From a virus (Duplodnaviria; Heunggongvirae; Uroviricota; Caudoviricetes): a stretch of 64,000 nucleotides of DNA. Below the pieces are notes generated by a model. That model was not told the DNA's origin. It saw only the letters and a program-made list of their open reading frames with translations, and made no database searches. This document shows, piece by piece, positions 1 through 64,000 of the stretch. Numbering within the stretch: position 1 is the stretch's first letter; each line of letters starts with the position of its first letter. The DNA lies in the IMG/VR virus record IMGVR_UViG_2907227753_000005. One strand, written 5' to 3'. Both the position numbers and the translations under genes were made by a program.

Positions 1-675
1 CGTTGCGATTTGCGTGATGTCGGGTTCTTCGATTACCGCGCCCGCCGTAAGCATCACGTTACCGTCCACATCGTTCAGGTTGTACTTGAACGGCTTCAGG
101 GCACCAACGTATAGGAAGGACTTCTTGTAGTCCAGGAAGTTAACCGCAGGGTCAGCTACGAGAACCATAGCCAGTCGGTTATTCATGACGTTAATGTACA
201 TGTACACTGGCTTCTCTTTGTTACGGTCAGTTGGTGTGTAGTCTTCCAGTGCCCATTGATACAGTACTGGGTGACCAGTCAACTTGAACGTAGGGCGAGT
301 GGTTACAGGTAGTGTCGTAGGATCAGTACCTTCCAGTCCTTCAAGCAACTGAACCGTAAGTGTGCTGTGCTCCTCATAACTAGGGGTTGGAGCCACTGTA
401 CGTGGAACCAGTGCGTGGTTGATGAAGCTCACGTAGAACTTCTTAGTAAGAGGAGTTGCTTGTGTACCAATCGTAATCGTGCCTTGGAGGATTAGCTCCT
501 GAACGCGACCGTTGGTGTCAAGCTCCTCGTAGAACACTTCCCACAGGCTTTGCTCTTGTACTTCACCCGCCGTAGTCTCGAACGGGTAGGTGTCGAACCC
601 AGTAACTTCTTCCTTGAGCTTTGTCAGCAAGTCCTGGGATGTGGTAATAGTCTCAACGTATCTGAAGTTTGCCAT
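1..675 (-). CDS. Distal tail/baseplate structural protein, N-terminal part; the gene runs past the left edge of the window
   Basis: ATG on the minus strand at 675-673 is preceded by AAGGAGGG. The frame stays open to position 1 (MANFRYVETITTSQDLL...). It is the last gene of the tail module downstream of the tape measure protein. Confidence 0.5.
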   Translation of the reverse strand, partial: MANFRYVETITTSQDLLTKLKEEVTGFDTYPFETTAGEVQEQSLWEVFYEELDTNGRVQELILQGTITIGTQATPLTKKFYVSFINHALVPRTVAPTPSYEEHSTLTVQLLEGLEGTDPTTLPVTTRPTFKLTGHPVLYQWALEDYTPTDRNKEKPVYMYINVMNNRLAMVLVADPAVNFLDYKKSFLYVGALKPFKYNLNDVDGNVMLTAGAVIEEPDITQIAT

Positions 676-691
676 TGAGTAGTAACCCTCC

Positions 692-2644
692 TTATTTGAT
701 CTCTTTCAAGAACGCGATTGTGATAACGTCAGGTGATGGTGAGTGCTTGAACAAGTTCAACGGACTCTTGATACTGAAGAACTTGTACACTTCAGTCCAG
801 GTACCCAACGATGGGTTTGCAGTGTCTTTCAGAATCTCCGTGTCAACAATAAGCTCATCTCGGTTCACGAGGTTATGGTCGTGGATTGCAACAACCCCAT
901 CCATGTAACCACGGTAACCTTCAGCTTGGTGGACAAGGTAGATCGGACTCGCATGGTACTTGCCCGTCCATAAGGATTTTTGGAATCCGTCTGCGTCAAC
1001 AATTAGTTTAGACAGACCTGGGGGAAGTGTACCTACTGATGGATAGTTCGGAAGATGTGTAATGAATGCAGGATAGTACCGTTGGAACAATACGTTACTG
1101 CGAGTCTTCAGCATCGACATCGAATCCATACCGTTGGATGTATACTCACCGTACTTAGCGTACAGATCAGGGTTAAGCTCAGTAATTACATCGTTCTTGG
1201 TGTATCCAGTCATATCGGTTCTCAGGTCTCCCATACCCACCGTCACGCCGAAGTTACCTGCATGGTCGTATTCGTTGAACGGAACGATCTTACCGATGTA
1301 TCCGAAGCTACGGTAGTAACCGTGGATGTTCGGTGAAGGGTCACCTTCAATAACCAGGACAATGCGGTCGTTGTTGACAGACATTGTGTAGGAGATCAAG
1401 TAGTCAGGTCTACGCTTCTTGTTAGGCAACCAAGCAGTTGTTGAATCTCTACCGTGGAAGAAGTGAGCCGCAGGGCTTACGATTTCGGTGACTCCATCGT
1501 AGTCCAGTTTCCACTTAACCACAGGAGGAACGAACTCTTTAACTGCATTTGGGTCGTTCCAGGAAAGGTAAACGTAGTGAGCCTTCAACTGGTCGATTAC
1601 GGTAGGCGCTACCCCGAGTTTAAGCGTATCAGGATCAACAATGCCCTCGTAAGTCAGCTTAGGATCACCCTGAGCCATGGAACCGTCAAACCCTTCCCCG
1701 TGATAGACGTTAATGTAATTCCAATCGTCCACGGGTTGCTCGAACATAACGTAGTAATCACGAGAAGGAATCCCTGAAGGGACTGTTGGAGTACCTTTAA
1801 TCACGACACGAGACGGTAAGCTGTTCAGTAAGTCTGCCTTATAGTTTAGCTCATTGAACTTGTACTGTTGCTTGTTAGGCTCATAGTAGGTTTCAGTGAT
1901 TGTTCCCCACGTAAATTTACCCCAAGCATCGCTACTAGCGCGACGAGAGTAGTTGTAGTAGAATCGACCATTCTTTATCCCCCGTACCGCGTAAGCCCAG
2001 TCAGAAGGCATCTCGACAACGATCTCAAACTGATTCCATTCACTGGATGGTTCAGTAGCACCGTCAAGGGTGTCGATAGTCTGCTGTACCAAGTAAGCCT
2101 TATACCCTACAGGAGTTGTATCGTCTACCACAACAGTAATCAGACAACCAGGGACATCTACATACTTAACCTCTTGGGTCTGTCCATCCGTATAGGAGAA
2201 CTGAACAACCTGGATTTTCCTACCTGTTCGGTAATTACCAAAGTCTTTACCGATGTCAGTATTCACAGGCTCAGGCTTACCTTCTGCATCTTCTTTGAAG
2301 TAGGACAGCTCTACTTCGTGCAGATAACCATCTGCATCTACAGCCTTATCGCCGCCGATGATCTTTGCATCTGTCCAGTTAGGTACCTTAAACACTTCGT
2401 ACTTGTTTCCGTCCGTGTGCTCGTACATACCTACCACATCAAGGTTGTATCCCTTTTGGTAGGTCACCCACTTATAGCCATCAGATTCGTAAACACTCTC
2501 CCACCGATTTGCGTCAATACCACCCTCAACCCTAGGGATGTCAGCGTTAACGACCTGATCGGCAAGTGTTTTAATAAGCTTCTGCGCTTCTGTTTCACCG
2601 TCAATGTAGGCGGCAAAGTTCGTCAGCGGTTTTTGTAGTGCCAT
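692..2644 (-). CDS. Large distal tail/baseplate protein (650 aa), a candidate receptor-binding or baseplate component
   Basis: Long ORF in the tail module downstream of the tail lysin. No motif was recognised; the call rests on position only. Confidence 0.5.
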   Translation of the reverse strand: MALQKPLTNFAAYIDGETEAQKLIKTLADQVVNADIPRVEGGIDANRWESVYESDGYKWVTYQKGYNLDVVGMYEHTDGNKYEVFKVPNWTDAKIIGGDKAVDADGYLHEVELSYFKEDAEGKPEPVNTDIGKDFGNYRTGRKIQVVQFSYTDGQTQEVKYVDVPGCLITVVVDDTTPVGYKAYLVQQTIDTLDGATEPSSEWNQFEIVVEMPSDWAYAVRGIKNGRFYYNYSRRASSDAWGKFTWGTITETYYEPNKQQYKFNELNYKADLLNSLPSRVVIKGTPTVPSGIPSRDYYVMFEQPVDDWNYINVYHGEGFDGSMAQGDPKLTYEGIVDPDTLKLGVAPTVIDQLKAHYVYLSWNDPNAVKEFVPPVVKWKLDYDGVTEIVSPAAHFFHGRDSTTAWLPNKKRRPDYLISYTMSVNNDRIVLVIEGDPSPNIHGYYRSFGYIGKIVPFNEYDHAGNFGVTVGMGDLRTDMTGYTKNDVITELNPDLYAKYGEYTSNGMDSMSMLKTRSNVLFQRYYPAFITHLPNYPSVGTLPPGLSKLIVDADGFQKSLWTGKYHASPIYLVHQAEGYRGYMDGVVAIHDHNLVNRDELIVDTEILKDTANPSLGTWTEVYKFFSIKSPLNLFKHSPSPDVITIAFLKEIK

Positions 2645-2656
2645 CGGTTACCCTCC

Positions 2657-3067
2657 TTATCTCAAGAATTTGATGTTGTACCACACCGACTTCGCTTCAG
2701 GAACTACGTTTACAAAGTCAAATTTGATCTGAGTTCCCGCCGCGATGGGGTACACAATGCCGAAGCTGTTACCCATGGAGACGGACTCAGGAAGCTCCTT
2801 CGTAAAGATCGTCTGGCACACCTTCTCGTTACCGATGGTCAACTCCCAGTAATCACCTACGCAGTACTGACTCGCCGCGAAAGCGATAGACAAGAACTCC
2901 GTATCGTATGGAAGTGTGAATGTGTCCGACTTCGTAGTCTGAGCGGCAGGTATATCCAACATCTGCCCCCTAATAAAAGGGATGGTCTTCTTGCTGAAGT
3001 GTGGGTATGGCAACTCGCGTACTTTGTCGATAACGCCGCCCGCGACATACACAATGTTAAATGCCAT
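2657..3067 (-). CDS. Hypothetical tail module protein (136 aa)
   Basis: Tightly packed ORF in the tail module with coding-like composition. Confidence 0.4.
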   Translation of the reverse strand: MAFNIVYVAGGVIDKVRELPYPHFSKKTIPFIRGQMLDIPAAQTTKSDTFTLPYDTEFLSIAFAASQYCVGDYWELTIGNEKVCQTIFTKELPESVSMGNSFGIVYPIAAGTQIKFDFVNVVPEAKSVWYNIKFLR

Positions 3068-3085
3068 CTTTCCACCCCCTAATTT

Positions 3086-3529
3086 CTATATACGATTCAC
3101 GCTCGTTCCAGTTAAGCGTCCTTCATCATCATAGTTTAGACCGATATGATAAGTGAGTACCGACTCGCCGCTTGCATCGAAAGTCCTTGAAGTCACTTGT
3201 GTCAAACGAAAGTACTTATAATAGGAATAATCAGGATGCGTGTATCCAACTCCCACAGGAAAACCCGTGTCATCTTCGGAGCCAAACTTCATCCAAATTG
3301 AAACCCTCCACGTTGATTCATAAATCATATCCGCGCCCGTTACCCTCTCGGTATCCATCGGATGTTCCCTAAAAAGAGTAACAGAAGGCTCCCCTTCAAG
3401 AGGGTTGCCTTCTATGTTGTGGATACTGGTATACTTACGAATCTCGCGGTGGATAAGGTCTAACACGGGAAAGACGATATTGTCGTTAACTATGCCCGCC
3501 ATTAAGCCATAACCCCCTTCTTCGACCAC
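3086..3529 (-). CDS. Hypothetical tail module protein (147 aa)
   Basis: Its start overlaps the end of the upstream gene, which is the usual translational coupling in a tail module. Confidence 0.4.
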   Translation of the reverse strand: MVEEGGYGLMAGIVNDNIVFPVLDLIHREIRKYTSIHNIEGNPLEGEPSVTLFREHPMDTERVTGADMIYESTWRVSIWMKFGSEDDTGFPVGVGYTHPDYSYYKYFRLTQVTSRTFDASGESVLTYHIGLNYDDEGRLTGTSVNRI

Positions 3530-6500
3530 ATAAGGTCAATTACTTGAAGCATTCCCGCGTCAACGGAGAAGCTAGTTCTGATTCCTTTAATAGTATAGAC
3601 GGAACGAGTCGTGGTGGTCTTATCTGTCACGAGCACACTGTCTAACACATCGAGCGCAGGATTTGCAGGGATCGAGACTTGGAGAGTTCGGCACATTCGC
3701 TTCATATCGAAGAACGCCTTTTCTGCTACCGTTCTCTTTGCTTGTTTTGTCTTTGCCCAAGGAACAGAGATAACCATTGTTCTGATCTCGCCCTTTAACT
3801 CAAGAAGGATTTCCTTATCAATGAACTGCCCAGGTTTTCCATCAGAGTCAATGACTACAATGTGACTTCTTCCCCGCGACCAGTCGATGGACTTGGTAAT
3901 CGAGATCAGGTTATCGTTCTCGGAGAACTCAGCTACAACTGGTTTGTCATAGTTAATTCTCTCAAGTCGATATGTCCCGTATCTGTCGCAGAAACTTCGG
4001 TATGGAAGTTCTCCAATTACTTCCGAGACAGCTTCAGATACTTTTATGGAATACTGCTCGAAGGTCTTTCCGTACTCCTCAACAAACGGATTGAGCCATC
4101 CATTAGGAGTCAGAATAGAATCTGCGTCCTTAACCTCGAACTCTCCTTCCTTATCGGCAATCGGAACAATGACCCTACCTGTTTTCTGATCGACCTCTAC
4201 AAGGTAGGTCTCGTCGATCACGTAGTCAGGGTATGACAAGTCTTCGCTTGTCGCCCGCCACCCGATCAGACCTGCGTGTTTAATGAGGTCAAGAGCTACC
4301 GTGGATTTAACCCAAGCGGGCTTTTCAAATTCCGTAGGCTGTTCTACCGTAGGTGCAGGAGTCGGTGTCGTAGCCGTACTCTCCCAAGCACTTGGATTTG
4401 CCAGTATGTCTTGGTAGTAAGACCATACCTTGTCCACCCAGTTGTCTCTATCCCCACTCCAAACCATGGGAGCAATATCGCCGCCATCGTGGAAGTACAG
4501 TACGTCAGCCTTAGACGAAACTTTCTTCCCTTTGGATGCTAGAGCCTTGGACATACGTTCAGCACCACGCTTCATCTGCTCCTGGATACCTTTGTATTTA
4601 GGGTCACAGTACCCTGCGCTGTAGCATCCATATCCTAGGATGAAGCTCCCGTTTTCTTCCTTACCCATGCCCGCTGTACCCATTACTGTCTCATGCCTAC
4701 AGATAGCAAGAAGGAACTTGTAATCGGGAATGCTATAAGCCGCCGCCTGTGTCTGTGCCGCTTGAATGATTTCGGTCTTCCTGTCGCCGCCCGTAGGCGC
4801 AGGTACAGGGTCGGGAACGTTGTCCACATGATCGACCTCAGGGTACGCCTTCTTCTCCGTGATGACCTTCTCGATTGCCCTCTTGTACATGTCCCTAGCT
4901 GTGATCTCTAGGGTGGACTCTCCATTCATGTCAACCTTATCAATCAGCCCCGTGAACACCCTAATCAGGTGTTGCCCGTACCCCATGTAAATGCGGATAG
5001 GTGTATTCTCACTAAGGACACCAATATGGAACCCATTGGCGAAGTACGACCATGGTGACACCATACCTGCTGTCTCAGGGAAATAAGCAGGGTTGTAATC
5101 AGGCGAGAAAAATCCTCTAGGGTTGGAGACTGAAAGCCTTGCTTCCCTTGCTTCTGCTTCGTACTGGTCATCAACCTCACAGCTAATGATGTTCGGAAGA
5201 ACCTGGGTATCCATATAGACGAAGGAGCCGACCTGCAAGTACTCCGAGTTAGTAACTGTGTTACTGATGAAGTCCTGGTACTCGATCTCCTCCCAGGTTC
5301 CCTTGGAAGGGTCAATCTCAGCTTCAGCTTCGTTCTCTTTAGGTGGTGTTGGTAGGAACTCCTGGATTCGGATGTAGTCGATTGCGAACTTCTTTACAGT
5401 AGGTGGTGCAGGAGGTCCGATCCCGCCAGGGACTGGTGGTGTAACCATCTCCCCACCGTATACGACCTGGACTTTGATCTTCTTGGTTCCCTCAGGGATG
5501 GCGATGTTCTTCAGCTCGGTTACCTTTGTCAGGTCGTACTTACCTTCAAACTTGCTGACGTAGCCATACGCCTTATCGTCCATGAGGATTGAGACCTCAT
5601 CACCAGTCATCATTCCAGTGAAGTTAGTCCCGAAACCAATACTGAACAGCCCTGCGGTCGGCATATTCAGTTTAGTTACGTCAATCTCAAACTCTACCGT
5701 GGCAGAGCTGACACCAAACGTGTAAACCAACTTACCTCCCGAGTCGTACATCGTCCAACCTGAATCAACAGCGGCAAAGCTTCTGAAATTCCAACCAAGG
5801 CTGTAGATGTCCTTCTCATACCAGTTGCGTTTATCGAAGTTCTCACTCAGCTTGACCTCTCCTGGGTAACCAGTCACGAACCCCTCGTCAACTGTTGATT
5901 TACCTAAGGTTTCCGCATCAGAGTAGAGCTTGCGCTCCCTCTTTAGGTACGCTCTAGGATCGACTGCCTTTCCTCCTTCACCCGTCCGAGTGTCTTGGTT
6001 AACTCCCTCCCAAACCTCAAAGTGTAGGTGACGACCTTTACCTGCGGCTCTCTCCGCTTCTGAAACTCGGTGACCATTCGTGTAGACCGCACCAGTATTC
6101 CCAAGCTTACCGATGACCTGTCCCTTAGAAACAATGTCATCCAAGGAGACGTTGATCTCACTCAGGTGGAAGTATTTGGTCATCACTCCACCCGCATGTT
6201 TGATGTTAACAGTGTTACCGCCACCTTCAGTTCTGCTTCGGGTAATGTTAACAACCTTCCCTGCCCACGCCGCCAGGATCGGAGTCCCCATGTCGTCCCA
6301 TAGGTCAATCCCCTTGTGCGTACGACCGCCCGAACGAGCCGCACCGAAGTTATCGGTGACCGTAATGGTTTCAAACGTCTTGCCTTGTACAGGGAAGGTA
6401 ATGTCGTCTCCATTAGCAGATGTCTCACCGTCATATACGCCATCCGTGGATTCCGCGACCCACACTTTCTTGACGGACGTGATCTCCTCAACCTCTGTGG

Positions 6501-6639
6501 TGATATAACGGAACTCCTCTGTCCGTCCAGGGATGAACGCAAGTCTATCAACCTCAACTCTTACATTGGGCAAAGCCCTCTCTCCGAGCTTCAGCCGTTG
6601 AGAGAGAACTTTTAGAACCTCATCTGAAATTGGAATCAT
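3502..6639 (-). CDS. Tail-associated lysin or tail tip protein (1045 aa) with a peptidase M23 (LytM-type) domain
   Basis: The translation carries the M23 signature GRTHKGIDL...HLHFE(V) flanked by Gly-rich beta segments. Its size and its position after TMP and the Dit-like genes fit a Tal or tail endopeptidase. Confidence 0.7.
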   Translation of the reverse strand: MIPISDEVLKVLSQRLKLGERALPNVRVEVDRLAFIPGRTEEFRYITTEVEEITSVKKVWVAESTDGVYDGETSANGDDITFPVQGKTFETITVTDNFGAARSGGRTHKGIDLWDDMGTPILAAWAGKVVNITRSRTEGGGNTVNIKHAGGVMTKYFHLSEINVSLDDIVSKGQVIGKLGNTGAVYTNGHRVSEAERAAGKGRHLHFEVWEGVNQDTRTGEGGKAVDPRAYLKRERKLYSDAETLGKSTVDEGFVTGYPGEVKLSENFDKRNWYEKDIYSLGWNFRSFAAVDSGWTMYDSGGKLVYTFGVSSATVEFEIDVTKLNMPTAGLFSIGFGTNFTGMMTGDEVSILMDDKAYGYVSKFEGKYDLTKVTELKNIAIPEGTKKIKVQVVYGGEMVTPPVPGGIGPPAPPTVKKFAIDYIRIQEFLPTPPKENEAEAEIDPSKGTWEEIEYQDFISNTVTNSEYLQVGSFVYMDTQVLPNIISCEVDDQYEAEAREARLSVSNPRGFFSPDYNPAYFPETAGMVSPWSYFANGFHIGVLSENTPIRIYMGYGQHLIRVFTGLIDKVDMNGESTLEITARDMYKRAIEKVITEKKAYPEVDHVDNVPDPVPAPTGGDRKTEIIQAAQTQAAAYSIPDYKFLLAICRHETVMGTAGMGKEENGSFILGYGCYSAGYCDPKYKGIQEQMKRGAERMSKALASKGKKVSSKADVLYFHDGGDIAPMVWSGDRDNWVDKVWSYYQDILANPSAWESTATTPTPAPTVEQPTEFEKPAWVKSTVALDLIKHAGLIGWRATSEDLSYPDYVIDETYLVEVDQKTGRVIVPIADKEGEFEVKDADSILTPNGWLNPFVEEYGKTFEQYSIKVSEAVSEVIGELPYRSFCDRYGTYRLERINYDKPVVAEFSENDNLISITKSIDWSRGRSHIVVIDSDGKPGQFIDKEILLELKGEIRTMVISVPWAKTKQAKRTVAEKAFFDMKRMCRTLQVSIPANPALDVLDSVLVTDKTTTTRSVYTIKGIRTSFSVDAGMLQVIDLMWSKKGVMA

Positions 6640-6651
6640 CGTGCATCCCCC

Positions 6652-8055
6652 TTATTTGAATCTCTCAAGTGTCCACTTTCTGAATCTGCTCAAGAAGGTT
6701 ACTGCTTCAGCACGGGTCATTGCGGTATCCCCCAAGAACCAGGTAGTAGGCTCTTGATTACCATTCACGGGTCTACCCATATTCGTCAGTACTGCGGCAC
6801 CGTCTAAGGTCTTGACAATGTTGAAACCTGCAATCAGGGGATCGCCGTTGGAGAAGGTCTCGTCTTCCATCTCCGAAACAGACTGCTTCCACCAGTTGGT
6901 CGCTGAGGATTCAACACGCTCATCCTTGTCTTGGTAGTAGTAAGCAGATGCTCTACCAACATCCTGGAAACGTTCGCTTTCCCCCTTCTTGTAGTAAACC
7001 TTCACCTCATCTCCCTCGTTTAGAGGGTAGTTAAACACTATGGTGTGGTTGTCGATCTCCGTAACAATAGGTGCATACTTAGCAACACCATTCACCTTAA
7101 CGGCAAGCTTGTTCTTTCCCGCAGGGAAGTTACCGTTGAGTCGGAATACCCTCTGCCCATTAAAGGCGATAATGGTTTGGTCAATACCTTTAGTAGGGGC
7201 TTCCATGTCGGTGAACCTAGCGTACAGAACCTTGCGGAGCTTGTTGATGAGGTGGAATGCTTCTCCCCTCGTAATGATTGAGTTAGGGAAGAAACGGTTG
7301 TTGTATGTTGGATTGTCCGTTGTCGCCTTAACGCTCTGACTCATCATCTTGTACACGCCGTTCTCGTAAATCCAGTAATTGAACTTACACGTCACGCCGT
7401 TGAGGTTGAACGGTAGGAACAACGAACCGCCTGGGCTGACACAGTAAACATCCGTTCGGTACCCGATAGCCTTTGTCGCAATTTCAGTAACAGCATCTAC
7501 GTTACCCGCCGACTGTTGCCAAACCTGTTTAGGGATACTAAGCCTACGTAGCGGCTGACCTCCTGCATACAGGTACTCCTGGTGCTTACGGCTGTAAGGG
7601 TCATAGAAGTAAACATCGTTCTTTGGAATGACTGTTCTAGGGAGATCACCCAACCAAGACACGGGAGGTCTTTTCCAGTCCTCGTCCAGGAGTGGTACTC
7701 CGTAGCTACAGAACGCAACGATCTGACCGTTCTTGCATCCTGTATAAAGCTCGACATCCGTACCGCCCGATAAGTTATCTGCGGCAGACTTGTATATGGT
7801 TTGAACTCCGTCAATGAACACGTACAAGGGGTTACCCTCGGACGGTGTAATTTTCTTGGAGAGTTTGAACTTAGACTGACTGGTAACTGCCTTAATCTCC
7901 TCGAAGATGAAAGGCTTACCGCTCTCAAATTGGTTGTATGTCATTCCGTCAACGAAGGCATTTCCGTCTTCGAGATACATATTCGTGGCTTCCATTACAT
8001 CGTTGTAGAACCAGTCACCCTCATTCACGTCAACCCATTTTCGCATTGAAAGCAC
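6652..8055 (-). CDS. Tail protein (467 aa) carrying SLH-like motifs
   Basis: The C-terminus ...TTWFLGDTAMTRAEAVTFLSRF matches the SLH TRAE core. An internal IITRGEAFHLINKL segment resembles a second copy. The gene lies between the Dit-like gene and the tail lysin. Confidence 0.55.
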   Translation of the reverse strand: MLSMRKWVDVNEGDWFYNDVMEATNMYLEDGNAFVDGMTYNQFESGKPFIFEEIKAVTSQSKFKLSKKITPSEGNPLYVFIDGVQTIYKSAADNLSGGTDVELYTGCKNGQIVAFCSYGVPLLDEDWKRPPVSWLGDLPRTVIPKNDVYFYDPYSRKHQEYLYAGGQPLRRLSIPKQVWQQSAGNVDAVTEIATKAIGYRTDVYCVSPGGSLFLPFNLNGVTCKFNYWIYENGVYKMMSQSVKATTDNPTYNNRFFPNSIITRGEAFHLINKLRKVLYARFTDMEAPTKGIDQTIIAFNGQRVFRLNGNFPAGKNKLAVKVNGVAKYAPIVTEIDNHTIVFNYPLNEGDEVKVYYKKGESERFQDVGRASAYYYQDKDERVESSATNWWKQSVSEMEDETFSNGDPLIAGFNIVKTLDGAAVLTNMGRPVNGNQEPTTWFLGDTAMTRAEAVTFLSRFRKWTLERFK

Positions 8056-8094
8056 CTCCTCACTTTAGATTAGACAGAAAAGGAGTAGGTCGCC

Positions 8095-8745
8095 CTACTC
8101 CCTGATGATTCGCTCTATTAACCTTTTGGTTCTCATGAGGAACGTCACGAACTCAGCTCTCGTGATGAAGTCCTCAGGTCTGAAGTACAAGACAGGGGTT
8201 CCGTCAAGTTCAGTAACTACGACAATACCGAGGTTAGCCATATCCTCAATCGCCGTTCTAGCCCAGTGGTCTTTACCTTCAGTGGTCTCAAGGTCTTGGA
8301 ACTGTACAACGCTAGTGGCATCGTACCCGTCCTTTTTGATTAGGGTCATGGTCAGCTCAACCTTGTACCCTTTCTGATCTATGTTTGGGTCTCCTTGATG
8401 GTAGAACACAGGATCAGCCTTGATTGACTCAACCACCCCGAAGTAGATGTTGCCGCGCTCATCATAGAACTTATGAGTCCAACCAACATACATAGAGTAG
8501 TCGCGGAACGCTTCCTTGTCCTTGAACAGCATGTTGAGGATTGCCTTATAGGACGACACCCCCATCTGATGGAAGTGTGATGGAGCATTGATGATCTTGA
8601 TTTCCTTGACCTGGGGTTGAGGAGACGGAGTGGAGTAAGGCTCGATGATCCGAGCCTTTACTTCCACGAACTCCATCCCAGTGTCAACGAACAGTTTGCG
8701 CTTGTACTTATCATTAGCTGAGCCGAACGGGTCACGTTGGGACAT
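8095..8745 (-). CDS. Tail protein (216 aa) with a complete C-terminal SLH domain, in the distal tail protein (Dit) position
   Basis: DHWARTAIEDMANLGIVVVTELDGTPVLYFRPEDFITRAEFVTFLMR fits the SLH consensus (HWA..AI...GI...DG.F.P..ITRAE..L.R). It is the gene immediately after TMP. Confidence 0.55.
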   Translation of the reverse strand: MSQRDPFGSANDKYKRKLFVDTGMEFVEVKARIIEPYSTPSPQPQVKEIKIINAPSHFHQMGVSSYKAILNMLFKDKEAFRDYSMYVGWTHKFYDERGNIYFGVVESIKADPVFYHQGDPNIDQKGYKVELTMTLIKKDGYDATSVVQFQDLETTEGKDHWARTAIEDMANLGIVVVTELDGTPVLYFRPEDFITRAEFVTFLMRTKRLIERIIRE

Positions 8746-8758
8746 TCAGTTTACCTCC

Positions 8759-11700
8759 TTACAGTCCTTTATAGTTACTGCCCATGTTCGCCTTAACATC
8801 ATTAGCGAACTGGTTGACGAGACCGCTGTTGTTCTTCTTGAGTGTTTTCTCAAGAGCAGAGGTCATTTTCTCAACGTCCTTGGTGTCGCCTGTCATGTTG
8901 TCGATGTTTACATGGACAGTGACGTTACCCGCCCCCACCATAACGCTCTTGTGGGTGTTGTTCTTAGTCATGTAGTCGAAGTAATCCATGACTTTGAGAC
9001 CACTTGGCAAGTTGAAGGTCGATTGAGATTGTGAGGTGTTCTTGTTGATCTCAGCAAGGTTCTTGGACTGCTCAACGCCGATGGACTGAAGCTGTTTGAA
9101 GATCGTCATGTACTCATCGGAGTTAGGGTTGAACCCACCAGTTTTCAGGAGAGTGTCCCACTCAGTCTTGAACCCTTCCAATTGTGCGTTCACGTCAGCT
9201 ACTCTTGCCTTCTCAAGTGCCTTGACTTCAGGAGCATCGTCCTTCCCGCCGTTAGCCGCCAGGAGATCGTACATCCTTTTGTCGTAGTCCATTTGAGTAA
9301 GGTCGAGCTGATCGGTCATCTTACGTTCGAGTTCGTCGATAGCAGAGTTCTTGACACCATCAATCTCAAGCTCTGTTTGAGCCTTCTGCGACTTCAGGTT
9401 ATCAAGCTCAGCTCCAACCTTGTCCTTCTCGTCACCGTCAGCCATCAGGTCGTATGTCTCCTGTAGCTTCTTGATCGCTTCATCGAAGAACTTCAGGTTT
9501 TCTCTGAGGTACTGCTCCATGAGATCACGCATTTGCTTAGAGTCCTCACGAACACCGCTAATGAGAAGTCGGGAACGGTTGATTTGATAGGTAGACTCGT
9601 TATGAGTCATGCCCTTGTTCATCTCACCACTGATCTTAGCCATCAACGTGTCTAGGCTCTCATAATCGAGAGTTTGGTTAGCACCGTCAGTTGCAGGATC
9701 AAGCAATCCGTCCTTGTTGGTGTCAAGAGGATGGTACTTGTTCTGCTCCTCCAACTTCTTGTTAAGCTCCATTTGGGCTTCGACCTTGGCTTCAGTGGCT
9801 TCCTGCTCGTAGTTGTACTTACTTGCAAGGGTTTCTTCGACGTACTTACCATCACCATCACGTACAGCCTGGAATCCTTCCCAATAGTCGCCCCAAGAAG
9901 GTGCATTACCTCCAAGCAGATTACTCACTCCGCTGAAGGCACCATCCCAAACGAGGTTAGCCCCTTTCCACCAAGCACCCAAGCCCGAGGATTCCTCCCA
10001 GTCTCGGAAGTTGTTAGCAAGTCCTTCCTTGTTCTCAGCTTGGATACCCTTCTTCTCAGAGTCGGTCATCCCCATTGCAGTCAGTGGGTCGATAGCCGCC
10101 ATCAGAAGGTCTGCCCCTGCCAACGCCGCTCCGATGTACGGGATTGCTTTCAGCGGTCTTGCAAGCTTCAGTCCTTTAGAGAGCGTATTACCAACGCCAC
10201 TAATCTTACCGAGGATTCCATTACCTCCCTTAGCCGCATCAGCCACGTTATCAGCCGCTCCTGCCGCCGCTCTACCTCTACGGACATCCCCTTCAGTAAG
10301 TGGGTTTCCGTCACGGTCGGTCAGAGGTCTGCCGTTAGCATCACGGGCAGGGATGCTGTCTCTAGCCATGTCGATCTCAGACTGACGGATAACATTTCCG
10401 TCAGGGTCACGGAGGATATCACCGTTGTTGTCCCGAGCAGGGGCTTTCTTGTTGAACAGAGAACCCAGACTCTTGGTTTGGAACACGTCCTTGATCTTAG
10501 TGAACACACCACGCTTGCCACCGCCACCGTTAGGAAGCAGATCTTTTGCCAGGAGACCCATCATTGCGTACTCAGCAAGACCCATACCAGTCTGACTTGC
10601 GGCACCTGCGGCACCTACACCCATTTCGTTGACCCCGAGGGCACCCGTGAGGTGGGCACGTTCAAGCTCCTTCATCTTGTTGACATACTTGGTAGCGTCC
10701 AGGGTTCCCTCTCTGAAAGAGTCGTTGAGCTTGTCAACTTCTCTTTTCAGCTTCGAGATGTCATCGTCCGACATTCCTGCTTCCTTACCGATCTTGTTGA
10801 TCTCCGCATCATATCGGGAAGCATCGACCGCCCCCGACTGGAACTCGCGGTTCAAGAAGTTCAGGTTGTTCTTCAGTTCCGTCGAATCCATACCCATGTC
10901 GTCCATTGCCAACGTCAGTGCCTTAGCACGGTTTTGGAGCTGAGTCATTGCCTGACCGTTTTCACCAAGCTCTGTGCTCAAGGCTTCAAGACTGCGTTTC
11001 GTCTTAGCGTCCTGCTCATCGAGGGAACCAAGCTCCTTACGAAGCTGTTCAACCTCTTTGCTCTTGGCTTTAGCAGTGTTGTCTGCTTGGTCACGCTCAG
11101 CGGCATGGAAAGAAGCGGCTGTGGTATCTCCATCAGCAACAGCCTTCTGATAGAGTTCTTGGTGCTGATCTCGTTTAGCTTGCAGTCCGAGAACTTCACC
11201 CTCCTTCTCCACTATCTTGGTGTTCACTTCAGCGCGGCGGGAATTACGGGCTTCCGCACGGCTTTGATGCTGTGCCATCTCCTCTTGAATACCAATACGT
11301 CTAAGGTTCTCCATCCGAGCGTTTTCGTTAAGAGCCATACCATAACTCTCAATCTTACTCGCCTGTTTCTTCTTATCTGCATTGTCAATCGCTTCATTCA
11401 GCTTGCCCCATGCGATTCTGACACCGACACCCGCCATGATTCGAGCGATAAGACCCATCGTGTCAGCAATACCTCCTGCGTTATCTCCGACGATGCGAAG
11501 GAATGCTGTAAGGTATGTCGCTAGGTTGGAGAACTCGCCTTTCAGTTCCTCCCAAGCTTCATAAGTAGCGACCTGCCAGGAGGTTTTAATTTGACTCTGA
11601 CGGAATTTCCAAGTGTCCATCATACCTGCACGGATGTACATGGCAGTGTTCTCGTCAGCCCCTTGGATTTGAGCAACATAAGCATCAATAGACTCCTTGA

Positions 11701-14700
11701 CACTCAGATTGCCATCTCCGTCCTTGTCACTACCTTCCGCATCTCCTGTTACGTGCATTACCTTCTCCATTGTGTGTTGAAGGTCGGCCGTGAACGCAGA
11801 TACCGCCGCCGCACTACCCATGTGCCATTGAGGGAATAGCTTCTGCCACATTTGGATGCGGGACTCATCGTTCATGGTGGCACTTGTCTCAAGGATACTA
11901 GCGAAGATGTCCGAGAAGTCTTTCTGTGAACCGTCTTCGTTGTACGGGTTGAGGTTTCCGTACACTTCAGGGTTAGTAGCCGCCATTGCCGCCAACTCAT
12001 CCCGACCCTTTTTGGTGTAAGGCTTGTCGAGAATCGCTTTCCAGAACGTACCTGATTCCGCACCTGAACGTGCAGTTGCCTGAACGAACATGGAGGAGTA
12101 TGCGATGGAGTGAGCAAGCGCAGTCTCTTTATCCTGATCACCCATGGCGTTACGGAACATAGAACCTGCCTTCTGTTGAGTTGCGATAAGGTCTTCGATC
12201 TTAGCCTGGGAGATGTTCGCCGCCATAATCATCATGTTAGTGACTTTATTGAGGGCGTAACCGCTGATACCCCATTGGGAGGAGATAGCTTCAAAACCCG
12301 TAGCAGTTTTCTCTACGTCTACTTCCTCAATCGAACGAACCTTAGCTACTTCCTTGGCGAAAGCAGTGGCTTCGTAAGGGTTGTCGTACCTACGGGAAGC
12401 GATGTGGTAAGCCAGTCCCACTTCCTCTTGGTCGATACCGTTAAGCAAGGCAATCATCTGAAGGTCTTTAACGGCACCAGTTTTCATGTACTCGTTAACC
12501 TGGGCGGTAGCTGTCTCCACCTCAGTAGCCTTTTGTTGCTCAGTGAGTGTGCCGCCGTACTTCTGCTCCAACATATCCATCGCACCTTCGACCAGTACCT
12601 CACCTAGTCGGGACATGTTCGGAAGCAACTCGGGAGCAGTCACTTCTTCACCATCGACGCTCGTAGTGTAGGTTCCACCCGTTTGCTCAAGGTACTTGAT
12701 TTGGAAGTTCTGATTTGCCTTAGCCAGTTGGTAATCCATCTCCTTAGCCGACTGGAAGGATTCATTCAGGAGCATTGTAGGGTAACCCATGACTGCACCC
12801 GCCGTGATGTAGCGCATCGTGTTGAGTACCGAAGTACCAAACCCTCCAAACGCACTGTTGGCTTGTTGGTTTCTCTTGTCTTGGACAGGGTTACTCATGT
12901 AGTTTCCAAGGATGTCACCCGATCTTCCGAGGTTAGAACCGATGGAACTGGAAGCTCTCAAGGCATTCTGTGTTACCATTTGCAACGCTTCGCTGTGTTT
13001 GAACAGCTCACCCGTAGCTTTGTCAATGGAACCAGTCAGTGTTCTGAGGTTACCTTCAGCATCCCGCATCTTAGCTGTCCAGGTGTTCGTAGCGTTGTTC
13101 ACGTTCAACTGTGTGATCTCGTAGCCTTTGAGAGCATCTACGGTCTTCAGCACAGCGTTCAGTTGCTCCGTGAATACTGCCTTGTCACCTTTCAAGATGT
13201 TGGACTCACCGATCTTCTCGCCCCGCTTCTGCTTCTGAGCTTGCAAAGCCTTCAGCTCTCTGTTGGTCTTCATTAGCTCGTCACGGTACAGACGCGCTTG
13301 TACGATGTCACCATCCGTGATTGCTTTGTCGATCATTTCACCGAGCTTAGCAATCGAGGACACATCTACAAGGTTGTCAAGCTTCAGAGCTTCCAGGTCT
13401 CTACGAAGCTTGATGAGCTTCGTTTGGAAGGACTCGTCTGCCGCCAGTGCGTTGTATCTACGAGCGATCTCTGCCAGTTGGATGTTCAGGGTCTTCATCA
13501 TAGCCTGTACATTAGCCGCATCCGTGTCGTTATTGATTGGAGCCGCTGTTACCGAACCGATACGGGCTTTGTGTGCATCCAGGTCGGATACCAACTTAGC
13601 GTAGTCATCGGAGGATAGCTTACGAAGGTACTTGTCCTTCATCTTATCCATAGCAACCGTTTGGTTGGCATCGTACATTCTGCGATTCAGGTCAACCCCC
13701 GCCAACCGATTAGCAACCTTCTCCTCTGCAATGCGTTGAGCTTGCAGTTCGAGAACACGGTTCAGGGCATCCTTAGCAGGGTTCATCCGAGTAGCATCAG
13801 TGGCTACCGCATTGATGGCGTTCTGTACTGCTTGAATCTCCGCTTGATCGACCTTACCGATCTGACGAATCTTTTCGAGCTTAGCGTTCAGGACATCCAT
13901 CTCACGGGACACTCTGTTATCCTTCAGCACGTTATCCCACGATGTAGCGATCTCCTTCACACGGTTCAGGATTGTCGCCATATCTTCCTTGATGACAGAC
14001 AGGCTTGAGAAGTCCGTGATTGGGCTTCTTACAAGATCGCCTACTCGACCAAGGTGATTGGATACTTGGGACTGAAGGGTAGCGTAGTCTTCATTGGACA
14101 ACTTGTTACGGTACTTGCCTAGGAGCCTGTCAGCCCCTACCCGTTGATTGTCCTCGAACACTCTCAGGCGTTCCTCCATAGCCATCTTGCTGTTAGCGAG
14201 AGACTGCTGACGAACCATTTCCCTCTTAGCTTCGGATTCTGCTTTCGCTTCAGCTCTACGCTGTTCCGCTTGAAGTGCGCGATTATCTCTCACTAGATCG
14301 GCGTAGTAGTCCTTGGCTTGGCTGAACTTCGTAGGGTCAGAGTACGATCCGTTGATGAGGTCTCCCAGGTGAGCGATCTTATTGATAGGTAGTTGGCTGT
14401 TCATGAGAAGTCGGTTCATCTTCTCACTCAGCTTGTCAATCTGCCCTTCCATTCCGCTGACCTTCGCCATTCTGTCGAACCCTTTGGAGATTACGTCAAG
14501 CTCACGGTTCAGCTCACGCATTTCCATCCGAGCGTTGGTGATGTCTTTCTCGTTGATGATGTCGGAGGATGCGAGTCTGTTGACCTTAGCCTGTACCTCG
14601 TTCAGGTAGTTCTCAAGCATAGTGAACTGTTCAGGGTTCAGCTTGTTAAGGAACTTGGTCTTCATACTCTCAACGTTTAATTGAGTGTCGTAGCCATATT

Positions 14701-17700
14701 CCCTCAGCTTACCTTTCATCTCAGTCGCATTCGCTTGAGTCGTGGAACCCATGTTCATCTTGCGGAACTGTTCCACTGTGTATCTCAGAGACAGAGAAGC
14801 ATCCAGGATTGCATCACGCAGGGTTTGGTACGGAGACTGATCTCCAACGCGATGACCTTGTTGGAATCTGCTGACCGCTTCCTGCACACGAGCCAAGTAT
14901 TCCTTGTCGAGGAAGTTATGGAGCTGACCTTTTTGCTCATTGGTCAGGTCACTGTTCTCGAAACGGTTCTTGGTGTTCAGCACCTTGATCTGCGCTTCTC
15001 TCTCCCAACGGTTCATCATGTCGAACTCGTTGTATCCCTTCGGCAACTTGTCTGCTGTTGGGTAACGAGGGTCTACCAAGGCGGTCGATCTCGGGTTACC
15101 TACTAAGGGGTTATTGGCTTCCCCGAATGGGAATGGACGTGGAGCCGCCGCATTCACCGCCGCGCCCGCAGGTGGACGGTACCCGATACTTTGGGTTACT
15201 GGAGGAAGGTTCTTAATTCCGTCAATGGCACCCTTGTAGAATGCGTCCAGGTTCTTGGTCAGCGCTTCAACCATTCTGAACTGAACAGTGTCCATCATCT
15301 CTCCCACACGCCTAACCATTACGTGAACGCTAGTCAGGTCAGGTTGAATATCTACCCTACCAAGAGCTTCACCGTATGCAGAGATCGCGGAAGTCGTGTT
15401 CTTAGCCACAGAGTTATGGAACATGTTCATTACCTGACGAACACCCTCTGTCATTACCTGTCCAGTAGCCTTCTCAAGGGACACTCCCGCCTTGAACGCC
15501 TTCTCCCAATCGGATACTCTGTCGAACCCTTCTGCTGTAGCCAAGGCACGTCTTACATCCTTATGGAGTTGTTTAGGGTTCATGAAGATCGCGTTCGCTC
15601 CATCAGCGATACCACCAACGCCTTCGACCACTTTGTTGGAAGCCATGTGCATCATAGACTGCATGGCTTTCCGCATGTGTGCCATAGGTGCGTCTGCCGC
15701 AACGTTGAGTGGGGTCGCTTCAGGCTTCCAAGCCGCAATGTTTGCCATGACCGCTTCCTCAAGTTTCTTTTGGACGTGAGTGACAGCACCCGTAAGAACC
15801 AGTGGCTCTTTAGCGTCCAGGAAGGTTACGTTACTTTGAGCGATCATACGGTTCAGTTCAGTACTCAGCTTTCCGTGCATTGCTTCGGTTGTTGCGGCAG
15901 TCATTGCGAATGCCCCGAACGCATTGTCTACGGCTTTAGAGAACTCAGTGACCGTCTTCTGAAGCGTGGACTCCATCTCTTGCTTGATACGAGCCTGATC
16001 GTCTTTCGTGAAGGAAGCGAAGCCCTTGGCGTTGATTCCCTCTGCAAGGGAACGGGCATTCTGTGCCGCTTGATTGACGATCAACTTGATAAGCTCCTTG
16101 GACTCTTGAGCCATTACAGCATCGAGCTGAGCAGTGTCTTCCGCAGAAGGTTTTGCACCCGCCCCCTGACGCAGTTGAGCAAGAAGATGTTCTGACTGAG
16201 TGCTAAGGATCGCTTTCAGTGCTGTATTGATCGCAGTAGTAGTGCCTTCGGGCAGAGTTACAGAACCTACGGTACCTGCTTCTCCGTGAGGTACTGCTTT
16301 GAATCCTTGAACCATCTCTTTAATCACATTCTCAATCTCAGCTAGAACGCGAGGACGAAGTTGGTCTACAGGAAGGTCTACTCTAACCTCTCCCAACTTA
16401 GAGGAGTCATATCGGAAAGAGGTTACGTTAGTGATAGCACGAGCGAAGGAGTTAAGGACATCCTTGTTGCTTGCTGTCAGTTGAGCTGTCATCTTATCCA
16501 AGGACTCCTGGGAATCCACGAGCATCTTAGCTCTCATCTGCTTAGACCACTCGTTGAAGTGGGCGATGATGAGGTTGAAGTCGATGCCCAGGTTTGCTTG
16601 GGACAGGTTCTTCACTGCACTCTCAGCAGATGCAATCAGAAGCTCCTGCACTCCCTTGATACTAGCAACCCATTTGTTTGTTTCTGCCGAGCCTTTAGTG
16701 GATGCGCCCGAGGATGGGTCGATACCAAGACGAGCCGCTAATCCAGTCACGATACCGTTGATCTCAGCCTGGATGTGGTTGTTAACGATGTGACCTACAT
16801 TGTCGAGGGTAGCCTTGTAGTTGGCGTACTCCTTAGTTCCCACAGGGATAGTCTTGATCTCCTCACCAACAGAAGTGATAAGAGAACCGACCTTATCGAC
16901 AACAGTAGTTCTAAGCTCTTGAATCTTACCCATTACAGCAGTAAGCTCTTTGCTTGTACCGTTCAATTTCAGACCTTTCAATTCAGCATCGAGCTGAGTG
17001 ATCTGAGCCACAGTAGTCTCCATAGCCGCACGGAAGTTCATCATCCCCTTGTCCAGGTTAGGTAGCTTCTTCAGCTCATCCAGGTTAACGTTCAGGAGAT
17101 GTTTGTCGATGTCTCCAATGGCTTCCTTGATGCGGGACACAGCCATGTTAAGTCGAGCAGAGTCGATCTGTACTGGTTGGATATTACCGATGGTGATGTT
17201 CTTAGGATCACTGATGTGTTTCATGAACTCCGTAGACACGGAAGTCATTAGCGTTTTCAGGTGCTCCTCGCCCACCTCGAACTTCATAGGCTTAGGAACC
17301 TTTGCAAGCGTACCGTCCTTCATCTCCTTCGTAGCAGTACCCCACGCAAAGGACATGCGGTTGGTGATTGCCGCTTGAAGTTCAGTATTGAATCTGTTTT
17401 GCAGTTCACGGAATCCGTACTCGGAGAACACGAAAGGCTTGACGTTCCCTACTTTGATGGAGGACTGGTCAATGGCTTCCTTGATCTTGGTACGTACTTC
17501 AGAAGTCATGCTACTCCACTTCTTCTGAGTCAGATTAATAGACAGTGGTGCTAGGTCTCCTTCGATGGTAACCTTACCGCTAGTCAACTTAGAAGCGATA
17601 GCAGACTCTACCGCAGATTGAATGTTCTTTGCATTGAGCTTCAGGTTAGAACCGTCTTTGATCTCTCCAACCGCTTTGGCGATCTTGTCACCAATAGCGA

Positions 17701-17911
17701 GGTTCATACGCTCTGTATCGTTAGCAACTTTGTGAACAGCGTCCGAGAGGGTATTAAAAGATGTCCCGAGCTTTGAAACCTCACCCGCGAACTCTCCCGT
17801 CTTAGTAACGGACTGTCCAAAGTCCATTAAAATCTCAGTTGTTAATGAGTGTTTTTGCCCTTGAGTTTCAGCCATTACGATCACCGTCCTCATAAATAAA
17901 TCCCGTTCCAC
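8759..17911 (-). CDS. Tail tape measure protein (3050 aa)
   Basis: Very large, low-complexity, alpha-helical and coiled-coil-rich ORF. It has Gly-rich central segments and sits after the two chaperone ORFs. Every plus-strand ORF over this interval is an antisense artefact. Confidence 0.85.
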   Translation of the reverse strand: MERDLFMRTVIVMAETQGQKHSLTTEILMDFGQSVTKTGEFAGEVSKLGTSFNTLSDAVHKVANDTERMNLAIGDKIAKAVGEIKDGSNLKLNAKNIQSAVESAIASKLTSGKVTIEGDLAPLSINLTQKKWSSMTSEVRTKIKEAIDQSSIKVGNVKPFVFSEYGFRELQNRFNTELQAAITNRMSFAWGTATKEMKDGTLAKVPKPMKFEVGEEHLKTLMTSVSTEFMKHISDPKNITIGNIQPVQIDSARLNMAVSRIKEAIGDIDKHLLNVNLDELKKLPNLDKGMMNFRAAMETTVAQITQLDAELKGLKLNGTSKELTAVMGKIQELRTTVVDKVGSLITSVGEEIKTIPVGTKEYANYKATLDNVGHIVNNHIQAEINGIVTGLAARLGIDPSSGASTKGSAETNKWVASIKGVQELLIASAESAVKNLSQANLGIDFNLIIAHFNEWSKQMRAKMLVDSQESLDKMTAQLTASNKDVLNSFARAITNVTSFRYDSSKLGEVRVDLPVDQLRPRVLAEIENVIKEMVQGFKAVPHGEAGTVGSVTLPEGTTTAINTALKAILSTQSEHLLAQLRQGAGAKPSAEDTAQLDAVMAQESKELIKLIVNQAAQNARSLAEGINAKGFASFTKDDQARIKQEMESTLQKTVTEFSKAVDNAFGAFAMTAATTEAMHGKLSTELNRMIAQSNVTFLDAKEPLVLTGAVTHVQKKLEEAVMANIAAWKPEATPLNVAADAPMAHMRKAMQSMMHMASNKVVEGVGGIADGANAIFMNPKQLHKDVRRALATAEGFDRVSDWEKAFKAGVSLEKATGQVMTEGVRQVMNMFHNSVAKNTTSAISAYGEALGRVDIQPDLTSVHVMVRRVGEMMDTVQFRMVEALTKNLDAFYKGAIDGIKNLPPVTQSIGYRPPAGAAVNAAAPRPFPFGEANNPLVGNPRSTALVDPRYPTADKLPKGYNEFDMMNRWEREAQIKVLNTKNRFENSDLTNEQKGQLHNFLDKEYLARVQEAVSRFQQGHRVGDQSPYQTLRDAILDASLSLRYTVEQFRKMNMGSTTQANATEMKGKLREYGYDTQLNVESMKTKFLNKLNPEQFTMLENYLNEVQAKVNRLASSDIINEKDITNARMEMRELNRELDVISKGFDRMAKVSGMEGQIDKLSEKMNRLLMNSQLPINKIAHLGDLINGSYSDPTKFSQAKDYYADLVRDNRALQAEQRRAEAKAESEAKREMVRQQSLANSKMAMEERLRVFEDNQRVGADRLLGKYRNKLSNEDYATLQSQVSNHLGRVGDLVRSPITDFSSLSVIKEDMATILNRVKEIATSWDNVLKDNRVSREMDVLNAKLEKIRQIGKVDQAEIQAVQNAINAVATDATRMNPAKDALNRVLELQAQRIAEEKVANRLAGVDLNRRMYDANQTVAMDKMKDKYLRKLSSDDYAKLVSDLDAHKARIGSVTAAPINNDTDAANVQAMMKTLNIQLAEIARRYNALAADESFQTKLIKLRRDLEALKLDNLVDVSSIAKLGEMIDKAITDGDIVQARLYRDELMKTNRELKALQAQKQKRGEKIGESNILKGDKAVFTEQLNAVLKTVDALKGYEITQLNVNNATNTWTAKMRDAEGNLRTLTGSIDKATGELFKHSEALQMVTQNALRASSSIGSNLGRSGDILGNYMSNPVQDKRNQQANSAFGGFGTSVLNTMRYITAGAVMGYPTMLLNESFQSAKEMDYQLAKANQNFQIKYLEQTGGTYTTSVDGEEVTAPELLPNMSRLGEVLVEGAMDMLEQKYGGTLTEQQKATEVETATAQVNEYMKTGAVKDLQMIALLNGIDQEEVGLAYHIASRRYDNPYEATAFAKEVAKVRSIEEVDVEKTATGFEAISSQWGISGYALNKVTNMMIMAANISQAKIEDLIATQQKAGSMFRNAMGDQDKETALAHSIAYSSMFVQATARSGAESGTFWKAILDKPYTKKGRDELAAMAATNPEVYGNLNPYNEDGSQKDFSDIFASILETSATMNDESRIQMWQKLFPQWHMGSAAAVSAFTADLQHTMEKVMHVTGDAEGSDKDGDGNLSVKESIDAYVAQIQGADENTAMYIRAGMMDTWKFRQSQIKTSWQVATYEAWEELKGEFSNLATYLTAFLRIVGDNAGGIADTMGLIARIMAGVGVRIAWGKLNEAIDNADKKKQASKIESYGMALNENARMENLRRIGIQEEMAQHQSRAEARNSRRAEVNTKIVEKEGEVLGLQAKRDQHQELYQKAVADGDTTAASFHAAERDQADNTAKAKSKEVEQLRKELGSLDEQDAKTKRSLEALSTELGENGQAMTQLQNRAKALTLAMDDMGMDSTELKNNLNFLNREFQSGAVDASRYDAEINKIGKEAGMSDDDISKLKREVDKLNDSFREGTLDATKYVNKMKELERAHLTGALGVNEMGVGAAGAASQTGMGLAEYAMMGLLAKDLLPNGGGGKRGVFTKIKDVFQTKSLGSLFNKKAPARDNNGDILRDPDGNVIRQSEIDMARDSIPARDANGRPLTDRDGNPLTEGDVRRGRAAAGAADNVADAAKGGNGILGKISGVGNTLSKGLKLARPLKAIPYIGAALAGADLLMAAIDPLTAMGMTDSEKKGIQAENKEGLANNFRDWEESSGLGAWWKGANLVWDGAFSGVSNLLGGNAPSWGDYWEGFQAVRDGDGKYVEETLASKYNYEQEATEAKVEAQMELNKKLEEQNKYHPLDTNKDGLLDPATDGANQTLDYESLDTLMAKISGEMNKGMTHNESTYQINRSRLLISGVREDSKQMRDLMEQYLRENLKFFDEAIKKLQETYDLMADGDEKDKVGAELDNLKSQKAQTELEIDGVKNSAIDELERKMTDQLDLTQMDYDKRMYDLLAANGGKDDAPEVKALEKARVADVNAQLEGFKTEWDTLLKTGGFNPNSDEYMTIFKQLQSIGVEQSKNLAEINKNTSQSQSTFNLPSGLKVMDYFDYMTKNNTHKSVMVGAGNVTVHVNIDNMTGDTKDVEKMTSALEKTLKKNNSGLVNQFANDVKANMGSNYKGL

Positions 17912-17942
17912 CTTAGTTTAGGCAGAACGGGACAGAACTCAC

Positions 17943-18281
17943 TTATCCTCCGAGAGCTTGTGCTAAGAGACCAATGTCGTCTTCTCCAATCTCGGTATAA
18001 TCTTCATCATCGTAGGTTCTCTTACGTCTAATAGTACCGTCAGCTCCGACTGACTCTCCTCCCCCACCGCCGCCACCGAACATGCGGAGAGGTGCTGTCA
18101 TAAGCTCTACCTCGAATTGAATGTACTTCTCGGCTGACTTACACAGCTCCGCGACCTGAGGGAGTGTGTACTCCCAAATCTCCCACTTGTTCAGTCCACA
18201 GTGCTTATGGAGGGTGAAGAAAATCTCTCCCCAGTGTAGTGGCTCCTGTGTCTCCACATCACGGATTTCGGTGCCCTCCAT
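17943..18281 (-). CDS. Tail assembly chaperone, second ORF, possibly the frameshift extension
   Basis: Small acidic ORF directly upstream of TMP with a Gly run (GGGGGG). This is the classic G/GT-like arrangement. Confidence 0.5.
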   Translation of the reverse strand: MEGTEIRDVETQEPLHWGEIFFTLHKHCGLNKWEIWEYTLPQVAELCKSAEKYIQFEVELMTAPLRMFGGGGGGGESVGADGTIRRKRTYDDEDYTEIGEDDIGLLAQALGG

Positions 18282-18301
18282 CGGCTCCCCCTCGTCGCGT
18301 T

Positions 18302-18781
18302 CTACTTTTTTAGACCGTTGAGACCGATAAGGATGTCGATGACCTTACGGGTAGAGTTCAGATCAAGGTACTCGTCCAGGTAATCCCGATTGACGATGTA
18401 CTCCCCGCCCTCACCTCTTGTGACGATATGTGGGTAGTTCTTAAATGCCATAGCGAGAATGTCGAACAGGTCTTGCTGGCGCTTCTCATCCTGCTCCTCG
18501 TCATCTGTAGGGATGAAGTTGAGGATGATCGCATCCACATTAACTGTCTTCAAGAGCTTCATAAGGCGACGAGCATCTTTCAAGTTACATGGTGGGATAC
18601 GATACTTCCGTCTATCTCGCAGTGTAATGACTTCATCATCCTCGAAGAAAGCCCGCTCAGCCGCGTCTGCTTCCTCCTGGGTAACCTGCTTATTGGCAGG
18701 GTCATTCTTAAAACGTTCTGCGGCTTCAGCATTAAGCTTCTCAGCCAGTTCTCGTTCTTCGCGCTCTTTATCTGTTTCCAT
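18302..18781 (-). CDS. Tail assembly chaperone (159 aa)
   Basis: Acidic small protein between the tail tube gene and TMP. Confidence 0.55.
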   Translation of the reverse strand: METDKEREERELAEKLNAEAAERFKNDPANKQVTQEEADAAERAFFEDDEVITLRDRRKYRIPPCNLKDARRLMKLLKTVNVDAIILNFIPTDDEEQDEKRQQDLFDILAMAFKNYPHIVTRGEGGEYIVNRDYLDEYLDLNSTRKVIDILIGLNGLKK

Positions 18782-18905
18782 GATGTGAACCTCCCCTGAG
18801 TTTATGTACTCCCCCGAATAATAAAAAACCCTGGCAAGGCAAGGGTCTGTGCAGGGGAGGACACAGATTCCGTTCGATACCTTGCCAGGATTATGTGGTT
18901 ACGTC

Positions 18906-19733
18906 TTAGACGCGGGATGTCGCGCTGAAGCGTTTGATGCTTCCCAGTTTACCGTCAGCCCGTTCAGGGTCGAGGATTTGCAGGGAGATCGCAGACGCGG
19001 AAGCCGAAGCACGTTGAGCGTTAATGCTGAACGTACCTTTAGCACGGCACATGTACAGCTCGGTTTCAACACCCGCATACGTGCCATCCTTTTGTTGGAA
19101 TGTACCGTGGTGGATCACAGAGATCGGGAACGGTACTTCGTCAACAAGCAGGTCAACCAGGTCAACGACTTCTTCACGCTTGTAGTTCATCACGGTGTCT
19201 TTACCAATGTGAGCGTTGTTCAGGACAACCACTCCGTTGGTGTCATCGTAGAAGAACTCATCAGCCGCGATAGTAGCAGGTAGAGTCCCGCCTGGAAGTT
19301 TCTTCAGCAACTTGTTCGCGTCTTTCAGTCGAACAGCAAGCTCTCCGTCTGCTCCGTAGATAGTACTTGCGAAGTTTGGAGCAACCTCAGCAAACCCCGA
19401 ATTGAAGGTTCCCGCAGTCGCTTGATCCTGCTCGTTCAGTACCCATACGAAGGAGTTGACTTGCTCTTGGACTGTGGAACCCATCATCAACTGAATGGCA
19501 TCCAGGTCGAACTTCGCGTCAGTCGCGGATACCTCAATCGACTTGGACTTAACCAATACGTCGATTGCGAATAGACCGTCACCGCCGAAGATGTCCTCAA
19601 GTTCTACGTTGAGGTCGATTTTCAGGTCTTGCAGAGTACCGAGAGTAATTACCTCTACAGCACCCAACGGGTCAGCAGGAAGGCGTTTAGCCATGAAGGT
19701 ACCTACGCCCTTGATAATCATTTTCTTTGCCAT
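18906..19733 (-). CDS. Major tail (tube) protein; probable start at MAKKMIIKG
   Basis: An internal ATG at 19733 is preceded by AAAAGGAG at about 10 nt. At roughly 275 aa the protein is the right size for a siphovirus tube protein, and it sits directly upstream of the chaperones. Confidence 0.6.
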   Translation of the reverse strand: MAKKMIIKGVGTFMAKRLPADPLGAVEVITLGTLQDLKIDLNVELEDIFGGDGLFAIDVLVKSKSIEVSATDAKFDLDAIQLMMGSTVQEQVNSFVWVLNEQDQATAGTFNSGFAEVAPNFASTIYGADGELAVRLKDANKLLKKLPGGTLPATIAADEFFYDDTNGVVVLNNAHIGKDTVMNYKREEVVDLVDLLVDEVPFPISVIHHGTFQQKDGTYAGVETELYMCRAKGTFSINAQRASASASAISLQILDPERADGKLGSIKRFSATSRV

Positions 19734-19764
19734 CGACTCGTTCACTCCTTTTGTTAGTAAAAGT

Positions 19765-20205
19765 CTACTCCTCAAGAGTCACTGAGAACTCAATGACTAC
19801 TGTGAAGCAATACGTGTTTGTCGCATCAACATCCGTCTCAAACCCTTGAACGAAGTAAGACTCGAAACTCTCGATGTCTTGCATGGGGTGAAGCTCTCCA
19901 TCAAACAACTTGATGATTCGGTTTGCAAGACGTTGTGCAGTGTCCACATCATCACTGGTGTAGATGTCAAACACGAACGGGCAAACGTACACATAGTGGT
20001 TATCAGGGTTGCGTCCTCCGTTAGGAGTGTAAAAGGTCACTAACGGCATGTTATCCTCGACCAAGTTAGTGGGCTTGTTTCGCTTTTGAATGCGTCTCGC
20101 CTTAACGAGGTTGTCGGCACTAGCCCCTACTCCTAAGTAGTTTAGAACGTCAAGGTCATTCGCTAACACCTTGTAGATACCGTTGTACAAATCCACGACA
20201 GCCAT
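19765..20205 (-). CDS. Head-tail joining or tail completion protein (146 aa)
   Basis: Position between the connector genes and the tail tube gene. Confidence 0.4.
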   Translation of the reverse strand: MAVVDLYNGIYKVLANDLDVLNYLGVGASADNLVKARRIQKRNKPTNLVEDNMPLVTFYTPNGGRNPDNHYVYVCPFVFDIYTSDDVDTAQRLANRIIKLFDGELHPMQDIESFESYFVQGFETDVDATNTYCFTVVIEFSVTLEE

Positions 20206-20217
20206 AAATACTCCCCC

Positions 20218-20958
20218 TTAGTCTTTTCCGAGAGTGAAGGTCTTCTTGGCTACAAGGTATCTTCTCGGGTCTACCTTGCTAATAGCCGATCTATATTGTT
20301 CCAACACGAACTTCTTGGTCGAGTACTTAGTAAAGGCTTTTCTAAACCAAAACTCTCCCTTGAAGTCTTGTCCTATTCTCTTGAGTACGGGTCTTCTCTC
20401 GCCACCTCTTGGTGAGTTTGTTACACGAGTGTTTCCCCCAAGGTCTCGCCAACGACCCTTCTTGTCCTTCGGCTGAAATACCGAACGGGTTACGGATGGT
20501 TGACCTGCGCTTCTCCATGGGTTAGGGTCTGCCATACCTTCGATCCAGTACCCTGAAGGATCTTGCTTTCCACCGATACCGTACTCGTAGTAGAGACCAA
20601 CATATGATCTCTTGAACGAGGAGTTCTGCTCCATAGCTCCGACACCCATCTTCAGGAGTGTTTGAGCCTTGCCGCCCACCGCGCTTGACATCCACTCGGT
20701 CTGTAGCGCGACAATCGAAGCGATCATATCGTTCCTACGATCACGGTCGCTCATTGGAGCTTGCCCTTCAATACGTACTGTCTTCTTCTCCCTCATATCG
20801 AGCTTCCTTGCATTGGCGAGTGCTTCAGCAAGAATGCTCTGTCTGATGGTCATGGTAGCCGCTTTGAGTTCTCTCTTGAGATCAGTTAGAAACTCCTGCT
20901 CCCTGAAGTAAATGATGTTGTTCTTCTCTGAGGGTCTTCCTCGTCCACCCCGTGCCAT
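20218..20958 (-). CDS. Head-tail connector or neck protein (246 aa)
   Basis: Position in the module. The N-terminus is basic. Confidence 0.4.
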   Translation of the reverse strand: MARGGRGRPSEKNNIIYFREQEFLTDLKRELKAATMTIRQSILAEALANARKLDMREKKTVRIEGQAPMSDRDRRNDMIASIVALQTEWMSSAVGGKAQTLLKMGVGAMEQNSSFKRSYVGLYYEYGIGGKQDPSGYWIEGMADPNPWRSAGQPSVTRSVFQPKDKKGRWRDLGGNTRVTNSPRGGERRPVLKRIGQDFKGEFWFRKAFTKYSTKKFVLEQYRSAISKVDPRRYLVAKKTFTLGKD

Positions 20959-20963
20959 CTACA

Positions 20964-21575
20964 TCACTTCCTTGTCTCGGTACAAACGTCGATCATGACG
21001 CACCCCTCGAAGCTGACAAAATCAAGAGCATCTACCTTGAACGGGGATTTCTTTCCGTTGATGGTGAGACTGATCTTGTCCAGGAGCTTCACGTCAATTA
21101 GCGGGGCGTAGATGCGAAACTCCACCTCAGGGAGTAGACCCATATTCTTCTGCTCAATTACAGCTCGTCCTGACTCCACGTAAACACTAAGCTCATCTGC
21201 CACCATGACGAGGGACTTCTTGATGTTCCCGTATTCGTCTGCTGTCTCCTCAATCCGCTCCAGTGTGATGGAACTGTTGCACTCAAGCATCCTGCAAATC
21301 GTGGCGATCTTGTCCGACTGCACGATCTCATCCATGGAAGCCAGTACAAGGTAGTGGGTATCCGTAATGGCATTGCGTACTAAGTTTCCGTTATGGATAG
21401 TGATCTCAGGTACGAACTGCCCCTGTCGGTGAGCTTCCAAAGAGATTTCAGCGTAAGATACCTTGTTAGCTCTACCTAAAAGGGCTTTGGTCGTTTCAAC
21501 AACGACTCCCGTGGAGTCAATTACCTCAACGGGAGAGCCTTCATCCAATATGATCTGTCTCTTAACGTCCTTCAC
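20964..21575 (-). CDS. Head-tail connector protein (203 aa)
   Basis: Position in the module. Confidence 0.4.
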   Translation of the reverse strand: MKDVKRQIILDEGSPVEVIDSTGVVVETTKALLGRANKVSYAEISLEAHRQGQFVPEITIHNGNLVRNAITDTHYLVLASMDEIVQSDKIATICRMLECNSSITLERIEETADEYGNIKKSLVMVADELSVYVESGRAVIEQKNMGLLPEVEFRIYAPLIDVKLLDKISLTINGKKSPFKVDALDFVSFEGCVMIDVCTETRK

Positions 21576-21581
21576 TTCTCA

Positions 21582-22016
21582 TCACGCCCCCGTATCCCAG
21601 TTTCGATTAGAGGTGATCTTACTAATGAGCGGAGCATCTACTCCGTCACCGTCAACCACTACCGTGCTGATCTGACTTAGGGATGTTTCGTAATCCGCAA
21701 GGAACTGCTGTGCCCTTTCATCCCAATCAACTCTCTCCTTCTTCCACTTCACGTCAATGGTCGATACCTCTTGGTTCACCCGCCGCCCCATGCTAGGGGC
21801 GATCAGGTAACAGATGTAAGAGACCACAGCATTCTGAATCAGTAGGAGATCGACTGCATCAGTGATCGAGGAGTACTCGGGCACCCGCTTGATGACGATT
21901 GCTTCAGCAAGGTCTACGAACAGCGGTTGGTTAATGTCCGTGTCAGGAACCTCTGATTCCTTCGCTCCCAACTTAGATCGAACGACTGTCTCGTACCCAG
22001 TTGTCAGAATAAGCAT
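21582..22016 (-). CDS. Head-tail adaptor or head completion protein (144 aa)
   Basis: Position in the module. Confidence 0.4.
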   Translation of the reverse strand: MLILTTGYETVVRSKLGAKESEVPDTDINQPLFVDLAEAIVIKRVPEYSSITDAVDLLLIQNAVVSYICYLIAPSMGRRVNQEVSTIDVKWKKERVDWDERAQQFLADYETSLSQISTVVVDGDGVDAPLISKITSNRNWDTGA

Positions 22017-22030
22017 GGTGCCCCCTCCTT

Positions 22031-22534
22031 TTAGTTAATGAACTGTTCGATGCGAACCGTAGGTCGGCTTGCAGATCGAACGAATACCTTCACCGCACCC
22101 TTGAACTCTTTCGACTCCCCAGGGGCAATACGGTCAGCAGGATCAAAGCTAACCATATCCACGTCCGAGTATAGGTCTCCCGCACCCAGGTTCGTGATAA
22201 CCACACGCTTAGCTTCAGGGTGTACGCCGATGATCTTGTTCTCGTACAGACGGAGCTGATAGTCGTAGGCTACTAGCGGCTCATCGTCGTTAGCCTGGAC
22301 TGCACCATCATTGCTTGGGGCTTCAGGCTGTTCTTGCCCGACAACTGCTTCGCCAGTTCCTCCTTCTTTCTCTTGAGTTCCTGTGTCTGCTTGTCCATCC
22401 TGACCTTCCTCCTTCTCTTTGAGCAGTGCTCTCAGCTCGTTATATTCCAGTTCCTCGATCTGCTCAGCAGGTACACCGAGGTCTTTAAGTGCTTTGATTA
22501 CGTCAGCCTTCTTCATGGGGATAGCCCTCCTCAA
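22031..22534 (-). CDS. Capsid-associated acidic protein (167 aa)
   Basis: Directly downstream of the major capsid protein. The middle of the protein is Gly/Gln/Glu-rich. Confidence 0.4.
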   Translation of the reverse strand: MRRAIPMKKADVIKALKDLGVPAEQIEELEYNELRALLKEKEEGQDGQADTGTQEKEGGTGEAVVGQEQPEAPSNDGAVQANDDEPLVAYDYQLRLYENKIIGVHPEAKRVVITNLGAGDLYSDVDMVSFDPADRIAPGESKEFKGAVKVFVRSASRPTVRIEQFIN

Positions 22535-22605
22535 TTGGTTTTGATATAAGAAAAGTCGCTACCGCTAGGCGATAGCCTTACAGTAGCGACCTATTGTGGC
22601 GTGGA

Positions 22606-23577
22606 TTAGGAGAACGGAGTTACCGCGTCTGCAAAGATGAAGCCCGCAACATCGGAGATCATCTTTTGGTTGTACCAACGCTCAGCTTCTACGATGGTAG
22701 CCTTACGACCAACCTCGTACCACTTACGTACTTGTACAGCACCTTGGTTGTCCTTATTCCACATGAAGCTGTATCCGAGGGATACTTGCTTCTTACCAGG
22801 GCGCGGTGCGATGTAAGCAAGAACTACAGAGGTTCCCCAAATGTAGTTCAAGTCTTCACGCTGACCTGGGAGGTAAGAACCTGCATTCGTGGCATCAGAT
22901 ACCAGTGCAGAACCTACCAAGAAGTTATCAACGCCGAACACCGCTTTCAGCAACTCTTGCGAGATGATGCCGCGCTCAACGTACTTGATAACGTCCTTGA
23001 TCTTAGGGTGAAGTTTCAGCACGTTCAGCACTTGCTCGGACATAATCATCGTGTTAGGACGAATACCCGATTTCTTGTGCAGTGCTTCCTTCGCCTTGTG
23101 TACATCAAGGATTGGGTCGGAGTTTTCGTAGTCACTCCACTTGTACGTACCCGCCGAACCGAGCGTCAGGCGCAGGTCGTTGTGGTAGTTGTTCGCGTTC
23201 ATGACTTGGTTAGCCGCGTCAACCTCTTTGTTCAAGAGGATACCTTCGGTAACAAGCTCCGTACCTTCACTTTCCAGGTCGAACTCCTCATCGGCGTTAG
23301 CCGTTTCTTCGTCAGCAATAGCGTGACGCAGGGCGTGTCCCTCAGTGAAGTACGTATCATTGGAAAGCGTCCAGTTGATCTCATTCGCTTCCGTACCAGG
23401 GGCACGAAGGTCGTTATGAGTACGGAACTTCTCCATACCGTACACGTAGTAGCGGTCAGACTGCTTCTTTACTTCCAACGGTTTGAAGATAGAGTCAGCG
23501 ATATACGCTTCATTCTTGTAGCCGATGGAGATGTTCGACAGGGTTTTGTCGATATGCACCTTCTGAACTGTTGGCAT
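22606..23577 (-). CDS. Major capsid protein (323 aa, HK97-fold type)
   Basis: Size, composition and position after the scaffold/decoration genes and before the connectors. The antisense 350-aa plus-strand ORF over it was rejected. Confidence 0.7.
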   Translation of the reverse strand: MPTVQKVHIDKTLSNISIGYKNEAYIADSIFKPLEVKKQSDRYYVYGMEKFRTHNDLRAPGTEANEINWTLSNDTYFTEGHALRHAIADEETANADEEFDLESEGTELVTEGILLNKEVDAANQVMNANNYHNDLRLTLGSAGTYKWSDYENSDPILDVHKAKEALHKKSGIRPNTMIMSEQVLNVLKLHPKIKDVIKYVERGIISQELLKAVFGVDNFLVGSALVSDATNAGSYLPGQREDLNYIWGTSVVLAYIAPRPGKKQVSLGYSFMWNKDNQGAVQVRKWYEVGRKATIVEAERWYNQKMISDVAGFIFADAVTPFS

Positions 23578-23638
23578 CTATGTCACTCCTTAATTAGTTG
23601 TGGGATGGGGGAAAGGCTCCGTTATCGAAGCCCCTTTA

Positions 23639-24073
23639 CTACTTAGTGAAGACGTGGTATTGCATCCGTACAGGGATTACATCACCTGCAACCCCGCCCT
23701 TTTCAGCGAAGCCCAGTACGTTGTAAATTCCCGCAGGAGCGTTGTCCACGGAATCACCCTTACCACCTGCAACCGCGTAGATGCGGTCAGTTACCGACAC
23801 GGTACCATCGAGGGTAACCAGTGCGATACCTTCCAGTTTGATTGCGATTTGGCGACCTGCTTGAGAACCACCATCACGCAACGGGTCATCTAGTCGCTCG
23901 TCGTTGTCGGCTACACCCAATGGGATAGCATTGGCACCTGAAATTTTCGTCAGGTCTTCGCCGCTGTGCTCAACGATGCGGTACAGAGGAATCTCGTTCT
24001 TCCCTGTGTCAGGGTTGACGTTGTTCGGGTCGATACGGTAAGACTTTTGAAGTCTTGTGAATTGACCTGCCAT
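23639..24073 (-). CDS. Capsid decoration or capsid-associated protein (144 aa)
   Basis: Small Gly/Asp-rich protein directly upstream of the MCP and coupled to it. Confidence 0.4.
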   Translation of the reverse strand: MAGQFTRLQKSYRIDPNNVNPDTGKNEIPLYRIVEHSGEDLTKISGANAIPLGVADNDERLDDPLRDGGSQAGRQIAIKLEGIALVTLDGTVSVTDRIYAVAGGKGDSVDNAPAGIYNVLGFAEKGGVAGDVIPVRMQYHVFTK

Positions 24074-25560
24074 TACTCAGCACTCCCATCTGCGTTGGAA
24101 TATTTCTTGAACATGAGCTTAGTTGCATCCGTAATGGAAACACCTTGCTCTTTTGCGTACTTGGTAGCTTCATCAGCTACGAAGTTACGGAACTCGGTCT
24201 CAGTCTCGAAGTCCTCTCGGGATTTCGGTTGACCGTTGTTCAGGCGTTGTTCTCCACCTACACTACCGTCAGTAATCCGTGCTCCTGCAAAGCGAGTGTT
24301 GACCTCAGCTTCAAAGCCTTGGATTACCTCTTTGATCTCAGCAACGGACAAGGTTCCAAGGAACTTCTCGTACATTGTCTTGTTGAAGGCATTACCTTGT
24401 GCTCGTACACCAAGGTCGAGAGCTTGTTCAGACAAGTCTTGACGATAGGTGTTAGCCAGTTCAGCCTTCTCCGTCAGCTCCTCGTTCGTGCGAGTCAGCT
24501 CCTCGATGGTCACGTCTTTAGTAGCAGAGAGTTGTTTCTCAGCTTCCAAGTTCGTAGCCGCAGTTGCTAGTTCTCCGCGAACAGATTCAAGATCAGCAGT
24601 CAAAGTACCGACCTGTGCGTCTTTAGCCGCGAATGCTTCTTTCACTTTGGCAGTCAGTTCGTCGGGAGTTTGTGTCTCGGTAATCTCAACACCTACTTGC
24701 GAGAACATTGCTTGAAGTTTTGCAAATTCCACTTCGGATTCACTCCTTTGCTTCAGATATTCAGCACCGTTGGTACGATCAGCACTATCCGTGAACAGTA
24801 CAGAACCATCTCTCGTGTAGTACTGGGTAATAGTCGCGTTCAACGGGATGTTTTTGAAGTTCTCTACTAGATGTAGTTTAGAACCTTTAGATTCTCCGCT
24901 AACGCTCTCACCACGAGAAAAGTTATTCTTGATCGTGGCTCTGTTACATGCACCCGCATATACAAGAGAGTTCTCAAGTAATTCACCGTCTCCGTCTTCT
25001 CCCGCGATAACATAACAAGTCTCGGTTCTGAATACTCCGTCATCACCTTTGATCTCGTACTGTTCTCCTGGGTAGTGCGAACAGTTCATGTAGTCACGAA
25101 TGTCGTGATTACAAAGAGAGCAGTTCCACGTTGCGGCATTGAAGCCGATAGACGTATCAAAGATAGTCCCTGCATCAATCCCCTTCACAAGGTCATCTGT
25201 ACTCATACCGCTCTCGGTCTGTCGCCCAAGGTCGATATAGAACTGTCCGTAAACTGATTGGGTGTACCCGTATTCCTCATCAAACTCCTCACGAATATCC
25301 GCACCGAAGGAACGACCTACGGGAAGACTTCTGCTGTTGTGGTTCATCAGAAGCCCTACCCCTCTGTTCGCGTCCTTGACGAATTTCCGAAGAAGGTTCG
25401 GGTGCAACTTGGAGGAGTATGAAGTCACTTGGTCGTCGATCATCATGTTGGGGAAGACGTAAACTTCCTCCTCAGTCAGCTCTCGGGCTGTGAACTTATT
25501 AATCCGCGCAAGTTGCTCGGGTGTTGGTCTTGGCATTTGAACACCTCCTGGATTCATCAA
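24073..25560 (-). CDS. Prohead protease/scaffolding-like protein (495 aa)
   Basis: A globular N-terminal half is followed by a long coiled-coil C-terminal half (EEL...TEKAEL...). The gene lies between the portal and the capsid gene. Confidence 0.5.
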   Translation of the reverse strand: MMNPGGVQMPRPTPEQLARINKFTARELTEEEVYVFPNMMIDDQVTSYSSKLHPNLLRKFVKDANRGVGLLMNHNSRSLPVGRSFGADIREEFDEEYGYTQSVYGQFYIDLGRQTESGMSTDDLVKGIDAGTIFDTSIGFNAATWNCSLCNHDIRDYMNCSHYPGEQYEIKGDDGVFRTETCYVIAGEDGDGELLENSLVYAGACNRATIKNNFSRGESVSGESKGSKLHLVENFKNIPLNATITQYYTRDGSVLFTDSADRTNGAEYLKQRSESEVEFAKLQAMFSQVGVEITETQTPDELTAKVKEAFAAKDAQVGTLTADLESVRGELATAATNLEAEKQLSATKDVTIEELTRTNEELTEKAELANTYRQDLSEQALDLGVRAQGNAFNKTMYEKFLGTLSVAEIKEVIQGFEAEVNTRFAGARITDGSVGGEQRLNNGQPKSREDFETETEFRNFVADEATKYAKEQGVSITDATKLMFKKYSNADGSAE

Positions 25561-25594
25561 CTCTTAACTTAGAGTAGACACTTCCCCTCAAACA

Positions 25595-27184
25595 TCACTT
25601 GGTGGTGTCTGAGGAGTCTGTAGGTGTCTTCTCGTCTGTACTTCCGCTTGTTGCCCCGCCATCCTTGTTCTGAACCGTGCTCTTACCAAGGTGCTCCCAA
25701 TCAGGTTCAGCAACGGCAGGAGTGCCCACAGCACCGATAGAAGCCGTGTCTTGGTCAACCCAACCTTGGTCACGCTTGTAAGCCCAGTTTTGAAGTGCGA
25801 TCTGCTCGAATTGTGCTTGCTCAAGCTCGGTACGAATTTCTACAGGCTCGAACTTAAATTCCACAACCCCTTGCTTCCCCATGACGTTGAGGTACAGCGT
25901 GAGTGCGCGACTCATGATTCGCTCGACAACCTCTTGCATGGCTTCTACACCTTTCAGGTAGAGCTTGATCTCCATCTTTGCAAAGCTCTCTGTGTTGCCC
26001 GTAGAGCGTCTTCCGAGGATGGTGGATAATGTTTTAAGTCCTGCTGTGATAAGCCCGTCAATGGCTCTCATAAGCTTCTCAGGGTCGATCAGGGAGCCCC
26101 CTCCACCACCGCCCTTGCCGCCGACCATTCCGATCTCAATGGAGTTGAAATGCACGAACGTGTCGTCCACTTCCAGGTCGTTGTACATGTCGATGATTTC
26201 TCTCAGCTTCTCATTGAGCCACTTCTGCTTCTCCTTCTCGTTGTTGCGAATGTTGATAGGCATACGTTGAAGGAGAACGTCCTCAAGGATGGTGATGTCA
26301 AAGCGTGGGTAGCCTTGGTTGTGGACTACCGCCTTGATGTCATTCAGAACTTGCATTTGGAACATCACCATGTTGATTGCACCTATTAGCGGAGAACGTC
26401 CGTACGGATCGTCGATGCGGGCATCTAGTGTCTCGTATAGGAATGTAGGGATGTCCAAGCTGATTCTGTCTGTATCCTGGTAAGGGATATATCTCTCGTT
26501 CTCGTACTTAAAGGTGATCGTCCCTGGGTCTACAGGGGCGAAGAATGCCACGTTCTTCAAATCCTGGGTAAGAACCAACTCAAGTGCGCCCGCCCCACGG
26601 GTCACCACGCTCAGCAAGAGTGAGTTCAGTACTTTATGGATTGAGTGAGATGGCTCGAACTGCATAATGTTTGGTGCTTCAAGGCGTTGGAACAACTCTC
26701 GAATCAACTTCTCTCCCGCCTTGTCCGTCTTGTCACTCCCGACCTTGTACACGTTGGTGGTGAACTTTCCTCGCCCGAGTCGCAAGAAGTTCCATAGGGC
26801 GAACGATACGTCAGGGTGAGCGTCGATCAGAATGTCCAAGAGGTCTTCAATGGAGGAAGACGATAATGAACGGTCATCCAGTCGTAAGTCCCGCTGAGCT
26901 ACACGGCTCAGGGAACCACCCGCACCGCCGCCGCCCGTTGCGAACTTAGGGATCGTCGTTCGGGTTCCACCAAACTCAGAAGTGCTTTCTCCCGACCATA
27001 GCGGGTCACTACTTGTGGTGATTTCCCCTGCTAAGTTCTGCCCGCGCTTTCTGCCGCCGCCGAGAAAACTCTTGAAGAAACCTTCTTTAGCTTCAGGTGA
27101 TCTCTGCGTAGACTGTTGCTGTCGCCCTGTATTGGCGGGCTTGTTCCTGCGAAACAGGCTTGTAAATCTATCGAGTAAACCCAC
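25595..27184 (-). CDS. Portal protein (529 aa)
   Basis: About 530 aa in the late module after TerL. The termini are acidic or Gly-rich. The call is largely positional. Confidence 0.6.
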   Translation of the reverse strand: MGLLDRFTSLFRRNKPANTGRQQQSTQRSPEAKEGFFKSFLGGGRKRGQNLAGEITTSSDPLWSGESTSEFGGTRTTIPKFATGGGGAGGSLSRVAQRDLRLDDRSLSSSSIEDLLDILIDAHPDVSFALWNFLRLGRGKFTTNVYKVGSDKTDKAGEKLIRELFQRLEAPNIMQFEPSHSIHKVLNSLLLSVVTRGAGALELVLTQDLKNVAFFAPVDPGTITFKYENERYIPYQDTDRISLDIPTFLYETLDARIDDPYGRSPLIGAINMVMFQMQVLNDIKAVVHNQGYPRFDITILEDVLLQRMPINIRNNEKEKQKWLNEKLREIIDMYNDLEVDDTFVHFNSIEIGMVGGKGGGGGGSLIDPEKLMRAIDGLITAGLKTLSTILGRRSTGNTESFAKMEIKLYLKGVEAMQEVVERIMSRALTLYLNVMGKQGVVEFKFEPVEIRTELEQAQFEQIALQNWAYKRDQGWVDQDTASIGAVGTPAVAEPDWEHLGKSTVQNKDGGATSGSTDEKTPTDSSDTTK

Positions 27185-27199
27185 TCGTTACACCTCCTC

Positions 27200-27973
27200 T
27201 TAGATCAAATCATCAATCTTGTGGAACACTTTGCGGTGCTCCTCCGCGAATAACTGAACGACTCCGTATCCTGGAAGACTTGCAGGGAATCCCTTCTGTT
27301 CTCCGTAGCCGCCGTGTACGAGGGATGCTCCCGTGTTCACGAACATTTGCTTCAAAGTAACTGGCTCGTCCTTTCCAGGTGCAGGCAAGAATACTTCTCT
27401 CTCGAACTTCAAGAGCTTGTGTGTATGCCCCATGAAGTACATATGAGCAACCGCTGTCTCGCGCATCTTCAACATAGCGTTGATTACAGACGCTTCCGTA
27501 GTACCGCCAGTGGCTCCGTGCCATGCGTATGCGGAATAGGTCTGTCCACTGCCTAGGTTGTAGTTCACGATTCCCGAGAACTTTCCGTATGCATCAGGTC
27601 TACCGATACGGTGGCAGAACTCTTGCATGATCTCGAAGGACGTGTCTCGGATAATACGTTCCTCGTGGTTACCTTCAATTACGATGTCGATCAGGTCTGC
27701 TACAGGCTTGAACGTCTCCACCGCCACCTCAAACTGTCTTTGAGTCGGGTACGTTTCTTCGTAAACAGATCGACCTACAGATGTTTTAGTCGCAACCTCC
27801 ATGAGGTCTCCCATCAGAACGATACGAGTTCTATTGCGATTCTTTACTGCAAACTGCAAGGCTTTATCCAGGTACTTGGGGTTGTATTGTTTACTACCGA
27901 AGTGAATGTCTCCAATAGGCAGGACATACATCGACTGGTGTGAACCGCTATAGCCTGATAAGAACTGCTTCAT
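27200..27973 (-). CDS. Calcineurin-like metallophosphoesterase (257 aa)
   Basis: Motifs GDIHFG, GDLME and GNHEER match the metallophosphoesterase GDxHG/GDxxD/GNHE signatures. Confidence 0.7.
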   Translation of the reverse strand: MKQFLSGYSGSHQSMYVLPIGDIHFGSKQYNPKYLDKALQFAVKNRNRTRIVLMGDLMEVATKTSVGRSVYEETYPTQRQFEVAVETFKPVADLIDIVIEGNHEERIIRDTSFEIMQEFCHRIGRPDAYGKFSGIVNYNLGSGQTYSAYAWHGATGGTTEASVINAMLKMRETAVAHMYFMGHTHKLLKFEREVFLPAPGKDEPVTLKQMFVNTGASLVHGGYGEQKGFPASLPGYGVVQLFAEEHRKVFHKIDDLI

Positions 27974-28195
27974 CTCTTACTCCTCCCCACATTTGGTCTT
28001 TACATAGATTAGACCGAAACGGGTAGGCGGCAACGCGGATCGCGGCGGCGGGTGGGGCGGCGAGGATATAAGAAAAAGAGCCTACCGAAGATAGGCAGAC
28101 TCTTTAAAAAAGGGTTCCGAGCACAGCGAGGATATTAGTACTGGTTATGCTCATAACGGTTGTTATTAACTTTATATTCTTTGTGCTCAAAATTT

Positions 28196-28278
28196 GGGAT
28201 TTCATGTCCCAAAAAATAGGATTTCATGTCCCAAAAAACAGGATTTCATGTCCCAAAAAATAGGATTTTATCCCACTA
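28196..28278. repeat. 3.5 tandem copies of a 22-bp unit (ggatttcatgtcccaaaaaaXag) directly downstream of the terL stop
   Basis: Visible direct repetition. Each unit holds a small palindrome ggga-N7-tccc followed by an A/T run. Confidence 0.7.
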
Positions 28279-28285
28279 AAGTCTC

Positions 28286-30001
28286 CTATGCTTTCCGTCT
28301 TGCTCCTTGGATCACAGGCATAGCAAAGTGCTCGATAGACTCTACTTCATCGGTTGAGCAAATCCACGAAGCACCTGCACGAGCATCAGAGAAGTCTTTC
28401 GTCTTGTCCTTGTCGTGGTCGATCTTGTTCCCGTTGATGAGCTTCATGTGGCGTAGCTCCTCGTTAGCATTCATGTGAGTCTCGTCGGGAATGATGTGGT
28501 CAAGAAGCTCGATCATACCTGTATAGATCAAACCCTTCAGGTTCGTGTAGATTTGCAACTGGAATGGGTTAGACCAGTTTTTATCCTCCGCTTCAACACC
28601 GTACTGCATGAGCCGCTGAACAACATCTGCCGAGTTAAACTTATCGAACAGTGCCTTCTTAACGTGAACCTGCTGACAGATCATCTCAAGGATTTCTGCT
28701 ACATTCAGGAGGTCTACTGGAAGACGTTCCTTCTTAGAAGGCTTCCATTCGAGAATCAAGTCTTCTACAGGTTTGTTCACCCACTTCTCCACGATCTCCC
28801 CATTCTCGTTCACTTGGATAACTGTAGGCTCCGCATGGAATAACGAGATACAGTAGGAGTCCGTTTCGACACCACCGTCACCGCCCAGGTAGTAAGTAAA
28901 GGATGGATCAAGGTTCAGGTTGTGTACCTCAAGTCCGAGGAAATGTCGCTCCACACCGTTCTGAAGGGTGCGTGTAGAGATTTTAGTCTGCACCACTAGG
29001 TTAGAGCACTGCGACTGCTTACCGACTTGGATAACCTCGTCAATGCGCTCAGGGAACTGGAATAGACCTTCCTTGTACTTTGGTGGAATACACTCATACT
29101 TCATCATTGAGCCTTCAGGGTCACGGTCATAGTCCTTCTTAAAGGATGCCTGACTCTTAGATGTGTTTACCTCCCACGTCTTTCCAATCATCCCGTAAAC
29201 CTCGGGGTCTCCTTGTAGAAACTCCTCGTACTTCTTGAACATGAAGTCATCCTGGGAACGAGGGAAGGAGATGAAGATCATGAAAGACTTGCTCTCGTAA
29301 CGAGACAACGCAGAGGAACGGAATGTAGCATAAGCGTCTTCAGCCTTATCATACTCAAAGCCCGCAATCTCATCGAAGATGATTACAAGAGGGTTGTATC
29401 CCTCGAAGGAGTCAGCTTCGGAGTGAGCGGAGTGAGCCGTGATATTCTTGTAGAAGCGGATTTGGTTCTTAGTTAACTGGAACTCGTTCGGAGATTTAGG
29501 TTCCTGAGAAACCCTCTTGAACCAAGGGCAGTTGTTCAGACGAGCCTTCAACTTCTTGAAGTATACGTTGTTCGCTTGGTACGCATTGATCGCCACGTTA
29601 ACCAAGTCAATGTTCTCGTCCTGACCGAACCCGAAGTAGTCCTGTGGGTCGTTCATACACGCCAGGAGATAGCCTACATAAGCCAGTATGCCGCTTGCTA
29701 GGAAGTCCTTGCCACTACCCTTCCCGAACATTACAACAAGCTCTGTGACCTGTCTGAGGTCTTCAGCGCACAACTTATCGTCGCCAGTCATCTTATACCA
29801 CAAGATGTCGTTACATTTCTCCAACAGCTCAGTCTGTTTCCCTGGGTATGGTCTCTCGTTACAGAAATCCTTGGACGAGAAGAATGTCACGAGATCGACA
29901 GGCTCCTCTCGCCAAATCCCCGTCTTCTGTACGTTACCCTCGGCTAGGTTGATGAAGTCATCCATCAGACTTCCCAAGAGATCATCTGCCATATATGTCA
30001 C
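28286..30001 (-). CDS. terL: Terminase large subunit (571 aa)
   Basis: The N-terminal ATPase region carries a Walker A-like FGKGSGKD and a Walker B-like VIIFDEIAGF. The C-terminal half is nuclease-like. Size and position fit. Confidence 0.85.
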   Translation of the reverse strand: MTYMADDLLGSLMDDFINLAEGNVQKTGIWREEPVDLVTFFSSKDFCNERPYPGKQTELLEKCNDILWYKMTGDDKLCAEDLRQVTELVVMFGKGSGKDFLASGILAYVGYLLACMNDPQDYFGFGQDENIDLVNVAINAYQANNVYFKKLKARLNNCPWFKRVSQEPKSPNEFQLTKNQIRFYKNITAHSAHSEADSFEGYNPLVIIFDEIAGFEYDKAEDAYATFRSSALSRYESKSFMIFISFPRSQDDFMFKKYEEFLQGDPEVYGMIGKTWEVNTSKSQASFKKDYDRDPEGSMMKYECIPPKYKEGLFQFPERIDEVIQVGKQSQCSNLVVQTKISTRTLQNGVERHFLGLEVHNLNLDPSFTYYLGGDGGVETDSYCISLFHAEPTVIQVNENGEIVEKWVNKPVEDLILEWKPSKKERLPVDLLNVAEILEMICQQVHVKKALFDKFNSADVVQRLMQYGVEAEDKNWSNPFQLQIYTNLKGLIYTGMIELLDHIIPDETHMNANEELRHMKLINGNKIDHDKDKTKDFSDARAGASWICSTDEVESIEHFAMPVIQGARRKA

Positions 30002-30006
30002 CCTCC

Positions 30007-30045
30007 TTAACTTTCAATAGGTTCTTTCGTATAGAGAAGGTATAA
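30007..30045 (+). promoter_or_regulatory. TTAACT-N17-TATAGAGAAGGT promoter-like element, plus-oriented, antisense to the TerS-tdk-TerL operon
   Basis: Identical architecture to the 33772 and 58372 copies. It is followed at about 30066-30090 by the hairpin gccatcc-tgttaaag-ggatggc. Confidence 0.4.
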
Positions 30046-30080
30046 GCAAGCCGATACCCCTCCTAAGCGAAGCCATCCTG

Positions 30081-30626
30081 TTAAAGGGATGGCTCCTGCT
30101 TTGCAAAGCAAGTTCTACAAAGAGGTTCATACATATCATCACGAGCCACGAAGGTCGTACCGTCTCCCTTGTAGTAGTTAAGGGAAGCGAATTCCCCGCA
30201 CGAGCACCGCGTTCTCAGTTTGAAGCAGTTGTCGGCAATAGCCGCGATCATAGGCATTTGGAAGAACGGAACACCGTGTCTGTCCATATCCAATCCAGTA
30301 ACGAATACACTAATGCCGATCTCCCTCAGATTTTGAAGGGTCGGGATGAGAGTCGGGTCATCGAAGAACAGGGATGCTTCTTCAATCCCTACCATAGTGA
30401 GTCCTGGCTTCACATGAAGAAGAATCTCGCTTGCCTTCTCTACCCGAGTAACAGGATAGATGAGACCATCATGCGTCTTGATGATATTAGGCTCGTCCCT
30501 GTCGTCGGAGTAGGGCTTGAAGCATACAGCACTCTCCCCTGCTTCCTTCAAGTTAGCAATCAGATTGGTTGACTTGCCAGTGAACATCGTTCCCCAAAAG
30601 ACCGTAATCTCCCCGTGCTTAGTCAT
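30081..30626 (-). CDS. tdk: Thymidine kinase (TK1 family, 181 aa)
   Basis: P-loop FWGTMFTGKST and a C-terminal Zn ribbon (CSCG...CRTC) are typical of the bacterial/phage TK1 family. The gene is inserted between the TerS-like gene and TerL. Confidence 0.85.
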   Translation of the reverse strand: MTKHGEITVFWGTMFTGKSTNLIANLKEAGESAVCFKPYSDDRDEPNIIKTHDGLIYPVTRVEKASEILLHVKPGLTMVGIEEASLFFDDPTLIPTLQNLREIGISVFVTGLDMDRHGVPFFQMPMIAAIADNCFKLRTRCSCGEFASLNYYKGDGTTFVARDDMYEPLCRTCFAKQEPSL

Positions 30627-31227
30627 TCGCTTTCCCCCTCATCATGTCTGCGAACCACGTAGTCCCTTTTGCCATCTTCAGCTTCTCAGCGATAACAGGA
30701 ATCTTCTCGGGACATTCTTCTTTCAATGTAGATAGCACAATGTCCATGAACTTCCTGATGTTGTTGTAATCGTTGATTTCCTTTTGAATCTCGGTCATCT
30801 GCTTCAGGAACTCACGCATTTCAGAGATAACAGCCTTGTACTGGTAAGGGTTAACGAACTTACCTTTCTCGTAGGCATCCTCCTCCATTGCTTCCAGGAG
30901 CATCTTCGTCTTGTTGTATAGTGAAGTCACCTCGTGGATAATGTCCAAGTGATTGTTGACTACCTGAACCAATCTACGCTTGTCCTCTTTTACAATCTGC
31001 TTGCTGATCTCAGGCAACTTCTCGAAGAAACGCATGACCACGTACTTGTCGAGGAGATCACCGTCAGGAACCTTACCACTCGCGTTCATCTCATCAGCGA
31101 TTTGCTGATAGGACAGACCGCTCATACGGAGGTTCACCACGTCCTCCTCAAGTTTGTACTTGACGATCTTGCTCTGCTTCGAGGTAAGCGAGAGTTCTTC
31201 ATTTCTTTCCTCTGCCACTAACCTCAC
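30619..31227 (-). CDS. Terminase small subunit-like DNA-binding protein (202 aa)
   Basis: N-terminal HTH (LRMSGLSYQQIADEMN) with a helical C-terminal domain. It is upstream of TerL and overlaps the tdk start. Confidence 0.5.
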   Translation of the reverse strand: MRLVAEERNEELSLTSKQSKIVKYKLEEDVVNLRMSGLSYQQIADEMNASGKVPDGDLLDKYVVMRFFEKLPEISKQIVKEDKRRLVQVVNNHLDIIHEVTSLYNKTKMLLEAMEEDAYEKGKFVNPYQYKAVISEMREFLKQMTEIQKEINDYNNIRKFMDIVLSTLKEECPEKIPVIAEKLKMAKGTTWFADMMRGKAND

Positions 31228-31291
31228 CTCTTTCGTTTTCTTATCTTTAGGTTAGGCTGAACGCACCAAAACGCACCAAAGAAAAACCCCT

Positions 31292-31945
31292 CTACATGAG
31301 AGGGGTCGGTCTGTTTGGAAGCTCGTCTATGATTTTCGCAACCTGTTCGGCGCGTTCCTTAATCTCGAACTCATCAGCGGTGATGATGTGGATATGAGAG
31401 CAGTAGTTTCCGTGTTCGTAGATACGTTCGGGGGTAATGAGCACGACATCAGCAACAGCTTCCATCTTATGCTTACCCTTCTCGAACTTCTCGGGGTCGG
31501 TTAAGGAGTCGAACACTACAAGGTTAGGGTAAGCGGTCTCTACTGAGCTTGCCATACGGCTGTCGTTTACCCAGTAGACCACCCTTCCACCCTGCATCAG
31601 TGATCGGACATTAGTACCCGCCCGCGCCACCACGAAGTTTGGAAGTTCGGGGAACGGGTACTCTAGCTCATCAACCTGATAGAACTCCTCACTCGAATTG
31701 ATGTAGACCACGTTGTACCCAAGTTCCGCTAATTCCTTCAGGAGCCGCTGTGGTCGTCGCCCGAAGCTTTCGCTGTGGAAGTCGATGGCGGGCAGGTAGA
31801 CGATGGTCGTATTAACCTTCGGTGAGTAACGAGAGAAGTTGAACTCCTCCATATCGAACTCCAATACCTCAACTGGATCAACCTGCGGTTCAACCGCGTG
31901 GCTACCGAAAAGCCGTTTGAACAGTTTTCTCATCGACCTCTCCAC
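31292..31945 (-). CDS. Short glycosyltransferase-like protein (217 aa), paralog of the N-terminal half of the next gene
   Basis: IVYLPAIDFHSESFGRRPQRLLKELAELGYNVVYIN aligns with IVYPPALDWNLLFQRPQQLMTAFSKIPGVRAIFIN in the 369-aa GT. Confidence 0.45.
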   Translation of the reverse strand: MERSMRKLFKRLFGSHAVEPQVDPVEVLEFDMEEFNFSRYSPKVNTTIVYLPAIDFHSESFGRRPQRLLKELAELGYNVVYINSSEEFYQVDELEYPFPELPNFVVARAGTNVRSLMQGGRVVYWVNDSRMASSVETAYPNLVVFDSLTDPEKFEKGKHKMEAVADVVLITPERIYEHGNYCSHIHIITADEFEIKERAEQVAKIIDELPNRPTPLM

Positions 31946-33011
31946 CTCCCATCACTTTGTTTATCATCTTAACCGCATCCATCGCTCTACTGTCCCAGGA
32001 GTTAGCTTGAGCAACCGCTGTTCGTGCCGCGATCTTGGCGGGACTGTTCTCTTTAAGTGCCTTGTCAACCATCTTGCCGCAGTTAACCCTATCCATGAAG
32101 TAGGTAACGTCACTGTATTTGTTGACGATCTCCTCCATGCGGGTCGTTACAACTGGCTTGCCCGCTGACAAGTACTCGTAGTACTTGATCGGATCACAGC
32201 CGCGAATCATCTCAGTTAACTTGAACGGAACCATACAGACATCGAACTGAGCGATATATGCAGGAAGAACTTTGTAGTCCTTGTGCGGAAGACAAGTCAC
32301 GTTCGGATGCACTACGTTCTTTTGATACAGGGCATTGTTCCCGATCAGTACGACACGATGACCTTTATTGGCAATGTCAGTAATCAACCAGTAATCCACC
32401 CAGGATGCCATCGCCCCGTGGAAGCCCACCACCTTCTGACCCTCGTTTACCGCAGGGAAGTCGGGAGGTTTCGGAAGGGAGACCTGCGCTTTCTTGAAGT
32501 GTTCGTAGTCAGCTCCGTTAGGGCACATGAAGATCGGCTTGCCATCGTCCTTATGAGCTTCGTACATAACTTTCGCCGTGGTAGCTACGAGATCGGCTCG
32601 GGCGAAGCATTTTGGGATGTAGTTCTTCCAAATAGCAAATTCGTCAGCGGAGTTGTCCAGGTAATCGAATACAGTGAAGTCGAATCTGCGTCCGTCACGG
32701 TAGTTGTACTGACCTGGGTTGGAGAACCATAGAACCTTCTTCCCTTTGACAAGGTGGTCGTAGCTCACACCCTTGCGTACAAGGAATAGGTCTTCGTTGA
32801 TCTTTTCGATTGGACGGGACATCTTTTGATACGATTCTTCATTAATGAAGATCGCCCGCACACCTGGAATCTTTGAGAACGCAGTCATCAATTGCTGAGG
32901 ACGTTGGAATAACAGATTCCAGTCCAAGGCAGGTGGGTAAACAATCGTCATTTCAATGCTATCGAACACCGCGCTCTCCTCCTTCCTTCTATTAAGTAGC
33001 CACTTTAGCAA
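31902..33011 (-). CDS. Glycosyltransferase, GT-B fold (GT1/GT4-like, 369 aa)
   Basis: C-terminal ...YYEYLSAGKPVVTT resembles the GT4 E-x7-E / G-x-P-V-V donor-binding region. It overlaps its neighbours. Confidence 0.55.
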   Translation of the reverse strand: MLKWLLNRRKEESAVFDSIEMTIVYPPALDWNLLFQRPQQLMTAFSKIPGVRAIFINEESYQKMSRPIEKINEDLFLVRKGVSYDHLVKGKKVLWFSNPGQYNYRDGRRFDFTVFDYLDNSADEFAIWKNYIPKCFARADLVATTAKVMYEAHKDDGKPIFMCPNGADYEHFKKAQVSLPKPPDFPAVNEGQKVVGFHGAMASWVDYWLITDIANKGHRVVLIGNNALYQKNVVHPNVTCLPHKDYKVLPAYIAQFDVCMVPFKLTEMIRGCDPIKYYEYLSAGKPVVTTRMEEIVNKYSDVTYFMDRVNCGKMVDKALKENSPAKIAARTAVAQANSWDSRAMDAVKMINKVMGGGEVDEKTVQTAFR

Positions 33012-33735
33012 TCAACTCAGCCCCTTCCGCATAAGCGTGGATCGGGCGAAGCCGCGTATCTACGAATAATTTGTAACCTAGTCGGCGGGCTTGTTCGCAG
33101 AATGGCGCATCTTCCCCAATGGGATGCAGTCCGTATCTTACTCCTGCTTCTACAACCTCCCTCTTTATCAAGTACACCGCCCCTGTGAGATCAACAGGAA
33201 TGACTCCCTCCTGGAACTCAGGGACATGCCGCCCACCGATCATGGCATTATGCGCTTTGATTTTCGGGTGGTTTTGGATAAGCATGGAGCAGACATCCAA
33301 GTCGTTGTCGATCAACTGCTGAAGGCTTCCTTCAGGAATGATAATATCCGTATCAATGGATAGTAGATAGTCGCAGTCGGACTGCAAAAACTCGTGAAGC
33401 AGGATGTTCCTAAGTAAAGCTAGATTGCCGTATGAGTATTGACCGCGAACATGACCGTACTTCTTCCCTAGATTATGAGTAGCATACGGGATGCCTTGGT
33501 CGATAAGGATTTGTTCAGTCTCGTCATCGCTGTCATTCAGGATGTACATGAACTCTTTGTCCACATCCTGAGACATCAGCGAATCCAGATGCCGCCCCAG
33601 TATCCACGCTCTGTTTCTTACAGGAGCACCTATAAATACTTTCGCCATTGCCATTTCCCCCTTTTCCTCTTTATCTAGTTTAGACCGATAGACATTAGCC
33701 TTTTGCCGCGCCCGCCAAAAAAACACCAATTCCAT
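32992..33735 (-). CDS. Glycosyltransferase family 2-like (GT-A fold, 247 aa)
   Basis: N-terminal Rossmann-like VFIGAPVRN, Asp-rich DSDDE and SIDTD motifs, and its size fit GT2. Confidence 0.55.
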   Translation of the reverse strand: MELVFFWRARQKANVYRSKLDKEEKGEMAMAKVFIGAPVRNRAWILGRHLDSLMSQDVDKEFMYILNDSDDETEQILIDQGIPYATHNLGKKYGHVRGQYSYGNLALLRNILLHEFLQSDCDYLLSIDTDIIIPEGSLQQLIDNDLDVCSMLIQNHPKIKAHNAMIGGRHVPEFQEGVIPVDLTGAVYLIKREVVEAGVRYGLHPIGEDAPFCEQARRLGYKLFVDTRLRPIHAYAEGAELIAKVAT

Positions 33736-33771
33736 TTTATATAGGTAACACCGGCTTTTTTTGAAACGCCC

Positions 33772-33810
33772 TTAACTCTACAGGAATGACCTCGTATAGA
33801 GAAAGTGTGA
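33772..33810 (+). promoter_or_regulatory. TTAACT-N17-TATAGAGAAAGTG promoter driving the 33824-35965 plus-strand block
   Basis: -35 TTAACT at 33772-77, a 17-nt spacer, and -10 TATAGA at 33795-800, with conserved GAGAAAGTG downstream. Confidence 0.5.
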
Positions 33811-33823
33811 GGGGGATGAAACG

Positions 33824-34024
33824 ATGGACAGATTCAAGGCTCCCGATCACAGGGACGAGCCTTCTCCTATCGGAAAGACCTGCCCTTACTGCAAAGAGGA
33901 CATCCTCGAAGGCGACGAGATTGACGAACTGCATGACGGTGAACGTGTTCACTCGGACTGCACGGATGAATATCTCCGCGATCAGCATGTCCTCACTCGA
34001 CGCACCGCAGTGAGAGGGGAGTGA
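33824..34024 (+). CDS. Small Zn-finger protein (66 aa)
   Basis: CPYC...HSDC motif with a good RBS (GAGGGGGA) directly downstream of the TTAACT-N17-TATAGA promoter. Confidence 0.5.
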   Translation: MDRFKAPDHRDEPSPIGKTCPYCKEDILEGDEIDELHDGERVHSDCTDEYLRDQHVLTRRTAVRGE

Positions 34025-34186
34025 TTCTGATAGGGACATTAATTGCACTACTCGCAACAATCGTGTTCGTAGCCATTTTGTTATGGTTCTTGGCGGCTGT
34101 CGTCTTCGTTAAGGTGGCGAAATTCGCTTTGAAACTCGCAAGACCGTTCATTGACAACTTAAAAAAGAACAAGGGGGAATAACGGT

Positions 34187-35035
34187 ATGAAGAACAACCG
34201 TGGATTATTCATTGGAGGAGCAACAGTAGTAGGATTGGCGGTCATCGGTACCTTGATCTATCTGTTGCTGTGCTTGACGACTATCGCACCAGGGTATGTA
34301 GGTGTGGTTTATGACCGCTCGGGCGGCTTGGAGAAGGAGACACTTCCTCCTGGTTGGCACTTGGTAAGTCCTACGAAGAAGGTAACTGAGTATCCGATCA
34401 GTACGGAGACTGTCCACTACGAAGGTGACAAAGCGTTCAGCATTGCTACTAAGGACGGTAAGGTTGTCAAAGCCGAGCTGATGTACTCCTACCATATGGA
34501 TGAGAAGCGTATCCCTGATGTGTTCGCTAAGTTCCGTGGGCGTACTGACAGTGAGATCGAATCGACTTATATGAAAGATCGCCTGTCAGCAATGATTCAA
34601 GAGATCACTTCCAACTACGGAGTGCTTGAGGTTTACGGTGACAAGCGTGGGGAGATCAACAACAAGGTGTTCGAGTCCTTCAGAAAAGACTTGGACGCTG
34701 TAGGTATTGAAATCGAGACTTTCAACTTCAGTAAGATCGAACCTGACGCTGAATCTCTGAAGGCTATCCAGTCTTTGGTTGACTCTCAGCTCAAGCTTGA
34801 ACAACTGAGAATTGAGAAAGACCAGGCTCAAGTCACTGCCGAGAAGCAGTTGGTAGTAGCTAACGGTAACGCAAACGCTAAGATTGCGGAAGCACAAGGT
34901 GAAGCGAAAGCTAACGCCGCACTCCAACAGTCGATCACTCCTGAACTTCTGAAGAAGATGGAGATGGAAGCCCGCTTGAAGTGGGGTTGGGTAACTATTC
35001 AAGGTGCCCAGGCTGTTGTGACCGAGAACAAGTAA
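34187..35035 (+). CDS. SPFH/band-7 (prohibitin/HflK-like) membrane protein (282 aa)
   Basis: N-terminal TM helix, then an SPFH-like core and a C-terminal coiled coil (AEKQLVVANGNANAKIAEAQGEAKANA). Confidence 0.7.
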   Translation: MKNNRGLFIGGATVVGLAVIGTLIYLLLCLTTIAPGYVGVVYDRSGGLEKETLPPGWHLVSPTKKVTEYPISTETVHYEGDKAFSIATKDGKVVKAELMYSYHMDEKRIPDVFAKFRGRTDSEIESTYMKDRLSAMIQEITSNYGVLEVYGDKRGEINNKVFESFRKDLDAVGIEIETFNFSKIEPDAESLKAIQSLVDSQLKLEQLRIEKDQAQVTAEKQLVVANGNANAKIAEAQGEAKANAALQQSITPELLKKMEMEARLKWGWVTIQGAQAVVTENK

Positions 35036-35224
35036 TGGACGAGGGAGGAGAAATCCTCCCTTTTTCCTATTCTATTAAAGAAAGGAGTTGTTAACGATGT
35101 ACGATTGCCCTGATTGTATGAGCTTCCTAGTGGTTTGTCCTTGCTGTCAGCACTCATTCTGCCCTGACTGCGGAGCTTCTGAGGATGAGATTGAGGAGAA
35201 GAAAGAACAGGAAGGTGATGAGGA

Positions 35225-35965
35225 ATGCTAGGAACCTGGGACTTGATTAAGAACTGGTTCCAAATGGCGGCTAACGGTGAACGCCATGCTTCAGTTCGGT
35301 TCGGGGATGCTTCCAATACCATCCTTGCTCATGATACCGTGCTTACCATGGACTTCATCAAGTCGCATTACGGTTGGATCAGCGACCCGACTTACTGTGG
35401 CATTACCCTTCCTAACGCGAATGCAAGGGACATCATCGTTCACTGCTTGCGGAACGCTGACTACGTAGGTCACCTGACACAGACTGATCACTGGTACTTC
35501 AAGCCACTGTTCGATATGTGCTTGCGATACTACCGAGTGGAGCCGAAGGAGACCTTCTATGCGTTCGAGAACAATTACATTGCTCGGTTCAAGCCGTTCT
35601 ATGACACCTTCAGGACTTTACCAATTTTGCTCTGTGGAGCCAAAGCTGTCCAGTACAAGGAAGTACTAGAACGCCGCTACGGTTTCACTGGAATCGTTGG
35701 TACCGTCGATTGTCCCAACTGGGAAGGGTTACAGAAGGCTACTAAGGACATGGAAGCCCTATATAAGACCAATCCATGGCGACTTGCCCTCGTTTGTGCA
35801 GGTGCTCCTGGCAAAGTACTGGCTGTGAAGGCGAAACTGCTCGGAACAGTGGGTGTAGACTTCGGATCGGGTGCAGATGTAGCCATTCAAGCTGATAAAG
35901 AGGGCTTAGATGCCTGGGATTACAAAGGATTCCCCGATTATTGGGCAGGAAGACCACGAAAATAG
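35225..35965 (+). CDS. Hypothetical protein (246 aa)
   Basis: Clean ORF followed by the GACCCCTTTTGGGGTC-T6 terminator. Confidence 0.5.
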   Translation: MLGTWDLIKNWFQMAANGERHASVRFGDASNTILAHDTVLTMDFIKSHYGWISDPTYCGITLPNANARDIIVHCLRNADYVGHLTQTDHWYFKPLFDMCLRYYRVEPKETFYAFENNYIARFKPFYDTFRTLPILLCGAKAVQYKEVLERRYGFTGIVGTVDCPNWEGLQKATKDMEALYKTNPWRLALVCAGAPGKVLAVKAKLLGTVGVDFGSGADVAIQADKEGLDAWDYKGFPDYWAGRPRK

Positions 35966-35971
35966 CCCATT

Positions 35972-35993
35972 TTGACCCCTTTTGGGGTCTTTT
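35972..35993 (+). terminator. Rho-independent terminator (gaccccttttggggtc + T-run) ending the 33.8-36.0 kb plus-strand block
   Basis: Perfect 6-bp GC stem with a tttt loop and then TTTTTT. Confidence 0.6.
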
Positions 35994-36116
35994 TTGTGTT
36001 CTATGTGCAAAAAATAGCCGTTTTTTGCACATAATTAAGCGTTTTTCGTCACTTTTTCATCGTTTTTGAGCTTTATTTTGCACTATTTTGACCCCCTTTT
36101 TAGCCCTAAATTATAA

Positions 36117-36145
36117 AAAGACCGCCCTATTTAGGACAGTCTTTG
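36117..36145 (-). terminator. Terminator of the minus-strand tRNA operon
   Basis: In minus orientation aagactgtcctaaatagggcggtctt is followed by ttttt. This is the convergent terminator zone between the two blocks. Confidence 0.5.
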
Positions 36146-36187
36146 GGAACCTGGGTGCTCGTAAGCAGTCCAGGAGGGTCACTTAAT

Positions 36188-36261
36188 TGGCAGGGGATGC
36201 AGGAATCGAACCTACGAATCGACATTCAAAGTGTCGTGTCTTGCCACTAAACGAATCCCCG
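36188..36261 (-). tRNA. tRNA-Gln (anticodon UUG)
   Basis: Folded by hand: anticodon arm CGACA-CUUUGAA-UGUCG, T-arm GUAGG-UUCGAUU-CCUGC, U8, encoded CCA. The acceptor has a C1/U72 mismatch. Confidence 0.6.
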
Positions 36262-36262
36262 A

Positions 36263-36336
36263 TGGAGCGAAATGAGGGAGTCGAACCCTCACCGTCTGCT
36301 TGGAAGGCAGAAGTTCTACCATTAAACTAATATCGC
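36263..36336 (-). tRNA. tRNA-Gly (UCC)
   Basis: Anticodon arm UCUGC-CUUCCAA-GCAGA, T-arm GAGGG-UUCGACU-CCCUC, encoded CCA. Confidence 0.65.
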
Positions 36337-36338
36337 AT

Positions 36339-36412
36339 TGGCACAGGCTGATGGAATCGAACCACCGTTAACGGGTTTGGAAGCCGTAGTTCTGCCACTG
36401 AACTAAACCTGC
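36339..36412 (-). tRNA. tRNA-Trp (CCA)
   Basis: Acceptor GCAGGUU/AGCCUGU. Anticodon loop UUCCAAA with a 31-39 mismatch. T-arm GGUGG-UUCGAUU-CCAUC. Confidence 0.5.
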
Positions 36413-36421
36413 ATATTAAGA

Positions 36422-36493
36422 TGGACTGAGATGGAATCGAACCACCGTCTGCGGGATTTCACTCCACCGCTAAGCCACTCAGCTACCAGTCCA
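36422..36493 (-). tRNA. tRNA-Phe (GAA)
   Basis: Perfect 7-bp acceptor UGGACUG/CAGUCCA. Anticodon loop GUGAAAU. T-arm GGUGG-UUCGAUU-CCAUC. CCA is not encoded. Confidence 0.5.
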
Positions 36494-36495
36494 TA

Positions 36496-36569
36496 TGGGG
36501 TGACGGACGGAATCGAACCGTGGACTCCTGATTCACAGTCAGGCATGTTACCACTACACTATCGTCACC
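36496..36569 (-). tRNA. tRNA-His (GUG)
   Basis: Acceptor GGUGACG/CGUCACC with discriminator C. Anticodon arm CCUGA-CUGUGAA-UCAGG. Confidence 0.55.
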
Positions 36570-36570
36570 A

Positions 36571-36647
36571 TGGTTGGAACAGATGGATTTGAACCATCAA
36601 CCTCCCGCTTATCAGACGGGTGCGCTAACCAGTTGCGCCATGTTCCA
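36571..36647 (-). tRNA. tRNA-Ile (GAU)
   Basis: Acceptor UGGAACA/UGUUCCA. D-arm GCGC-AACUGGUUA-GCGC. Anticodon arm CCCGU-CUGAUAA-GCGGG. T-arm GAUGG-UUCAAAU-CCAUC. ACCA end. Confidence 0.65.
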
Positions 36648-36648
36648 T

Positions 36649-36728
36649 TAGGCTCCTCCGTCAGGACTTGCACCTGAAACCGTCTTTGCGCGAGACAGCT
36701 CTACTAACTTGAGCATTACGTGAGGAAT
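36649..36728 (-). other. tRNA-like segment that does not fold into a canonical cloverleaf; possible pseudo-tRNA or other small RNA
   Basis: A T-arm-like UCAGG-UGCAAGU-CCUGA and a D-arm-like GCUC...GAGC are present, but no acceptor pairing could be found. Confidence 0.25.
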
Positions 36729-36730
36729 AT

Positions 36731-36805
36731 TGGCAGGGAAGCCAGGACTCGAACCTGGAACATCCGCATTAACAGTGCGGCGTTCTACCATTGAACTACA
36801 ACCCT
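36731..36805 (-). tRNA. tRNA-Asn (GUU) with two U-U mismatches in the acceptor stem
   Basis: U8, D-arm GUUC-AAUGGUA-GAAC, anticodon arm CCGCA-CUGUUAA-UGCGG, T-arm CCAGG-UUCGAGU-CCUGG, GCCA end. Acceptor AGGGUUG versus CUUCCCU. Confidence 0.45.
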
Positions 36806-36806
36806 A

Positions 36807-36905
36807 TAGGAAACCGTAGGTGGACTCGAACCACCGATAAAGCCACTCATTCTCGTCGTGAGCAGGAATCAAACCTGCGTAGCAGTACCCCGTAACGGTC
36901 ATATG
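36807..36905 (-). other. Degenerate tRNA-like region, possibly tRNA-Ser(UGA)-like with a truncated D-arm
   Basis: There are two T-arm-like hairpins (GCAGG-UUUGAUU-CCUGC and GGUGG-UUCGAGU-CCACC). A class-II-like fold with a 6/7 acceptor pairing is possible, but the D region is too short. Confidence 0.25.
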
Positions 36906-36907
36906 AA

Positions 36908-36981
36908 TAGGAGATGTTGGATTTGAACCAACGACCCTGTGCGTCCAAGGCACGTACTCTAACCATCTGAGCTAATCCCCT
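36908..36981 (-). tRNA. tRNA-Pro (UGG)
   Basis: Acceptor AGGGGAU/AUCUCCU with one G-U pair. D-arm GCUC-AGAUGGUUA-GAGU. Anticodon loop CUUGGAC. T-arm GUUGG-UUCAAAU-CCAAC. Confidence 0.6.
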
Positions 36982-36985
36982 GTAT

Positions 36986-37060
36986 TGGCGGCTCTAAGGG
37001 GAATCGAACCCCTCCCTCTCCGCTGACAACGGAATGTCCTAACCGATAAACGATAGAGCC
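36986..37060 (-). tRNA. tRNA-Asp (GUC)
   Basis: Acceptor GGCUCUA/UAGAGCC. Anticodon arm UUCCG-UUGUCAG-CGGAG. T-arm GGGG-UUCGAUU-CCCC. GCCA end. Confidence 0.65.
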
Positions 37061-37064
37061 AAGG

Positions 37065-37176
37065 CATCACCCTGTCGGACTCGAACCGACTCTGGCGGCT
37101 AGTTTCCCCTTAGGTACTCGTAGCCACAGTGCATCCCACACTGAGGGCTAATAGTGCTCCCAACCCGAAGGTCAGG
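37065..37176 (-). other. T-arm-containing tRNA-like remnant fused to a minus-oriented copy of the conserved GC-rich intergenic element
   Basis: GUCGG-UUCGAGU-CCGAC T-arm with no matching acceptor. It is followed, in minus sense, by ccttcgggttggg-agcactattagccctcagtgtggg, which matches the 42.8 kb element. Confidence 0.3.
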
Positions 37177-37186
37177 AGCGTATTTG

Positions 37187-37804
37187 TTACTTACCAGTCG
37201 CGGCTGTTTGAACAGTAACCTTGGAGTTACCTGCGGCAACGACAGCATTCGTAGCAATGGATTCAACACGGCTGTTAGCGGATTTTAGTTCTTCACGCAG
37301 TGTAGCGATCAGAGCTTCTTGGGATTCCACAGTTTCCTCAAGGGAAGTAATGCGGTTCTCAAGAACCCGTTTGTCAGCTTTATTCTCAGCATCCTGCAAG
37401 CGCAGTTCACCGTCGAACTCCTTCTTGGCTTCGGTTTTACCTTTGTTGAAGGCAACCGCTTCAGCTTTCGCCACAACCTCAGGAATCGCAGTAACCTTGG
37501 CTTGAAGTTCAGCAACCACGGACTCGGAATGATCGGCAGACTGCTCACGAGCTTCAACAGCTACTTCGCGGTCAGCGACTTCTTTAACACGATCTGCAAG
37601 TTCAGAATCCAGTGCGTCCTGACGATCACGCTTTTCCTTGTTGAACTGGTATGTATCTTCTTCCTTCTGACGAGCCAGTTCTTTCTTCCAAGCCGCCGCT
37701 TGTTCTGCTTTCTCCGCTTCAAACTCCTGACGAGCTTCCTCAATCACAAGTGCGTAAGCGTCCAGTACGTTCTGCTTCGTTTCAACCGTTGTTTTCTTCG
37801 CCAC
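37187..37804 (-). CDS. Coiled-coil protein (205 aa) embedded inside the tRNA array
   Basis: Highly charged, Ala/Glu/Lys-rich heptad-like sequence with tRNA genes on both sides. Confidence 0.5.
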   Translation of the reverse strand: MAKKTTVETKQNVLDAYALVIEEARQEFEAEKAEQAAAWKKELARQKEEDTYQFNKEKRDRQDALDSELADRVKEVADREVAVEAREQSADHSESVVAELQAKVTAIPEVVAKAEAVAFNKGKTEAKKEFDGELRLQDAENKADKRVLENRITSLEETVESQEALIATLREELKSANSRVESIATNAVVAAGNSKVTVQTAATGK

Positions 37805-37839
37805 GTTTTCGTTCCCCCTGGTAAGTGTTTTAGTTGTTT

Positions 37840-37913
37840 TGGTTTGGGTAGCGGGATTCGAACCCGCGTCTACTGGTTATGAGCCAGTCAAGGAACCGCT
37901 CCTCTATACCCAG
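37840..37913 (-). tRNA. tRNA-Met (CAU); the C1/A72 mismatch is initiator-like
   Basis: Anticodon arm ACUGG-CUCAUAA-CCAGU. T-arm GCGGG-UUCGAAU-CCCGC. ACCA end. Acceptor CUGGGUA/UACCCAA with 1-72 unpaired. Confidence 0.55.
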
Positions 37914-37916
37914 TCA

Positions 37917-38174
37917 TTAATAGACAATCGCTTCGATACCATCACTCGTAGTGACAAGCTTCAGGCGACCCTTGAACTGCAACGAACCCTGCGTATGAGG
38001 ATTGTCGGGAGTGTTCTTCGTCGTGAAAGGAACTTCAGAAGTGAGGTTCATCACGTAGTATGTCTCGCCTTTACACTTGATCGTCCATGGAGCAATGCCA
38101 GGATTACCGATGCTTTTCTTATTGAAATGAAAGACTACTCTCGTTGGTTTATCGCTGATAACTTCTTCGATCAT
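37917..38174 (-). CDS. Small hypothetical protein (about 85 aa from the internal Met; the ORF track extends it to 38249, where it would overlap tRNA-Cys)
   Basis: The ORF lies between tRNA-Met and tRNA-Cys. The start was moved to MIEEV to avoid the tRNA overlap. Confidence 0.3.
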   Translation of the reverse strand: MIEEVISDKPTRVVFHFNKKSIGNPGIAPWTIKCKGETYYVMNLTSEVPFTTKNTPDNPHTQGSLQFKGRLKLVTTSDGIEAIVY

Positions 38175-38202
38175 AGCTCTCACCTCTCTAAGGATTGTTT
38201 TA

Positions 38203-38276
38203 AGCGGAAGGATGGATTCGAACCACCGATCTTTGGGTTTGCGACCCAACGCCTTAAACCTCTTGGCTACTTCCGC
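38203..38276 (-). tRNA. tRNA-Cys (GCA)
   Basis: Perfect acceptor GCGGAAG/CUUCCGC with discriminator U. D-arm UAGCCAAG..GGC as in Bacillus tRNA-Cys. Anticodon loop UCGCAAA is atypical at position 33. Confidence 0.5.
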
Positions 38277-38277
38277 A

Positions 38278-38352
38278 TGGTAGCGTGTACGGGAATCGAA
38301 CCCGTGATCTCCGATAGAAAGTCGGATGTCTTAGCCGCTTGACCAACACGCC
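38278..38352 (-). tRNA. tRNA-Glu (UUC)
   Basis: Acceptor GGCGUGU/ACACGCU. Anticodon arm UCCGA-CUUUCUA-UCGGA. T-arm ACGGG-UUCGAUU-CCCGU. ACCA end. Confidence 0.6.
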
Positions 38353-38353
38353 A

Positions 38354-38437
38354 TGGTGGATGAGGTAGGAGTCGAACCTACACAGCAGTTAAGCCACGGG
38401 TTTACAGCCCGCTATTCTCGCCAGTGATTGGTGCCCA
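38354..38437 (-). tRNA. tRNA-Tyr (GUA), class II with a long variable arm
   Basis: Acceptor GGAUGGG/CUCAUCC. Anticodon arm GCGGG-CUGUAAA-CCCGU. T-arm GUAGG-UUCGACU-CCUAC. ACCA end. About 84 nt. The D-arm is atypical. Confidence 0.45.
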
Positions 38438-38566
38438 TCCAAGTGGTTGTTCCTCTATGAAACATAGATTAGTGCAGTTAACTTAGGAAATAACACTCCA
38501 ACACGAAAAACCTGAGAAAAACTTCCTCAAGTTGAGTTTCTTCTATATAAGGGAGCAAAAAATTAA

Positions 38567-38607
38567 GCTCTTACTTCCTCTATACGAAATGACTTACAAG
38601 ATGTTAA
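38567..38607 (-). promoter_or_regulatory. Promoter of the tRNA operon: TTAACA-N17-TATAGAGGAAGTAAG, minus orientation, same family as the 30.0, 33.8 and 58.4 kb elements
   Basis: The reverse complement of 38567-38607 gives TTAACA, a 17-nt spacer, TATAGA and GAGGAAGT. It points leftward into tRNA-Tyr, Glu, Cys and onward. Confidence 0.5.
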
Positions 38608-38640
38608 ACTGGAAGAATACAACAAAAGGGGGAACATACT

Positions 38641-38849
38641 TGATCTATGTCGTAGCCGTAATTGCATTCTTAATCCTGGGAGCGTTGACTCGTGGTGCTC
38701 CTGTCTTGGGACTCTTTCTTATATTAGGGGGATTCGTACTTGCCTTCTTCTTAGGAGTTACTACAGAGCAGATCGAGACATTTTCACCTGTGATCGGAGG
38801 AGCAGTCCTCGGGTTCCTATTGGGACTCATAAGCAGGTTCATAGATTAA
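38641..38849 (+). CDS. Small two-TM membrane protein, about 69 aa from the TTG start (ORF track 38532..38849)
   Basis: AAAGGGGGAAC RBS then TTG. Two hydrophobic helices with GxxxG-like packing. The upstream part of the tracked ORF overlaps the tRNA promoter. Confidence 0.35.
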
Positions 38850-38963
38850 AATTTCCCACCTCACCTATAGGTGGGATTTTACATTTCTTGGCGTTTACGA
38901 GAGTCCAAGCGTATGCTAATATATGGGAACTGCCACCATTAAACAAAAAAGGAAGGTATCATC

Positions 38964-39752
38964 ATGAAGAAAATTGCACTGGTCATCACACTGGCATCAA
39001 CCCTTGTTTTCGGTTCCACTGCCGCGAACGTACAGGCATCGTCATTTAATGACGTAAGCGAGACAAAACACTCTTGGGCTGTTAAAGCCATCGACTTTAT
39101 GAGTGAGCAAGGAGTGATCAAGGGATACTCAGACGGAACGTTCAAACCCGACAATGGAGTGACTAAGGCAGAGTTCGTAAGTATGTTCTCCCGCCTTTTT
39201 GATAAGTACACTACCAACGACTCCACCACCCGCGAGTTCAAAGACGTTCCATCTACTAATTGGGCATATGAACCAGTATCTAAGATAATGTCGAACTATA
39301 CATACTTTACATACAGCAAAGACGGTAGCGGGATGAACTTCCATCCAAACACTAAATTGACTCGCCTGGGTGCCGCGAACTTGTTACCCGCACTATACGA
39401 AGAAATTGACGACGAAAAGGAAGTCTACAACATCCTACGAAGCATGAAAGACATCAAGGTTTATGAGAACGTTAACGGCTATGATCAAGATGGTAGGTTT
39501 GATGAATCAGTAGATCGCACTAACTCACAATTTCCAATCATCTTCAAAAACGGAGCACTAGATGACGACTATTCAGCTATCGTAGGAATAAAGATTGCAA
39601 GCCTTCAAAACGAAGGACTAATGACCGCTTATGAGGGTAATTTCAGCCCTAACAAGACACTCACTAGAGCTGAAGCCGCTACTACCCTATACCGCCTTTA
39701 TACTCAATTAAAGGGTGATGGCGATCTCTCGAATTACTCAAGTATTAAGTAG
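38964..39752 (+). CDS. Secreted protein with a signal peptide and three SLH domains, no catalytic domain (262 aa)
   Basis: MKKIALVITLASTLVFGSTAANVQA signal peptide. SLH1 FNDVSETKHSWAVKAIDFMSEQGVIKGYSDGTFKPDNGVTKAEFVSMFSRL. SLH2 FKDVPSTNWAYEPVSKIM.... SLH3 ...FSPNKTLTRAEAATTLYRLY. Confidence 0.7.
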   Translation: MKKIALVITLASTLVFGSTAANVQASSFNDVSETKHSWAVKAIDFMSEQGVIKGYSDGTFKPDNGVTKAEFVSMFSRLFDKYTTNDSTTREFKDVPSTNWAYEPVSKIMSNYTYFTYSKDGSGMNFHPNTKLTRLGAANLLPALYEEIDDEKEVYNILRSMKDIKVYENVNGYDQDGRFDESVDRTNSQFPIIFKNGALDDDYSAIVGIKIASLQNEGLMTAYEGNFSPNKTLTRAEAATTLYRLYTQLKGDGDLSNYSSIK

Positions 39753-39762
39753 AACGAAAATA

Positions 39763-39796
39763 AGAGCGCGGGGCTTAACTCCCTTCGCTCTTTTTC
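39763..39796 (+). terminator. Rho-independent terminator after the SLH gene
   Basis: gagcgcgggg...ccttcgctc hairpin followed by TTTTT. Confidence 0.55.
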
Positions 39797-40652
39797 TATT
39801 ATATAAGACACACCGCACCAACCTTACGAGAAAAATTTCCCCGCGCCCGTAGGAGTCCCATTAACTCGCGGAGCGAAAAATGTATTACCCCTAGATTTAC
39901 CCCGATTATGCAGGAAAAACCATACCTCCTTGACTTAGACAACAGCCGCCCCACTCCCATGCCCAATGCCCTTTACCCGCGCCCAACACCCATGCCCCCT
40001 TACCCTTTGCCCAAGACACGAGACCCCGCCGCCCGTGCCCCGAGACATTGCCCCAAGACCCTAACTCTCGCGCATCAAGGTTCACCAAAAATTTCCCGTA
40101 GGAGTCATGACGCTCCTGCGCCGTGTGAAGGATGATAGAAAAACCCGCGACACTGGGGGGGTTAATCTCTTGACCCTTGTTTGTTTTTATTTTTTATAAA
40201 AAAACATTGCTCAAAGGGGTTGCAATCCAATCCTATTGCGTTCTTAGATATGGTCATCGAGTTGGTCGCCGCCACCGACTCGATAGGGAAACATCCCGAA
40301 TGTACGACAGGCGGCAAAGACGCGAAATGCGCCTAGATCATTGACAAACACATACACGAAACATGCACGGCTTGTGCATGGGACGAAGCTTCTCTTGTGA
40401 AGGGTGAAGTCTGCCCACATGAAGGATTGTACTATGGCAACAGCCTACGCTTTACGGTTCATGCCCAACATGTAACGAGATGTCACGAATTGCCCACGTT
40501 ACGGGACGGTGTAGTACAAGGTGCGGTATCCGTAAGTTAATCGGAGGTTCAGATGCCTTGCTATGCTAGAGGTCTGTTCACTCATGGGCTAATCAGGGCT
40601 ACCAAAGGTAGTCACTATTAGTGCCCATCAAGGGCAAAGGAGACTAAAAACC

Positions 40653-41069
40653 ATGATGAACAAAGCCATTACTATGCCTAAATTTGAGAAAGAAGCAAAG
40701 AAACGCGCTGATTCCAAGAAGGTACCCGAGAACATTAAGATGAGCGTAAACGATAAGAACAAGCTTGTAATAGAAATCGACTTGAATGTAATCGACAAAG
40801 AACCGCTTGTACTTGGGGAGAAGTCTGCCCGTGTAGCGTCCACTCTTGGCGGTATTCGCTTGAAAAAGGACGGTTTTCAGAACGTTGTACTTAACCTGAA
40901 CGCCTATATACCAGTGGATGAGTATGTATCCCCTGTACAGGCACCTGCCGCACCTGCGACACCTGCTATCAAGGCACCTACAGGACAGCAGATTGATATG
41001 GATACCTGGGAACAGTTTCAGCAATTCCTCAAGTTTCAAGAGATGATGGTACAAGCCGCTAAAGCTTAA
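40653..41069 (+). CDS. Hypothetical protein (138 aa), paralog of the repeat domain of the 43596..44053 product
   Basis: Shares the L.IEIDL....G.S...A.T.GG....F..V.LNLN.Y.P pattern. Confidence 0.55.
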   Translation: MMNKAITMPKFEKEAKKRADSKKVPENIKMSVNDKNKLVIEIDLNVIDKEPLVLGEKSARVASTLGGIRLKKDGFQNVVLNLNAYIPVDEYVSPVQAPAAPATPAIKAPTGQQIDMDTWEQFQQFLKFQEMMVQAAKA

Positions 41070-41217
41070 GACAAGGATACCCGAGCTATGCTTGGGTAGT
41101 CCTGACTAGCCCATGAGCGAACAGACCAAGAGCCGATTGCACATAATCCGTATTATGTGATGTGATGGGCAGACCCGAGTGCCCAAGGCACTACTTTGTC
41201 CAAAAACAGGTGATTAT

Positions 41218-41407
41218 TATGTTATTCGCAAGATTCGTGCTAGTGTGTGACCGCATAGAACGTACAAGAGAGAAGATGCAGGTATACCGTGACAAGGGGT
41301 TTGAGAACCTTACAGTCGATGAACTACTAGAGTATGAGCATCTAATGGATGTAATGGACGGTCTTGATTCACAACTAGCAACACATATAAGAGAGACATA
41401 CGCTTGA
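41218..41407 (+). CDS. Small hypothetical protein (63 aa from MLFARF; the ORF track starts at 41162 inside the regulatory hairpin)
   Basis: RBS caggtga then ATG at 41218, downstream of the cccgagtgcccaaggcact hairpin element. Confidence 0.4.
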
Positions 41408-41892
41408 TCCGTAACCTAGCCCTTAGTCTTGGGTGCTAGGGTATGCCCATCACAACGCACCACGCACCACTTCCGAGCATGACGAGAGATAGCGAAGCCT
41501 AGCACTACACGTAATCTAAGGGTACTCCTAAGGACTACGAGAGTGTATCTAGTAGGCTCATGTAGAGCGGGTATGAGTGTATACCAAGGCATTGTTCAAT
41601 GTGTCCGAGGGATATACTCTCTAGTCTTCCTCTCTCTATAGTCATGCTCTCTTATATGGTGGGAGTCTTATATAGGATTGTAGACAGCCAACAGGTTGCT
41701 CTGCCCCGCCCCACCTGGGGTAGGTGTGCCCTAGCCATCCAACAGGATACCGAAGGCTTATATGGACTACCTTTACCTAGCGAAGTCACATAATACGGTC
41801 ACCTATATTCTCATGCTTTCCCTAGCTGTGGTGGAGGTATCCTGAGGTACCCACTCCCTACCCTTTCGGTATACCCGAGTGCCCAAGAAGGA

Positions 41893-41975
41893 TACCCATA
41901 CCCATGGCTAGGTATGCTCAGTCACTTAACTCTTATATATCTGTGTCGTATAGCTAAATTGAGTGACTGACCATG
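41893..41975. repeat. Long imperfect inverted repeat with about 23-bp arms (gctaggtatgctcagtcactt ... aattgagtgactgaccatgcctagc) around an AT-rich 30-bp centre
   Basis: Reverse-complementing the right arm gives gctaggcatggtcagtcactcaa, against the left arm gctaggtatgctcagtcacttaa. Confidence 0.55.
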
Positions 41976-42317
41976 CCTAGCCCACCCCGCCCACACCCCG
42001 ATTTGGGGTACGTTGGTGCAGTATAGAGCGTCCTATCGAGTGCTGATAGCACCTAAGCGGAACAGCTCTGTATCACGGGTTCTAGCTTGGCATAGATGTG
42101 TCAAATTCAAGGAGGAATACCCATGCGTAACAAGATGATGGTTGCATACGTTGGCAAGGTCGGTGGACTCAAGGAATACCTCAAAAAGCTCATAGCAGAA
42201 TACGAGAAAGTAGGTGCCTAAACATGACAAGATCACAGGCTGTAGTAGCCGCAAGCAAGCTTAAACGTAGATGGGCACTAAGAGATATGTATATATACGG
42301 TCAGCTCACTATCAAGT

Positions 42318-42368
42318 AATAGCTTGGACACTGCTCCCCGCCCATCTCCCCGAGGTGGTCGGCATGGA
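42318..42368 (+). promoter_or_regulatory. Conserved composite intergenic element (gacactgctccccgcccatc / variable GC hairpin / ggtcggcatggagtgcctaagagcact), copy 1
   Basis: Near-identical copies occur at 43491-43556 and 45460-45525. Diverged copies occur at 42811-42870, 51686-51745, 53133-53200 and, in minus orientation, 37131-37176. Hairpin-only variants (agtgc-N6-gcact or agcac-N6-gtgct) occur at 41175, 44093, 48907 and 42040. Each copy lies 40-80 nt upstream of a plus-strand start codon. Confidence 0.6.
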
Positions 42369-42411
42369 GTGCCTAAGAGCACTACTACATACCAACTAGG
42401 AGGATTCACAA

Positions 42412-42801
42412 ATGAAAGACGTACAAGTGCAAGTAAAGGTTATCGAGGGTATCGAGGTAAGAGCGCATGAGAAAGGCGAGTTCATGATTGGTGCCTTGAT
42501 TACGAATAACGGTAAAGAAGTCGGAGCAAGCGGTATCGTAGCTGGTGTACCTGAGGACATCACAAACTTCTATGCGGCTATTGAAGCTATGGCAGGATCG
42601 GTAACGAAAACACTGCTTGATGCTGAAGTACCACCACAGGTCATCGAAGGCATGATGATCGAAGCGATTCGGGACGGTATCAAAGAAGGAGTGACCCGTC
42701 ACGTAGCTGAAGAAATGCCGCATGTACATGCCATGGCTGAACGGGCTATGCAAGGTGACATCGGTGCCTTGCTTGGTATGCTCTCCAAAGTATTGGCTTA
42801 G
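42412..42801 (+). CDS. Hypothetical early protein (129 aa)
   Basis: Strong RBS AGGAGG and a conserved upstream element. Confidence 0.55.
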   Translation: MKDVQVQVKVIEGIEVRAHEKGEFMIGALITNNGKEVGASGIVAGVPEDITNFYAAIEAMAGSVTKTLLDAEVPPQVIEGMMIEAIRDGIKEGVTRHVAEEMPHVHAMAERAMQGDIGALLGMLSKVLA

Positions 42802-42874
42802 AAACTGCTAAGGCACCAAACCTTCGGGTTGGGTGTTCTGATGGAGTGCCTAAGAGCACTATCTAAACTAGGAG

Positions 42875-43258
42875 TTGGTTATCATCGAACACGAAGTGAT
42901 TCTATCCAAAATCAGATCCAAACGTGAGAACAGTCAGACCACCATGGCAGACATTAAGCGCATTGTTGCGGCTTATGAGTCAGGTGACTGGTCGGAAGTA
43001 ATTGACAGCAAGCTTTACAGAGAGCATAGCGGTGAATATTGTGAACTGCTTGAGTACATTAACATGCCTGAATGGTTGGTGGGTGTTGTAATGCCTACCT
43101 TTGTTGACCAACGGTACATACGAGATCGGGATTTGGAGATCGCCGCCCCCACCGCCGAGGATGCCAAGAGAAAGTGGTTCGAGCATATGAAAAACTGGAT
43201 ACGTGAAGACGAGAAACATCTCGTTAAGGTAGTTCGGAAGGGAGAGGAACTGAAATGA
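42875..43258 (+). CDS. Hypothetical early protein (127 aa, TTG start)
   Basis: RBS ctaggag then TTG, with a conserved upstream element. Confidence 0.5.
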   Translation: MVIIEHEVILSKIRSKRENSQTTMADIKRIVAAYESGDWSEVIDSKLYREHSGEYCELLEYINMPEWLVGVVMPTFVDQRYIRDRDLEIAAPTAEDAKRKWFEHMKNWIREDEKHLVKVVRKGEELK

Positions 43259-43497
43259 ACGACCTTCTCTCCCTTTTGATTGCTGAAGGGTTGAAGGCAA
43301 CCATCAACCATACCTTCGGTAACCTGATCGAGGTTGACCTTGAGGATGAGGTTATCCAAGTATGGCAGACCAACGCTCCACATGAGAAGCCTAAATATGA
43401 AATCACCGACACGAGGGACACAATCAAGATGGTGTGCCGCTCTGTTGATTCAGTACTGACCCATATGGTTCTATGGCTCGAAGCGGTTGTTAGTTAG
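43255..43497 (+). CDS. Hypothetical protein (80 aa)
   Basis: Coupled ATGA overlap with the previous gene. Confidence 0.45.
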   Translation: MNDLLSLLIAEGLKATINHTFGNLIEVDLEDEVIQVWQTNAPHEKPKYEITDTRDTIKMVCRSVDSVLTHMVLWLEAVVS

Positions 43498-43556
43498 ACA
43501 CTGCTCCCCGCCCATCGCTTTGGCGGTGGTCGGCATGGAGTGCCTAAGAGCACCCA
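43491..43556 (+). promoter_or_regulatory. Conserved composite intergenic element, copy 2
   Basis: gacactgctccccgcccatc-gctttggcggtg-gtcggcatggagtgcctaagagcac, upstream of 43596. Confidence 0.6.
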
Positions 43557-43595
43557 AAATAATAGCCCCTAGAGGGCAAGAGGAGAATATAAACA

Positions 43596-44053
43596 TGGAA
43601 AACGTAAACGTGAAATCGGTAGCAAACAACAAGGCGGTACTGGAAGTTGACCTGACTCAAGACCTGGGTGCAAGTGGTAGCGGTAAGAACCTGCTGATCG
43701 CCAAGACTGGTAGCAACATGCCAATCGCATCAGGTGTGAAGATCAACCTGAACGTATATAGAGCACTCCCTAAAGAGAATGAACCTGAAATCGACTTCAA
43801 GGGTGCCAAGGCTGAGATCGGATTCGCAGGTGGTGTTGCTAAGGTAGCAGGTAGCAAGCTTACCATCGAAGTTGACCTCACCTCTGACCTTGGTGAATCG
43901 GGTAGCGGCAAGAACATCCTGATCGCTAAAACAGGAAGCAACCTGCCACTGTTCAAGACGATAAAGATGAACCTGAACGTGTACAAACCAGTACCTAAGA
44001 CACCTACTAAGGTACCTGTAACTGGGGAGCCTGAGCAATTGACATTGGTCTAA
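43596..44053 (+). CDS. Hypothetical protein with two tandem copies of a roughly 60-aa repeat (start at MENVNVKS; the ORF track starts at 43487)
   Basis: Repeats ...VDLTQDLGASGSGKNLLIAKTGSNMP...NLNVY and ...VDLTSDLGESGSGKNILIAKTGSNLP...NLNVY. RBS gaggag upstream of the ATG at 43596. Confidence 0.55.
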
Positions 44054-44138
44054 TAGATGCTGATCGGGTACCTCAACCATGGTTGGGGTATCCCATTGAG
44101 CACCTATGAGTGCTACTAATTCTTTGAGGTGACAGCAC

Positions 44139-45002
44139 ATGACAACGTACAAACGTGCATCAAACGACAAGGCTACTCTGAAGATTGAACACGACAATCA
44201 CCCTTCTGACCCACGCCAAGAGATGGATGGTTGGGTAGGCGAGATGATTTGTTGGCACAACCGATACAACCTAGGTGATACACATGACTACTCGGAGCCG
44301 CGTGACTTCCTTGAGCACCTTGCCAAGGACTACTACAAGGGTGACGAGGACATGGATGACCTGACGATGGCTGAGCTGATGGGTATCATCGCTCCTCATG
44401 TTATCATCCTCCCCCTCTACTTGTACGATCACGGTGGTATCACAATGAGGACTAAATCATTTGGGGATCGTTGGGATAGTGGTCAGGTCGGTTGGATATA
44501 CGCTACCAAAGACAAGTTCCGTGAGGAGACTGGTTACAACGAAGATGAGCTGTTCAGCACTGATACCAAACGAGCTGTAAAGGTAGGCGACCAAGTGAAG
44601 GTCAAGGGTTACGAGAATGATGGTCTTGACGGTTGGGTGGAGGTAGTTTCCTTCTCCCGAGGTATGGTTCAGGTAGACCGCGACCACCACATGATCGAAG
44701 GGTTCAAGCGTCCTGACAGTTGGGTGATCGTGAATGAGAAAAGCATCACTGAGGTCATGAGCAACAAGGCGGTGCAGATGCTTGAAGCTGAGGTTGAGAT
44801 GTACGACCAGTACCTAACTGGGAGTGTGTATGGGTTCATCCTTGAAATCAAAAATCCGTGCCACTGTGGTAACCCTGAGTGTACTCGACATGAGGTTGAG
44901 GTAGATAGCTGTTGGGGTTTCTACGGGGACGACTTTATCAAGAATGGTATAGCTGAGCACATCGCCCCTGAGTATAGAGAATTACTAGAAGCATTGAGCT
45001 GA
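44139..45002 (+). CDS. Hypothetical early protein (287 aa)
   Basis: Clean ORF with RBS gaggtg and an upstream hairpin element. Confidence 0.55.
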   Translation: MTTYKRASNDKATLKIEHDNHPSDPRQEMDGWVGEMICWHNRYNLGDTHDYSEPRDFLEHLAKDYYKGDEDMDDLTMAELMGIIAPHVIILPLYLYDHGGITMRTKSFGDRWDSGQVGWIYATKDKFREETGYNEDELFSTDTKRAVKVGDQVKVKGYENDGLDGWVEVVSFSRGMVQVDRDHHMIEGFKRPDSWVIVNEKSITEVMSNKAVQMLEAEVEMYDQYLTGSVYGFILEIKNPCHCGNPECTRHEVEVDSCWGFYGDDFIKNGIAEHIAPEYRELLEALS

Positions 45003-45076
45003 GACAGAGCCTAGGTAAGCCAAGTTGAGACGAGCTGAGGAGACTAGATAAACAGATGAGCTGAGGAGAGATAGAG

Positions 45077-45274
45077 ATGAGAAAGTTAGGGATGCGAGTG
45101 AGATTTAACCTGGGTGAGCGTGTACGTATAGAACTGGGTGACCACACAGGCATGACTGGTGAGGTCGCCACCGCCCCCGAGGGTACTACATACAACTGGA
45201 AGAAGGAAGTATTCGTTCAGTTGGATGACGGTGACATCATACGAAAATACAAAAACGAGGTGTGCAAACTATGA
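45077..45274 (+). CDS. Small hypothetical protein (65 aa)
   Basis: RBS gaggag. Confidence 0.4.
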   Translation: MRKLGMRVRFNLGERVRIELGDHTGMTGEVATAPEGTTYNWKKEVFVQLDDGDIIRKYKNEVCKL

Positions 45275-45456
45275 ATCTTGAGAACTGTCCCGATTGCAAA
45301 GGAACTGGTGAGTATGTAGCCAAGAACGGTGACTCGTGGACATGTGAGTTTTGCTATGGTGAAAAGTTAGTCCCTGCTGAAGTAGCAGAGGAACAAAAGC
45401 AGAAGTGGCAAGGGTACAAGTCCATGATGGAAGGTTACGTTGACGTAGAGGATTGA
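45262..45456 (+). CDS. Small Zn-ribbon protein (64 aa)
   Basis: CPDC...CEFC motif. Confidence 0.45.
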   Translation: MQTMNLENCPDCKGTGEYVAKNGDSWTCEFCYGEKLVPAEVAEEQKQKWQGYKSMMEGYVDVED

Positions 45457-45459
45457 ACA

Positions 45460-45525
45460 ATAGACACTGCTCCCCACCCATCACCCATGTGGTGGTGGTT
45501 GGTATGGAGTGCCTATGAGTGCCAC
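45460..45525 (+). promoter_or_regulatory. Conserved composite intergenic element, copy 3
   Basis: gacactgctccccacccatc-acccatgtggtggtg-gttggtatggagtgcctatgagtgccact, upstream of 45566. Confidence 0.6.
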
Positions 45526-45565
45526 TGAGCACATGCACTAACCGACAATATGAGGAGTTGTTCAC

Positions 45566-46441
45566 ATGAACACAAAGAAAACAGCTAACTTTGAACCTGC
45601 AATCACCTTGTCGAAAGATACCTTCACCCATGAGGGTGTCCAGTACCATACTGAAAGCCGTAGAGCTAAGCGCGGCGAGATGATCCTCACGACTAAGACC
45701 ATCGGACACTATAAGAAAGGTCAGGTGTACGAAGTATCCGACTACACTGGCAAGGAAGCGTGGTGCAAGAACGATGAAGGATTCCCTATCCCAATCCGTC
45801 ACGCTGAGTATGTGGTGCTTGTGCCTATGGTTGAAGCACAACCCCTCCCCACCACCGTGTACTCCCCTTCCATGCTGAATCAGCTTGAAGCAAGTGGGAC
45901 ACCGATCTTCAACGAGTACCACCATACGGTGCTTGACTTCAGTGAGGTGGATCGTGGGCACACACTGGTCATGAAGCTTCCCGCAGGTGACCACATCACG
46001 GTATGCGGCATGATCATGAGCGATAAGGTCAACGCCATCGTTGACATTGAGTACCACGGTGACAACGGTCAGCAGATGATCGGGTTCACTGGTAATGAGA
46101 CACCTCAGGTACGGGACAGCCGAAGCAAGCACAAGCTATACAGCTTGGACATCCGACCTGACCATAAGGATAAGCCATACGGCGATACCCTGACATTAGC
46201 GTTCCGCAGGGTTGATGAGGTCATCATCGACATCTCCATGAACGTAGGTTCTTGGATGTCTAAGAACACTGACAGCCTACCTGATGGATACGACTCCCGT
46301 GTTCTCAACCGAGCCATCCATGAATGGGCGGTAGAGTTTGAGAAAGAGTTTGGTAGAGAAGCACGGGACGACTACTACGACAGGGTTGACATCTTCTCTG
46401 AGAAGAAGATCAGCCAATGGGCACAGGAATACACCGAATAA
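45566..46441 (+). CDS. Hypothetical early protein (291 aa)
   Basis: RBS gaggag and a conserved upstream element. Confidence 0.55.
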   Translation: MNTKKTANFEPAITLSKDTFTHEGVQYHTESRRAKRGEMILTTKTIGHYKKGQVYEVSDYTGKEAWCKNDEGFPIPIRHAEYVVLVPMVEAQPLPTTVYSPSMLNQLEASGTPIFNEYHHTVLDFSEVDRGHTLVMKLPAGDHITVCGMIMSDKVNAIVDIEYHGDNGQQMIGFTGNETPQVRDSRSKHKLYSLDIRPDHKDKPYGDTLTLAFRRVDEVIIDISMNVGSWMSKNTDSLPDGYDSRVLNRAIHEWAVEFEKEFGREARDDYYDRVDIFSEKKISQWAQEYTE

Positions 46442-46537
46442 TCGGACACCGTTACCATACCTCACCCCGCCGTGGGGTATGGGATAGGGTGCCTGATTGC
46501 CTTTGAGCAACGCACCACTAAATTACGAGGTGATAGC

Positions 46538-47467
46538 ATGAGTGAAAGAGTAGTGTTACAGAGCAGAATCAACGTGGGTACATACGAAGGCAAGCGGTTA
46601 TCGGTGGAAGCAGTCATCAAGCTGAAGACTTCCTCCCGTGAGACCACGACTCATAAGCACATCAAAGAGTACTACACGCTGTCCATCACGGGTAGCTACA
46701 ACGGCGGTGGCGGTCAGTGCATTGATGCCCTGAAGAAGTTGGATTCGGTAGAAATACCTGAACAGGACTTGAAAGACCTAATCGAGATTTGGGAACGGTA
46801 CCACCTGAACGATCTGACAGCCCGATGTGAACATCATACACCAATCCCCGTCAGACATGACGACCCTGAGTACGATCACTACGTATGGTTGAGTGGTAAG
46901 CAGTGCCCTAACGGGTACAGGTACGGATCATCTTGGTTGATCACTGAGCTTCCACAAGAGGTTATCGACCGAGTGGAAGAAATCTTCACATCCCAACCAA
47001 AAGCCCCGTCGATCACCGAGGAATGGGAGTTGACCATGAACGGTAACCGTGGTGAGCTGACTGTTGGCGACATCCAAGTGACCGTGGATTATGTAGGTAA
47101 GACCAACCCTATCAAGGTATGGGGCGCATCTCACAAGGACATTGACTACAAGACGATTTACCAGTACCTCGTGACCTGCATCCACAAAGGGACGCACAAG
47201 ACTATGAGCTTTGACTTCTTCGACAGCATCGACAACTCCAAGAAGCCGCCGTTCGCTCCTAGCCTGGGCTATTCGGTTATGTGCTGTATCCGCAGTGATT
47301 CATTCACAACGTCAGCCAACTATCCTACCCTTGAGAGCTTCTGCTCCGAATTTGGGTACGATGCTGATAGCCGCAAAGCCGAGAAAACTTACACGGCTTG
47401 CATTGAGCAAGGTGACAAAATAAGCAAGGTATTCGATGCAGAACTGATCGAAACCCTCCCGCAGTAA
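46538..47467 (+). CDS. Hypothetical protein (about 310 aa from MSERVVLQ; the ORF track starts at 46472)
   Basis: The internal ATG has a better context. GGGGQC motif. Confidence 0.5.
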   Translation: MSERVVLQSRINVGTYEGKRLSVEAVIKLKTSSRETTTHKHIKEYYTLSITGSYNGGGGQCIDALKKLDSVEIPEQDLKDLIEIWERYHLNDLTARCEHHTPIPVRHDDPEYDHYVWLSGKQCPNGYRYGSSWLITELPQEVIDRVEEIFTSQPKAPSITEEWELTMNGNRGELTVGDIQVTVDYVGKTNPIKVWGASHKDIDYKTIYQYLVTCIHKGTHKTMSFDFFDSIDNSKKPPFAPSLGYSVMCCIRSDSFTTSANYPTLESFCSEFGYDADSRKAEKTYTACIEQGDKISKVFDAELIETLPQ

Positions 47468-47475
47468 AGGGAGGA

Positions 47476-48210
47476 TTGACCGATATGGATTCAGCAGCCT
47501 ATGATAAAGTTGTGATCGAAGGTCGGTACGCTGACGAGTTATGTCAGCGTTTCGACATGATGGATAATGCCACTGGAAGCATGTTAGCACTGATGGGGTT
47601 TGTAAGTGACTTCAGGTTCCCCTTGATGAGGGGCATCCTACTTCTTGAGTACGGCGGTACAGGTGATGTGGTCATCACATTCAACCTTGACGATGACCGA
47701 ACAGGTAGCGGTCATTACAAGATGAATAGCGGGATTGAATGGAGAGTTCAGGGTACCAAGATAACCCTCCTCTCCGATCCCCCTAACCCCGCTGATCGGA
47801 AGAAGGTTACTGAGATCGCTCAGTACTTCACCAACGTGTTCAAGGCAGTCATGCAACGTATGACAAGACGTAAGGATGAAGTTGTGAAGGAGGAACGCCG
47901 CATACCCAAGGTCAAGAAGGGTAAGGTCAAGCACGGTAAGAAACAGAAGAACCGAACGGTATACGTTAGGCAGACCGTCTACAAGGTATCCTCCCCTACC
48001 CCATCCCCTACTATAGAAGAAGGAGAACGTGAGAAGCGTGACTATGAGCGGCAAACGTTCAGATGGACAAGGGCAGGACATCACCGCCGACTACGCAACG
48101 GCGAGGTTAGATGGTTCCCTGAGAAGGAGATTGTTCTTGATCCTAACGCAGTGAAGGAAAGTAAGACCTACAAAATACAGAAAGGTGAAGGTGAACAGAA
48201 TGACGGTTAA
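47476..48210 (+). CDS. Hypothetical protein with a Lys-rich basic segment (244 aa)
   Basis: KVKKGKVKHGKKQKNR stretch. It overlaps the next gene. Confidence 0.5.
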   Translation: MTDMDSAAYDKVVIEGRYADELCQRFDMMDNATGSMLALMGFVSDFRFPLMRGILLLEYGGTGDVVITFNLDDDRTGSGHYKMNSGIEWRVQGTKITLLSDPPNPADRKKVTEIAQYFTNVFKAVMQRMTRRKDEVVKEERRIPKVKKGKVKHGKKQKNRTVYVRQTVYKVSSPTPSPTIEEGEREKRDYERQTFRWTRAGHHRRLRNGEVRWFPEKEIVLDPNAVKESKTYKIQKGEGEQNDG

Positions 48211-48655
48211 ACGTAACGAACTGGCAGAAAAGTATGAGAAGGTTGAGGGTACCATCATGGTACCTATCAAGTACACCCTGGATGACTTGGAAGGTCTCCT
48301 TATTAGTGCATGGGAAGGTGGAAGTACATATTGGGTCGGCAAGGTTGAGGTGAATCACCCTAAAGTAGCTAAGCAGGTTGCTTATGACGCTGACTGGGCT
48401 ACCTCTGAGTGGGCTTTCAACGCACTTGTTGAGGGTGGTAGCATCTATGTCGAAGACAACGAGGGTGGAGAATACAAGGGCACCATCACCTTGGAAAGCT
48501 TTAAGAAAGGCTTTGAGAAGTTCGTCGCTCACCGTGCTAACCAAAGCGCACTGAACTTTATCTACAACGGCAGTATTGACGGTGGTCAACTCGATGCAGG
48601 TGATGCTGATGGAGTATTCCAGTACGCGGCATTCGGAGAGTGGGTGTTCGGATGA
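48185..48655 (+). CDS. Hypothetical protein (156 aa)
   Basis: Coupled to its neighbours. Confidence 0.5.
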   Translation: MKVNRMTVKRNELAEKYEKVEGTIMVPIKYTLDDLEGLLISAWEGGSTYWVGKVEVNHPKVAKQVAYDADWATSEWAFNALVEGGSIYVEDNEGGEYKGTITLESFKKGFEKFVAHRANQSALNFIYNGSIDGGQLDAGDADGVFQYAAFGEWVFG

Positions 48656-48861
48656 TTAAAGGTATTCACCTGGGTAAGAATGTTGGGCTAGAGGGTATTA
48701 AAGAGGTCTACCATGTAGAGGTCGCTGTCACTGATAACGGGACGGTTAACTTCTTCCTGTTCAAGGACGGTCATCCCCTCTCCCCCGCCGAGATGTCCCC
48801 TGAGGAAAAAGAGTTCTTGAAGGGTGAACTGAAGTCTGTCGTAGACGATATGCTTAACTAA
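48640..48861 (+). CDS. Small hypothetical protein (73 aa)
   Basis: Overlaps the previous stop. Confidence 0.4.
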   Translation: MGVRMIKGIHLGKNVGLEGIKEVYHVEVAVTDNGTVNFFLFKDGHPLSPAEMSPEEKEFLKGELKSVVDDMLN

Positions 48862-48985
48862 ATAGATGCTGATAGAGAGACCCATCCTAGCATACCTGGA
48901 TGGGTCTTTCGCTTGAGCACCTATAGAGTGCTACTTAACATACCCTCCCCTATACCGTATAGAGAGGGTAAAGGAGATGACTTTA

Positions 48986-50010
48986 TGCAACACACAAAAG
49001 AAAGCATCAAGGAAATGATTATTGGAACTGGTATTCTTCAGGTTACCACCCGTGACGGTGAGGATTTTGCCATCGTGGACGGTTACCCTGATATTGACCG
49101 CTGTTTGTATATGATCGCTGAAGCACTGGCACCTGAATCCATTCAGGAATACCGTGACTTCCACGACCCAATCAACAATCACCAACTGATCCAAGGTGAC
49201 CGACTGGTGACATACGGTAGCCTAGCCTATGCAGGGTGCGCTGTACCTGAGGTTCTTGAGGTAGCCCTTGAGAAGGCAGGGATTGAGGACATATGGTTCG
49301 AGAATATCGTTATGGAATACGGGTTCTCAGATCAGTATTGCCTATGTGGGGGTTGTAGTAAACCCATCTGCCACTTCCCTTCTTCAGGCTCCCCCGACAC
49401 CCACTACCACAACAACGGCGAGGTGGTGTGCGTCGATTGCTTCAAGAGTAACGGTCTGAAGGATGAGTACCTAGAAACCTGCATCAACAACCCTCGGAAC
49501 GCAGTACAGTTCGGTCTTGTATCCTTTGATGAGCTGTACGCCGAGGGCTTTGAGAAGCATCACCAATCGCCCTACCACAATGGTCTCCATAAGGGTATGA
49601 ATGACGTACCTGAGGAGGTACTGAAGAAACTGAACGAAGAAGGTTTCGATGAGGTGCTGTTCACCTTGGACGAGAACACCTCATTCCACATGACCTTTAG
49701 TGCCTGGGTACGCCGAAAGGAAAGCATCGAAGGAAAGGCAGTGATCAGTCCAGAGCTTAGGGATGAGATTATAGAAACAGCAAGTAGAGAACTAATCCTC
49801 TACGATGTTTATGAGGGCGTTTTAAACGACAGCTTTATTCTGTATGGTGCTAAAAAGATTGCAATCGAAGGTATAAACCCCACTGAGTATATTGTACTGC
49901 ACAATAAGTACGTCAATGTATGGACAAGCGAAACAGAATTAATTGCAACGAACGATATTCAAATCGTTAACAGCTATAAAGAGCTGTTCGGAGAGGGTGA
50001 GGAACAATGA
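48986..50010 (+). CDS. Hypothetical Cys-rich protein (about 341 aa from MQHTKE; the ORF track starts at 48913)
   Basis: RBS aaaggaga. CxxC pairs (CLCGGC...CHF, CVDC). Confidence 0.5.
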
Positions 50011-50333
50011 TCGGACGGTTTGAACGGGTCGTAGTTATCTTTGGTGGTAGGGACGAGAACTTCAGAACCTTTGAAGGTGGTAAGTTTGAAGCACGTACCT
50101 ATGAGGAGATGGAGGAGATCGAGCGTAAGTTTGATGCACTCGACCACCGCTCCACCTACTGGCAGATGTTTAAGGACAAGTACGTTAAGTGCTCATGCGG
50201 TGAGGAAGTACCTTGTGGTCGCTTCACCAACACATGCGAATGTGGTAGAGACTACGGCTTCGACGGTAGCCTGTTGGCTGATCGCTCCCAATGGGGCGAG
50301 GAAACTGGCGAACACTGGACGGAGGGTTACTGA
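50007..50333 (+). CDS. Small Zn-binding protein (108 aa)
   Basis: CSCG...PCGRF...CECG motifs. Confidence 0.45.
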   Translation: MIGRFERVVVIFGGRDENFRTFEGGKFEARTYEEMEEIERKFDALDHRSTYWQMFKDKYVKCSCGEEVPCGRFTNTCECGRDYGFDGSLLADRSQWGEETGEHWTEGY

Positions 50334-50554
50334 TGCAACGTCAAAGCCTTAATACGTGGAAGACCATATTCAAGAACCTTGCTGAAGACGATCAGGAAGT
50401 CGAAGTAACATGGCTAGACCCTGGGGATGCAAGTGCGGGTGAGTGGTGCTTACACTGGGAGAACGAGCTGTTCGAGGATGGCTTCGCTACCGAGAAGGAA
50501 GCAAATGAGCGGTTGAAACACCTACAAAAACAATTACTGGTGATGGAGGGGTAA
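50333..50554 (+). CDS. Small hypothetical protein (about 73 aa from MQRQSL)
   Basis: RBS ggaggg then an ATGA-coupled start. Confidence 0.4.
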   Translation: MQRQSLNTWKTIFKNLAEDDQEVEVTWLDPGDASAGEWCLHWENELFEDGFATEKEANERLKHLQKQLLVMEG

Positions 50555-50556
50555 AC

Positions 50557-50712
50557 ATGTTCAACGTAGTTATCAAAGCATGGAAGAACGACGAGGTGAT
50601 CGAGACGATTACCAAAGAGCCTGTATCGGAGCGTTCCGCTGAACGTATCGAGAGAGGGGTTAACATCAATCTGAACCACGATGAGTATTACACAGAAGTG
50701 GTACCTGCATAG
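50557..50712 (+). CDS. Small hypothetical protein (51 aa; below the ORF-track cutoff)
   Basis: ggaggggtaaacATG with a 51-codon open frame. Confidence 0.3.
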   Translation: MFNVVIKAWKNDEVIETITKEPVSERSAERIERGVNINLNHDEYYTEVVPA

Positions 50713-50832
50713 ACCCTGCTAGGACAGCTCACCTTCGGGTGGGCTTTTCAATGGAGCGGTCTATAAGGGCTGTAGAAGGGACACCCCACCTTCGGGGTGG
50801 ACACCCTCCCTTCAAAGGGGGTGACCTGGAAA

Positions 50833-51020
50833 TGGACATCTTCTTCGCTACAGCCTTAGCGGTGTTGGGATTCGTTCTTGCTAGTTTAGGAATTATCAAT
50901 CGCATTCTTAAAAAGCTTAACGAGTCCGTTCGCCTGTTGAGTAAGCTGAGGACTTCCCTTCGCTTGTTCAACAAAAAGAAAAAGGACAAAGCCGATTCCC
51001 TCCCCCGCCAAGGTTCGTGA
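50833..51020 (+). CDS. Small membrane protein (62 aa: one TM helix plus a basic tail); toxin- or holin-like moron candidate
   Basis: MDIFFATALAVLGFVLASLGII then a Lys/Arg-rich tail. It is bracketed by clusters of GC-rich hairpins. Confidence 0.4.
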
Positions 51021-51143
51021 GTCGATTAAGTCCCTTTCAGGGAGGAACAAGTTCGCCGCTTGTTCCTTCCCTTCTACGGTCTATTATAGCCGCTCTGCTT
51101 TACAACATCAAGTGCCGACGAGCACTAATCAGGAGGAACTAAC

Positions 51144-51677
51144 ATGGAAGAGAATATCAACTTTGAACTGAAAGTAATTAACCCTATCGAGGAGATCATT
51201 ACCGTATCCGCATCCGTTGACTCAGGGTGGTCGGGTGGTCGCTATCAGGTATCACTGTCTTACAACCCTGCACGTAAGGTTTTCATTGTATCCGCTCCAA
51301 ACTACTGGGTGTCCATGGAAACTACCAAACCACATAAATGTGCCAACAAGATCAGTGAGCATGGTATCAGTAGAAATGACGCATTGACGATTGAAGCTAT
51401 CGTCAATCAGCTCCTCCTCCCTGCCCTTCGCAAGAAGATGGATGCGGCTGAGGAGTTTGAGAACCATGTGTACTCCCATTCGGTCATGGGGTACGTCCGT
51501 CAGAACCTTGACCTTGAAGCTAATGATGACTCTAAGGACATGGAGATCGCTCAGATGTCCCGTAACGAGGTGTTCGACCGTGTGCTTGAATGGAATGGAT
51601 TCATAGGGTACGGAAGCACGGTTCGTGACTGGGTTGAAGGTGTATACGGTGTGAAGCTCAGCAAGATTCGTATGTAA
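51144..51677 (+). CDS. Hypothetical protein (177 aa)
   Basis: RBS aggagg. Confidence 0.55.
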   Translation: MEENINFELKVINPIEEIITVSASVDSGWSGGRYQVSLSYNPARKVFIVSAPNYWVSMETTKPHKCANKISEHGISRNDALTIEAIVNQLLLPALRKKMDAAEEFENHVYSHSVMGYVRQNLDLEANDDSKDMEIAQMSRNEVFDRVLEWNGFIGYGSTVRDWVEGVYGVKLSKIRM

Positions 51678-51685
51678 TTTGTCCC

Positions 51686-51745
51686 CTGCTCCCGCCTATC
51701 ACCTTCGGGTGGTGGACGGCATGGAGGGTACAACGCCCTACCCTA
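51686..51745 (+). promoter_or_regulatory. Conserved composite intergenic element, diverged copy with a UUCG-tetraloop hairpin
   Basis: cctgctcccgcctatc-accttcgggtg-gtggacggcatggagggtac...gtgccatcgagcac, upstream of 51778. Confidence 0.5.
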
Positions 51746-51777
51746 TAGTGCCATCGAGCACAGAAAGAGGTTACATC

Positions 51778-52716
51778 ATGAGTTTTTCCAAAATTGATAC
51801 TGCACAAAACGAACTTATCAACCTGATCCCTAAGGAAGCTAAGGAGACCCGAGAGAACCTGCTTGCAGTGATTAGCAACATTCGGGTCATTCAAAAGGAC
51901 AACATCCTTGCCTGGATTCCCATAAGTCACATCAACGAGGAATCCGTTGACCTGAGTGAGTTTCGTTACATTGATGACTATGAGATCGTTACGGGTTCGC
52001 ATACTGCACTCGACAATACCATGTGGCGTTCTGAGGAAGCGTACCGTGAACACCTTGAGAAGATTTCTGAAAGGAAATTTGTTGTAGGTTCCTACTGGAA
52101 AGTAGCTGACGTGAATAACGAGTATGACTCATTAGAGTTCGGTTCTATGGGTGACGCTGAAGACCACCTCGAAACCCTTGTAAACGGTGGGGTGGATCGG
52201 GAGCTTCTATTCGTAGAGGAGAAGTGGTGTATACTTACAATGTCAGGTGACAATTACGACCAGGAAGAAGATCGTAACGGCGAGTATACCTACGAGTCGG
52301 AAGCTGAGAGTGACATCGAAGACTGCCGCGTCGAGTGGATTGACGAACAGGTTAGAGACCTTGGAGATTTCGAGTACGATGAGGTCATGGAGAATACAGT
52401 CTTCCGTTACGGTCACAAGAGATCGGTTAACCACGATCTAGCTCAAGACCTGGGAATGGCTGTCGTAAGGTTCGATAGAGGTGAGCACGAAGGTTATGAG
52501 TACATCGTAGTTAAAGGAACGGGAACGGATTCGACCCCTGCCTACGTATGCTACCAAGCCATTGAGTTCGGTCACGTCAGTGAGAACGATGCTCGTTGGT
52601 TCACAGAACATAAAAAGGAGTTCTTCATCGACGTTGTAGGACAGGAATTGTATGAGATGGCTATGAAAGCACTGAACCTTGAGCGATTCATAGAGGGGGC
52701 TACCGATACGCCATGA
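51778..52716 (+). CDS. Highly acidic hypothetical protein (about 312 aa from MSFSKI; the ORF track starts at 51679); DNA-mimic candidate
   Basis: Asp/Glu-rich throughout (EEDRNGEYTYESEAESDIED...). RBS gaaagagg. Confidence 0.5.
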   Translation: MSFSKIDTAQNELINLIPKEAKETRENLLAVISNIRVIQKDNILAWIPISHINEESVDLSEFRYIDDYEIVTGSHTALDNTMWRSEEAYREHLEKISERKFVVGSYWKVADVNNEYDSLEFGSMGDAEDHLETLVNGGVDRELLFVEEKWCILTMSGDNYDQEEDRNGEYTYESEAESDIEDCRVEWIDEQVRDLGDFEYDEVMENTVFRYGHKRSVNHDLAQDLGMAVVRFDRGEHEGYEYIVVKGTGTDSTPAYVCYQAIEFGHVSENDARWFTEHKKEFFIDVVGQELYEMAMKALNLERFIEGATDTP

Positions 52717-52904
52717 ACATGAAGAAGTGTGATGGTTGTTTCAAGGAATCCTTTAGCTCCTGCGGCAATGGACAACAATGGACTTGCCCACACTGCAACA
52801 AGGACATTACACACGTAAAGGTGCAACTCCCACCACAGGTTAAATCCTCTGAGAGGATGCGGTTAGATGCAAAATACAAGTACGAGCCTTATACAGACAA
52901 ATGA
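52713..52904 (+). CDS. Small Zn-ribbon protein (63 aa)
   Basis: CDGC...CPHC. Confidence 0.4.
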   Translation: MNMKKCDGCFKESFSSCGNGQQWTCPHCNKDITHVKVQLPPQVKSSERMRLDAKYKYEPYTDK

Positions 52905-52948
52905 CAAAGAAATTAACAAGCGGCTTAACTATCAGGAGGTTGTTTCGT

Positions 52949-53128
52949 ATGAATAAAGTAGGCGTTATGGATGCGATCATGGAGCAGTTCGGGGTTGAAT
53001 ACGGAGACATCTTTATGGATGATGACGGTACGTTCGAGCTGAACGACGATGAACAGCGTTATCGGTACATAGAGTTACCTGGGGAGACACAGAACGAGTT
53101 CCAATACGCGTTCCATAAGGTAGATTAG
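52949..53128 (+). CDS. Small acidic protein (about 60 aa from MNKVGV; the ORF track starts at 52901)
   Basis: RBS caggagg upstream of the internal ATG. Confidence 0.4.
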   Translation: MNKVGVMDAIMEQFGVEYGDIFMDDDGTFELNDDEQRYRYIELPGETQNEFQYAFHKVD

Positions 53129-53132
53129 GACA

Positions 53133-53200
53133 CTCCCACCCTGCCACTGGACATCAGACGGTGGCAGTAGGGAGTGCCCTAGTGTACCCTGGTGGCACAA
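53133..53200 (+). promoter_or_regulatory. Conserved composite intergenic element, diverged copy
   Basis: gacactcccaccctgcc-actggacatcagacggtggcag-tagggagtgccctagtg, upstream of the DnaD-like gene. Confidence 0.45.
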
Positions 53201-53240
53201 CCCATCCACGCCACAAAAACAATGGAGAGGAGTTTTAATC

Positions 53241-53780
53241 GTGATTGAGAATGTGGCAGTGTCACTAAAAGAGTATTATGAGGAAAGATATGGAAAACCT
53301 AACGGGGATAGGGAAACATTAGACGTGCTTTATGACATATTCAAAGACCTAATGCACTATAATTTCGTCACTGCTGAAGTTAAGGAGGGAATCAGCGAGT
53401 ACTACAGACTGATTCAAAACAGGGGATTACCTGCTTACGAGTGGATTCTTGAAGCCTTCCACGTAGTATCCAAGAAAAGTGTCGAAAAGAGAAACTTTCC
53501 ATATGTCATCGGAATGTTAAGAGGTTGGTTAAAATTCGGGTTTGGTCACATCCCCTCCCAAGAGGAGGAGGAAATCGTAGACTACTTCCAAGAGGTTACT
53601 TGCACAGAAGTCTCTAGCGATACGAGACAGTTGTTGCAGAACTTGATGGGCAGGTACGGAGTCCTTAGAATGACTAGAATGATCTCCTCCCTCCCGAAAG
53701 AAAAAGACAACCTAGACCTTTCCAAGGTCATGGCTGTAAAGTTGTCAGAACTTCTTGAGAGCAAGTATTTAGATAAGTGA
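53241..53780 (+). CDS. DnaD-domain-like replication or primosome organiser protein (179 aa, GTG start)
   Basis: FPYVIGMLRGWLKFG matches the conserved YxxxIxxxW C-terminal DnaD-domain motif. RBS ggagaggag. Confidence 0.5.
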   Translation: MIENVAVSLKEYYEERYGKPNGDRETLDVLYDIFKDLMHYNFVTAEVKEGISEYYRLIQNRGLPAYEWILEAFHVVSKKSVEKRNFPYVIGMLRGWLKFGFGHIPSQEEEEIVDYFQEVTCTEVSSDTRQLLQNLMGRYGVLRMTRMISSLPKEKDNLDLSKVMAVKLSELLESKYLDK

Positions 53781-53851
53781 ATCAGTAACCACCAACCCCT
53801 CTCCTATCCGAGGGGTTTCTTGTGGTGTGAGATCAAGGGGGAGTTTTACGA

Positions 53852-54034
53852 ATGAAAAGCTCACGAAGACCTTCTAATGAACTAACCGACTTCGAGTTGT
53901 TGCAAGAGGTCGATCAGTTTATACTAGACGCTAAGGCATTAATTGGGAAGGGGGTGAGCGCGAGTGCGGATATTAAAGGCACTCAAGCGACTCGTAAGGT
54001 CGAACTCAAAAGAAAAGATTTGGAATCAGCATAG
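53852..54034 (+). CDS. Small hypothetical protein (60 aa)
   Basis: RBS agggggag. Confidence 0.35.
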   Translation: MKSSRRPSNELTDFELLQEVDQFILDAKALIGKGVSASADIKGTQATRKVELKRKDLESA

Positions 54035-54311
54035 GTGTCCTCATTGTAATCATCTGCTGTTCGAGAAAACAAATGATTTTGTGATTGGCTCAGTGAGGGT
54101 CAAGTGTCGGAAGTGTAAGAACATTGTGCATGAGTAGTTTTGACTCTTAGACTTTTGGGGGGAAGAAATAACGGAAATACTTAGAGAAGTCTTCTTGATA
54201 ATTTCCCCCACTTGTCTTATTATTGTGAGATAACTCCTCAGCTTACACATTCAGACCGCCGTTGGAGAGGAGCCAAATTTAGAGATCATTTAACAGTCGG
54301 AGGTTATTTTT

Positions 54312-54578
54312 ATGACGTATTCAAAAAGCCAAATGGACGCTATTGCTCAACACCTTAGAGATAGGTTTGTGGCAGGTGAAGTCGAGGGTCATGAGATCGT
54401 GGTAGCTCTAATAAGTATGGTTAAAGCTGATCGAATTTTATTAGATGATGTTGCACCTATTTTGTATACAGTATATTTTGGTAACCCACAAGGCGTTATG
54501 GTTGCTCTTGAAAAAGCTCACACTTTAATTGATGAAGAAATGATTGATTCAATAATAAAGGAAGTTAATGATAAATAA
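54312..54578 (+). CDS. Hypothetical protein (88 aa) inside a low-GC island
   Basis: RBS ggaggt. Markedly AT-rich codon usage. Confidence 0.45.
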   Translation: MTYSKSQMDAIAQHLRDRFVAGEVEGHEIVVALISMVKADRILLDDVAPILYTVYFGNPQGVMVALEKAHTLIDEEMIDSIIKEVNDK

Positions 54579-54665
54579 AAACCTACTAATATAACAATTA
54601 AAATAACATATTAATACTACTGTCTCTTTATTGAATTGAATTTCTACATAGAGAGAGGAGACAAA

Positions 54666-54866
54666 ATGAGAGAGTTTTACAGTAAGTTCTTCTTAGTCAG
54701 TCTAGCTTGTTTCCTTATTTTAGGTATCATAATTTTCTTTGATAATTCATTTATGCAAATGCTCCGCGTTATTTTCCACCTCTCCCTGGTTATCCTAGTA
54801 ATAGGAATTATCGGTTGGCACGAGAATAGGAGAAAGCGGAAGGAGCAAAATATATGGAAAACGTAA
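54666..54866 (+). CDS. Small two-TM membrane protein (about 66 aa from MREFYS)
   Basis: RBS gagaggag. Two hydrophobic helices. Confidence 0.4.
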   Translation: MREFYSKFFLVSLACFLILGIIIFFDNSFMQMLRVIFHLSLVILVIGIIGWHENRRKRKEQNIWKT

Positions 54867-55090
54867 ATAAGGCAGTTATGTTCTTGGCTGTAATTGAAAC
54901 AATGCTTGAAGCTTTGAAAGGTTTGCCTGTTGACCAAACTGAATTGGTCGATTCTTTAGCTATGTTAGGCTTTAACCCTACTGAAATCATGTATGAAACA
55001 CAGACGCTCGTGGCTTTTCAGAAAGTTTGTAGAGGTTTCGCTGAGATTGAACTTACTGAGGATGACTTATCAGCACTAGAGCAGGGGTAA
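54854..55090 (+). CDS. Small hypothetical protein (78 aa)
   Basis: Overlapping start. Confidence 0.4.
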   Translation: MENVNKAVMFLAVIETMLEALKGLPVDQTELVDSLAMLGFNPTEIMYETQTLVAFQKVCRGFAEIELTEDDLSALEQG

Positions 55091-55094
55091 CGTC

Positions 55095-55583
55095 ATGCAG
55101 TCATTGAAGCTTCTATCCACTTATGCACGAAACGGGGTAGTCATCCTTAGTAAGCTCAAATCGCGGAATTATCCACTCTACTTGTATCTGAAGTCCAATC
55201 TCGGGCAACTTACTCCCGCCCTAACCGCTCAAGGTGTGGGGGTACTCGATGACTTAAAAACACTTAAGGAGCCTGAAAAGATCAGGCTGTTTTTGCAATA
55301 TCACTATGGCGAGACCGTTGACCTTTCAGAAGTTAGGCAGATTCACAGGACGGTCTATAACTACCTCTTAGGATATGGAAAGCCCCGAGAGGTAGTCGAG
55401 GGTTTGGGCTTTAATGTAGAGTACCAATCCCATACCCCCAACTTAGAAAAAGACCTGGGTAATTTAAGAGATTCTGATGGGAACTTCCCTCCTCTCCCCC
55501 AGTCCACATACAATAAAGTCTATTACCGAGCTAAGAAGCAAGGTATTGACGTAAAACACTACCTCAAGTCTTTAGGGACTTGA
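55095..55583 (+). CDS. Hypothetical protein (162 aa)
   Basis: Clean ORF. Confidence 0.5.
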   Translation: MQSLKLLSTYARNGVVILSKLKSRNYPLYLYLKSNLGQLTPALTAQGVGVLDDLKTLKEPEKIRLFLQYHYGETVDLSEVRQIHRTVYNYLLGYGKPREVVEGLGFNVEYQSHTPNLEKDLGNLRDSDGNFPPLPQSTYNKVYYRAKKQGIDVKHYLKSLGT

Positions 55584-55648
55584 GGTTATTTTTTTAGGAG
55601 GTGGTTACTTAACAGCCTTACTCTCAAATCGTATAGATCAACTAGGAG

Positions 55649-57517
55649 GTGTTTGACGTGATTAACGCAGAAAAGATCAAAGGCAATGACGGGAAATGGT
55701 GGATTAAGGCTTCTTTTCGCAACGTCAAGACGCTTAGTGACGCGATGAGCGAGGTCAAAGGCGCGATCTATAGTCCTATTCAAAAGGTTTGGGCAGTTCC
55801 GCTGATCTACCGCGAAGATTTTGAGCAAAAGATGGGAAGCTTCCTGATCAACTGGACAGACGAGGAGAAAGGAAGCAACGGTGGTATCAGTGAGGACGAC
55901 ATTCCAAGTGAACCAGTTGTCCCTGGATACTCGGTTACCTACAATGCAGACGGTGACATTATCGACCACCGTGGATTCAAAACCCGCCCATGGGGAGAGT
56001 TCCAGGTCAAAGGATTTAACCTACTGGTCAGCAAAGACTTTCTGATCTTGGCTGATGACGCGGGTCTTGGTAAGTCTTGGCAGGTTGCTAACGCCATTGA
56101 AGCTAAGAAGAAGCTCGGGCATCTGAAACGGGGTATTGTCCTGGCGAAAGCGAGTCTGCTGTTTAACTGGCGTGACGAGATTCACATGCACACCAACCTA
56201 AAGTCGGTAGTAATGGCAGGTACCGTTAACCAACGTGCCAAGCTGTACAGCCAACTAACAAATGAGGAAGATTGGGATGTCCTCATTATGTCCTACGAGA
56301 CTTTCAGATGTGACATCCACAACCTTGAGCTTTTGGATAATTACAAAGAGCTTCAGTTCTGTGTTATGGATGAAGCCCACAAGATCAAGAACCCTTTAAG
56401 TAAGATCGGTTCCCTTGTGCATAGGTTGAACTTCCGTAGCCGTTATGTTCTGACAGCTACCCCACTCCCCAACTCACCGCTTGAAGCGTACAACTACCTT
56501 CACTTTGGTAAACGTGTACTGAAGAACTGGTATGAGTTCCGTGGCCACCATGCGATCATGGGAGGGTTCGGCGGCAAAGAGATCGTCGGCTACAAGAACA
56601 TTCCCGAGCTGAAGAACCTGATTCAGGTGAACATGCTCAGAAGACGCAAGAAGGACAAGCTGAAGGAGCTTCCTGAGGTTGCATTCAAGACAGTCAACCT
56701 CTCCATGACCCCTACTCAGTCCAAGATGTATCAGGCTGTTAAGATGGGGATTTTGGAGGAGCTGAAGGATACTTCCTTAGATAGGATTCCATCGGCACTT
56801 ACTAAGCTCCTTCGACTCCAACAGGTTACAGACTCCATCGAACTGATCGGAGCTTCCCCAGGGAAGAATACAAGCTCTAAGCTCCTAGCCCTTGACGAGA
56901 TGATCGAGGAACTGGTGGAAAGCGGTAATGAAAAAGTAATCATATTCTCCCGTTTCCGCACCGTGGTGGAGCTGATTGAGAAGCGATATGCAAAACATAA
57001 ACCTGCGGTCATCCATGGTGACGTTGATGCCAACGGTAAGACTGAAAACTCTGCTGTCCGACTGCTGAAGAAGAAGTACGGTCAGAAATGGTATGACATG
57101 CCTGAGGAGGAAAGACGTAAGCTCCTAGATGAAACTATGACTTCGGAACGTCAACGTGAAGTGTATAGATTCCAAAACGACGAAGATTGCAGAATCTTCA
57201 TTGGCTGTACACCTGCTTGCCGTGAAGGTCTTACACTCACTCAAGCAACTCACGTTATCTTCCTTGATTGTGAATGGTCACCTGCTTATGTTGAGCAAGC
57301 CTTCTCCCGCGCCCACCGTATCGGTCAGCGAAACGCCGTTACCGTCTATTACCTTGTATGTGAAGGTACTATTGATGAGCACGTACAGGAAACTCTGCAA
57401 CGTAAGGAAGCCATGGCACAGACCATGCTCGATGAGGGCATAGACAACCTCGATCTTGGAGTAGCGAAGCAACTGATTGCTTCCCTCGCAGGTATTGATG
57501 AAAGGATGGTGGCATGA
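55649..57517 (+). CDS. SNF2/Rad54-family DNA helicase/ATPase (622 aa)
   Basis: Motif I LADDAGLGKS, DEAH box VMDEAHKIKN, and C-terminal helicase motifs (GCTPACREGLTLTQATHVIFLD, QAFSRAHRIGQ). Confidence 0.8.
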   Translation: MFDVINAEKIKGNDGKWWIKASFRNVKTLSDAMSEVKGAIYSPIQKVWAVPLIYREDFEQKMGSFLINWTDEEKGSNGGISEDDIPSEPVVPGYSVTYNADGDIIDHRGFKTRPWGEFQVKGFNLLVSKDFLILADDAGLGKSWQVANAIEAKKKLGHLKRGIVLAKASLLFNWRDEIHMHTNLKSVVMAGTVNQRAKLYSQLTNEEDWDVLIMSYETFRCDIHNLELLDNYKELQFCVMDEAHKIKNPLSKIGSLVHRLNFRSRYVLTATPLPNSPLEAYNYLHFGKRVLKNWYEFRGHHAIMGGFGGKEIVGYKNIPELKNLIQVNMLRRRKKDKLKELPEVAFKTVNLSMTPTQSKMYQAVKMGILEELKDTSLDRIPSALTKLLRLQQVTDSIELIGASPGKNTSSKLLALDEMIEELVESGNEKVIIFSRFRTVVELIEKRYAKHKPAVIHGDVDANGKTENSAVRLLKKKYGQKWYDMPEEERRKLLDETMTSERQREVYRFQNDEDCRIFIGCTPACREGLTLTQATHVIFLDCEWSPAYVEQAFSRAHRIGQRNAVTVYYLVCEGTIDEHVQETLQRKEAMAQTMLDEGIDNLDLGVAKQLIASLAGIDERMVA

Positions 57518-57759
57518 AAGAACTAGAGATATTGCTTCTAAAGATGTGGGAAGATTTCGGTATTGAGTATATCTATAAATACAAGAACCGAATAAAAGTA
57601 TACAGAAGGGAAGGCTTAGTTAGCTATGAGCTGTTCTGTGACCTAACCTGCGGTACTATGTTTACTGACGTGGAGGATACAGCAAACGGCGATGATCTGT
57701 ACGCCGAGGACTGCAAGGTAAGCGTCAAAGTATTAATAGAAAGAAGATATGTATCATAA
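57514..57759 (+). CDS. Small hypothetical protein (81 aa)
   Basis: Coupled ATGA overlap. Confidence 0.45.
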   Translation: MKELEILLLKMWEDFGIEYIYKYKNRIKVYRREGLVSYELFCDLTCGTMFTDVEDTANGDDLYAEDCKVSVKVLIERRYVS

Positions 57760-58105
57760 TGTACAGTTCGACGCTAAAGTGAGCCACAATATCTGGCTAA
57801 AGAACCGTCCTCAAAAGGGCGGTTTCTTTATTTGGAGGACGCTAATGAAGAAGCATATCGAGGTGGTAAAGATTACACAGCAATTAGGTATAACAATATA
57901 CATGCAGGAGGGTGATCTAATGCCTAAGGCAGGGGAATTAGGATTCTGTCAGCGTTATGGATTTGGGGTGGTATCTGAAATTAGTGAATGTGGTTGGTGG
58001 TACTACTTCGAGGGTGGAGATGTAGCAGTAAATAAACCCTCAGTCAGAAAAGCCACTGAGTCTGAGATAAATACATGGAGGGATAAACAATGCCAAGACC
58101 TATAA
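57749..58105 (+). CDS. Hypothetical protein (118 aa)
   Basis: Overlaps its neighbours. Confidence 0.45.
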   Translation: MYHNVQFDAKVSHNIWLKNRPQKGGFFIWRTLMKKHIEVVKITQQLGITIYMQEGDLMPKAGELGFCQRYGFGVVSEISECGWWYYFEGGDVAVNKPSVRKATESEINTWRDKQCQDL

Positions 58106-58353
58106 GCAAAGTAATTCTACCTGACGTTCCTCCTATCCCTGAAGGGTATAAACGGAACTGGCTATGGTGCCGCAAGTGTGACGAGATTTCCTATTACGAT
58201 TATGTTCCATACGATACAGAAATGCCAAGCTTCCATACTACATGTGGTCACGACTTCTTCAGCGACCTAGAGTATCTGAAGGATTCTGAAGTGGAAGGCG
58301 GTCTTCCCGTCTCCCCTCCACCTGTAAAGAAGCGTTCTAAAAAGACTGCTTGA
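58090..58353 (+). CDS. Small Zn-finger-like protein (87 aa)
   Basis: CRKC...TCGH motif. Confidence 0.45.
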   Translation: MPRPISKVILPDVPPIPEGYKRNWLWCRKCDEISYYDYVPYDTEMPSFHTTCGHDFFSDLEYLKDSEVEGGLPVSPPPVKKRSKKTA

Positions 58354-58371
58354 ATTATTTTGATTCAGGTC

Positions 58372-58410
58372 TTAACTGCTCTCAATCGACTTCGTATAGA
58401 GAAAGTGAAG
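58372..58410 (+). promoter_or_regulatory. TTAACT-N17-TATAGAGAAAGTG promoter upstream of the 58425 gene
   Basis: Same spacing and the same downstream GAGAAAGTG as the 33772 copy. Confidence 0.5.
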
Positions 58411-58424
58411 GGAGATGAGAGCAA

Positions 58425-58883
58425 ATGAATAAACTAGCTCAGCAAGTTTTAGGGATTGAGCCTTCCGAGAAGAAGGACGTATTCGCTCAAGAAACATCGG
58501 TTGGGGAGGACACACTCCGAGAGTACCACTTCCGTAATGAACGTAAGAAGCAGGACGAGAAGTGGCTCAAGGAGAACAAGGGTGCCATCCTTAAAGGCTT
58601 ATCCGAGTTGGGCAAGCGCAAGGCAGACTGGGGCGGCTTCCGAGCTTCGTACTCCACGCCTGATAAGTCACACTTCGACAAAGAAAAGGTGATCGAGTTC
58701 CTTGAAAGTAAATACAGTCACCGAATCTACGAGGATATCATCCAAGCGGTCAAAGTCGTGGATGAAGATGTTCTTGCAGAGTACGTTGAGAGTGGAGAGA
58801 TCGACCTGGAAGCTCTCAAAGCTTACGCATGGGTTGAGAAGTACGATGCACCCCGTCTGACTGTATCGGTGGTCAAGGAATGA
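58425..58883 (+). CDS. Hypothetical protein (152 aa) downstream of the TTAACT-N17-TATAGAGAAAGTG element
   Basis: RBS gggagatga with a promoter-like element 20 nt upstream. Confidence 0.5.
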   Translation: MNKLAQQVLGIEPSEKKDVFAQETSVGEDTLREYHFRNERKKQDEKWLKENKGAILKGLSELGKRKADWGGFRASYSTPDKSHFDKEKVIEFLESKYSHRIYEDIIQAVKVVDEDVLAEYVESGEIDLEALKAYAWVEKYDAPRLTVSVVKE

Positions 58884-59305
58884 TTAAGGTCGGTGACCCT
58901 GTATTCATCCTCCCCGCCCACTCCCTGCGCTTTGCAGGTCGGTGGGGAGAAGTTATGGAGATCACCGAGGAGGAGTTGATGCCCTTGTTGTTACGCTTCA
59001 AGGGCATGGACATCCAGTACCGATTCGACTCCCACAGTGTCCTATCGACTGAGGATTACTACTCCTGGTTCTCGATCAGCCGTCCCTGCCTTAACAAGCT
59101 AACGGGTGAGATCATTGAGATTCAGGTGAAACAATACCCTAAGATCAGAGACATTGACGGTGAGATACATCACTTCGGTAACCTTCTCCCTGTCACCTAC
59201 TGCGAACGCTGTGGAACCAACACCACAGGCGAGTTCGCCGCGCTGTGCCAAGACTGCGCCTACCCATTACCGATTGAGCGAGGAGATGAAAGTAACCGTG
59301 ACTAG
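58880..59305 (+). CDS. Hypothetical protein (141 aa), Cys-rich C-terminus
   Basis: CERCG...CQDC. Confidence 0.5.
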   Translation: MIKVGDPVFILPAHSLRFAGRWGEVMEITEEELMPLLLRFKGMDIQYRFDSHSVLSTEDYYSWFSISRPCLNKLTGEIIEIQVKQYPKIRDIDGEIHHFGNLLPVTYCERCGTNTTGEFAALCQDCAYPLPIERGDESNRD

Positions 59306-59723
59306 AACAACAGCTAACCTATACCACAAAGGAATCCAGTACCAAGCGGAGGATGTATACCGTAGCACCACTACGTTCGTACACTACGAGGTCATCTCGT
59401 TTATGAAGATCAGCGGAGCCGACTTCGTTGTACTGAAGATCAGTAACCATGATCAACCTTCTATGCACCCTATTGAGGAGTTCCACCGCTTGGTTGATCT
59501 TCACGATCTCGTTAAGGTTTCCCGCCCACGATATGAAATTGGTGATCGCTTTGAACACCCGATGTCCAACCGCACTATGAAGGTACTGAGCGTATCCCCT
59601 GACAAGTGCAATGCTAACGGCAGTTATGCCTACTTCATGGAGGTCATCAAGGCGAACGGTAAGCCCTTCTACAACGTAATGAGTGAGACATTCCTTGATA
59701 AGTGTGTTCGGGACAAGTTCTGA
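59286..59723 (+). CDS. Hypothetical protein (about 146 aa from MKVTVT; the ORF track starts at 59154)
   Basis: RBS gaggag then ATG at 59286. This avoids a long overlap. Confidence 0.45.
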   Translation: MKVTVTRTTANLYHKGIQYQAEDVYRSTTTFVHYEVISFMKISGADFVVLKISNHDQPSMHPIEEFHRLVDLHDLVKVSRPRYEIGDRFEHPMSNRTMKVLSVSPDKCNANGSYAYFMEVIKANGKPFYNVMSETFLDKCVRDKF

Positions 59724-60019
59724 TGGGAGATATAGCTGATTACTACGCCGACCAAGCAATGTTCGACGAGCCGCGTTTCAGAGTCACAGAAGATGACCCG
59801 TTAGACGAGCTGACAGCCCTTGTAGACGACGAACTCATCCGTAGGGTACGAATACTCTACCGAGCGGCTAAAGAGCTGTCAGGGGCTATGAACGAGCAGG
59901 ACAGTCGGGTACAGAGTATCTGCAATCACCACCAACTGGTCGGGTATATGACCGAAAAGCAAAAGCGTTCGCTTTGTCTGTACATTCTGAACTTCGGTAA
60001 GAGGGTTGTCAGTATCTAA
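59702..60019 (+). CDS. Hypothetical protein (105 aa)
   Basis: Overlapping start. Confidence 0.45.
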   Translation: MCSGQVLMGDIADYYADQAMFDEPRFRVTEDDPLDELTALVDDELIRRVRILYRAAKELSGAMNEQDSRVQSICNHHQLVGYMTEKQKRSLCLYILNFGKRVVSI

Positions 60020-60150
60020 TGTAAGGAGCAACACCGTTTCAATGAACTATGACTGTGAGAAGTGTGGTAAGCACAACAAGGATATCTTAGAGCAGGTCAA
60101 CCACATCATAAATGGGTGTGAGACCGCTAAAACCAAGGAGGATACTACCA

Positions 60151-60378
60151 ATGCCAAAAGTAACTGAAGTATACGTTGAAGCTACGTTCACCAAGTCCCT
60201 GCCGAACTACCAAAACTACAAACCAACAGCAGGAGTTCGTATGACACCCAGTAAAGATGAATCCACTGATGAAGTGTTCGCCTACGGTTGGGGAGTTGTC
60301 CACGATCAGATCGCTGAGCAACTGAAAGCGTTCGATGATAAGCCGCAGTCGGGTACCACTAAAGGTCTCGGTAAGTAA
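60151..60378 (+). CDS. Small hypothetical protein (about 76 aa from MPKVTE)
   Basis: RBS aaggagg then ATG at 60151. Confidence 0.4.
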   Translation: MPKVTEVYVEATFTKSLPNYQNYKPTAGVRMTPSKDESTDEVFAYGWGVVHDQIAEQLKAFDDKPQSGTTKGLGK

Positions 60379-60405
60379 CCAACAAGAAAGAAAGGGTGAC
60401 CCAAC

Positions 60406-61233
60406 ATGATTAAACTTAATGGCGCAACCCTCAACTTCAAGGTCTTCCCTAATGGGGAGACTTTGGTTGACGGGGATCAAATTTTAGACCTCTTAGCAGA
60501 CAGAAACTATGACGCTGAAGTCATCTTCAAATATGAAAACGACAGTGACCTCGTGAAGCTCCTGTTCGTCAAGTCCCACCTGGATAGGTACTTCTGTAAG
60601 AGAAGCATTCTGAAGATCGCATACATGCCATACAGCCGCATGGACAGGTCTGAAGGGTCATCGGTCTTTACACTGAAGTACGTCGCCAAGATGATTAACG
60701 ACATGAACTTCGACTACGTTAATGTGATCGAGCCGCACTCTGATGTCACGTTGGCACTACTTGATCGTTGTGAAGCTACTTACCCAACCACCGCCCTCCT
60801 GCATGAGGTCATGATGGAAGTAGACTTCGACATCGAAAAGGATTATCTGTTCTTCCCCGACCAAGGTGCTCAAAAGCGTTACGGAAAGAACTTCACTAAG
60901 TTCAAGCAACTGGTTGGGTTTAAGGAACGCAACTTTGCTACTGGGGAGATCGACAAGCTTCAACTGGTCGGCTCTGTCGAGAGTAAAGGGTTCAAAGCGG
61001 TCATTGTGGATGACCTCTGCTCTTACGGAAACACATTCATCAGAAGCTCCAATGCTCTGCGTGAAGTAGGCGCGGCTGAGGTTCATCTCGTAGTGACTCA
61101 TGCTGAGGACTCTATCTTCAAAGGAAATGTGTTCACCTCTGAGCTGATTGACCATGTATACACCACGAACACTCTGCTCACCGAAGTACTTGAAGCATGG
61201 GAGAGCAAGATTAGCGTGAAGGAGCTGATCTAA
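60406..61233 (+). CDS. Ribose-phosphate pyrophosphokinase (Prs)-like enzyme (275 aa); a candidate ADP-ribose pyrophosphokinase (Adps-type) rather than a canonical PRPP synthetase
   Basis: N-domain ...KIAYMPYSRMDRSE matches the Prs (V)IPYFGYARQDRK loop. C-domain PRTase-type binding loop AVIVDDLCSYGNT. It is shorter than the roughly 315-aa housekeeping Prs. RBS aaagggtga. Confidence 0.65.
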   Translation: MIKLNGATLNFKVFPNGETLVDGDQILDLLADRNYDAEVIFKYENDSDLVKLLFVKSHLDRYFCKRSILKIAYMPYSRMDRSEGSSVFTLKYVAKMINDMNFDYVNVIEPHSDVTLALLDRCEATYPTTALLHEVMMEVDFDIEKDYLFFPDQGAQKRYGKNFTKFKQLVGFKERNFATGEIDKLQLVGSVESKGFKAVIVDDLCSYGNTFIRSSNALREVGAAEVHLVVTHAEDSIFKGNVFTSELIDHVYTTNTLLTEVLEAWESKISVKELI

Positions 61234-61676
61234 TGGAGAAGCTACCCCTGATTGACACAAACGGAACTGACCCCTTCCTCCACCCCACCAACGCCATAAA
61301 CAGGCTTGTGAATGAGTGGAGAGAGCACGGGAAGATCATCATTGCCTACGACTTCGATGACACCGTGTACGACTACCACAAGCGGGGCAGTAGCTACGAC
61401 CAAGTAATCAGTCTTCTGCAACGCTGTGAAGCCTACGGTGCATATTTCATCGTCTCCACTTGTTGTAGTGAGGACAAGTACGACTTCATTAAGGACTACT
61501 TGGAGAGTAACGGCATCCCTTATGACGCGATCAACGAGAACGCACCGTTTGTACCCTTCACTGGTCGGAAGATTTACTGCAACATACTACTTGATGACCG
61601 CGCAGGACTTCTTACTTCTTACGTAACTCTTGACAGTGCCTTAAAAATACTTGAATCGGAGCGTGTAATCCTATGA
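61233..61676 (+). CDS. HAD-superfamily phosphatase-like protein (147 aa), translationally coupled between the Prs-like and NAMPT-like genes
   Basis: Motif I IIIAYDFDDTV (hhhhDxDxT/V), an S/T motif FIVST, and a motif IV-like LLDDRAG. TAATG overlap upstream and ATGA overlap downstream. Confidence 0.5.
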   Translation: MEKLPLIDTNGTDPFLHPTNAINRLVNEWREHGKIIIAYDFDDTVYDYHKRGSSYDQVISLLQRCEAYGAYFIVSTCCSEDKYDFIKDYLESNGIPYDAINENAPFVPFTGRKIYCNILLDDRAGLLTSYVTLDSALKILESERVIL

Positions 61677-63169
61677 CAACTACTATTACTACTAACTTTC
61701 CTCCTGAACTTATGTGTGATTTCTATAAACTGTCCCACCCTGAGCAGTATCCTGAAGGTACAGAGTACGTATCCTCCACATGGACTCCTCGCGGTAGCCG
61801 CCTGGAAGGTGTGAATGAGGTAATGGTGTTCGGTGTGCAAGGCTTCGTGAAGGATTTCTTGATCGACTACTTCAACACATACTTCTTCAATCTTCCTAAG
61901 GACGTAGTGATCGCTCAATACAAACGATTCATCCGTCACACGATGGGAATTGCTGAACCTAACGCATCCCGTATTGCGGCTCTACATGACCTGGGCTACC
62001 TACCACTGAAGATCAAGGCTCTGAAAGAAGGTACTCTTGCCCCTACCCGCGTCCCAGTAGTTACTGTGGAGAACACACTTCCTGCATTCTATTGGCTGAC
62101 CAACTCCATTGAGACGGTTATGTCCTGTGAGGTATGGATGCCTTCCACAAGCGCAACAATCGCGTTCCAGTACCTTGAGATTCTGACTCGGTATGCCGAG
62201 ATGACAGGCAGTGACGAGGGAGCTATCCAGTTCCAGGGACACGACTTCTCCATGAGAGGTATGGCAGGTCGTCACGCGGCGGCTTCGAGTGGTGCAGGTC
62301 ACCTGCTCTCCTTCAGCGGAACGGACACATGCCCTGCTATTGGATACCTTGAGAAGTATTACAATGCAGACATCGAGAATGAACTGGTTGGTACCTCCAT
62401 CCCCGCCACTGAACACGCTGTAATGTGTGCCAACGGTCAGGACGAGAGAGAAGTACTATTGCGACTGATGACTGAAGTCTACCCTACTGGATTCTTCTCG
62501 GCTGTAATGGACACATGGGACTTCTGGCACGTAATCGAAAAAGTGCTCCCTTCCTTGAAGAAAGAGATTATGGGACGAGACGGTAGAGTAGTTTGTCGTC
62601 CTGACTCGGGAGACCCTGTTCTGATTCTCTGCGGTGATCCTAATGCTGAGGAGGAGATCGTTCGCAAGGGATTGATCGAAGCACTGTGGGATACCTTCGG
62701 TGGTACTGTAACTGATCGTGGTTACAAGCAACTCGATACACACATCGGTGCTATCTATGGCGACTCCATCACTCTTGATCGTTGCGAGGAGATTTGCAAG
62801 CGACTGATGGACAAGGGATTCGCTTCGACAAATGTGGTGTTCGGTATCGGATCGTTCACGTACCAATACAACACCCGAGACACATTCATGTTCGCGATGA
62901 AAGCGACTCATGCAGTAATCAACGGTGAGGAAAGACTTCTCTACAAAGACCCTAAGACAGACAGTGGTATGAAGAAGTCGCAGAGAGGGTTGGTTGCTGT
63001 TGTCGAAGACATTAATGGTCGTCTGACTTATAAGGACGGTATGTACAGAGCTGACTACGAGGAGATCGCTCACCTCGACCAGTTAGAAGTACTGTTCCTT
63101 GACGGAAAGTTGGTTCGTGACGAGACCCTAGGCGAGATTCGCGCAAGAGTTCGTAAACAACTGAAGTAG
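61673..63169 (+). CDS. nadV: Nicotinamide phosphoribosyltransferase family enzyme (NAMPT/NadV-like, 498 aa)
   Basis: Multiple NAMPT signature blocks align with the human and bacterial enzymes: CDFYKLSHPEQYP (DSYKVTHYKQYP), VTVENTLPAFYWLTNSIET (FTVENTDPECYWLTNWIET), HDFSMRG (HDFGYRG), FSGTDT (FKGTDT), PATEHAV (PAAEHST), RPDSGDP (RPDSGNP). Confidence 0.85.
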   Translation: MTTTITTNFPPELMCDFYKLSHPEQYPEGTEYVSSTWTPRGSRLEGVNEVMVFGVQGFVKDFLIDYFNTYFFNLPKDVVIAQYKRFIRHTMGIAEPNASRIAALHDLGYLPLKIKALKEGTLAPTRVPVVTVENTLPAFYWLTNSIETVMSCEVWMPSTSATIAFQYLEILTRYAEMTGSDEGAIQFQGHDFSMRGMAGRHAAASSGAGHLLSFSGTDTCPAIGYLEKYYNADIENELVGTSIPATEHAVMCANGQDEREVLLRLMTEVYPTGFFSAVMDTWDFWHVIEKVLPSLKKEIMGRDGRVVCRPDSGDPVLILCGDPNAEEEIVRKGLIEALWDTFGGTVTDRGYKQLDTHIGAIYGDSITLDRCEEICKRLMDKGFASTNVVFGIGSFTYQYNTRDTFMFAMKATHAVINGEERLLYKDPKTDSGMKKSQRGLVAVVEDINGRLTYKDGMYRADYEEIAHLDQLEVLFLDGKLVRDETLGEIRARVRKQLK

Positions 63170-63379
63170 GTAAATCCTGTAGGAAGTGGGACACCCCACT
63201 TCCTTTTTCTATTGGACAAGTGTATACTGTCTTTGAATAAACTCCCTAAGGGGGTAAGAGCAGTGTTATCTGAGGAGCCAATAGATAAGATTTTTTAAGA
63301 TGATGTCTACGAGAAAAGACTCGCGGGGAGAACAGCAAATGTCTCACGCGGGGCACGGGCAAAAAGGTACCCTCATGAA

Positions 63380-64000
63380 ATGATGACAGGCAAGGAAAAG
63401 CGAGACTATACTAAATCAGGAAAGGTTCAGGTGACTAACATGTACGAAAACATTCTGCCTTACGAGGAGTTTAAGAAGATCGAACCTGCGGAGAAGCGTG
63501 CAGAAGTTCTTCAGAGTTGGAGAGACAAATTTAACAACGCTCAGATCGAACGTACTTGGGGGATGAAAACTCATCAGTACTATAAGGTTGTCAAAGAACA
63601 CGGACTGAAGACAGCTACCCCAGGCAACGCAAAAGCTAAACAACAATCCATAGGTGCAGGAAGCAATGCTAACCAACGCACCAATAAAAATAATGCAGTC
63701 GTACTTAACAGTGAAGGTTTGGGGATTAGTTATGCGGGAGTCTTCAACATTGCTGATCTCGAAACCAAGTTCACTAAGATCGTGGGCTTCCTGAAGGATG
63801 AGGGCGGTGCGTTCTCGGTAAGCATCTCAGTCTTTGAGGACATTGCCCCTGAGCAAGCGAATGAAGGAATCAAGATCAACTACAACGGAACGTTTAGCGG
63901 TGAGGAGCTGTTAGCTCGTTTCGACAAGATCAGCGGCTTCCTGAAGGACGAGACAGGCAAGTTCAATGTCCGCATCCTGGTTCAAGAAGAAGCGGCTTAA
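63380..64000 (+). CDS. Hypothetical protein (206 aa) with an internal C-terminal repeat; the TAA stop at 63998-64000 coincides with the window end
   Basis: Repeats FTKIVGFLKDEGGAFSVSISVFEDIAPEQ and FDKISGFLKDETGKFNVRILVQEEAA. Confidence 0.45.
   Translation: MMTGKEKRDYTKSGKVQVTNMYENILPYEEFKKIEPAEKRAEVLQSWRDKFNNAQIERTWGMKTHQYYKVVKEHGLKTATPGNAKAKQQSIGAGSNANQRTNKNNAVVLNSEGLGISYAGVFNIADLETKFTKIVGFLKDEGGAFSVSISVFEDIAPEQANEGIKINYNGTFSGEELLARFDKISGFLKDETGKFNVRILVQEEAA

Follow-up and report, generated by a model that had tools for sequence, protein, structure and literature searches.

The element family and its place in the gene array

The stretch of DNA analysed here (the window, 64,000 nucleotides) is a prophage found in Paenibacillus chromosomes and a distant relative of Brevibacillus phage Jenst. 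Between 42.3 and 53.2 kb it carries a single array of same-strand ORFan genes, in which full copies of a conserved composite element occupy 10 of the 12 intergenic gaps that measure 40 nt or more, every copy being oriented as the genes are. A covariance model built from the copies themselves and run without filters over both strands of the whole 64 kb returned these ten copies at 41-72 bits, all on the plus strand (42324, 42798, 43494, 44053, 45460, 46442, 48862, 50709, 51679 and 53126), with the next best match at 11.6 bits. The high scores of the ten copies follow by construction, since the model was built from those sequences; what is informative is the lack of any other scoring site in the window, the model finding no copies in its other 52 kb. 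The elements have no match in Rfam, and the family is restricted to one prophage lineage.

The repetition is also apparent in the individual boxes. The left-box sequence GACACTGCTCCCCGCCCATC occurs at 42327, 43497 and 45463 with 0-1 mismatch (chance expectation 0), the 29-nt right box recurs at 42354, 42831, 43525 and 45494, AGTGC-N6-GCACT has three exact occurrences against 0.06 expected, and 9 of the 18 occurrences of GAGTGC in the window fall within 41.2-45.5 kb. The copies form two subfamilies, A (A1-A8) and B (B1 and B2), and are listed here together with related features.

41177..41192, + strand: hairpin-only variant, AGUGCC-CAA-GGCACU, ahead of gene 41219; no model match
42038..42052, + strand: hairpin-only variant, GUGCU-GAU-AGCAC; no model match
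42324..42383, + strand: A1, 72.5 bits; minimum free energy -25.7 kcal/mol, z -3.1; long hairpin 42324-42376 (UUGG/A.C/CACU ... AGUG/CUAA); alternative small hairpin AGUGC-CUAAGA-GCACU at 42368-42383
42798..42860, + strand: A2, 67.2 bits; cUUCGg apical loop; small hairpin 42845-42860; stop codon UAG inside the basal helix; left boundary of the two-gene cassette indel
42860..43524, + strand: two-gene cassette, ORFs at about 42875/42944-43258 and 43255-43497
43494..43553, + strand: A3, 71.5 bits; stop codon UAG within the base; right boundary of the cassette indel
44053..44114, + strand: B1, 67.0 bits; AUAG/A.C/UGCU ... AGCA/CUAU; small hairpin AGCAC-CUAUGA-GUGCU, stem polarity swapped
45460..45539, + strand: A4, 71.3 bits; S3 CCA:UGG, compensatory to CCG:CGG; 3' hairpin extended (outer AGUGC:GCACU, inner GUGC-CACUGA-GCAC)
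46439..46516, + strand: A5, 58.6 bits; base UAAUCGG:CUGAUUG, S2 CACC:GGUG, third strand GCACC; all three strands changed together
48862..48932, + strand: B2, 49.8 bits; z -7.05
50709..50776, + strand: A6, 53.3 bits; diverged; base AUAGACC:GGUCUAU; cUUCGg loop
51039..51126, + strand: diverged composite, no model match; strong hairpin at 51039-51072, followed by a small hairpin (51111-51126, AGUGC-CGACGA-GCACU) that is separate from it and lies 12 nt ahead of the SD of gene 51144
51679..51739, + strand: A7, 50.3 bits; S2 CCCU:AGGG, third strand GCCCU; cUUCGg loop
53126..53198, + strand: A8, the last copy, 41.3 bits; CACUCCC:GGGAGUG, third strand GGCAC

A preliminary description of this DNA had reported repeated composite elements, and these are real: the boxes it listed lie where it placed them and the model gives ten strong matches, although its list missed the full copies at 46442 and 50709. 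The sites at 44093 and 48907, which it took for short variants, are instead full members of subfamily B, whose box sequences covary. Three further sites that it counted as members (37131 on the minus strand, 41175 and 42040) do not qualify as members under the model and carry only a hairpin, which is either a UUCG hairpin or of the small GAGTGC type, its loop then 3 nt long. The hairpin at 42038 lies at the end of a 715-nt gene-free region and is preceded by a CCCCGCCC box and a hairpin.

The elements had been placed 40-80 nt before start codons; they end instead 14-55 nt ahead of the next start codon. At the other end, the base begins -1 to +7 nt from the upstream stop codon in all ten copies, and this register is a more telling constraint than the distance to the following gene. 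The label of early/middle genes given in the preliminary description is at most tentative for what is an ORFan array in an integrated prophage.

Architecture and covariation of the hairpins

The left and right boxes pair with each other as the arms of a single helix. Within an element of 60-80 nt, each copy folds into an irregular hairpin that spans 53-63 nt and roughly 20-25 base-pair positions. The hairpin base is UAG:CUA, and its basal helix of 3-7 bp is followed by a conserved A.C mismatch and then by 4 bp that occur in covarying variants (CACU:AGUG, CACC:GGUG, CCCU:AGGG and UGCU:AGCA). A conserved internal loop (5'-CUGCU / AUGGAG-3') is combined with a GC-rich apical stem that is variable in sequence yet always paired, cUUCGg accounting for three of the five 4-nt apical loops, and the spacer between the boxes varies from 39 to 44 nt. 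Minimum-free-energy folds share this architecture in 10/10 copies, with z from -2.5 to -7 against dinucleotide shuffles.

Just downstream, a third strand can pair with the 3' arm of the base to give a 5-bp small hairpin (AGUGC-N6-GCACU), so that the basal helix and the small hairpin are mutually exclusive; compensatory changes maintain both. With the first 10 nt masked, the small 3' hairpin forms in all ten copies at a cost of 0.7-6 kcal/mol, in A6 as a different, 7-bp hairpin. In 8/10 copies, a product beginning with GG-AGUG folds so that a hairpin lies within 1-3 nt of the 5' terminus; in B1 and B2 the minimum-energy structure of the predicted downstream product lacks this hairpin. The first reading of the sequence had noticed neither the pairing of the boxes, nor the competition between terminal hairpin and helix, nor the abutment on stop codons.

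In the basal helix, 95-97% of cells are paired, against 27-47% in slid controls, and both-sided changes affect 8 of 9 pairs; in the small hairpin, 88% are paired, with both-sided changes in two pairs. Both covariation scores were reached by none of 500 shuffles, a control that relatedness alone can exceed, the sample consisting of non-independent paralogous copies of one lineage and two close relatives. Read individually, copies A4, A5, A7 and A8, which the alignment had mis-registered, have left, middle and right strands that change together. Of six substitutions at paired positions between the window and the 95% identical sister prophage L019, five leave pairing intact or re-establish it, in three cases by a C-to-U change that makes G.U, while 11 of 17 changes fall in loops or mismatches. 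The 41177 hairpin likewise carries a C-to-U change in L019, its stem still paired as G.U. Divergence is 2.5% in the elements and 4.4% in flanking coding DNA. The sense fold is more stable than the antisense in 10 of 11 comparisons, with 19 G.U pairs. Together, these results demonstrate that an RNA structure is under selection and that the sense-strand RNA, favoured because of the G.U pairs and cUUCGg loops, is the functional strand.

Selfish or neutral repeats, such as REP- or MITE-like palindromes that spread in the array and at most stabilise mRNA incidentally, would also be multi-copy imperfect palindromes in intergenic DNA with conserved ends and a variable centre, as in REP/BIME and some MITEs. 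We consider this origin very improbable: the copies keep to a single orientation and a single array, their tops are unrelated yet always paired and so do not stem from decay of a master copy, and third-strand covariation, stop-codon register and divergence below that of coding DNA argue for selection.

Promoter and operator readings, and cassette junctions

Within the array we found no element-associated sigma-A promoter and no T-run terminator, and the elements have no U-tract; the first terminator-like T-run site lies at 53798, one gene beyond the last copy. The preliminary description had seen no resemblance to a sigma-A -35/-10 pair, which holds: such hexamers are missing from the elements, and the region has about as many promoter-like sites as chance predicts (27 versus 26.6 expected). 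Their position before genes and a roughly 23-nt conserved right box do resemble phage RNA polymerase promoters, and a sigma-24-like protein is encoded by the relative Jenst. The window ORFs tested, however, included no gene for an RNA polymerase or sigma factor, and the giant ORF of 3050 aa codes for a tape measure protein rather than a virion RNA polymerase. A parallel for DNA operators is provided by SPBRE of SPbeta, where about ten conserved 15-bp intergenic repeats in a large temperate Bacillales phage are bound by the master repressor MrpR (PMC10516654). SPBRE is a double-stranded DNA operator of promoter regions, whereas the present elements are 60-80-nt hairpins with compensatory changes that start at stop codons between tightly packed cistrons, not in promoter-sized gaps. 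Moreover, the boxes covary as a helix across a variable spacer, which DNA recognition does not require; a promoter would not be expected to show such compensatory changes. DNA-level signals, whether a phage-specific promoter class or operators, are therefore improbable. Among the options raised earlier, that of a processed or structured leader RNA fits the pairing and covariation of the boxes, the third strand that covaries as an alternative partner, and the G.U pairs and cUUCGg loops, while a promoter class is not supported and a site for a DNA-binding regulator is, on the same grounds, disfavoured.

BLAST searches against the window revealed that the two-gene cassette is absent from the sister prophages L019 and L209, whose junctions fall inside the A2 right box; the resulting hybrid element can be read directly in L019 (9353-9419). 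The cassette boundaries are ambiguous inside an identical right-box stretch that A2 and A3 have in common; 28 nt are covered by both BLAST alignments, and 19 of these (ATGGAGTGCCTAAGAGCAC) are the same in the two copies. Identity to relatives shifts from cassette to cassette along the array, but mosaic breakpoints do not fall cleanly at the elements.

Such presence and absence of a cassette at the site, with one element after each promoterless cassette in uniform orientation, recalls integron attC sites, folded single-stranded DNA recombination sites that likewise combine a conserved basal helix, fixed unpaired positions and a variable top. That the elements mark mobile gene cassettes in this manner is nevertheless hardly probable. 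The basal boxes differ from R''/R' (RYYYAAC...GTTRRRY) in sequence and order, no recombinase or nearby integrase was found among the window ORFs tested, and the cUUCGg loops, G.U-preserving substitutions and alternative hairpin formed by the covarying third strand are RNA features left unexplained, while homologous recombination across 19-28 identical bases accounts for the single indel equally well. The conserved boxes also act, in a secondary role, as homologous joints for the gain and loss of gene cassettes. In this they are similar to the PeSLs (promoter-early stem-loops) of T4-type phages, conserved composite intergenic motifs that recur across ORFan-rich regions, coincide with indel boundaries of closely related phages and have a proposed role in modular shuffling (PMC2839356, PMC4122927). 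PeSLs pair a sigma-70 early promoter with a terminator stem-loop, whereas the present elements have neither a sigma-A-like promoter nor a U-tract, and their conservation is explained by RNA pairing.

Proposed processing and protection of a long message

The ten elements are cis-acting sense-strand RNA structures of one long, putative multi-gene transcription unit of about 42.3-53.2 kb. The reading that we favour, at somewhat under even odds, is that they serve as mRNA processing and stability modules, similar to the RNase III sites of T7 and SP82 with an added 5'-protective hairpin; we infer the cleavage, the nuclease and the co-transcription of the array alike. An RNase III-type enzyme would cut the long message at the element, leaving the large hairpin at the 3' terminus of the upstream message, where it would block exonucleases. 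The newly exposed 5' end (GG-AGUGC...GCACU) would then refold into the small hairpin, and this hairpin and its GGAG would jointly protect the downstream message against RNase J1, the 5'-exonuclease of Firmicutes. Refolding of this kind could also be driven by terminating ribosomes, which cover the basal 5' arm. Firmicute mRNA 5' stabilisers include 5'-terminal hairpins, the SD-like STAB-SD and the polypurine stabiliser of SP82; the GGAG-preceded small hairpin would have the look of one if placed at a 5' end, but it would become 5'-terminal only after the predicted cut.

Several precedents are consistent with this scheme. RNase III sites are described in phage early mRNAs of T7 (R0.3-R1.3) and SP82 (Panganiban & Whiteley 1983; Mitra & Bechhofer 1994, as cited in PMC4838370 and PMC1935012), and they too are related irregular internal-loop hairpins, at least about 20 bp in length and situated between the cistrons on a long phage transcript, the likeness to SP82 being drawn from architecture and position. 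SP82 targets with internal loops receive a single Bs-RNase III cut on the downstream side, as do T7 internal-bubble stems, leaving the hairpin on the upstream RNA (PMC1935012). In B. subtilis, the action of RNase J1 and RNase Y is controlled by 5'-proximal structure, itself noted as an mRNA stabiliser (PMC4838370). Against the scheme, RNase III sites of that species have no simple consensus by which the elements could be scored (PMC11780869). The present elements differ in that cleavage is predicted, in having a covarying third strand whose pairing creates an alternative 5'-proximal hairpin, and in their register with the upstream stop codon. We know of no description of a third strand or of such a register for T7 or SP82 sites.

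The stop-codon register, the two exclusive, covarying helices and the flip of the fold on masking 10 nt in every copy would also be expected of a translation-sensing RNA switch acting without cleavage, in which a terminating ribosome melts the basal 5' arm, the middle strand flips to the small hairpin and upstream translation is thereby coupled to what becomes of the downstream cistron in terms of translation, stability or Rho access. No output mechanism is apparent for such a switch, because the downstream SD and start codon lie 14-55 nt past the small hairpin and are not visibly occluded in either conformer, and compact packing of an intercistronic element alone also predicts stop-codon adjacency; we regard it as unlikely, if the foremost of the alternatives.

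Stem sequences are conserved beyond the requirements of pairing, which could reflect a sequence-specific protein partner rather than RNase III. A phage-encoded antiterminator, translational regulator or dedicated endonuclease would recognise the CUGCU/AUGGAG loop, the A.C mismatch and the GAGUGC hairpin. Conservation of the internal loop and AGUGC stem, the occurrence of GAGUGC-type small hairpins alone before genes at 41177, 42038 and 51111, and confinement to one lineage, as expected of a private protein-RNA pair, point in this direction. Array proteins, however, yielded only sub-threshold matches, with no RNA-binding or nuclease domain detected, and a set of ten sites in one operon would be atypical of antitermination, whose signals usually work a single time, close to the start. 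A binding site of this kind is accordingly rather doubtful, a little more so than the ribosome-driven switch.

Processing and stabilisation is thus the reading we retain, and the elements most likely mark cut and protection points of a long messenger RNA rather than promoters.

Ten elements and two competing hairpins

The ten intergenic copies and two from one relative were aligned and converted into a covariance model, which was scored without filters at every position on both strands of the window. The model recovered exactly ten sites at 41-72 bits, all on the plus strand (starts at 42324, 42798, 43494, 44053, 45460, 46442, 48862, 50709, 51679 and 53126), and no eleventh strong site, the next-best match in the window reaching 11.6 bits; as the ten sites are the model's training sequences, the informative part of this result is that nothing else scores. 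The preliminary description, which reported conserved left and right boxes flanking a variable hairpin, had located the boxes correctly, and their frequency far exceeds chance. Two sites that it took for short variants (44093 and 48907) belong in fact to full members of a second subfamily (B1 and B2), and it overlooked the full copies at 46442 and 50709; its further sites, 41175, 42040 and the minus-strand 37131, are related through a hairpin alone and fall below the membership score of the covariance model. A site at 58884 with an CUCCCCGCCC box has no model match and may fall within a longer ORF call.

Twelve intergenic gaps measure 40 nt or more between 42.3 and 53.2 kb, and element copies fill ten of them. 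One of the other two, 51021-51143, holds a diverged composite, and the second, 45003-45076, holds no element. This element-free gap is purine-rich and carries GAGCTGAGGAGA twice, directly before the start of gene 45077.

The left and right boxes proved to be the two arms of a single helix, a relation that had gone unseen. All ten copies share one minimum-free-energy fold, a long hairpin of 53-63 nt within elements of 60-80 nt, with some 20-25 base-pair positions by our count from the dot-bracket structures.

Parts of the long hairpin, from the base upwards
Base: 3-7 bp, usually (U)UAG:CUA(A)
Mismatch after the base: a single conserved A.C
S2: 4-bp stem
Above S2: a G.G mismatch and one C-G pair
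Internal loop: about 3x3, UCC/CAU
S3: 3-bp stem, CCG:CGG
Above S3: a C.U mismatch
Apical stem: 7-13 bp, its loop wholly different from copy to copy

The apical loop is cUUCGg in three copies, and letter conservation is strongest on either side of the internal loop (5'-CUGCU on the left, AUGGAG-3' on the right). Fold energies lie 2.5 to 7 standard deviations under those of dinucleotide shuffles. A kink-turn was rejected by inspection, the internal loop being 3x3 and not a 3-nt bulge with tandem G.A pairs, and an Rfam search of 36.9-60 kb (E up to 1) returned only tRNAs and no family matching the element.

Pairing of the basal helix reaches 95% in the MAFFT alignment, with eight of nine pairs changed on both sides, and the covariation score of this helix was reached by none of 500 column shuffles, a control that relatedness alone can beat; the copies are paralogues of one lineage and thus not independent. 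Sliding the partner by 1-3 columns lowered basal pairing to 27-47%, and this control, together with the number of distinct pair types, constitutes the stronger covariation argument. S2 reads CACU:AGUG in most copies, CACC:GGUG at 46439, CCCU:AGGG at 51679 and UGCU:AGCA in both subfamily-B copies, and S3 is CCA:UGG at 45460; the upper stems have no common register, yet every one is paired individually. A comparison across related prophages agreed with these results, the basal helix being 97% paired over 25 copies from three prophage variants in a model-based alignment that, being fitted to the structure, leans toward it.

The 5' arm of the small hairpin (AGUGC-CUAAGA-GCACU) consists of nucleotides that also serve as the 3' arm of S2 and the base, and the long and small hairpins are therefore mutually exclusive. 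Pairing in the small helix reaches 88%, and two of its pairs show compensatory changes. In copies mis-registered by MAFFT, the third strand (the 3' partner of the small hairpin) lies farther downstream and has changed in step.

Small helices with shifted or altered partners (plus strand)
46488-46516: GGUGC...GCACC
51725-51739: AGGGU-ACAAC-GCCCU
53174-53198: GUGCC...GGCAC
Subfamily B: AGCAC...GUGCU

Left, middle and right strands hence covary three ways. When the first 10 nt, which make up the 5' arm of the base and of S2, were barred from pairing, all ten copies formed a small 3' hairpin, in A6 (50709) a different one of 7 bp, and the change cost only 0.7-6 kcal/mol.

Strand, position and comparison with known signals

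Several observations point to the sense-strand RNA as the functional form of the element. The predictions include 19 G.U pairs, the sense strand folds more stably than the antisense strand in 10 of 11, and element orientation matches gene orientation in every copy. The cUUCGg loop, which is RNA-specific, accounts for three of the five 4-nt apical loops. Relative to L019, a 95% identical prophage of the same lineage, 11 of the 17 substitutions within elements fall at loop or mismatch positions, and five of the six at paired positions keep or restore pairing, three being C-to-U changes that give G.U; divergence is 2.5% in the elements versus 4.4% in the surrounding coding DNA.

Counted from the first base of the upstream stop codon, the basal helix of every copy starts at -1 to +7 nt, and five copies incorporate UAG or UAA in the helix itself. 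The distance from the end of the small hairpin to the following start codon is 14-55 nt. Promoter-like sites are absent from the elements and occur at chance level in the region (27 found, 26.6 expected). Among the roles first proposed, a structured or processed RNA is supported by these data, whereas a promoter class finds no support, given the lack of promoter-like sites inside elements, and neither does a DNA-binding site, given that the boxes covary as a helix. Together, these results demonstrate that the cistron boundaries of a single array carry a conserved RNA structure on the sense strand that is bistable.

Intrinsic terminators consist of a GC-rich hairpin followed directly by a U-tract. 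None of the ten long hairpins is followed by a T-run, and this identity was rejected; the sole element entry in the terminator list is the small hairpin of B1, a weak candidate with a 5-bp stem. The same-strand array at 42.3-53.2 kb contains neither a T-run terminator nor an element-associated promoter, and the first plus-strand terminator-like sites past it are at 53798 and 55561.

The base of an integron attC site comprises R'' (RYYYAAC) followed by R' (GTTRRRY), 5' to 3'. This consensus was rejected by inspection: the element base, UUAGA.../...CCUAA, has the opposite polarity, and its G/C ends are not conserved. No integron integrase was found among the window ORFs tested. REP and MITE-like palindromes are dispersed over genomes in both orientations, and the ten copies here occupy one array on one strand within the 64-kb window. 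The SPBRE of SPbeta is a 15-bp double-stranded DNA motif in promoter regions, bound by the phage-encoded, recombinase-like master repressor MrpR (PMC10516654), whereas the elements span 60-80 nt, have boxes that covary as a helix and lack promoters. No recombinase-like master repressor of the MrpR type was detected among the window ORFs scanned.

The prophage and the distribution of the family

The 64-kb window represents most of one integrated prophage, whose left part lies outside it. Late genes occupy the minus strand between about 34 kb and position 1, and plus-strand genes follow from 38.9 kb onward.

Main features of the prophage
28286-30001, minus: large terminase
25595-27184, minus: portal
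Among the minus-strand late genes: tape measure protein, 3050 aa (PF10145)
Among the minus-strand late genes: M23 peptidase tail protein
36.2-38.4 kb, minus: twelve tRNA genes
36497-36569, within the tRNA cluster: tRNA-His

Exact-protein look-ups located the same DNA in Paenibacillus chromosomes (e.g. GCA_001955535.1, contig MPVN01000002.1, 1.1 Mb), and NCBI labels the prophage proteins 'unclassified Paenibacillus'. In the same-lineage variant L201 (11708-20900), the sequence to the right of the window end encodes a 206-aa plus-strand gene, a minus-strand amidase and holin and then host genes (DUF2953, scpB, scpA, ribH, ribBA, ribE and ribD), which places the right end of the prophage about 1.6 kb past the window and establishes that the phage is integrated. 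The closest cultured phage is Brevibacillus phage Jenst, with 50% identity in the portal and identical late-gene order; unlike this integrated prophage, Jenst encodes replication initiation and partition and has terminal repeats of 359 bp. For the proteins of the 40.6-53.8 kb array, neither Pfam nor PHROG gave an informative match.

The 3050-aa ORF and 3-nt-loop hairpins at 41177 and 42038 prompted consideration of N4-like hairpin promoters. N4-type systems combine a giant virion RNA polymerase gene with early promoters at the genome end that have a 5-7-bp stem and a 3-nt loop. We rejected this reading because the ORF is the tape measure gene, without Pfam or PHROG polymerase matches, and because the portal is Jenst-like, in a genome of the Jenst-like siphovirus prophage type.

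Further features were recorded outside the elements. SLH (S-layer-homology) domains occur in two prophage proteins (38964-39752 and 8095-8745), which fits an S-layer-bearing host and parallels Jenst gp155. A 22-nt unit (GGATTTCATGTCCCAAAAAATA) repeated in tandem (3.3 copies, 96% matches; 28197-28268, extended 28166-28275) lies in the 312 nt that separate the large terminase from the neighbouring gene at 27200-27973, and could be a packaging or protein-binding site. Adjoining tRNA-Glu, a sub-threshold tRNA-Sec-like Rfam match (39.5 bits, gathering score 47) at 38358-38440 on the minus strand, not called by ARAGORN, may be a long-arm tRNA, and a T-arm-like GGTTCGAGTCC remnant lies beside tRNA-Asp (about 37040-37100, minus). 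L019 lacks about 73 nt corresponding to 36495-36567 (L019 3103-3106), the size of one tRNA gene and matching tRNA-His, so that tRNA sets differ between otherwise 95%-identical prophages.

Immediately 5' of the array lies a 900-nt gene-free region (39753-40652) with a terminator-like hairpin (39763-39792) followed by a strongly C-rich, G-poor stretch, especially at 39930-40070, that contains repeated (A/T)TGCCC units and CCCGTAGGAGTC twice; candidate roles for the region are a rut-like site, an origin, a packaging region and the start of the array transcript. A second stretch, 41408-42122, has no called gene over 715 nt in three independent assemblies and is about 98% conserved in L019 and L209, another prophage of the lineage. 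It contains CCCCGCCC boxes (41705 and 41986), a 17-nt tandem repeat (41617-41656), several hairpins and, at 42038, a GAGTGC hairpin; the stretch may specify a non-coding RNA or else a long leader. Within gene 43595-44053, an 81-nt direct repeat with 78% identity (43643-43723 and 43868-43948) implies that the 152-aa product consists of two related halves.

The covariance model found the element family only in one prophage lineage, comprising the window, L019, L209 and L201-203. Two thirds of the Jenst genome, the flanks and 16 relatives of gene 44139 from IMG/VR yielded no member of the family. The only match outside the lineage, a weak one of 19.7 bits at L003 9329-9372 (GACACTGC...GGAGTGTCTAA), lies inside an ORF whose product, by our reading of the sequence, resembles a helix-turn-helix protein (...RDTAKRFGVSKSTVHKDL...), and was taken as coincidence. 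Megablast of 41-53.5 kb against phage records returned nothing, and an exact right-box scan of IMG/VR gave one match, within unrelated coding sequence. A gapped box pattern with 17 specified bases yielded only single-copy matches in unrelated taxa across IMG/VR and GTDB genomes, consistent with chance and too loose a pattern; a tighter one gave six single matches in JGI metagenomes, none of which scored with the covariance model. One homologue of gene 44139 has 93% identity and none of the rest exceeds 52%, leaving no intermediate relatives for deeper covariation.

Cassette boundaries and a proposed processing role

A two-gene cassette (42860-43524), bounded by the right boxes of A2 (42798) and A3 (43494), is absent from the sister prophages L019, which is 95% identical, and L209, which is 99% identical to the left of the cassette and 94% to the right. 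Both carry a single hybrid element at this position, with the left part and top of A2, the shared right box and the downstream flank of A3, which indicates a crossover within the identical 19 nt ATGGAGTGCCTAAGAGCAC, inside a 28-nt BLAST overlap. This is one indel case. Identity to relatives varies from cassette to cassette (90% to 99.7%), and mosaic breakpoints exactly at elements are not demonstrable except for this indel; the indel and the identity jumps are the only support for an attC-like reading. A similar role in module exchange has been proposed for the PeSLs of T4-type phages (PMC4122927). Like PeSLs, the elements lie, in this one case, at an indel boundary between closely related phages, but PeSLs have a host sigma-70-type early promoter and a terminator stem-loop with a U-run, whereas the elements have no promoter-like site and a hairpin without a T-run.

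From their structure and position, we infer that the elements may act as mRNA processing and stability modules. In T7 stems with an internal bubble, RNase III cuts the downstream side only, and SP82 targets with internal loops likewise receive one downstream-side cut by B. subtilis RNase III (PMC1935012; sites cited in PMC4838370). New 5' ends of this kind are attacked in Firmicutes by the 5'-exonuclease RNase J1, which is governed by 5'-proximal structure (PMC4838370). With these RNase III sites the elements share an irregular double-stranded stem, about two helical turns long, that has an internal loop; the 1x1 mismatch of the elements is conserved as well. They could work like phage RNase III sites supplemented with a protective hairpin, as candidate members of that class. 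If the CUGCU/AUGGAG loop were cut on its 3' side in the manner of RNase III, the upstream message would keep the large hairpin as a block at its 3' end. The same cut would liberate the 3' arm, so that the downstream message would gain a 5' end able to refold as GG-AGUGC...GCACU and be protected from RNase J1. Attack by this enzyme on new 5' ends would explain the maintenance of the third strand. The hairpin of the predicted downstream product lies 1-3 nt from its 5' end in eight of ten copies.

The arm freed by cleavage under this model may also be freed without it. A terminating ribosome covers roughly the first dozen nucleotides past the stop codon and would open the same arm, which makes a translation-operated switch without cleavage a serious rival. 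Recognition by a dedicated phage protein is another.

A broader reading, which we consider rather unlikely, is that of a hitherto undescribed three-strand RNA module, in which a double-strand nuclease site or ribosome switch with a built-in 5' protective hairpin stands at every cassette boundary of the prophage ORFan array. The shared boxes would allow cassettes to be exchanged between phages, and the array would be the functional equivalent, at the RNA level and in a Firmicute phage, of an integron cassette array. If so, each cassette would carry its own processing and stability signal. 

Should the processing model hold, the compact 60-80-nt element might serve as a cistron insulator for Gram-positive synthetic operons. 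The family would also provide, after PeSLs, a second and unrelated example of conserved intergenic joints for cassette exchange in ORFan-rich phage regions. It would also represent the answer of a Firmicute phage to shielding 5' ends from RNase J1 after message cutting, a problem that T7 does not have; the covarying third strand apparently makes the shield an integral part of the processing site.

Follow-up and report, generated by a model that had tools for sequence, protein, structure and literature searches.

A predicted HAD-fold phosphatase gene within a NARP1-type operon of a Paenibacillus prophage

What might a small predicted hydrolase be doing between the two enzymes of a phage pathway for remaking NAD+? 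The question is raised by three genes on the + strand of a 64,000-nucleotide stretch of viral DNA (IMG/VR record IMGVR_UViG_2907227753_000005), the whole of which is called the window here. These are adps (60406-61233; 275 aa), predicted to encode a Prs-like ADP-ribose pyrophosphokinase, the first NARP1 enzyme; a gene for a predicted capless (C0) phosphatase of the HAD superfamily, a putative accessory (61233-61676; 147 aa); and namat (61673-63169; 498 aa), predicted to encode a NAMPT-family nicotinamide ADP-ribose transferase, the second NARP1 enzyme. Only the 147-aa gene separates adps from namat, and all lie on one strand. The three open reading frames lie where the earlier note had placed them, and they are real genes and no chance reading frames, because they have profile matches to phrog_619, phrog_1238, phrog_448 and PRK09198. 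Both junctions also read as that note had described them in proposing translation as a unit, with TAATG joining the adps stop (61231-61233) to the HAD start (61233-61235) by a 1-nt overlap, and ATGA joining the namat start (61673-61675) to the HAD stop (61674-61676) by a 4-nt overlap. A Shine-Dalgarno motif, AAGGAG, can be read directly inside the 3' end of adps (61219-61224, + strand), 8 nt before the HAD start, and supports coupled translation of the HAD gene. An intrinsic terminator (63181-63204, + strand; 10-bp stem with 6 G-C pairs, 4-nt loop and T-run) stands 12 nt past the namat stop. With its 1-nt and 4-nt overlaps, internal Shine-Dalgarno motif and single terminator, adps-HAD-namat is, as read from the sequence, one translationally coupled unit. 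No convincing sigma-70 promoter was found immediately 5' of adps, and the unit may therefore be transcribed by read-through from upstream genes.

The element had been treated as a phage genome, and this needs correcting, as several Paenibacillus genomes carry it as a fixed prophage; the 8 kb past the window end carry a lysis cassette, followed by host genes. A megablast search of the operon region against 50,697 phage records gave no match, so that protein-level searches were required.

With respect to the first gene, we observe that its product shares 55% and 54% identity with the validated Adps enzymes of SPbetaL1 and FADO, respectively, 33% with the Adps of ICP1, whose structure has been solved, and 26% with E. 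coli Prs. It matches phrog_619 at 1e-72, stays under every NCBIfam Prs cut-off (89 versus 113 bits) and has a top PDB Prs match of only 58 bits. The earlier note had described a shortened Prs homolog, and the product, at 275 aa, indeed falls 40 aa short of the 315 aa of E. coli Prs; in the alignment it is without the Prs N-terminal extension and without the C-terminal alpha11-alpha12 insert of about 17 aa, like all Adps compared. Loss of this C-terminal alpha11-alpha12 module is an Adps signature, and the catalytic Lys185 and the acceptor residues R87, H121, D161, D212 and D213 (ICP1 numbering) have been reported for the enzyme (PMC13586617). Gene 1 has K173 at the position of ICP1 K185, where E. 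coli Prs has Asp, and keeps R78, H111, D152, D202 and D203 at the positions of the five acceptor residues, while ICP1 PP-loop D216 and F92 are both Ser, exactly like in the validated SPbetaL1 Adps. Set against both clades, gene 1 is by its sequence a member of the Adps clade and not a cellular Prs.

The third gene had been called a clear NAMPT/NadV-family enzyme, in agreement with its matches to phrog_448 (1e-196) and NCBIfam PRK09198 (8e-160). Between the NadV and Namat clades it falls with Namat, scoring 720 bits to 9W5W/9W5X (SPbetaL1 Namat) versus about 190 bits to true NAMPTs, with 63% identity to the crystallised SPbetaL1 Namat and 64% to FADO Namat. In the SPbetaL1 enzyme, R40, F392 and Y396 form the adenine selectivity clamp, with R306 in the core (PMC12774641). 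The corresponding residues of gene 3 are R43, F395, Y399 and R309, and the gene is identified from them as a Namat with all adenine-clamp residues intact. True NAMPTs that adjoin members of the same HAD family read M-R-A-K at the clamp and core positions and are paired with a full-length Prs.

The operon core is thus very probably NARP1, in line with the earlier proposal of this module over a NadV/NatV route. Adps would use ATP to pyrophosphorylate ADP-ribose (ADPR) to ADPR-PP, and Namat would form NAD+ and PPi from ADPR-PP and nicotinamide, a pathway by which phages would remake NAD+ out of the products of immune NADases. Both core enzymes, their order, their orientation and their defining residues are as in NARP1 of SPbetaL1, FADO and Bas63 (Osterman et al., bioRxiv 10.1101/2024.02.11.579819), and, as with SPbetaL1, the genome is that of a large temperate phage, with the operon at its right end. 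It differs from SPbetaL1, the nearest validated operon, in that adps and namat overlap directly there, with no gene between them, and from the NARP1 operons of Bacillus phages in its host genus, Paenibacillus. In NARP2 (NadV plus NMNAT/Nudix), an NMNAT is encoded with the NAMPT. The earlier note had seen no NMN adenylyltransferase in or near the operon, and we find no such gene within the 64-kb window and the 8 kb downstream: neither the (H/T)xGH motif of NMNAT nor a Nudix motif was seen in any of the six frames of the window, the 65 remaining window genes matched only 12 Pfam families, with no NMNAT (CTP_transf_like), NUDIX, Macro or NADAR among them, and the 8 kb downstream hold no NMNAT or Nudix gene. 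Ordinary NadV/Prs nicotinamide salvage from PRPP to NMN, finished by a host NMNAT or a distant one, perhaps in the prophage part left of the window, would fit the database names (ribose-phosphate pyrophosphokinase and nicotinamide phosphoribosyltransferase) and the NMN-forming activity that Namat partly keeps, but it is highly improbable given the clustering of gene 1 with Adps, the ADPR-PP selectivity clamp of gene 3, which the HAD-adjacent true NAMPTs with their full-length Prs replace by M-R-A-K, and the absence of NMNAT from 64 kb plus 8 kb.

What, then, is the protein encoded between them? It matches phrog_1238 at 5e-28, whereas a Pfam scan gave no match and a sequence search against PDB chains noise only. 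HAD motif I (DxDxT) reads D40-F-D42-D-T44, with the Asp+2 general acid present, and 104 homologues show little or no variation at T76, K113 and D121-D122; a confident structure model has a capless HAD fold with a Rossmannoid core. From the four conserved catalytic motifs, the Asp+2 acid and the confident fold, the protein is predicted to be an active phosphatase, and we infer a Mg2+-dependent HAD-fold phosphomonoesterase, in keeping with its earlier description as a HAD-type phosphatase with DxDxT. Comparison of the modeled fold establishes the superfamily and gives no substrate; the nearest structure is BT_0820 (PDB 2obb), itself uncharacterised, and nucleotidases, PNKP 3'-phosphatases and acid phosphatases reach similar scores. 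Membership of the BT_0820 family (NCBIfam NF046079) was rejected at 19.4 bits, far under the cut-off of 165, with 20% identity to BT_0820. The PHROG/RefSeq label "phosphoheptose isomerase" was likewise rejected, because structures of phosphoheptose isomerases match this HAD fold at noise level only. A further structural neighbour, AfhF (9iqw), is a small phage HAD that acts on pentose-1,5-bisphosphate.

Across dereplicated HAD-family clusters, Adps and Namat genes occur within 2.5 kb on the same strand in 63 of 99, a fraction biased upward because the loci were selected by similarity to the query family; in a context-blind sample, two of four HAD homologues were linked to NARP1 genes. Where both genes are present in the locus (68 clusters), the order is mostly Adps-HAD-Namat (52), with Adps-Namat-HAD and HAD-Adps-Namat found in 8 clusters each. 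The linked clusters cover Bacillota phages and prophages as well as Bacteroidota chromosomes, the latter with the arrangement nrtR-adps-HAD-namat, and in Mucilaginibacter a family member is part of an nrtR-nadM-nadV-prs operon. Furthermore, the HAD family is fused to NAD synthase in three representative clusters and also to NDT-like domains, and other HAD-containing operons, some headed by NrtR, add genes for NADAR, ADP-ribosylglycohydrolase, Macro and Tpt1/KptA proteins (in L146 the order is Adps-HAD-Tpt1-Namat). In our view the HAD enzyme likely acts together with NAD+/ADPR recycling, and the wide recurrence of adps-HAD-namat in phages and bacteria points to a missing step in that recycling. 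About one quarter of the clusters have no NARP1 genes nearby and heterogeneous neighbourhoods; no residues separate linked from unlinked members, which share the same consensus at every conserved position. A set of 38 Listeria-phage HADs, at first taken as NARP1-unlinked family members, was set aside, since the matches are partial, at about 44 bits, and the proteins are therefore distant paralogues.

An accessory phosphatase between Adps and Namat is already known as NARP1-AP, and what is new here is the HAD fold. In NARP1-AP of Vibrio phage Gary (Adps-Adpp-Namat), the Macro-domain protein Adpp converts ADPR-1''P to ADPR, and the system overcomes aRES (Osterman et al., bioRxiv 10.64898/2026.01.28.702374). 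In the related Vibrio phage Dax (L175; Adps-Macro-Namat), we observe that the Macro start overlaps the Adps stop, so that a small phosphatase gene in this position and with this overlap is common to both arrangements. The proposed logic would be analogous too, phosphorylated ADPR being returned to ADPR, but Adpp is a Poa1p-like Macro-domain enzyme, whereas the protein here is of HAD fold with no detectable similarity to the Dax Macro protein. The literature searched gives no description of a HAD version of the NARP1 accessory phosphatase and none linking NARP1 to a HAD-fold phage enzyme; to that extent the earlier remark, by which no described NARP1 version includes the HAD protein, stands.

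HAD and Macro genes occur together in three operons (L128, L159 and L181), which excludes a mutually exclusive, one-for-one displacement; the HAD is therefore no simple substitute for the Macro phosphatase, and the roles of the two may differ. Macro genes were found in 2 of 29 HAD operons, with no clear difference from the published 15%. The Macro proteins of HAD operons and the Dax Adpp belong to different subfamilies, scoring 160 and 31 bits, respectively, on PF01661, with no mutual BLAST match. A further extension of NARP1 has been described in mycobacteriophage DyoEdafos, where RyDEP turns 2'/3' cADPR into ADPR (bioRxiv 10.64898/2026.05.28.727677); it likewise places within the operon an accessory enzyme that feeds in ADPR from an NAD+-derived molecule, but the fold of RyDEP is that of a RyR domain, and its activity is that of a glycosidase and not of a phosphatase.

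Among phage responses to NAD+-depleting immunity NARP1 is a major one, with the known weak point that only plain ADP-ribose is accepted, and the one described fix, the Macro-domain Adpp, led straight to aRES, a new defence chemistry. Our tentative explanation of the whole locus is a NARP1 pathway with a coupled HAD phosphatase that would broaden its input, with ADPR-1''(2'')-phosphate as the likeliest substrate. The enzyme would strip the phosphate from a phosphorylated ADP-ribose unusable by Adps, leaving plain ADPR, and would be a non-homologous counterpart of Adpp. The substrate is a best guess that we hold with some doubt, namely ADP-ribose-1''(2'')-phosphate or a related phospho-ADPR. Sources of such a compound could be NAD+ phosphorolysis of the RES type (aRES, RES toxins), the Tpt1/KptA reaction by way of Appr>p, and labile ADPR-PP when it decays spontaneously through ADPR-cyclic-phosphate. 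The Tpt1 product is ADPR-1'',2''-cyclic phosphate, and ADPR-cP has been detected in vivo as a decay product of ADPR-PP.

Several side observations touch this phospho-ADPR model. For it, the nadM-nadV-prs operon with a HAD gene has an analogous labile intermediate in PRPP, Adpp occupies the same slot, the structural neighbour AfhF takes a pentose-1,5-bisphosphate as substrate, and the neighbours (NADAR, ADP-ribosylglycohydrolase, Macro, Tpt1/KptA and NrtR) are centred on ADPR. Against it, the fold points to no substrate, aRES has been validated from one bacterial family, an ADPR-phosphate substrate leaves the NAD synthase and NDT-like fusions unexplained, HAD and Macro genes share operons, and the NARP1-unlinked quarter of the clusters has the same conserved consensus.

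Among the alternatives, an inorganic pyrophosphatase, which would pull reversible, PPi-releasing NAD+-forming steps forward (here that of Namat), is unlikely. PPi is the one product common to all partners of the family (Namat, true NadV, NadM and the fused NAD synthase), and HAD-fold pyrophosphatases are known in BT2127 and PpaX; these, however, carry a cap domain, whereas the present protein is capless, an architecture usually tied to bulky substrates. A highly active Ppa is present in cells anyway, and the NDT-like fusions and ADPR-processing neighbours would be left unexplained. A 2'-phosphatase for 2'-phospho-ADP-ribose, NADP(H) or both, which would feed an NADP-derived pool to ADPR or NAD+, is just as unlikely, since its likeness to PNKP is no greater than to other HAD enzymes and the gain would be modest, the NADP pool being small compared with NAD. 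A 5'-nucleotidase with NMN, NaMN, AMP or a nucleotide linked to defence (m6dAMP, for example) as substrate is improbable. The NMN/NaMN nucleotidase had been offered in the earlier note and is disfavoured because the family is present in the nrtR-nadM-nadV-prs operon, where NMN is an intermediate and its hydrolysis would be futile; the NAD synthase fusion raises the same objection. It is also quite improbable that the gene rides along as a passenger, either a moron or a gene of general phage nucleotide metabolism, with no part in NAD+ reconstitution. The quarter of clusters in heterogeneous surroundings would suit this reading, as would the validated SPbetaL1 and FADO operons, which function without a HAD gene, but the linkage, without exception on one strand, comes in three gene orders, in two phyla and in viruses and chromosomes alike. 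Moreover, translation of the gene is coupled in this operon, and the family is fused to NAD-metabolic domains and belongs to NrtR-headed operons.

The phospho-ADPR reading would possibly make the HAD proteins a second class of accessory phosphatase in NARP1, not homologous to the first, that salvages ADPR from a phosphorylated NAD+ breakdown product. This class could extend through Bacillota phages and NrtR-controlled Bacteroidota operons, acting perhaps on ADPR-1''P (from RES, Tpt1 or ADPR-PP decay) or on the product of an unrecognised defence. aRES is validated from Enterobacteriaceae only; if such a second class exists, the HAD distribution would mark non-canonical NAD+ cleavage outside this family and bring to light a repair or salvage reaction that NAD+ recycling in cells shares with that in viruses. 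If the HAD enzyme is a convergent solution, it extends the arms race to Gram-positive and Bacteroidota hosts; if it is not, another NAD+-derived metabolite needs recycling. The hypothesis is directly testable because the enzyme is small and easily purified, and the candidate substrates can be obtained or prepared.

The earlier reading of the core as NAD+ reconstitution is borne out by each sequence feature tested, but the HAD step is probably not purely counter-defence. It is probably one of general ADPR/NAD+ recycling, because bacterial chromosomes commonly carry the module under control of NrtR, a repressor that senses ADPR. Known NrtR-regulated prs-nadV operons have two genes and no phosphatase, with ADPR as the NrtR inducer (Rodionov et al. 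2008, PMC2330246), and the presence of the module in bacterial NrtR regulons bears on a question dating from 2008, why some bacteria keep an ADPR-induced "prs-nadV" operon. The Bacteroidota loci resemble these operons in having nrtR directly 5' of the Adps-like and Namat-like genes, whereas the prophage copy in the window is without NrtR.

The three genes lie on the plus strand at 60406-61233 (gene 1, 275 aa), 61233-61676 (gene 2, 147 aa), and 61673-63169 (gene 3, 498 aa), with coordinates, lengths, and junctions exactly as the earlier note had claimed: the first junction is TAATG, the final A of the stop doubling as the A of the next ATG, and the second is ATGA, a 4-nt overlap. A canonical AAGGAG is found 8 nt 5' of the gene 2 start, and a terminator with a 10-bp stem and a T-run (63181-63204) starts 12 nt after the gene 3 stop. 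There is no convincing sigma-70 promoter directly upstream of the three-gene unit, which may therefore be transcribed by read-through from upstream genes. Strong family matches (gene 1 to phrog_619 at 1e-72, gene 2 to phrog_1238 at 5e-28, gene 3 to phrog_448 at 1e-196 and NCBIfam PRK09198 at 8e-160) indicate that all three ORFs are real genes.

With respect to the core enzymes, gene 3 scores 720 bits against PDB 9W5W/9W5X, the Namat of phage SPbetaL1 (PMC12774641), versus about 190 bits against genuine NAMPTs. It is 63% identical overall to SPbetaL1 Namat and keeps all the residues that define this enzyme, namely R306 of the Nampt-like core and the adenine "selectivity clamp" of R40 on a loop and F392 and Y396 on a helix (PMC12774641), as R309, R43, F395, and Y399; in true NAMPTs encoded near Mucilaginibacter members of the gene 2 HAD family, the same four positions read M-R-A-K. 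Judged by its sequence, gene 3 is a Namat. NARP1 has been validated experimentally in the phages SPbetaL1 and FADO, and gene 1 shares 55% and 54% identity with their respective Adps proteins, against 33% with that of ICP1 and 26% with E. coli Prs. It falls under every curated Prs cut-off (89 versus 113 bits). In the solved structure of ICP1 Adps, Lys185 is the key catalytic residue, and loss of the alpha11-alpha12 C-terminal module is the family signature (PMC13586617). Aligned with Adps and Prs sequences (alignment A3), gene 1 lacks both the alpha11-alpha12 insert and the Prs N-terminal extension, and its K173 occupies the Lys185 position, an Asp in E. coli Prs. R78, H111, D152, D202, and D203 are retained, and at the two positions where gene 1 differs from ICP1, F92 and the PP-loop D216 (both Ser), it is the same as the validated SPbetaL1 enzyme. 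These features identify gene 1 as a predicted Adps.

A six-frame scan of the window found no (H/T)xGH or Nudix-box motif, and neither a CTP_transf_like nor a NUDIX domain was recognised by Pfam in the window or over the next 8 kb downstream. Given this lack of an NMNAT and the Namat and Adps identities, the operon is NARP1 and not NadV/NatV salvage (NARP2), so that the reading of the NAMPT-like and Prs-like pair as NARP1, and the earlier claim that no NMN adenylyltransferase lies in or near the operon, both hold. The core is thus a further member of NARP1, which is itself already known. In the nearest validated operon, that of SPbetaL1, also at the right end of its genome, adps and namat overlap directly with nothing between them, and FADO NARP1 has no third gene either, unlike the operon in the window.

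Gene 2 has no Pfam match and reaches 19 bits against the NCBIfam BT0820 HAD family (cut-off 165). Across an alignment of 104 homologues, D40, D42, K113, D121, and D122 never vary, and conservation at T44 and T76 is 90% or more; together these are HAD motifs I to IV, including the Asp+2 general acid that is typical of phosphatases. R24 and N101 likewise never vary, and E28 and D47 reach 90% or more. The AlphaFold model, which is of high confidence (pLDDT 93.5, pTM 0.86), has a capless core with flanking helices at the N and C termini, and gene 2 is predicted to encode a catalytically active HAD phosphatase whose subfamily has no name. The label "phosphoheptose isomerase" carried by PHROG 1238 and many RefSeq phage records (e.g., NC_031070.1 and NC_018857.1) was rejected, as the fold is HAD and isomerase structures match at noise level; it is probably a propagated error.

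Two other accessories of NARP1 have been described. The first, the Macro-domain protein Adpp, turns the ADPR-1''-phosphate produced by the RES-domain defence aRES into ADPR; it accompanies the operon in 15% of NARP1 phages (NARP1-AP), with the order Adps-Adpp-Namat in Vibrio phage Gary (bioRxiv 10.64898/2026.01.28.702374). We observe the same Adps-Macro-Namat architecture in Dax, a related phage in which the start of the Macro gene and the stop of adps overlap. The second is the RyDEP glycosidase, encoded within a NARP1 locus, which converts cADPR signals to ADPR (bioRxiv 10.64898/2026.05.28.727677). In the literature linking NARP1 to haloacid enzymes or phosphatases, we saw no HAD-fold accessory described for phages, in line with the earlier note's view that the HAD protein belongs to no described version; the one HAD protein named there, MisB, belongs to the Metis system of the host. 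The three-gene form is an architectural counterpart of NARP1-AP that differs by another, uncharacterised phosphatase fold. Adps-HAD-Namat is a new NARP1 version, widespread in phages and bacterial NrtR regulons, and is worth an experiment, the assays being simple.

We fetched 160 loci with HAD-family members (80 viral contigs and 80 genomes), located Adps-like and Namat-like genes by tblastn, and dereplicated the loci at 90% identity into 99 clusters. Both NARP1 genes lie within 2.5 kb on the same strand in 63 of the 99 clusters and within 10 kb in 5 further ones, with one of the two in 7 and neither in 24, and dereplication at 70% identity leaves 50 clusters, 28 of them linked, all of these fractions being upper estimates since the loci were picked for their resemblance to the query family. 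In a small sample of four more distant homologues, drawn blind to context, 2 were linked. Among the 68 linked clusters, the order is Adps-HAD-Namat in 52, Adps-Namat-HAD in 8 (e.g., Bacillus Wphvirus phages), and HAD-Adps-Namat in 8 (Cohnella and Paenibacillus genomes), and the aromatic Namat clamp is kept in 61. At E <= 1e-30, the whole HAD family comprises 197 representative clusters. An Adps-like gene is present in 1474 records of the cultured-phage collection, whereas strong HAD matches there amount essentially to 57 Bacillus phage records; the HAD version thus accounts for a minority of NARP1, of the order of a few percent. In Bacillus phage Skywalker (L004:5878-7596) and related Tsamsavirus, Namat is about 570 aa long and its alignment to the window Namat is split in two, suggesting an internal insertion; a HAD-like gene there is about 1.3 kb downstream and not adjacent.

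Of the 29 linked loci taken as representatives, 11 have NrtR as the flanking gene, about 1 kb 5' of HAD (L158, L169, L174, L171, L131, L147, L163, L153, L159, L161, and L181), and all 10 NrtR genes checked individually are directly upstream on the same strand. The arrangement nrtR-adps-HAD-namat occurs in Saprospiraceae, Cytophagales, Flavobacterium, and related MAGs (Bacteroidota), and the Adps-like proteins of the nrtR loci score 138-162 bits against ICP1 Adps versus 84-96 bits against E. coli Prs. NrtR is a Nudix-related repressor whose inducer is ADPR (PMC2330246), and its place at the head of NARP1-like operons fits a puzzle from 2008, namely why NrtR controls a dedicated "prs-nadV" pair. 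In or beside HAD operons we further observe genes for ADP-ribosylglycohydrolase (6), NDT-like PF15891 (at least 3), NADAR, Macro, NAD synthase, isochorismatase, and Tpt1/KptA (one). HAD-containing NARP1 operons often have extra inserts. At eight sites within them (L143:9268-11694, L153:10424-11377, L167:3693-4235, L172:7384-7941, L146:10610-11152, L083:10419-10952, L016:10404-10823, and L135:4316-4771), the inserted genes encode NADAR, ADP-ribosylglycohydrolase, Tpt1/KptA, nicotinamidase-like isochorismatase, and PF15891 nucleoside-deoxyribosyltransferase-like proteins, and look like a toolbox of "feeder" enzymes freeing ADPR or nicotinamide from conjugates. HAD and Macro occur together in three operons (L128, L159, and L181), and HAD is fused to NDT-like/DUF1937 domains in four cases (P0255, P0204, P0231, and P0118), more often than to NAD synthase (three representative clusters: P0160, P0213, and P0223). 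The Mucilaginibacter operon reads nrtR-nadM(NMNAT/Nudix)-nadV-prs-?-HAD, with a NAMPT without the clamp and a full-length Prs; in M. gossypiicola (L122:5136-10764, with L133, L136, and L145 similar), it comprises nrtR, NadM-like, NAMPT, Prs, a 139-aa protein, HAD, and a 127-aa protein, the 139-aa and 127-aa products having no PDB sequence match. On a 149-kb viral contig, an intein/LAGLIDADG ORF (L016:7197-9122) lies directly 5' of an Adps-HAD-NDT-Namat operon.

We infer that the phosphatase acts within the pathway, and from this context a substrate may be proposed. The NARP1 and nadM-nadV-prs contexts share the recycling of ADPR and nicotinamide via a labile 1-pyrophosphoryl-ribose intermediate (ADPR-PP or PRPP), and ADPR-PP decays to ADPR-cyclic-phosphate in vivo (Osterman et al. 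2024, bioRxiv 10.1101/2024.02.11.579819). For Adps, ADPR-1''(2'')-phosphate is a dead end; it arises by RES-type phosphorolysis, from Tpt1 via Appr>p, and through ADPR-PP decay. The Tpt1 route via Appr>p is established biochemistry, and one operon reads Adps-HAD-Tpt1-Namat. A phosphatase restoring ADPR from this compound would be useful to phages and cells alike and natural in the slot that Adpp takes in NARP1-AP. Based on the dead end, its several sources, and the Adpp slot, we tentatively favour an ADPR-phosphate phosphatase, but the HAD/Macro co-occurrence and the NadE and NDT fusions have no explanation under this reading, which therefore has a modest probability. One rival is a pyrophosphatase, PPi being the product common to Namat, NadV, NadM, and NadE, and another is a 2'-phosphatase on 2'-phospho-ADPR or NADP. 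HAD could also be a passenger gene: the neighbours of unlinked HAD genes, with no NAD genes near, are heterogeneous (Metallophos, YqeY, sigma factors, and 2H/Acb1-like phosphoesterases). Linked and unlinked members have an identical consensus at every conserved position. A 5'-nucleotidase is a further candidate, and the NMN nucleotidase that the earlier note had offered as an option is disfavoured by the nadM-nadV context.

In RefSeq, the 147-aa HAD protein has an exact match labelled "MULTISPECIES ... unclassified Paenibacillus", on contigs of up to 1.1 Mb. In those genomes, the operon is followed 3' by a 206-aa ORF, amidase and holin genes on the opposite strand, and the host scpB, scpA, and riboflavin operon. 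In the fetched locus L006 (coordinate + 51232 = window coordinate), amidase_2 and holin on the minus strand lie past the window end, then host DUF2953, scpB, scpA, and the riboflavin operon. Because host genes follow the operon in these contigs, the window represents the right-hand portion of a prophage that several Paenibacillus assemblies carry. The placement is SPbetaL1-like, with hardly any further cargo between the NARP1 operon and the lysis genes and attachment boundary. A Pfam scan of the other 65 window genes recognised just 12 families, among them SNF2 helicase, thymidine kinase, M23 peptidase, SLH, glycosyltransferases, Metallophos, phage cement protein, and a few more. The 206-aa ORF past the terminator (63380-64000), which has no family assignment, includes a pair of similar stretches, each about 60 aa long ("...KIVGFLKDEGGAFSVSISVFED..." and "...KISGFLKDETGKFNVRILVQEE..."), and its counterpart in a related Paenibacillus contig (L009) is 245 aa long.
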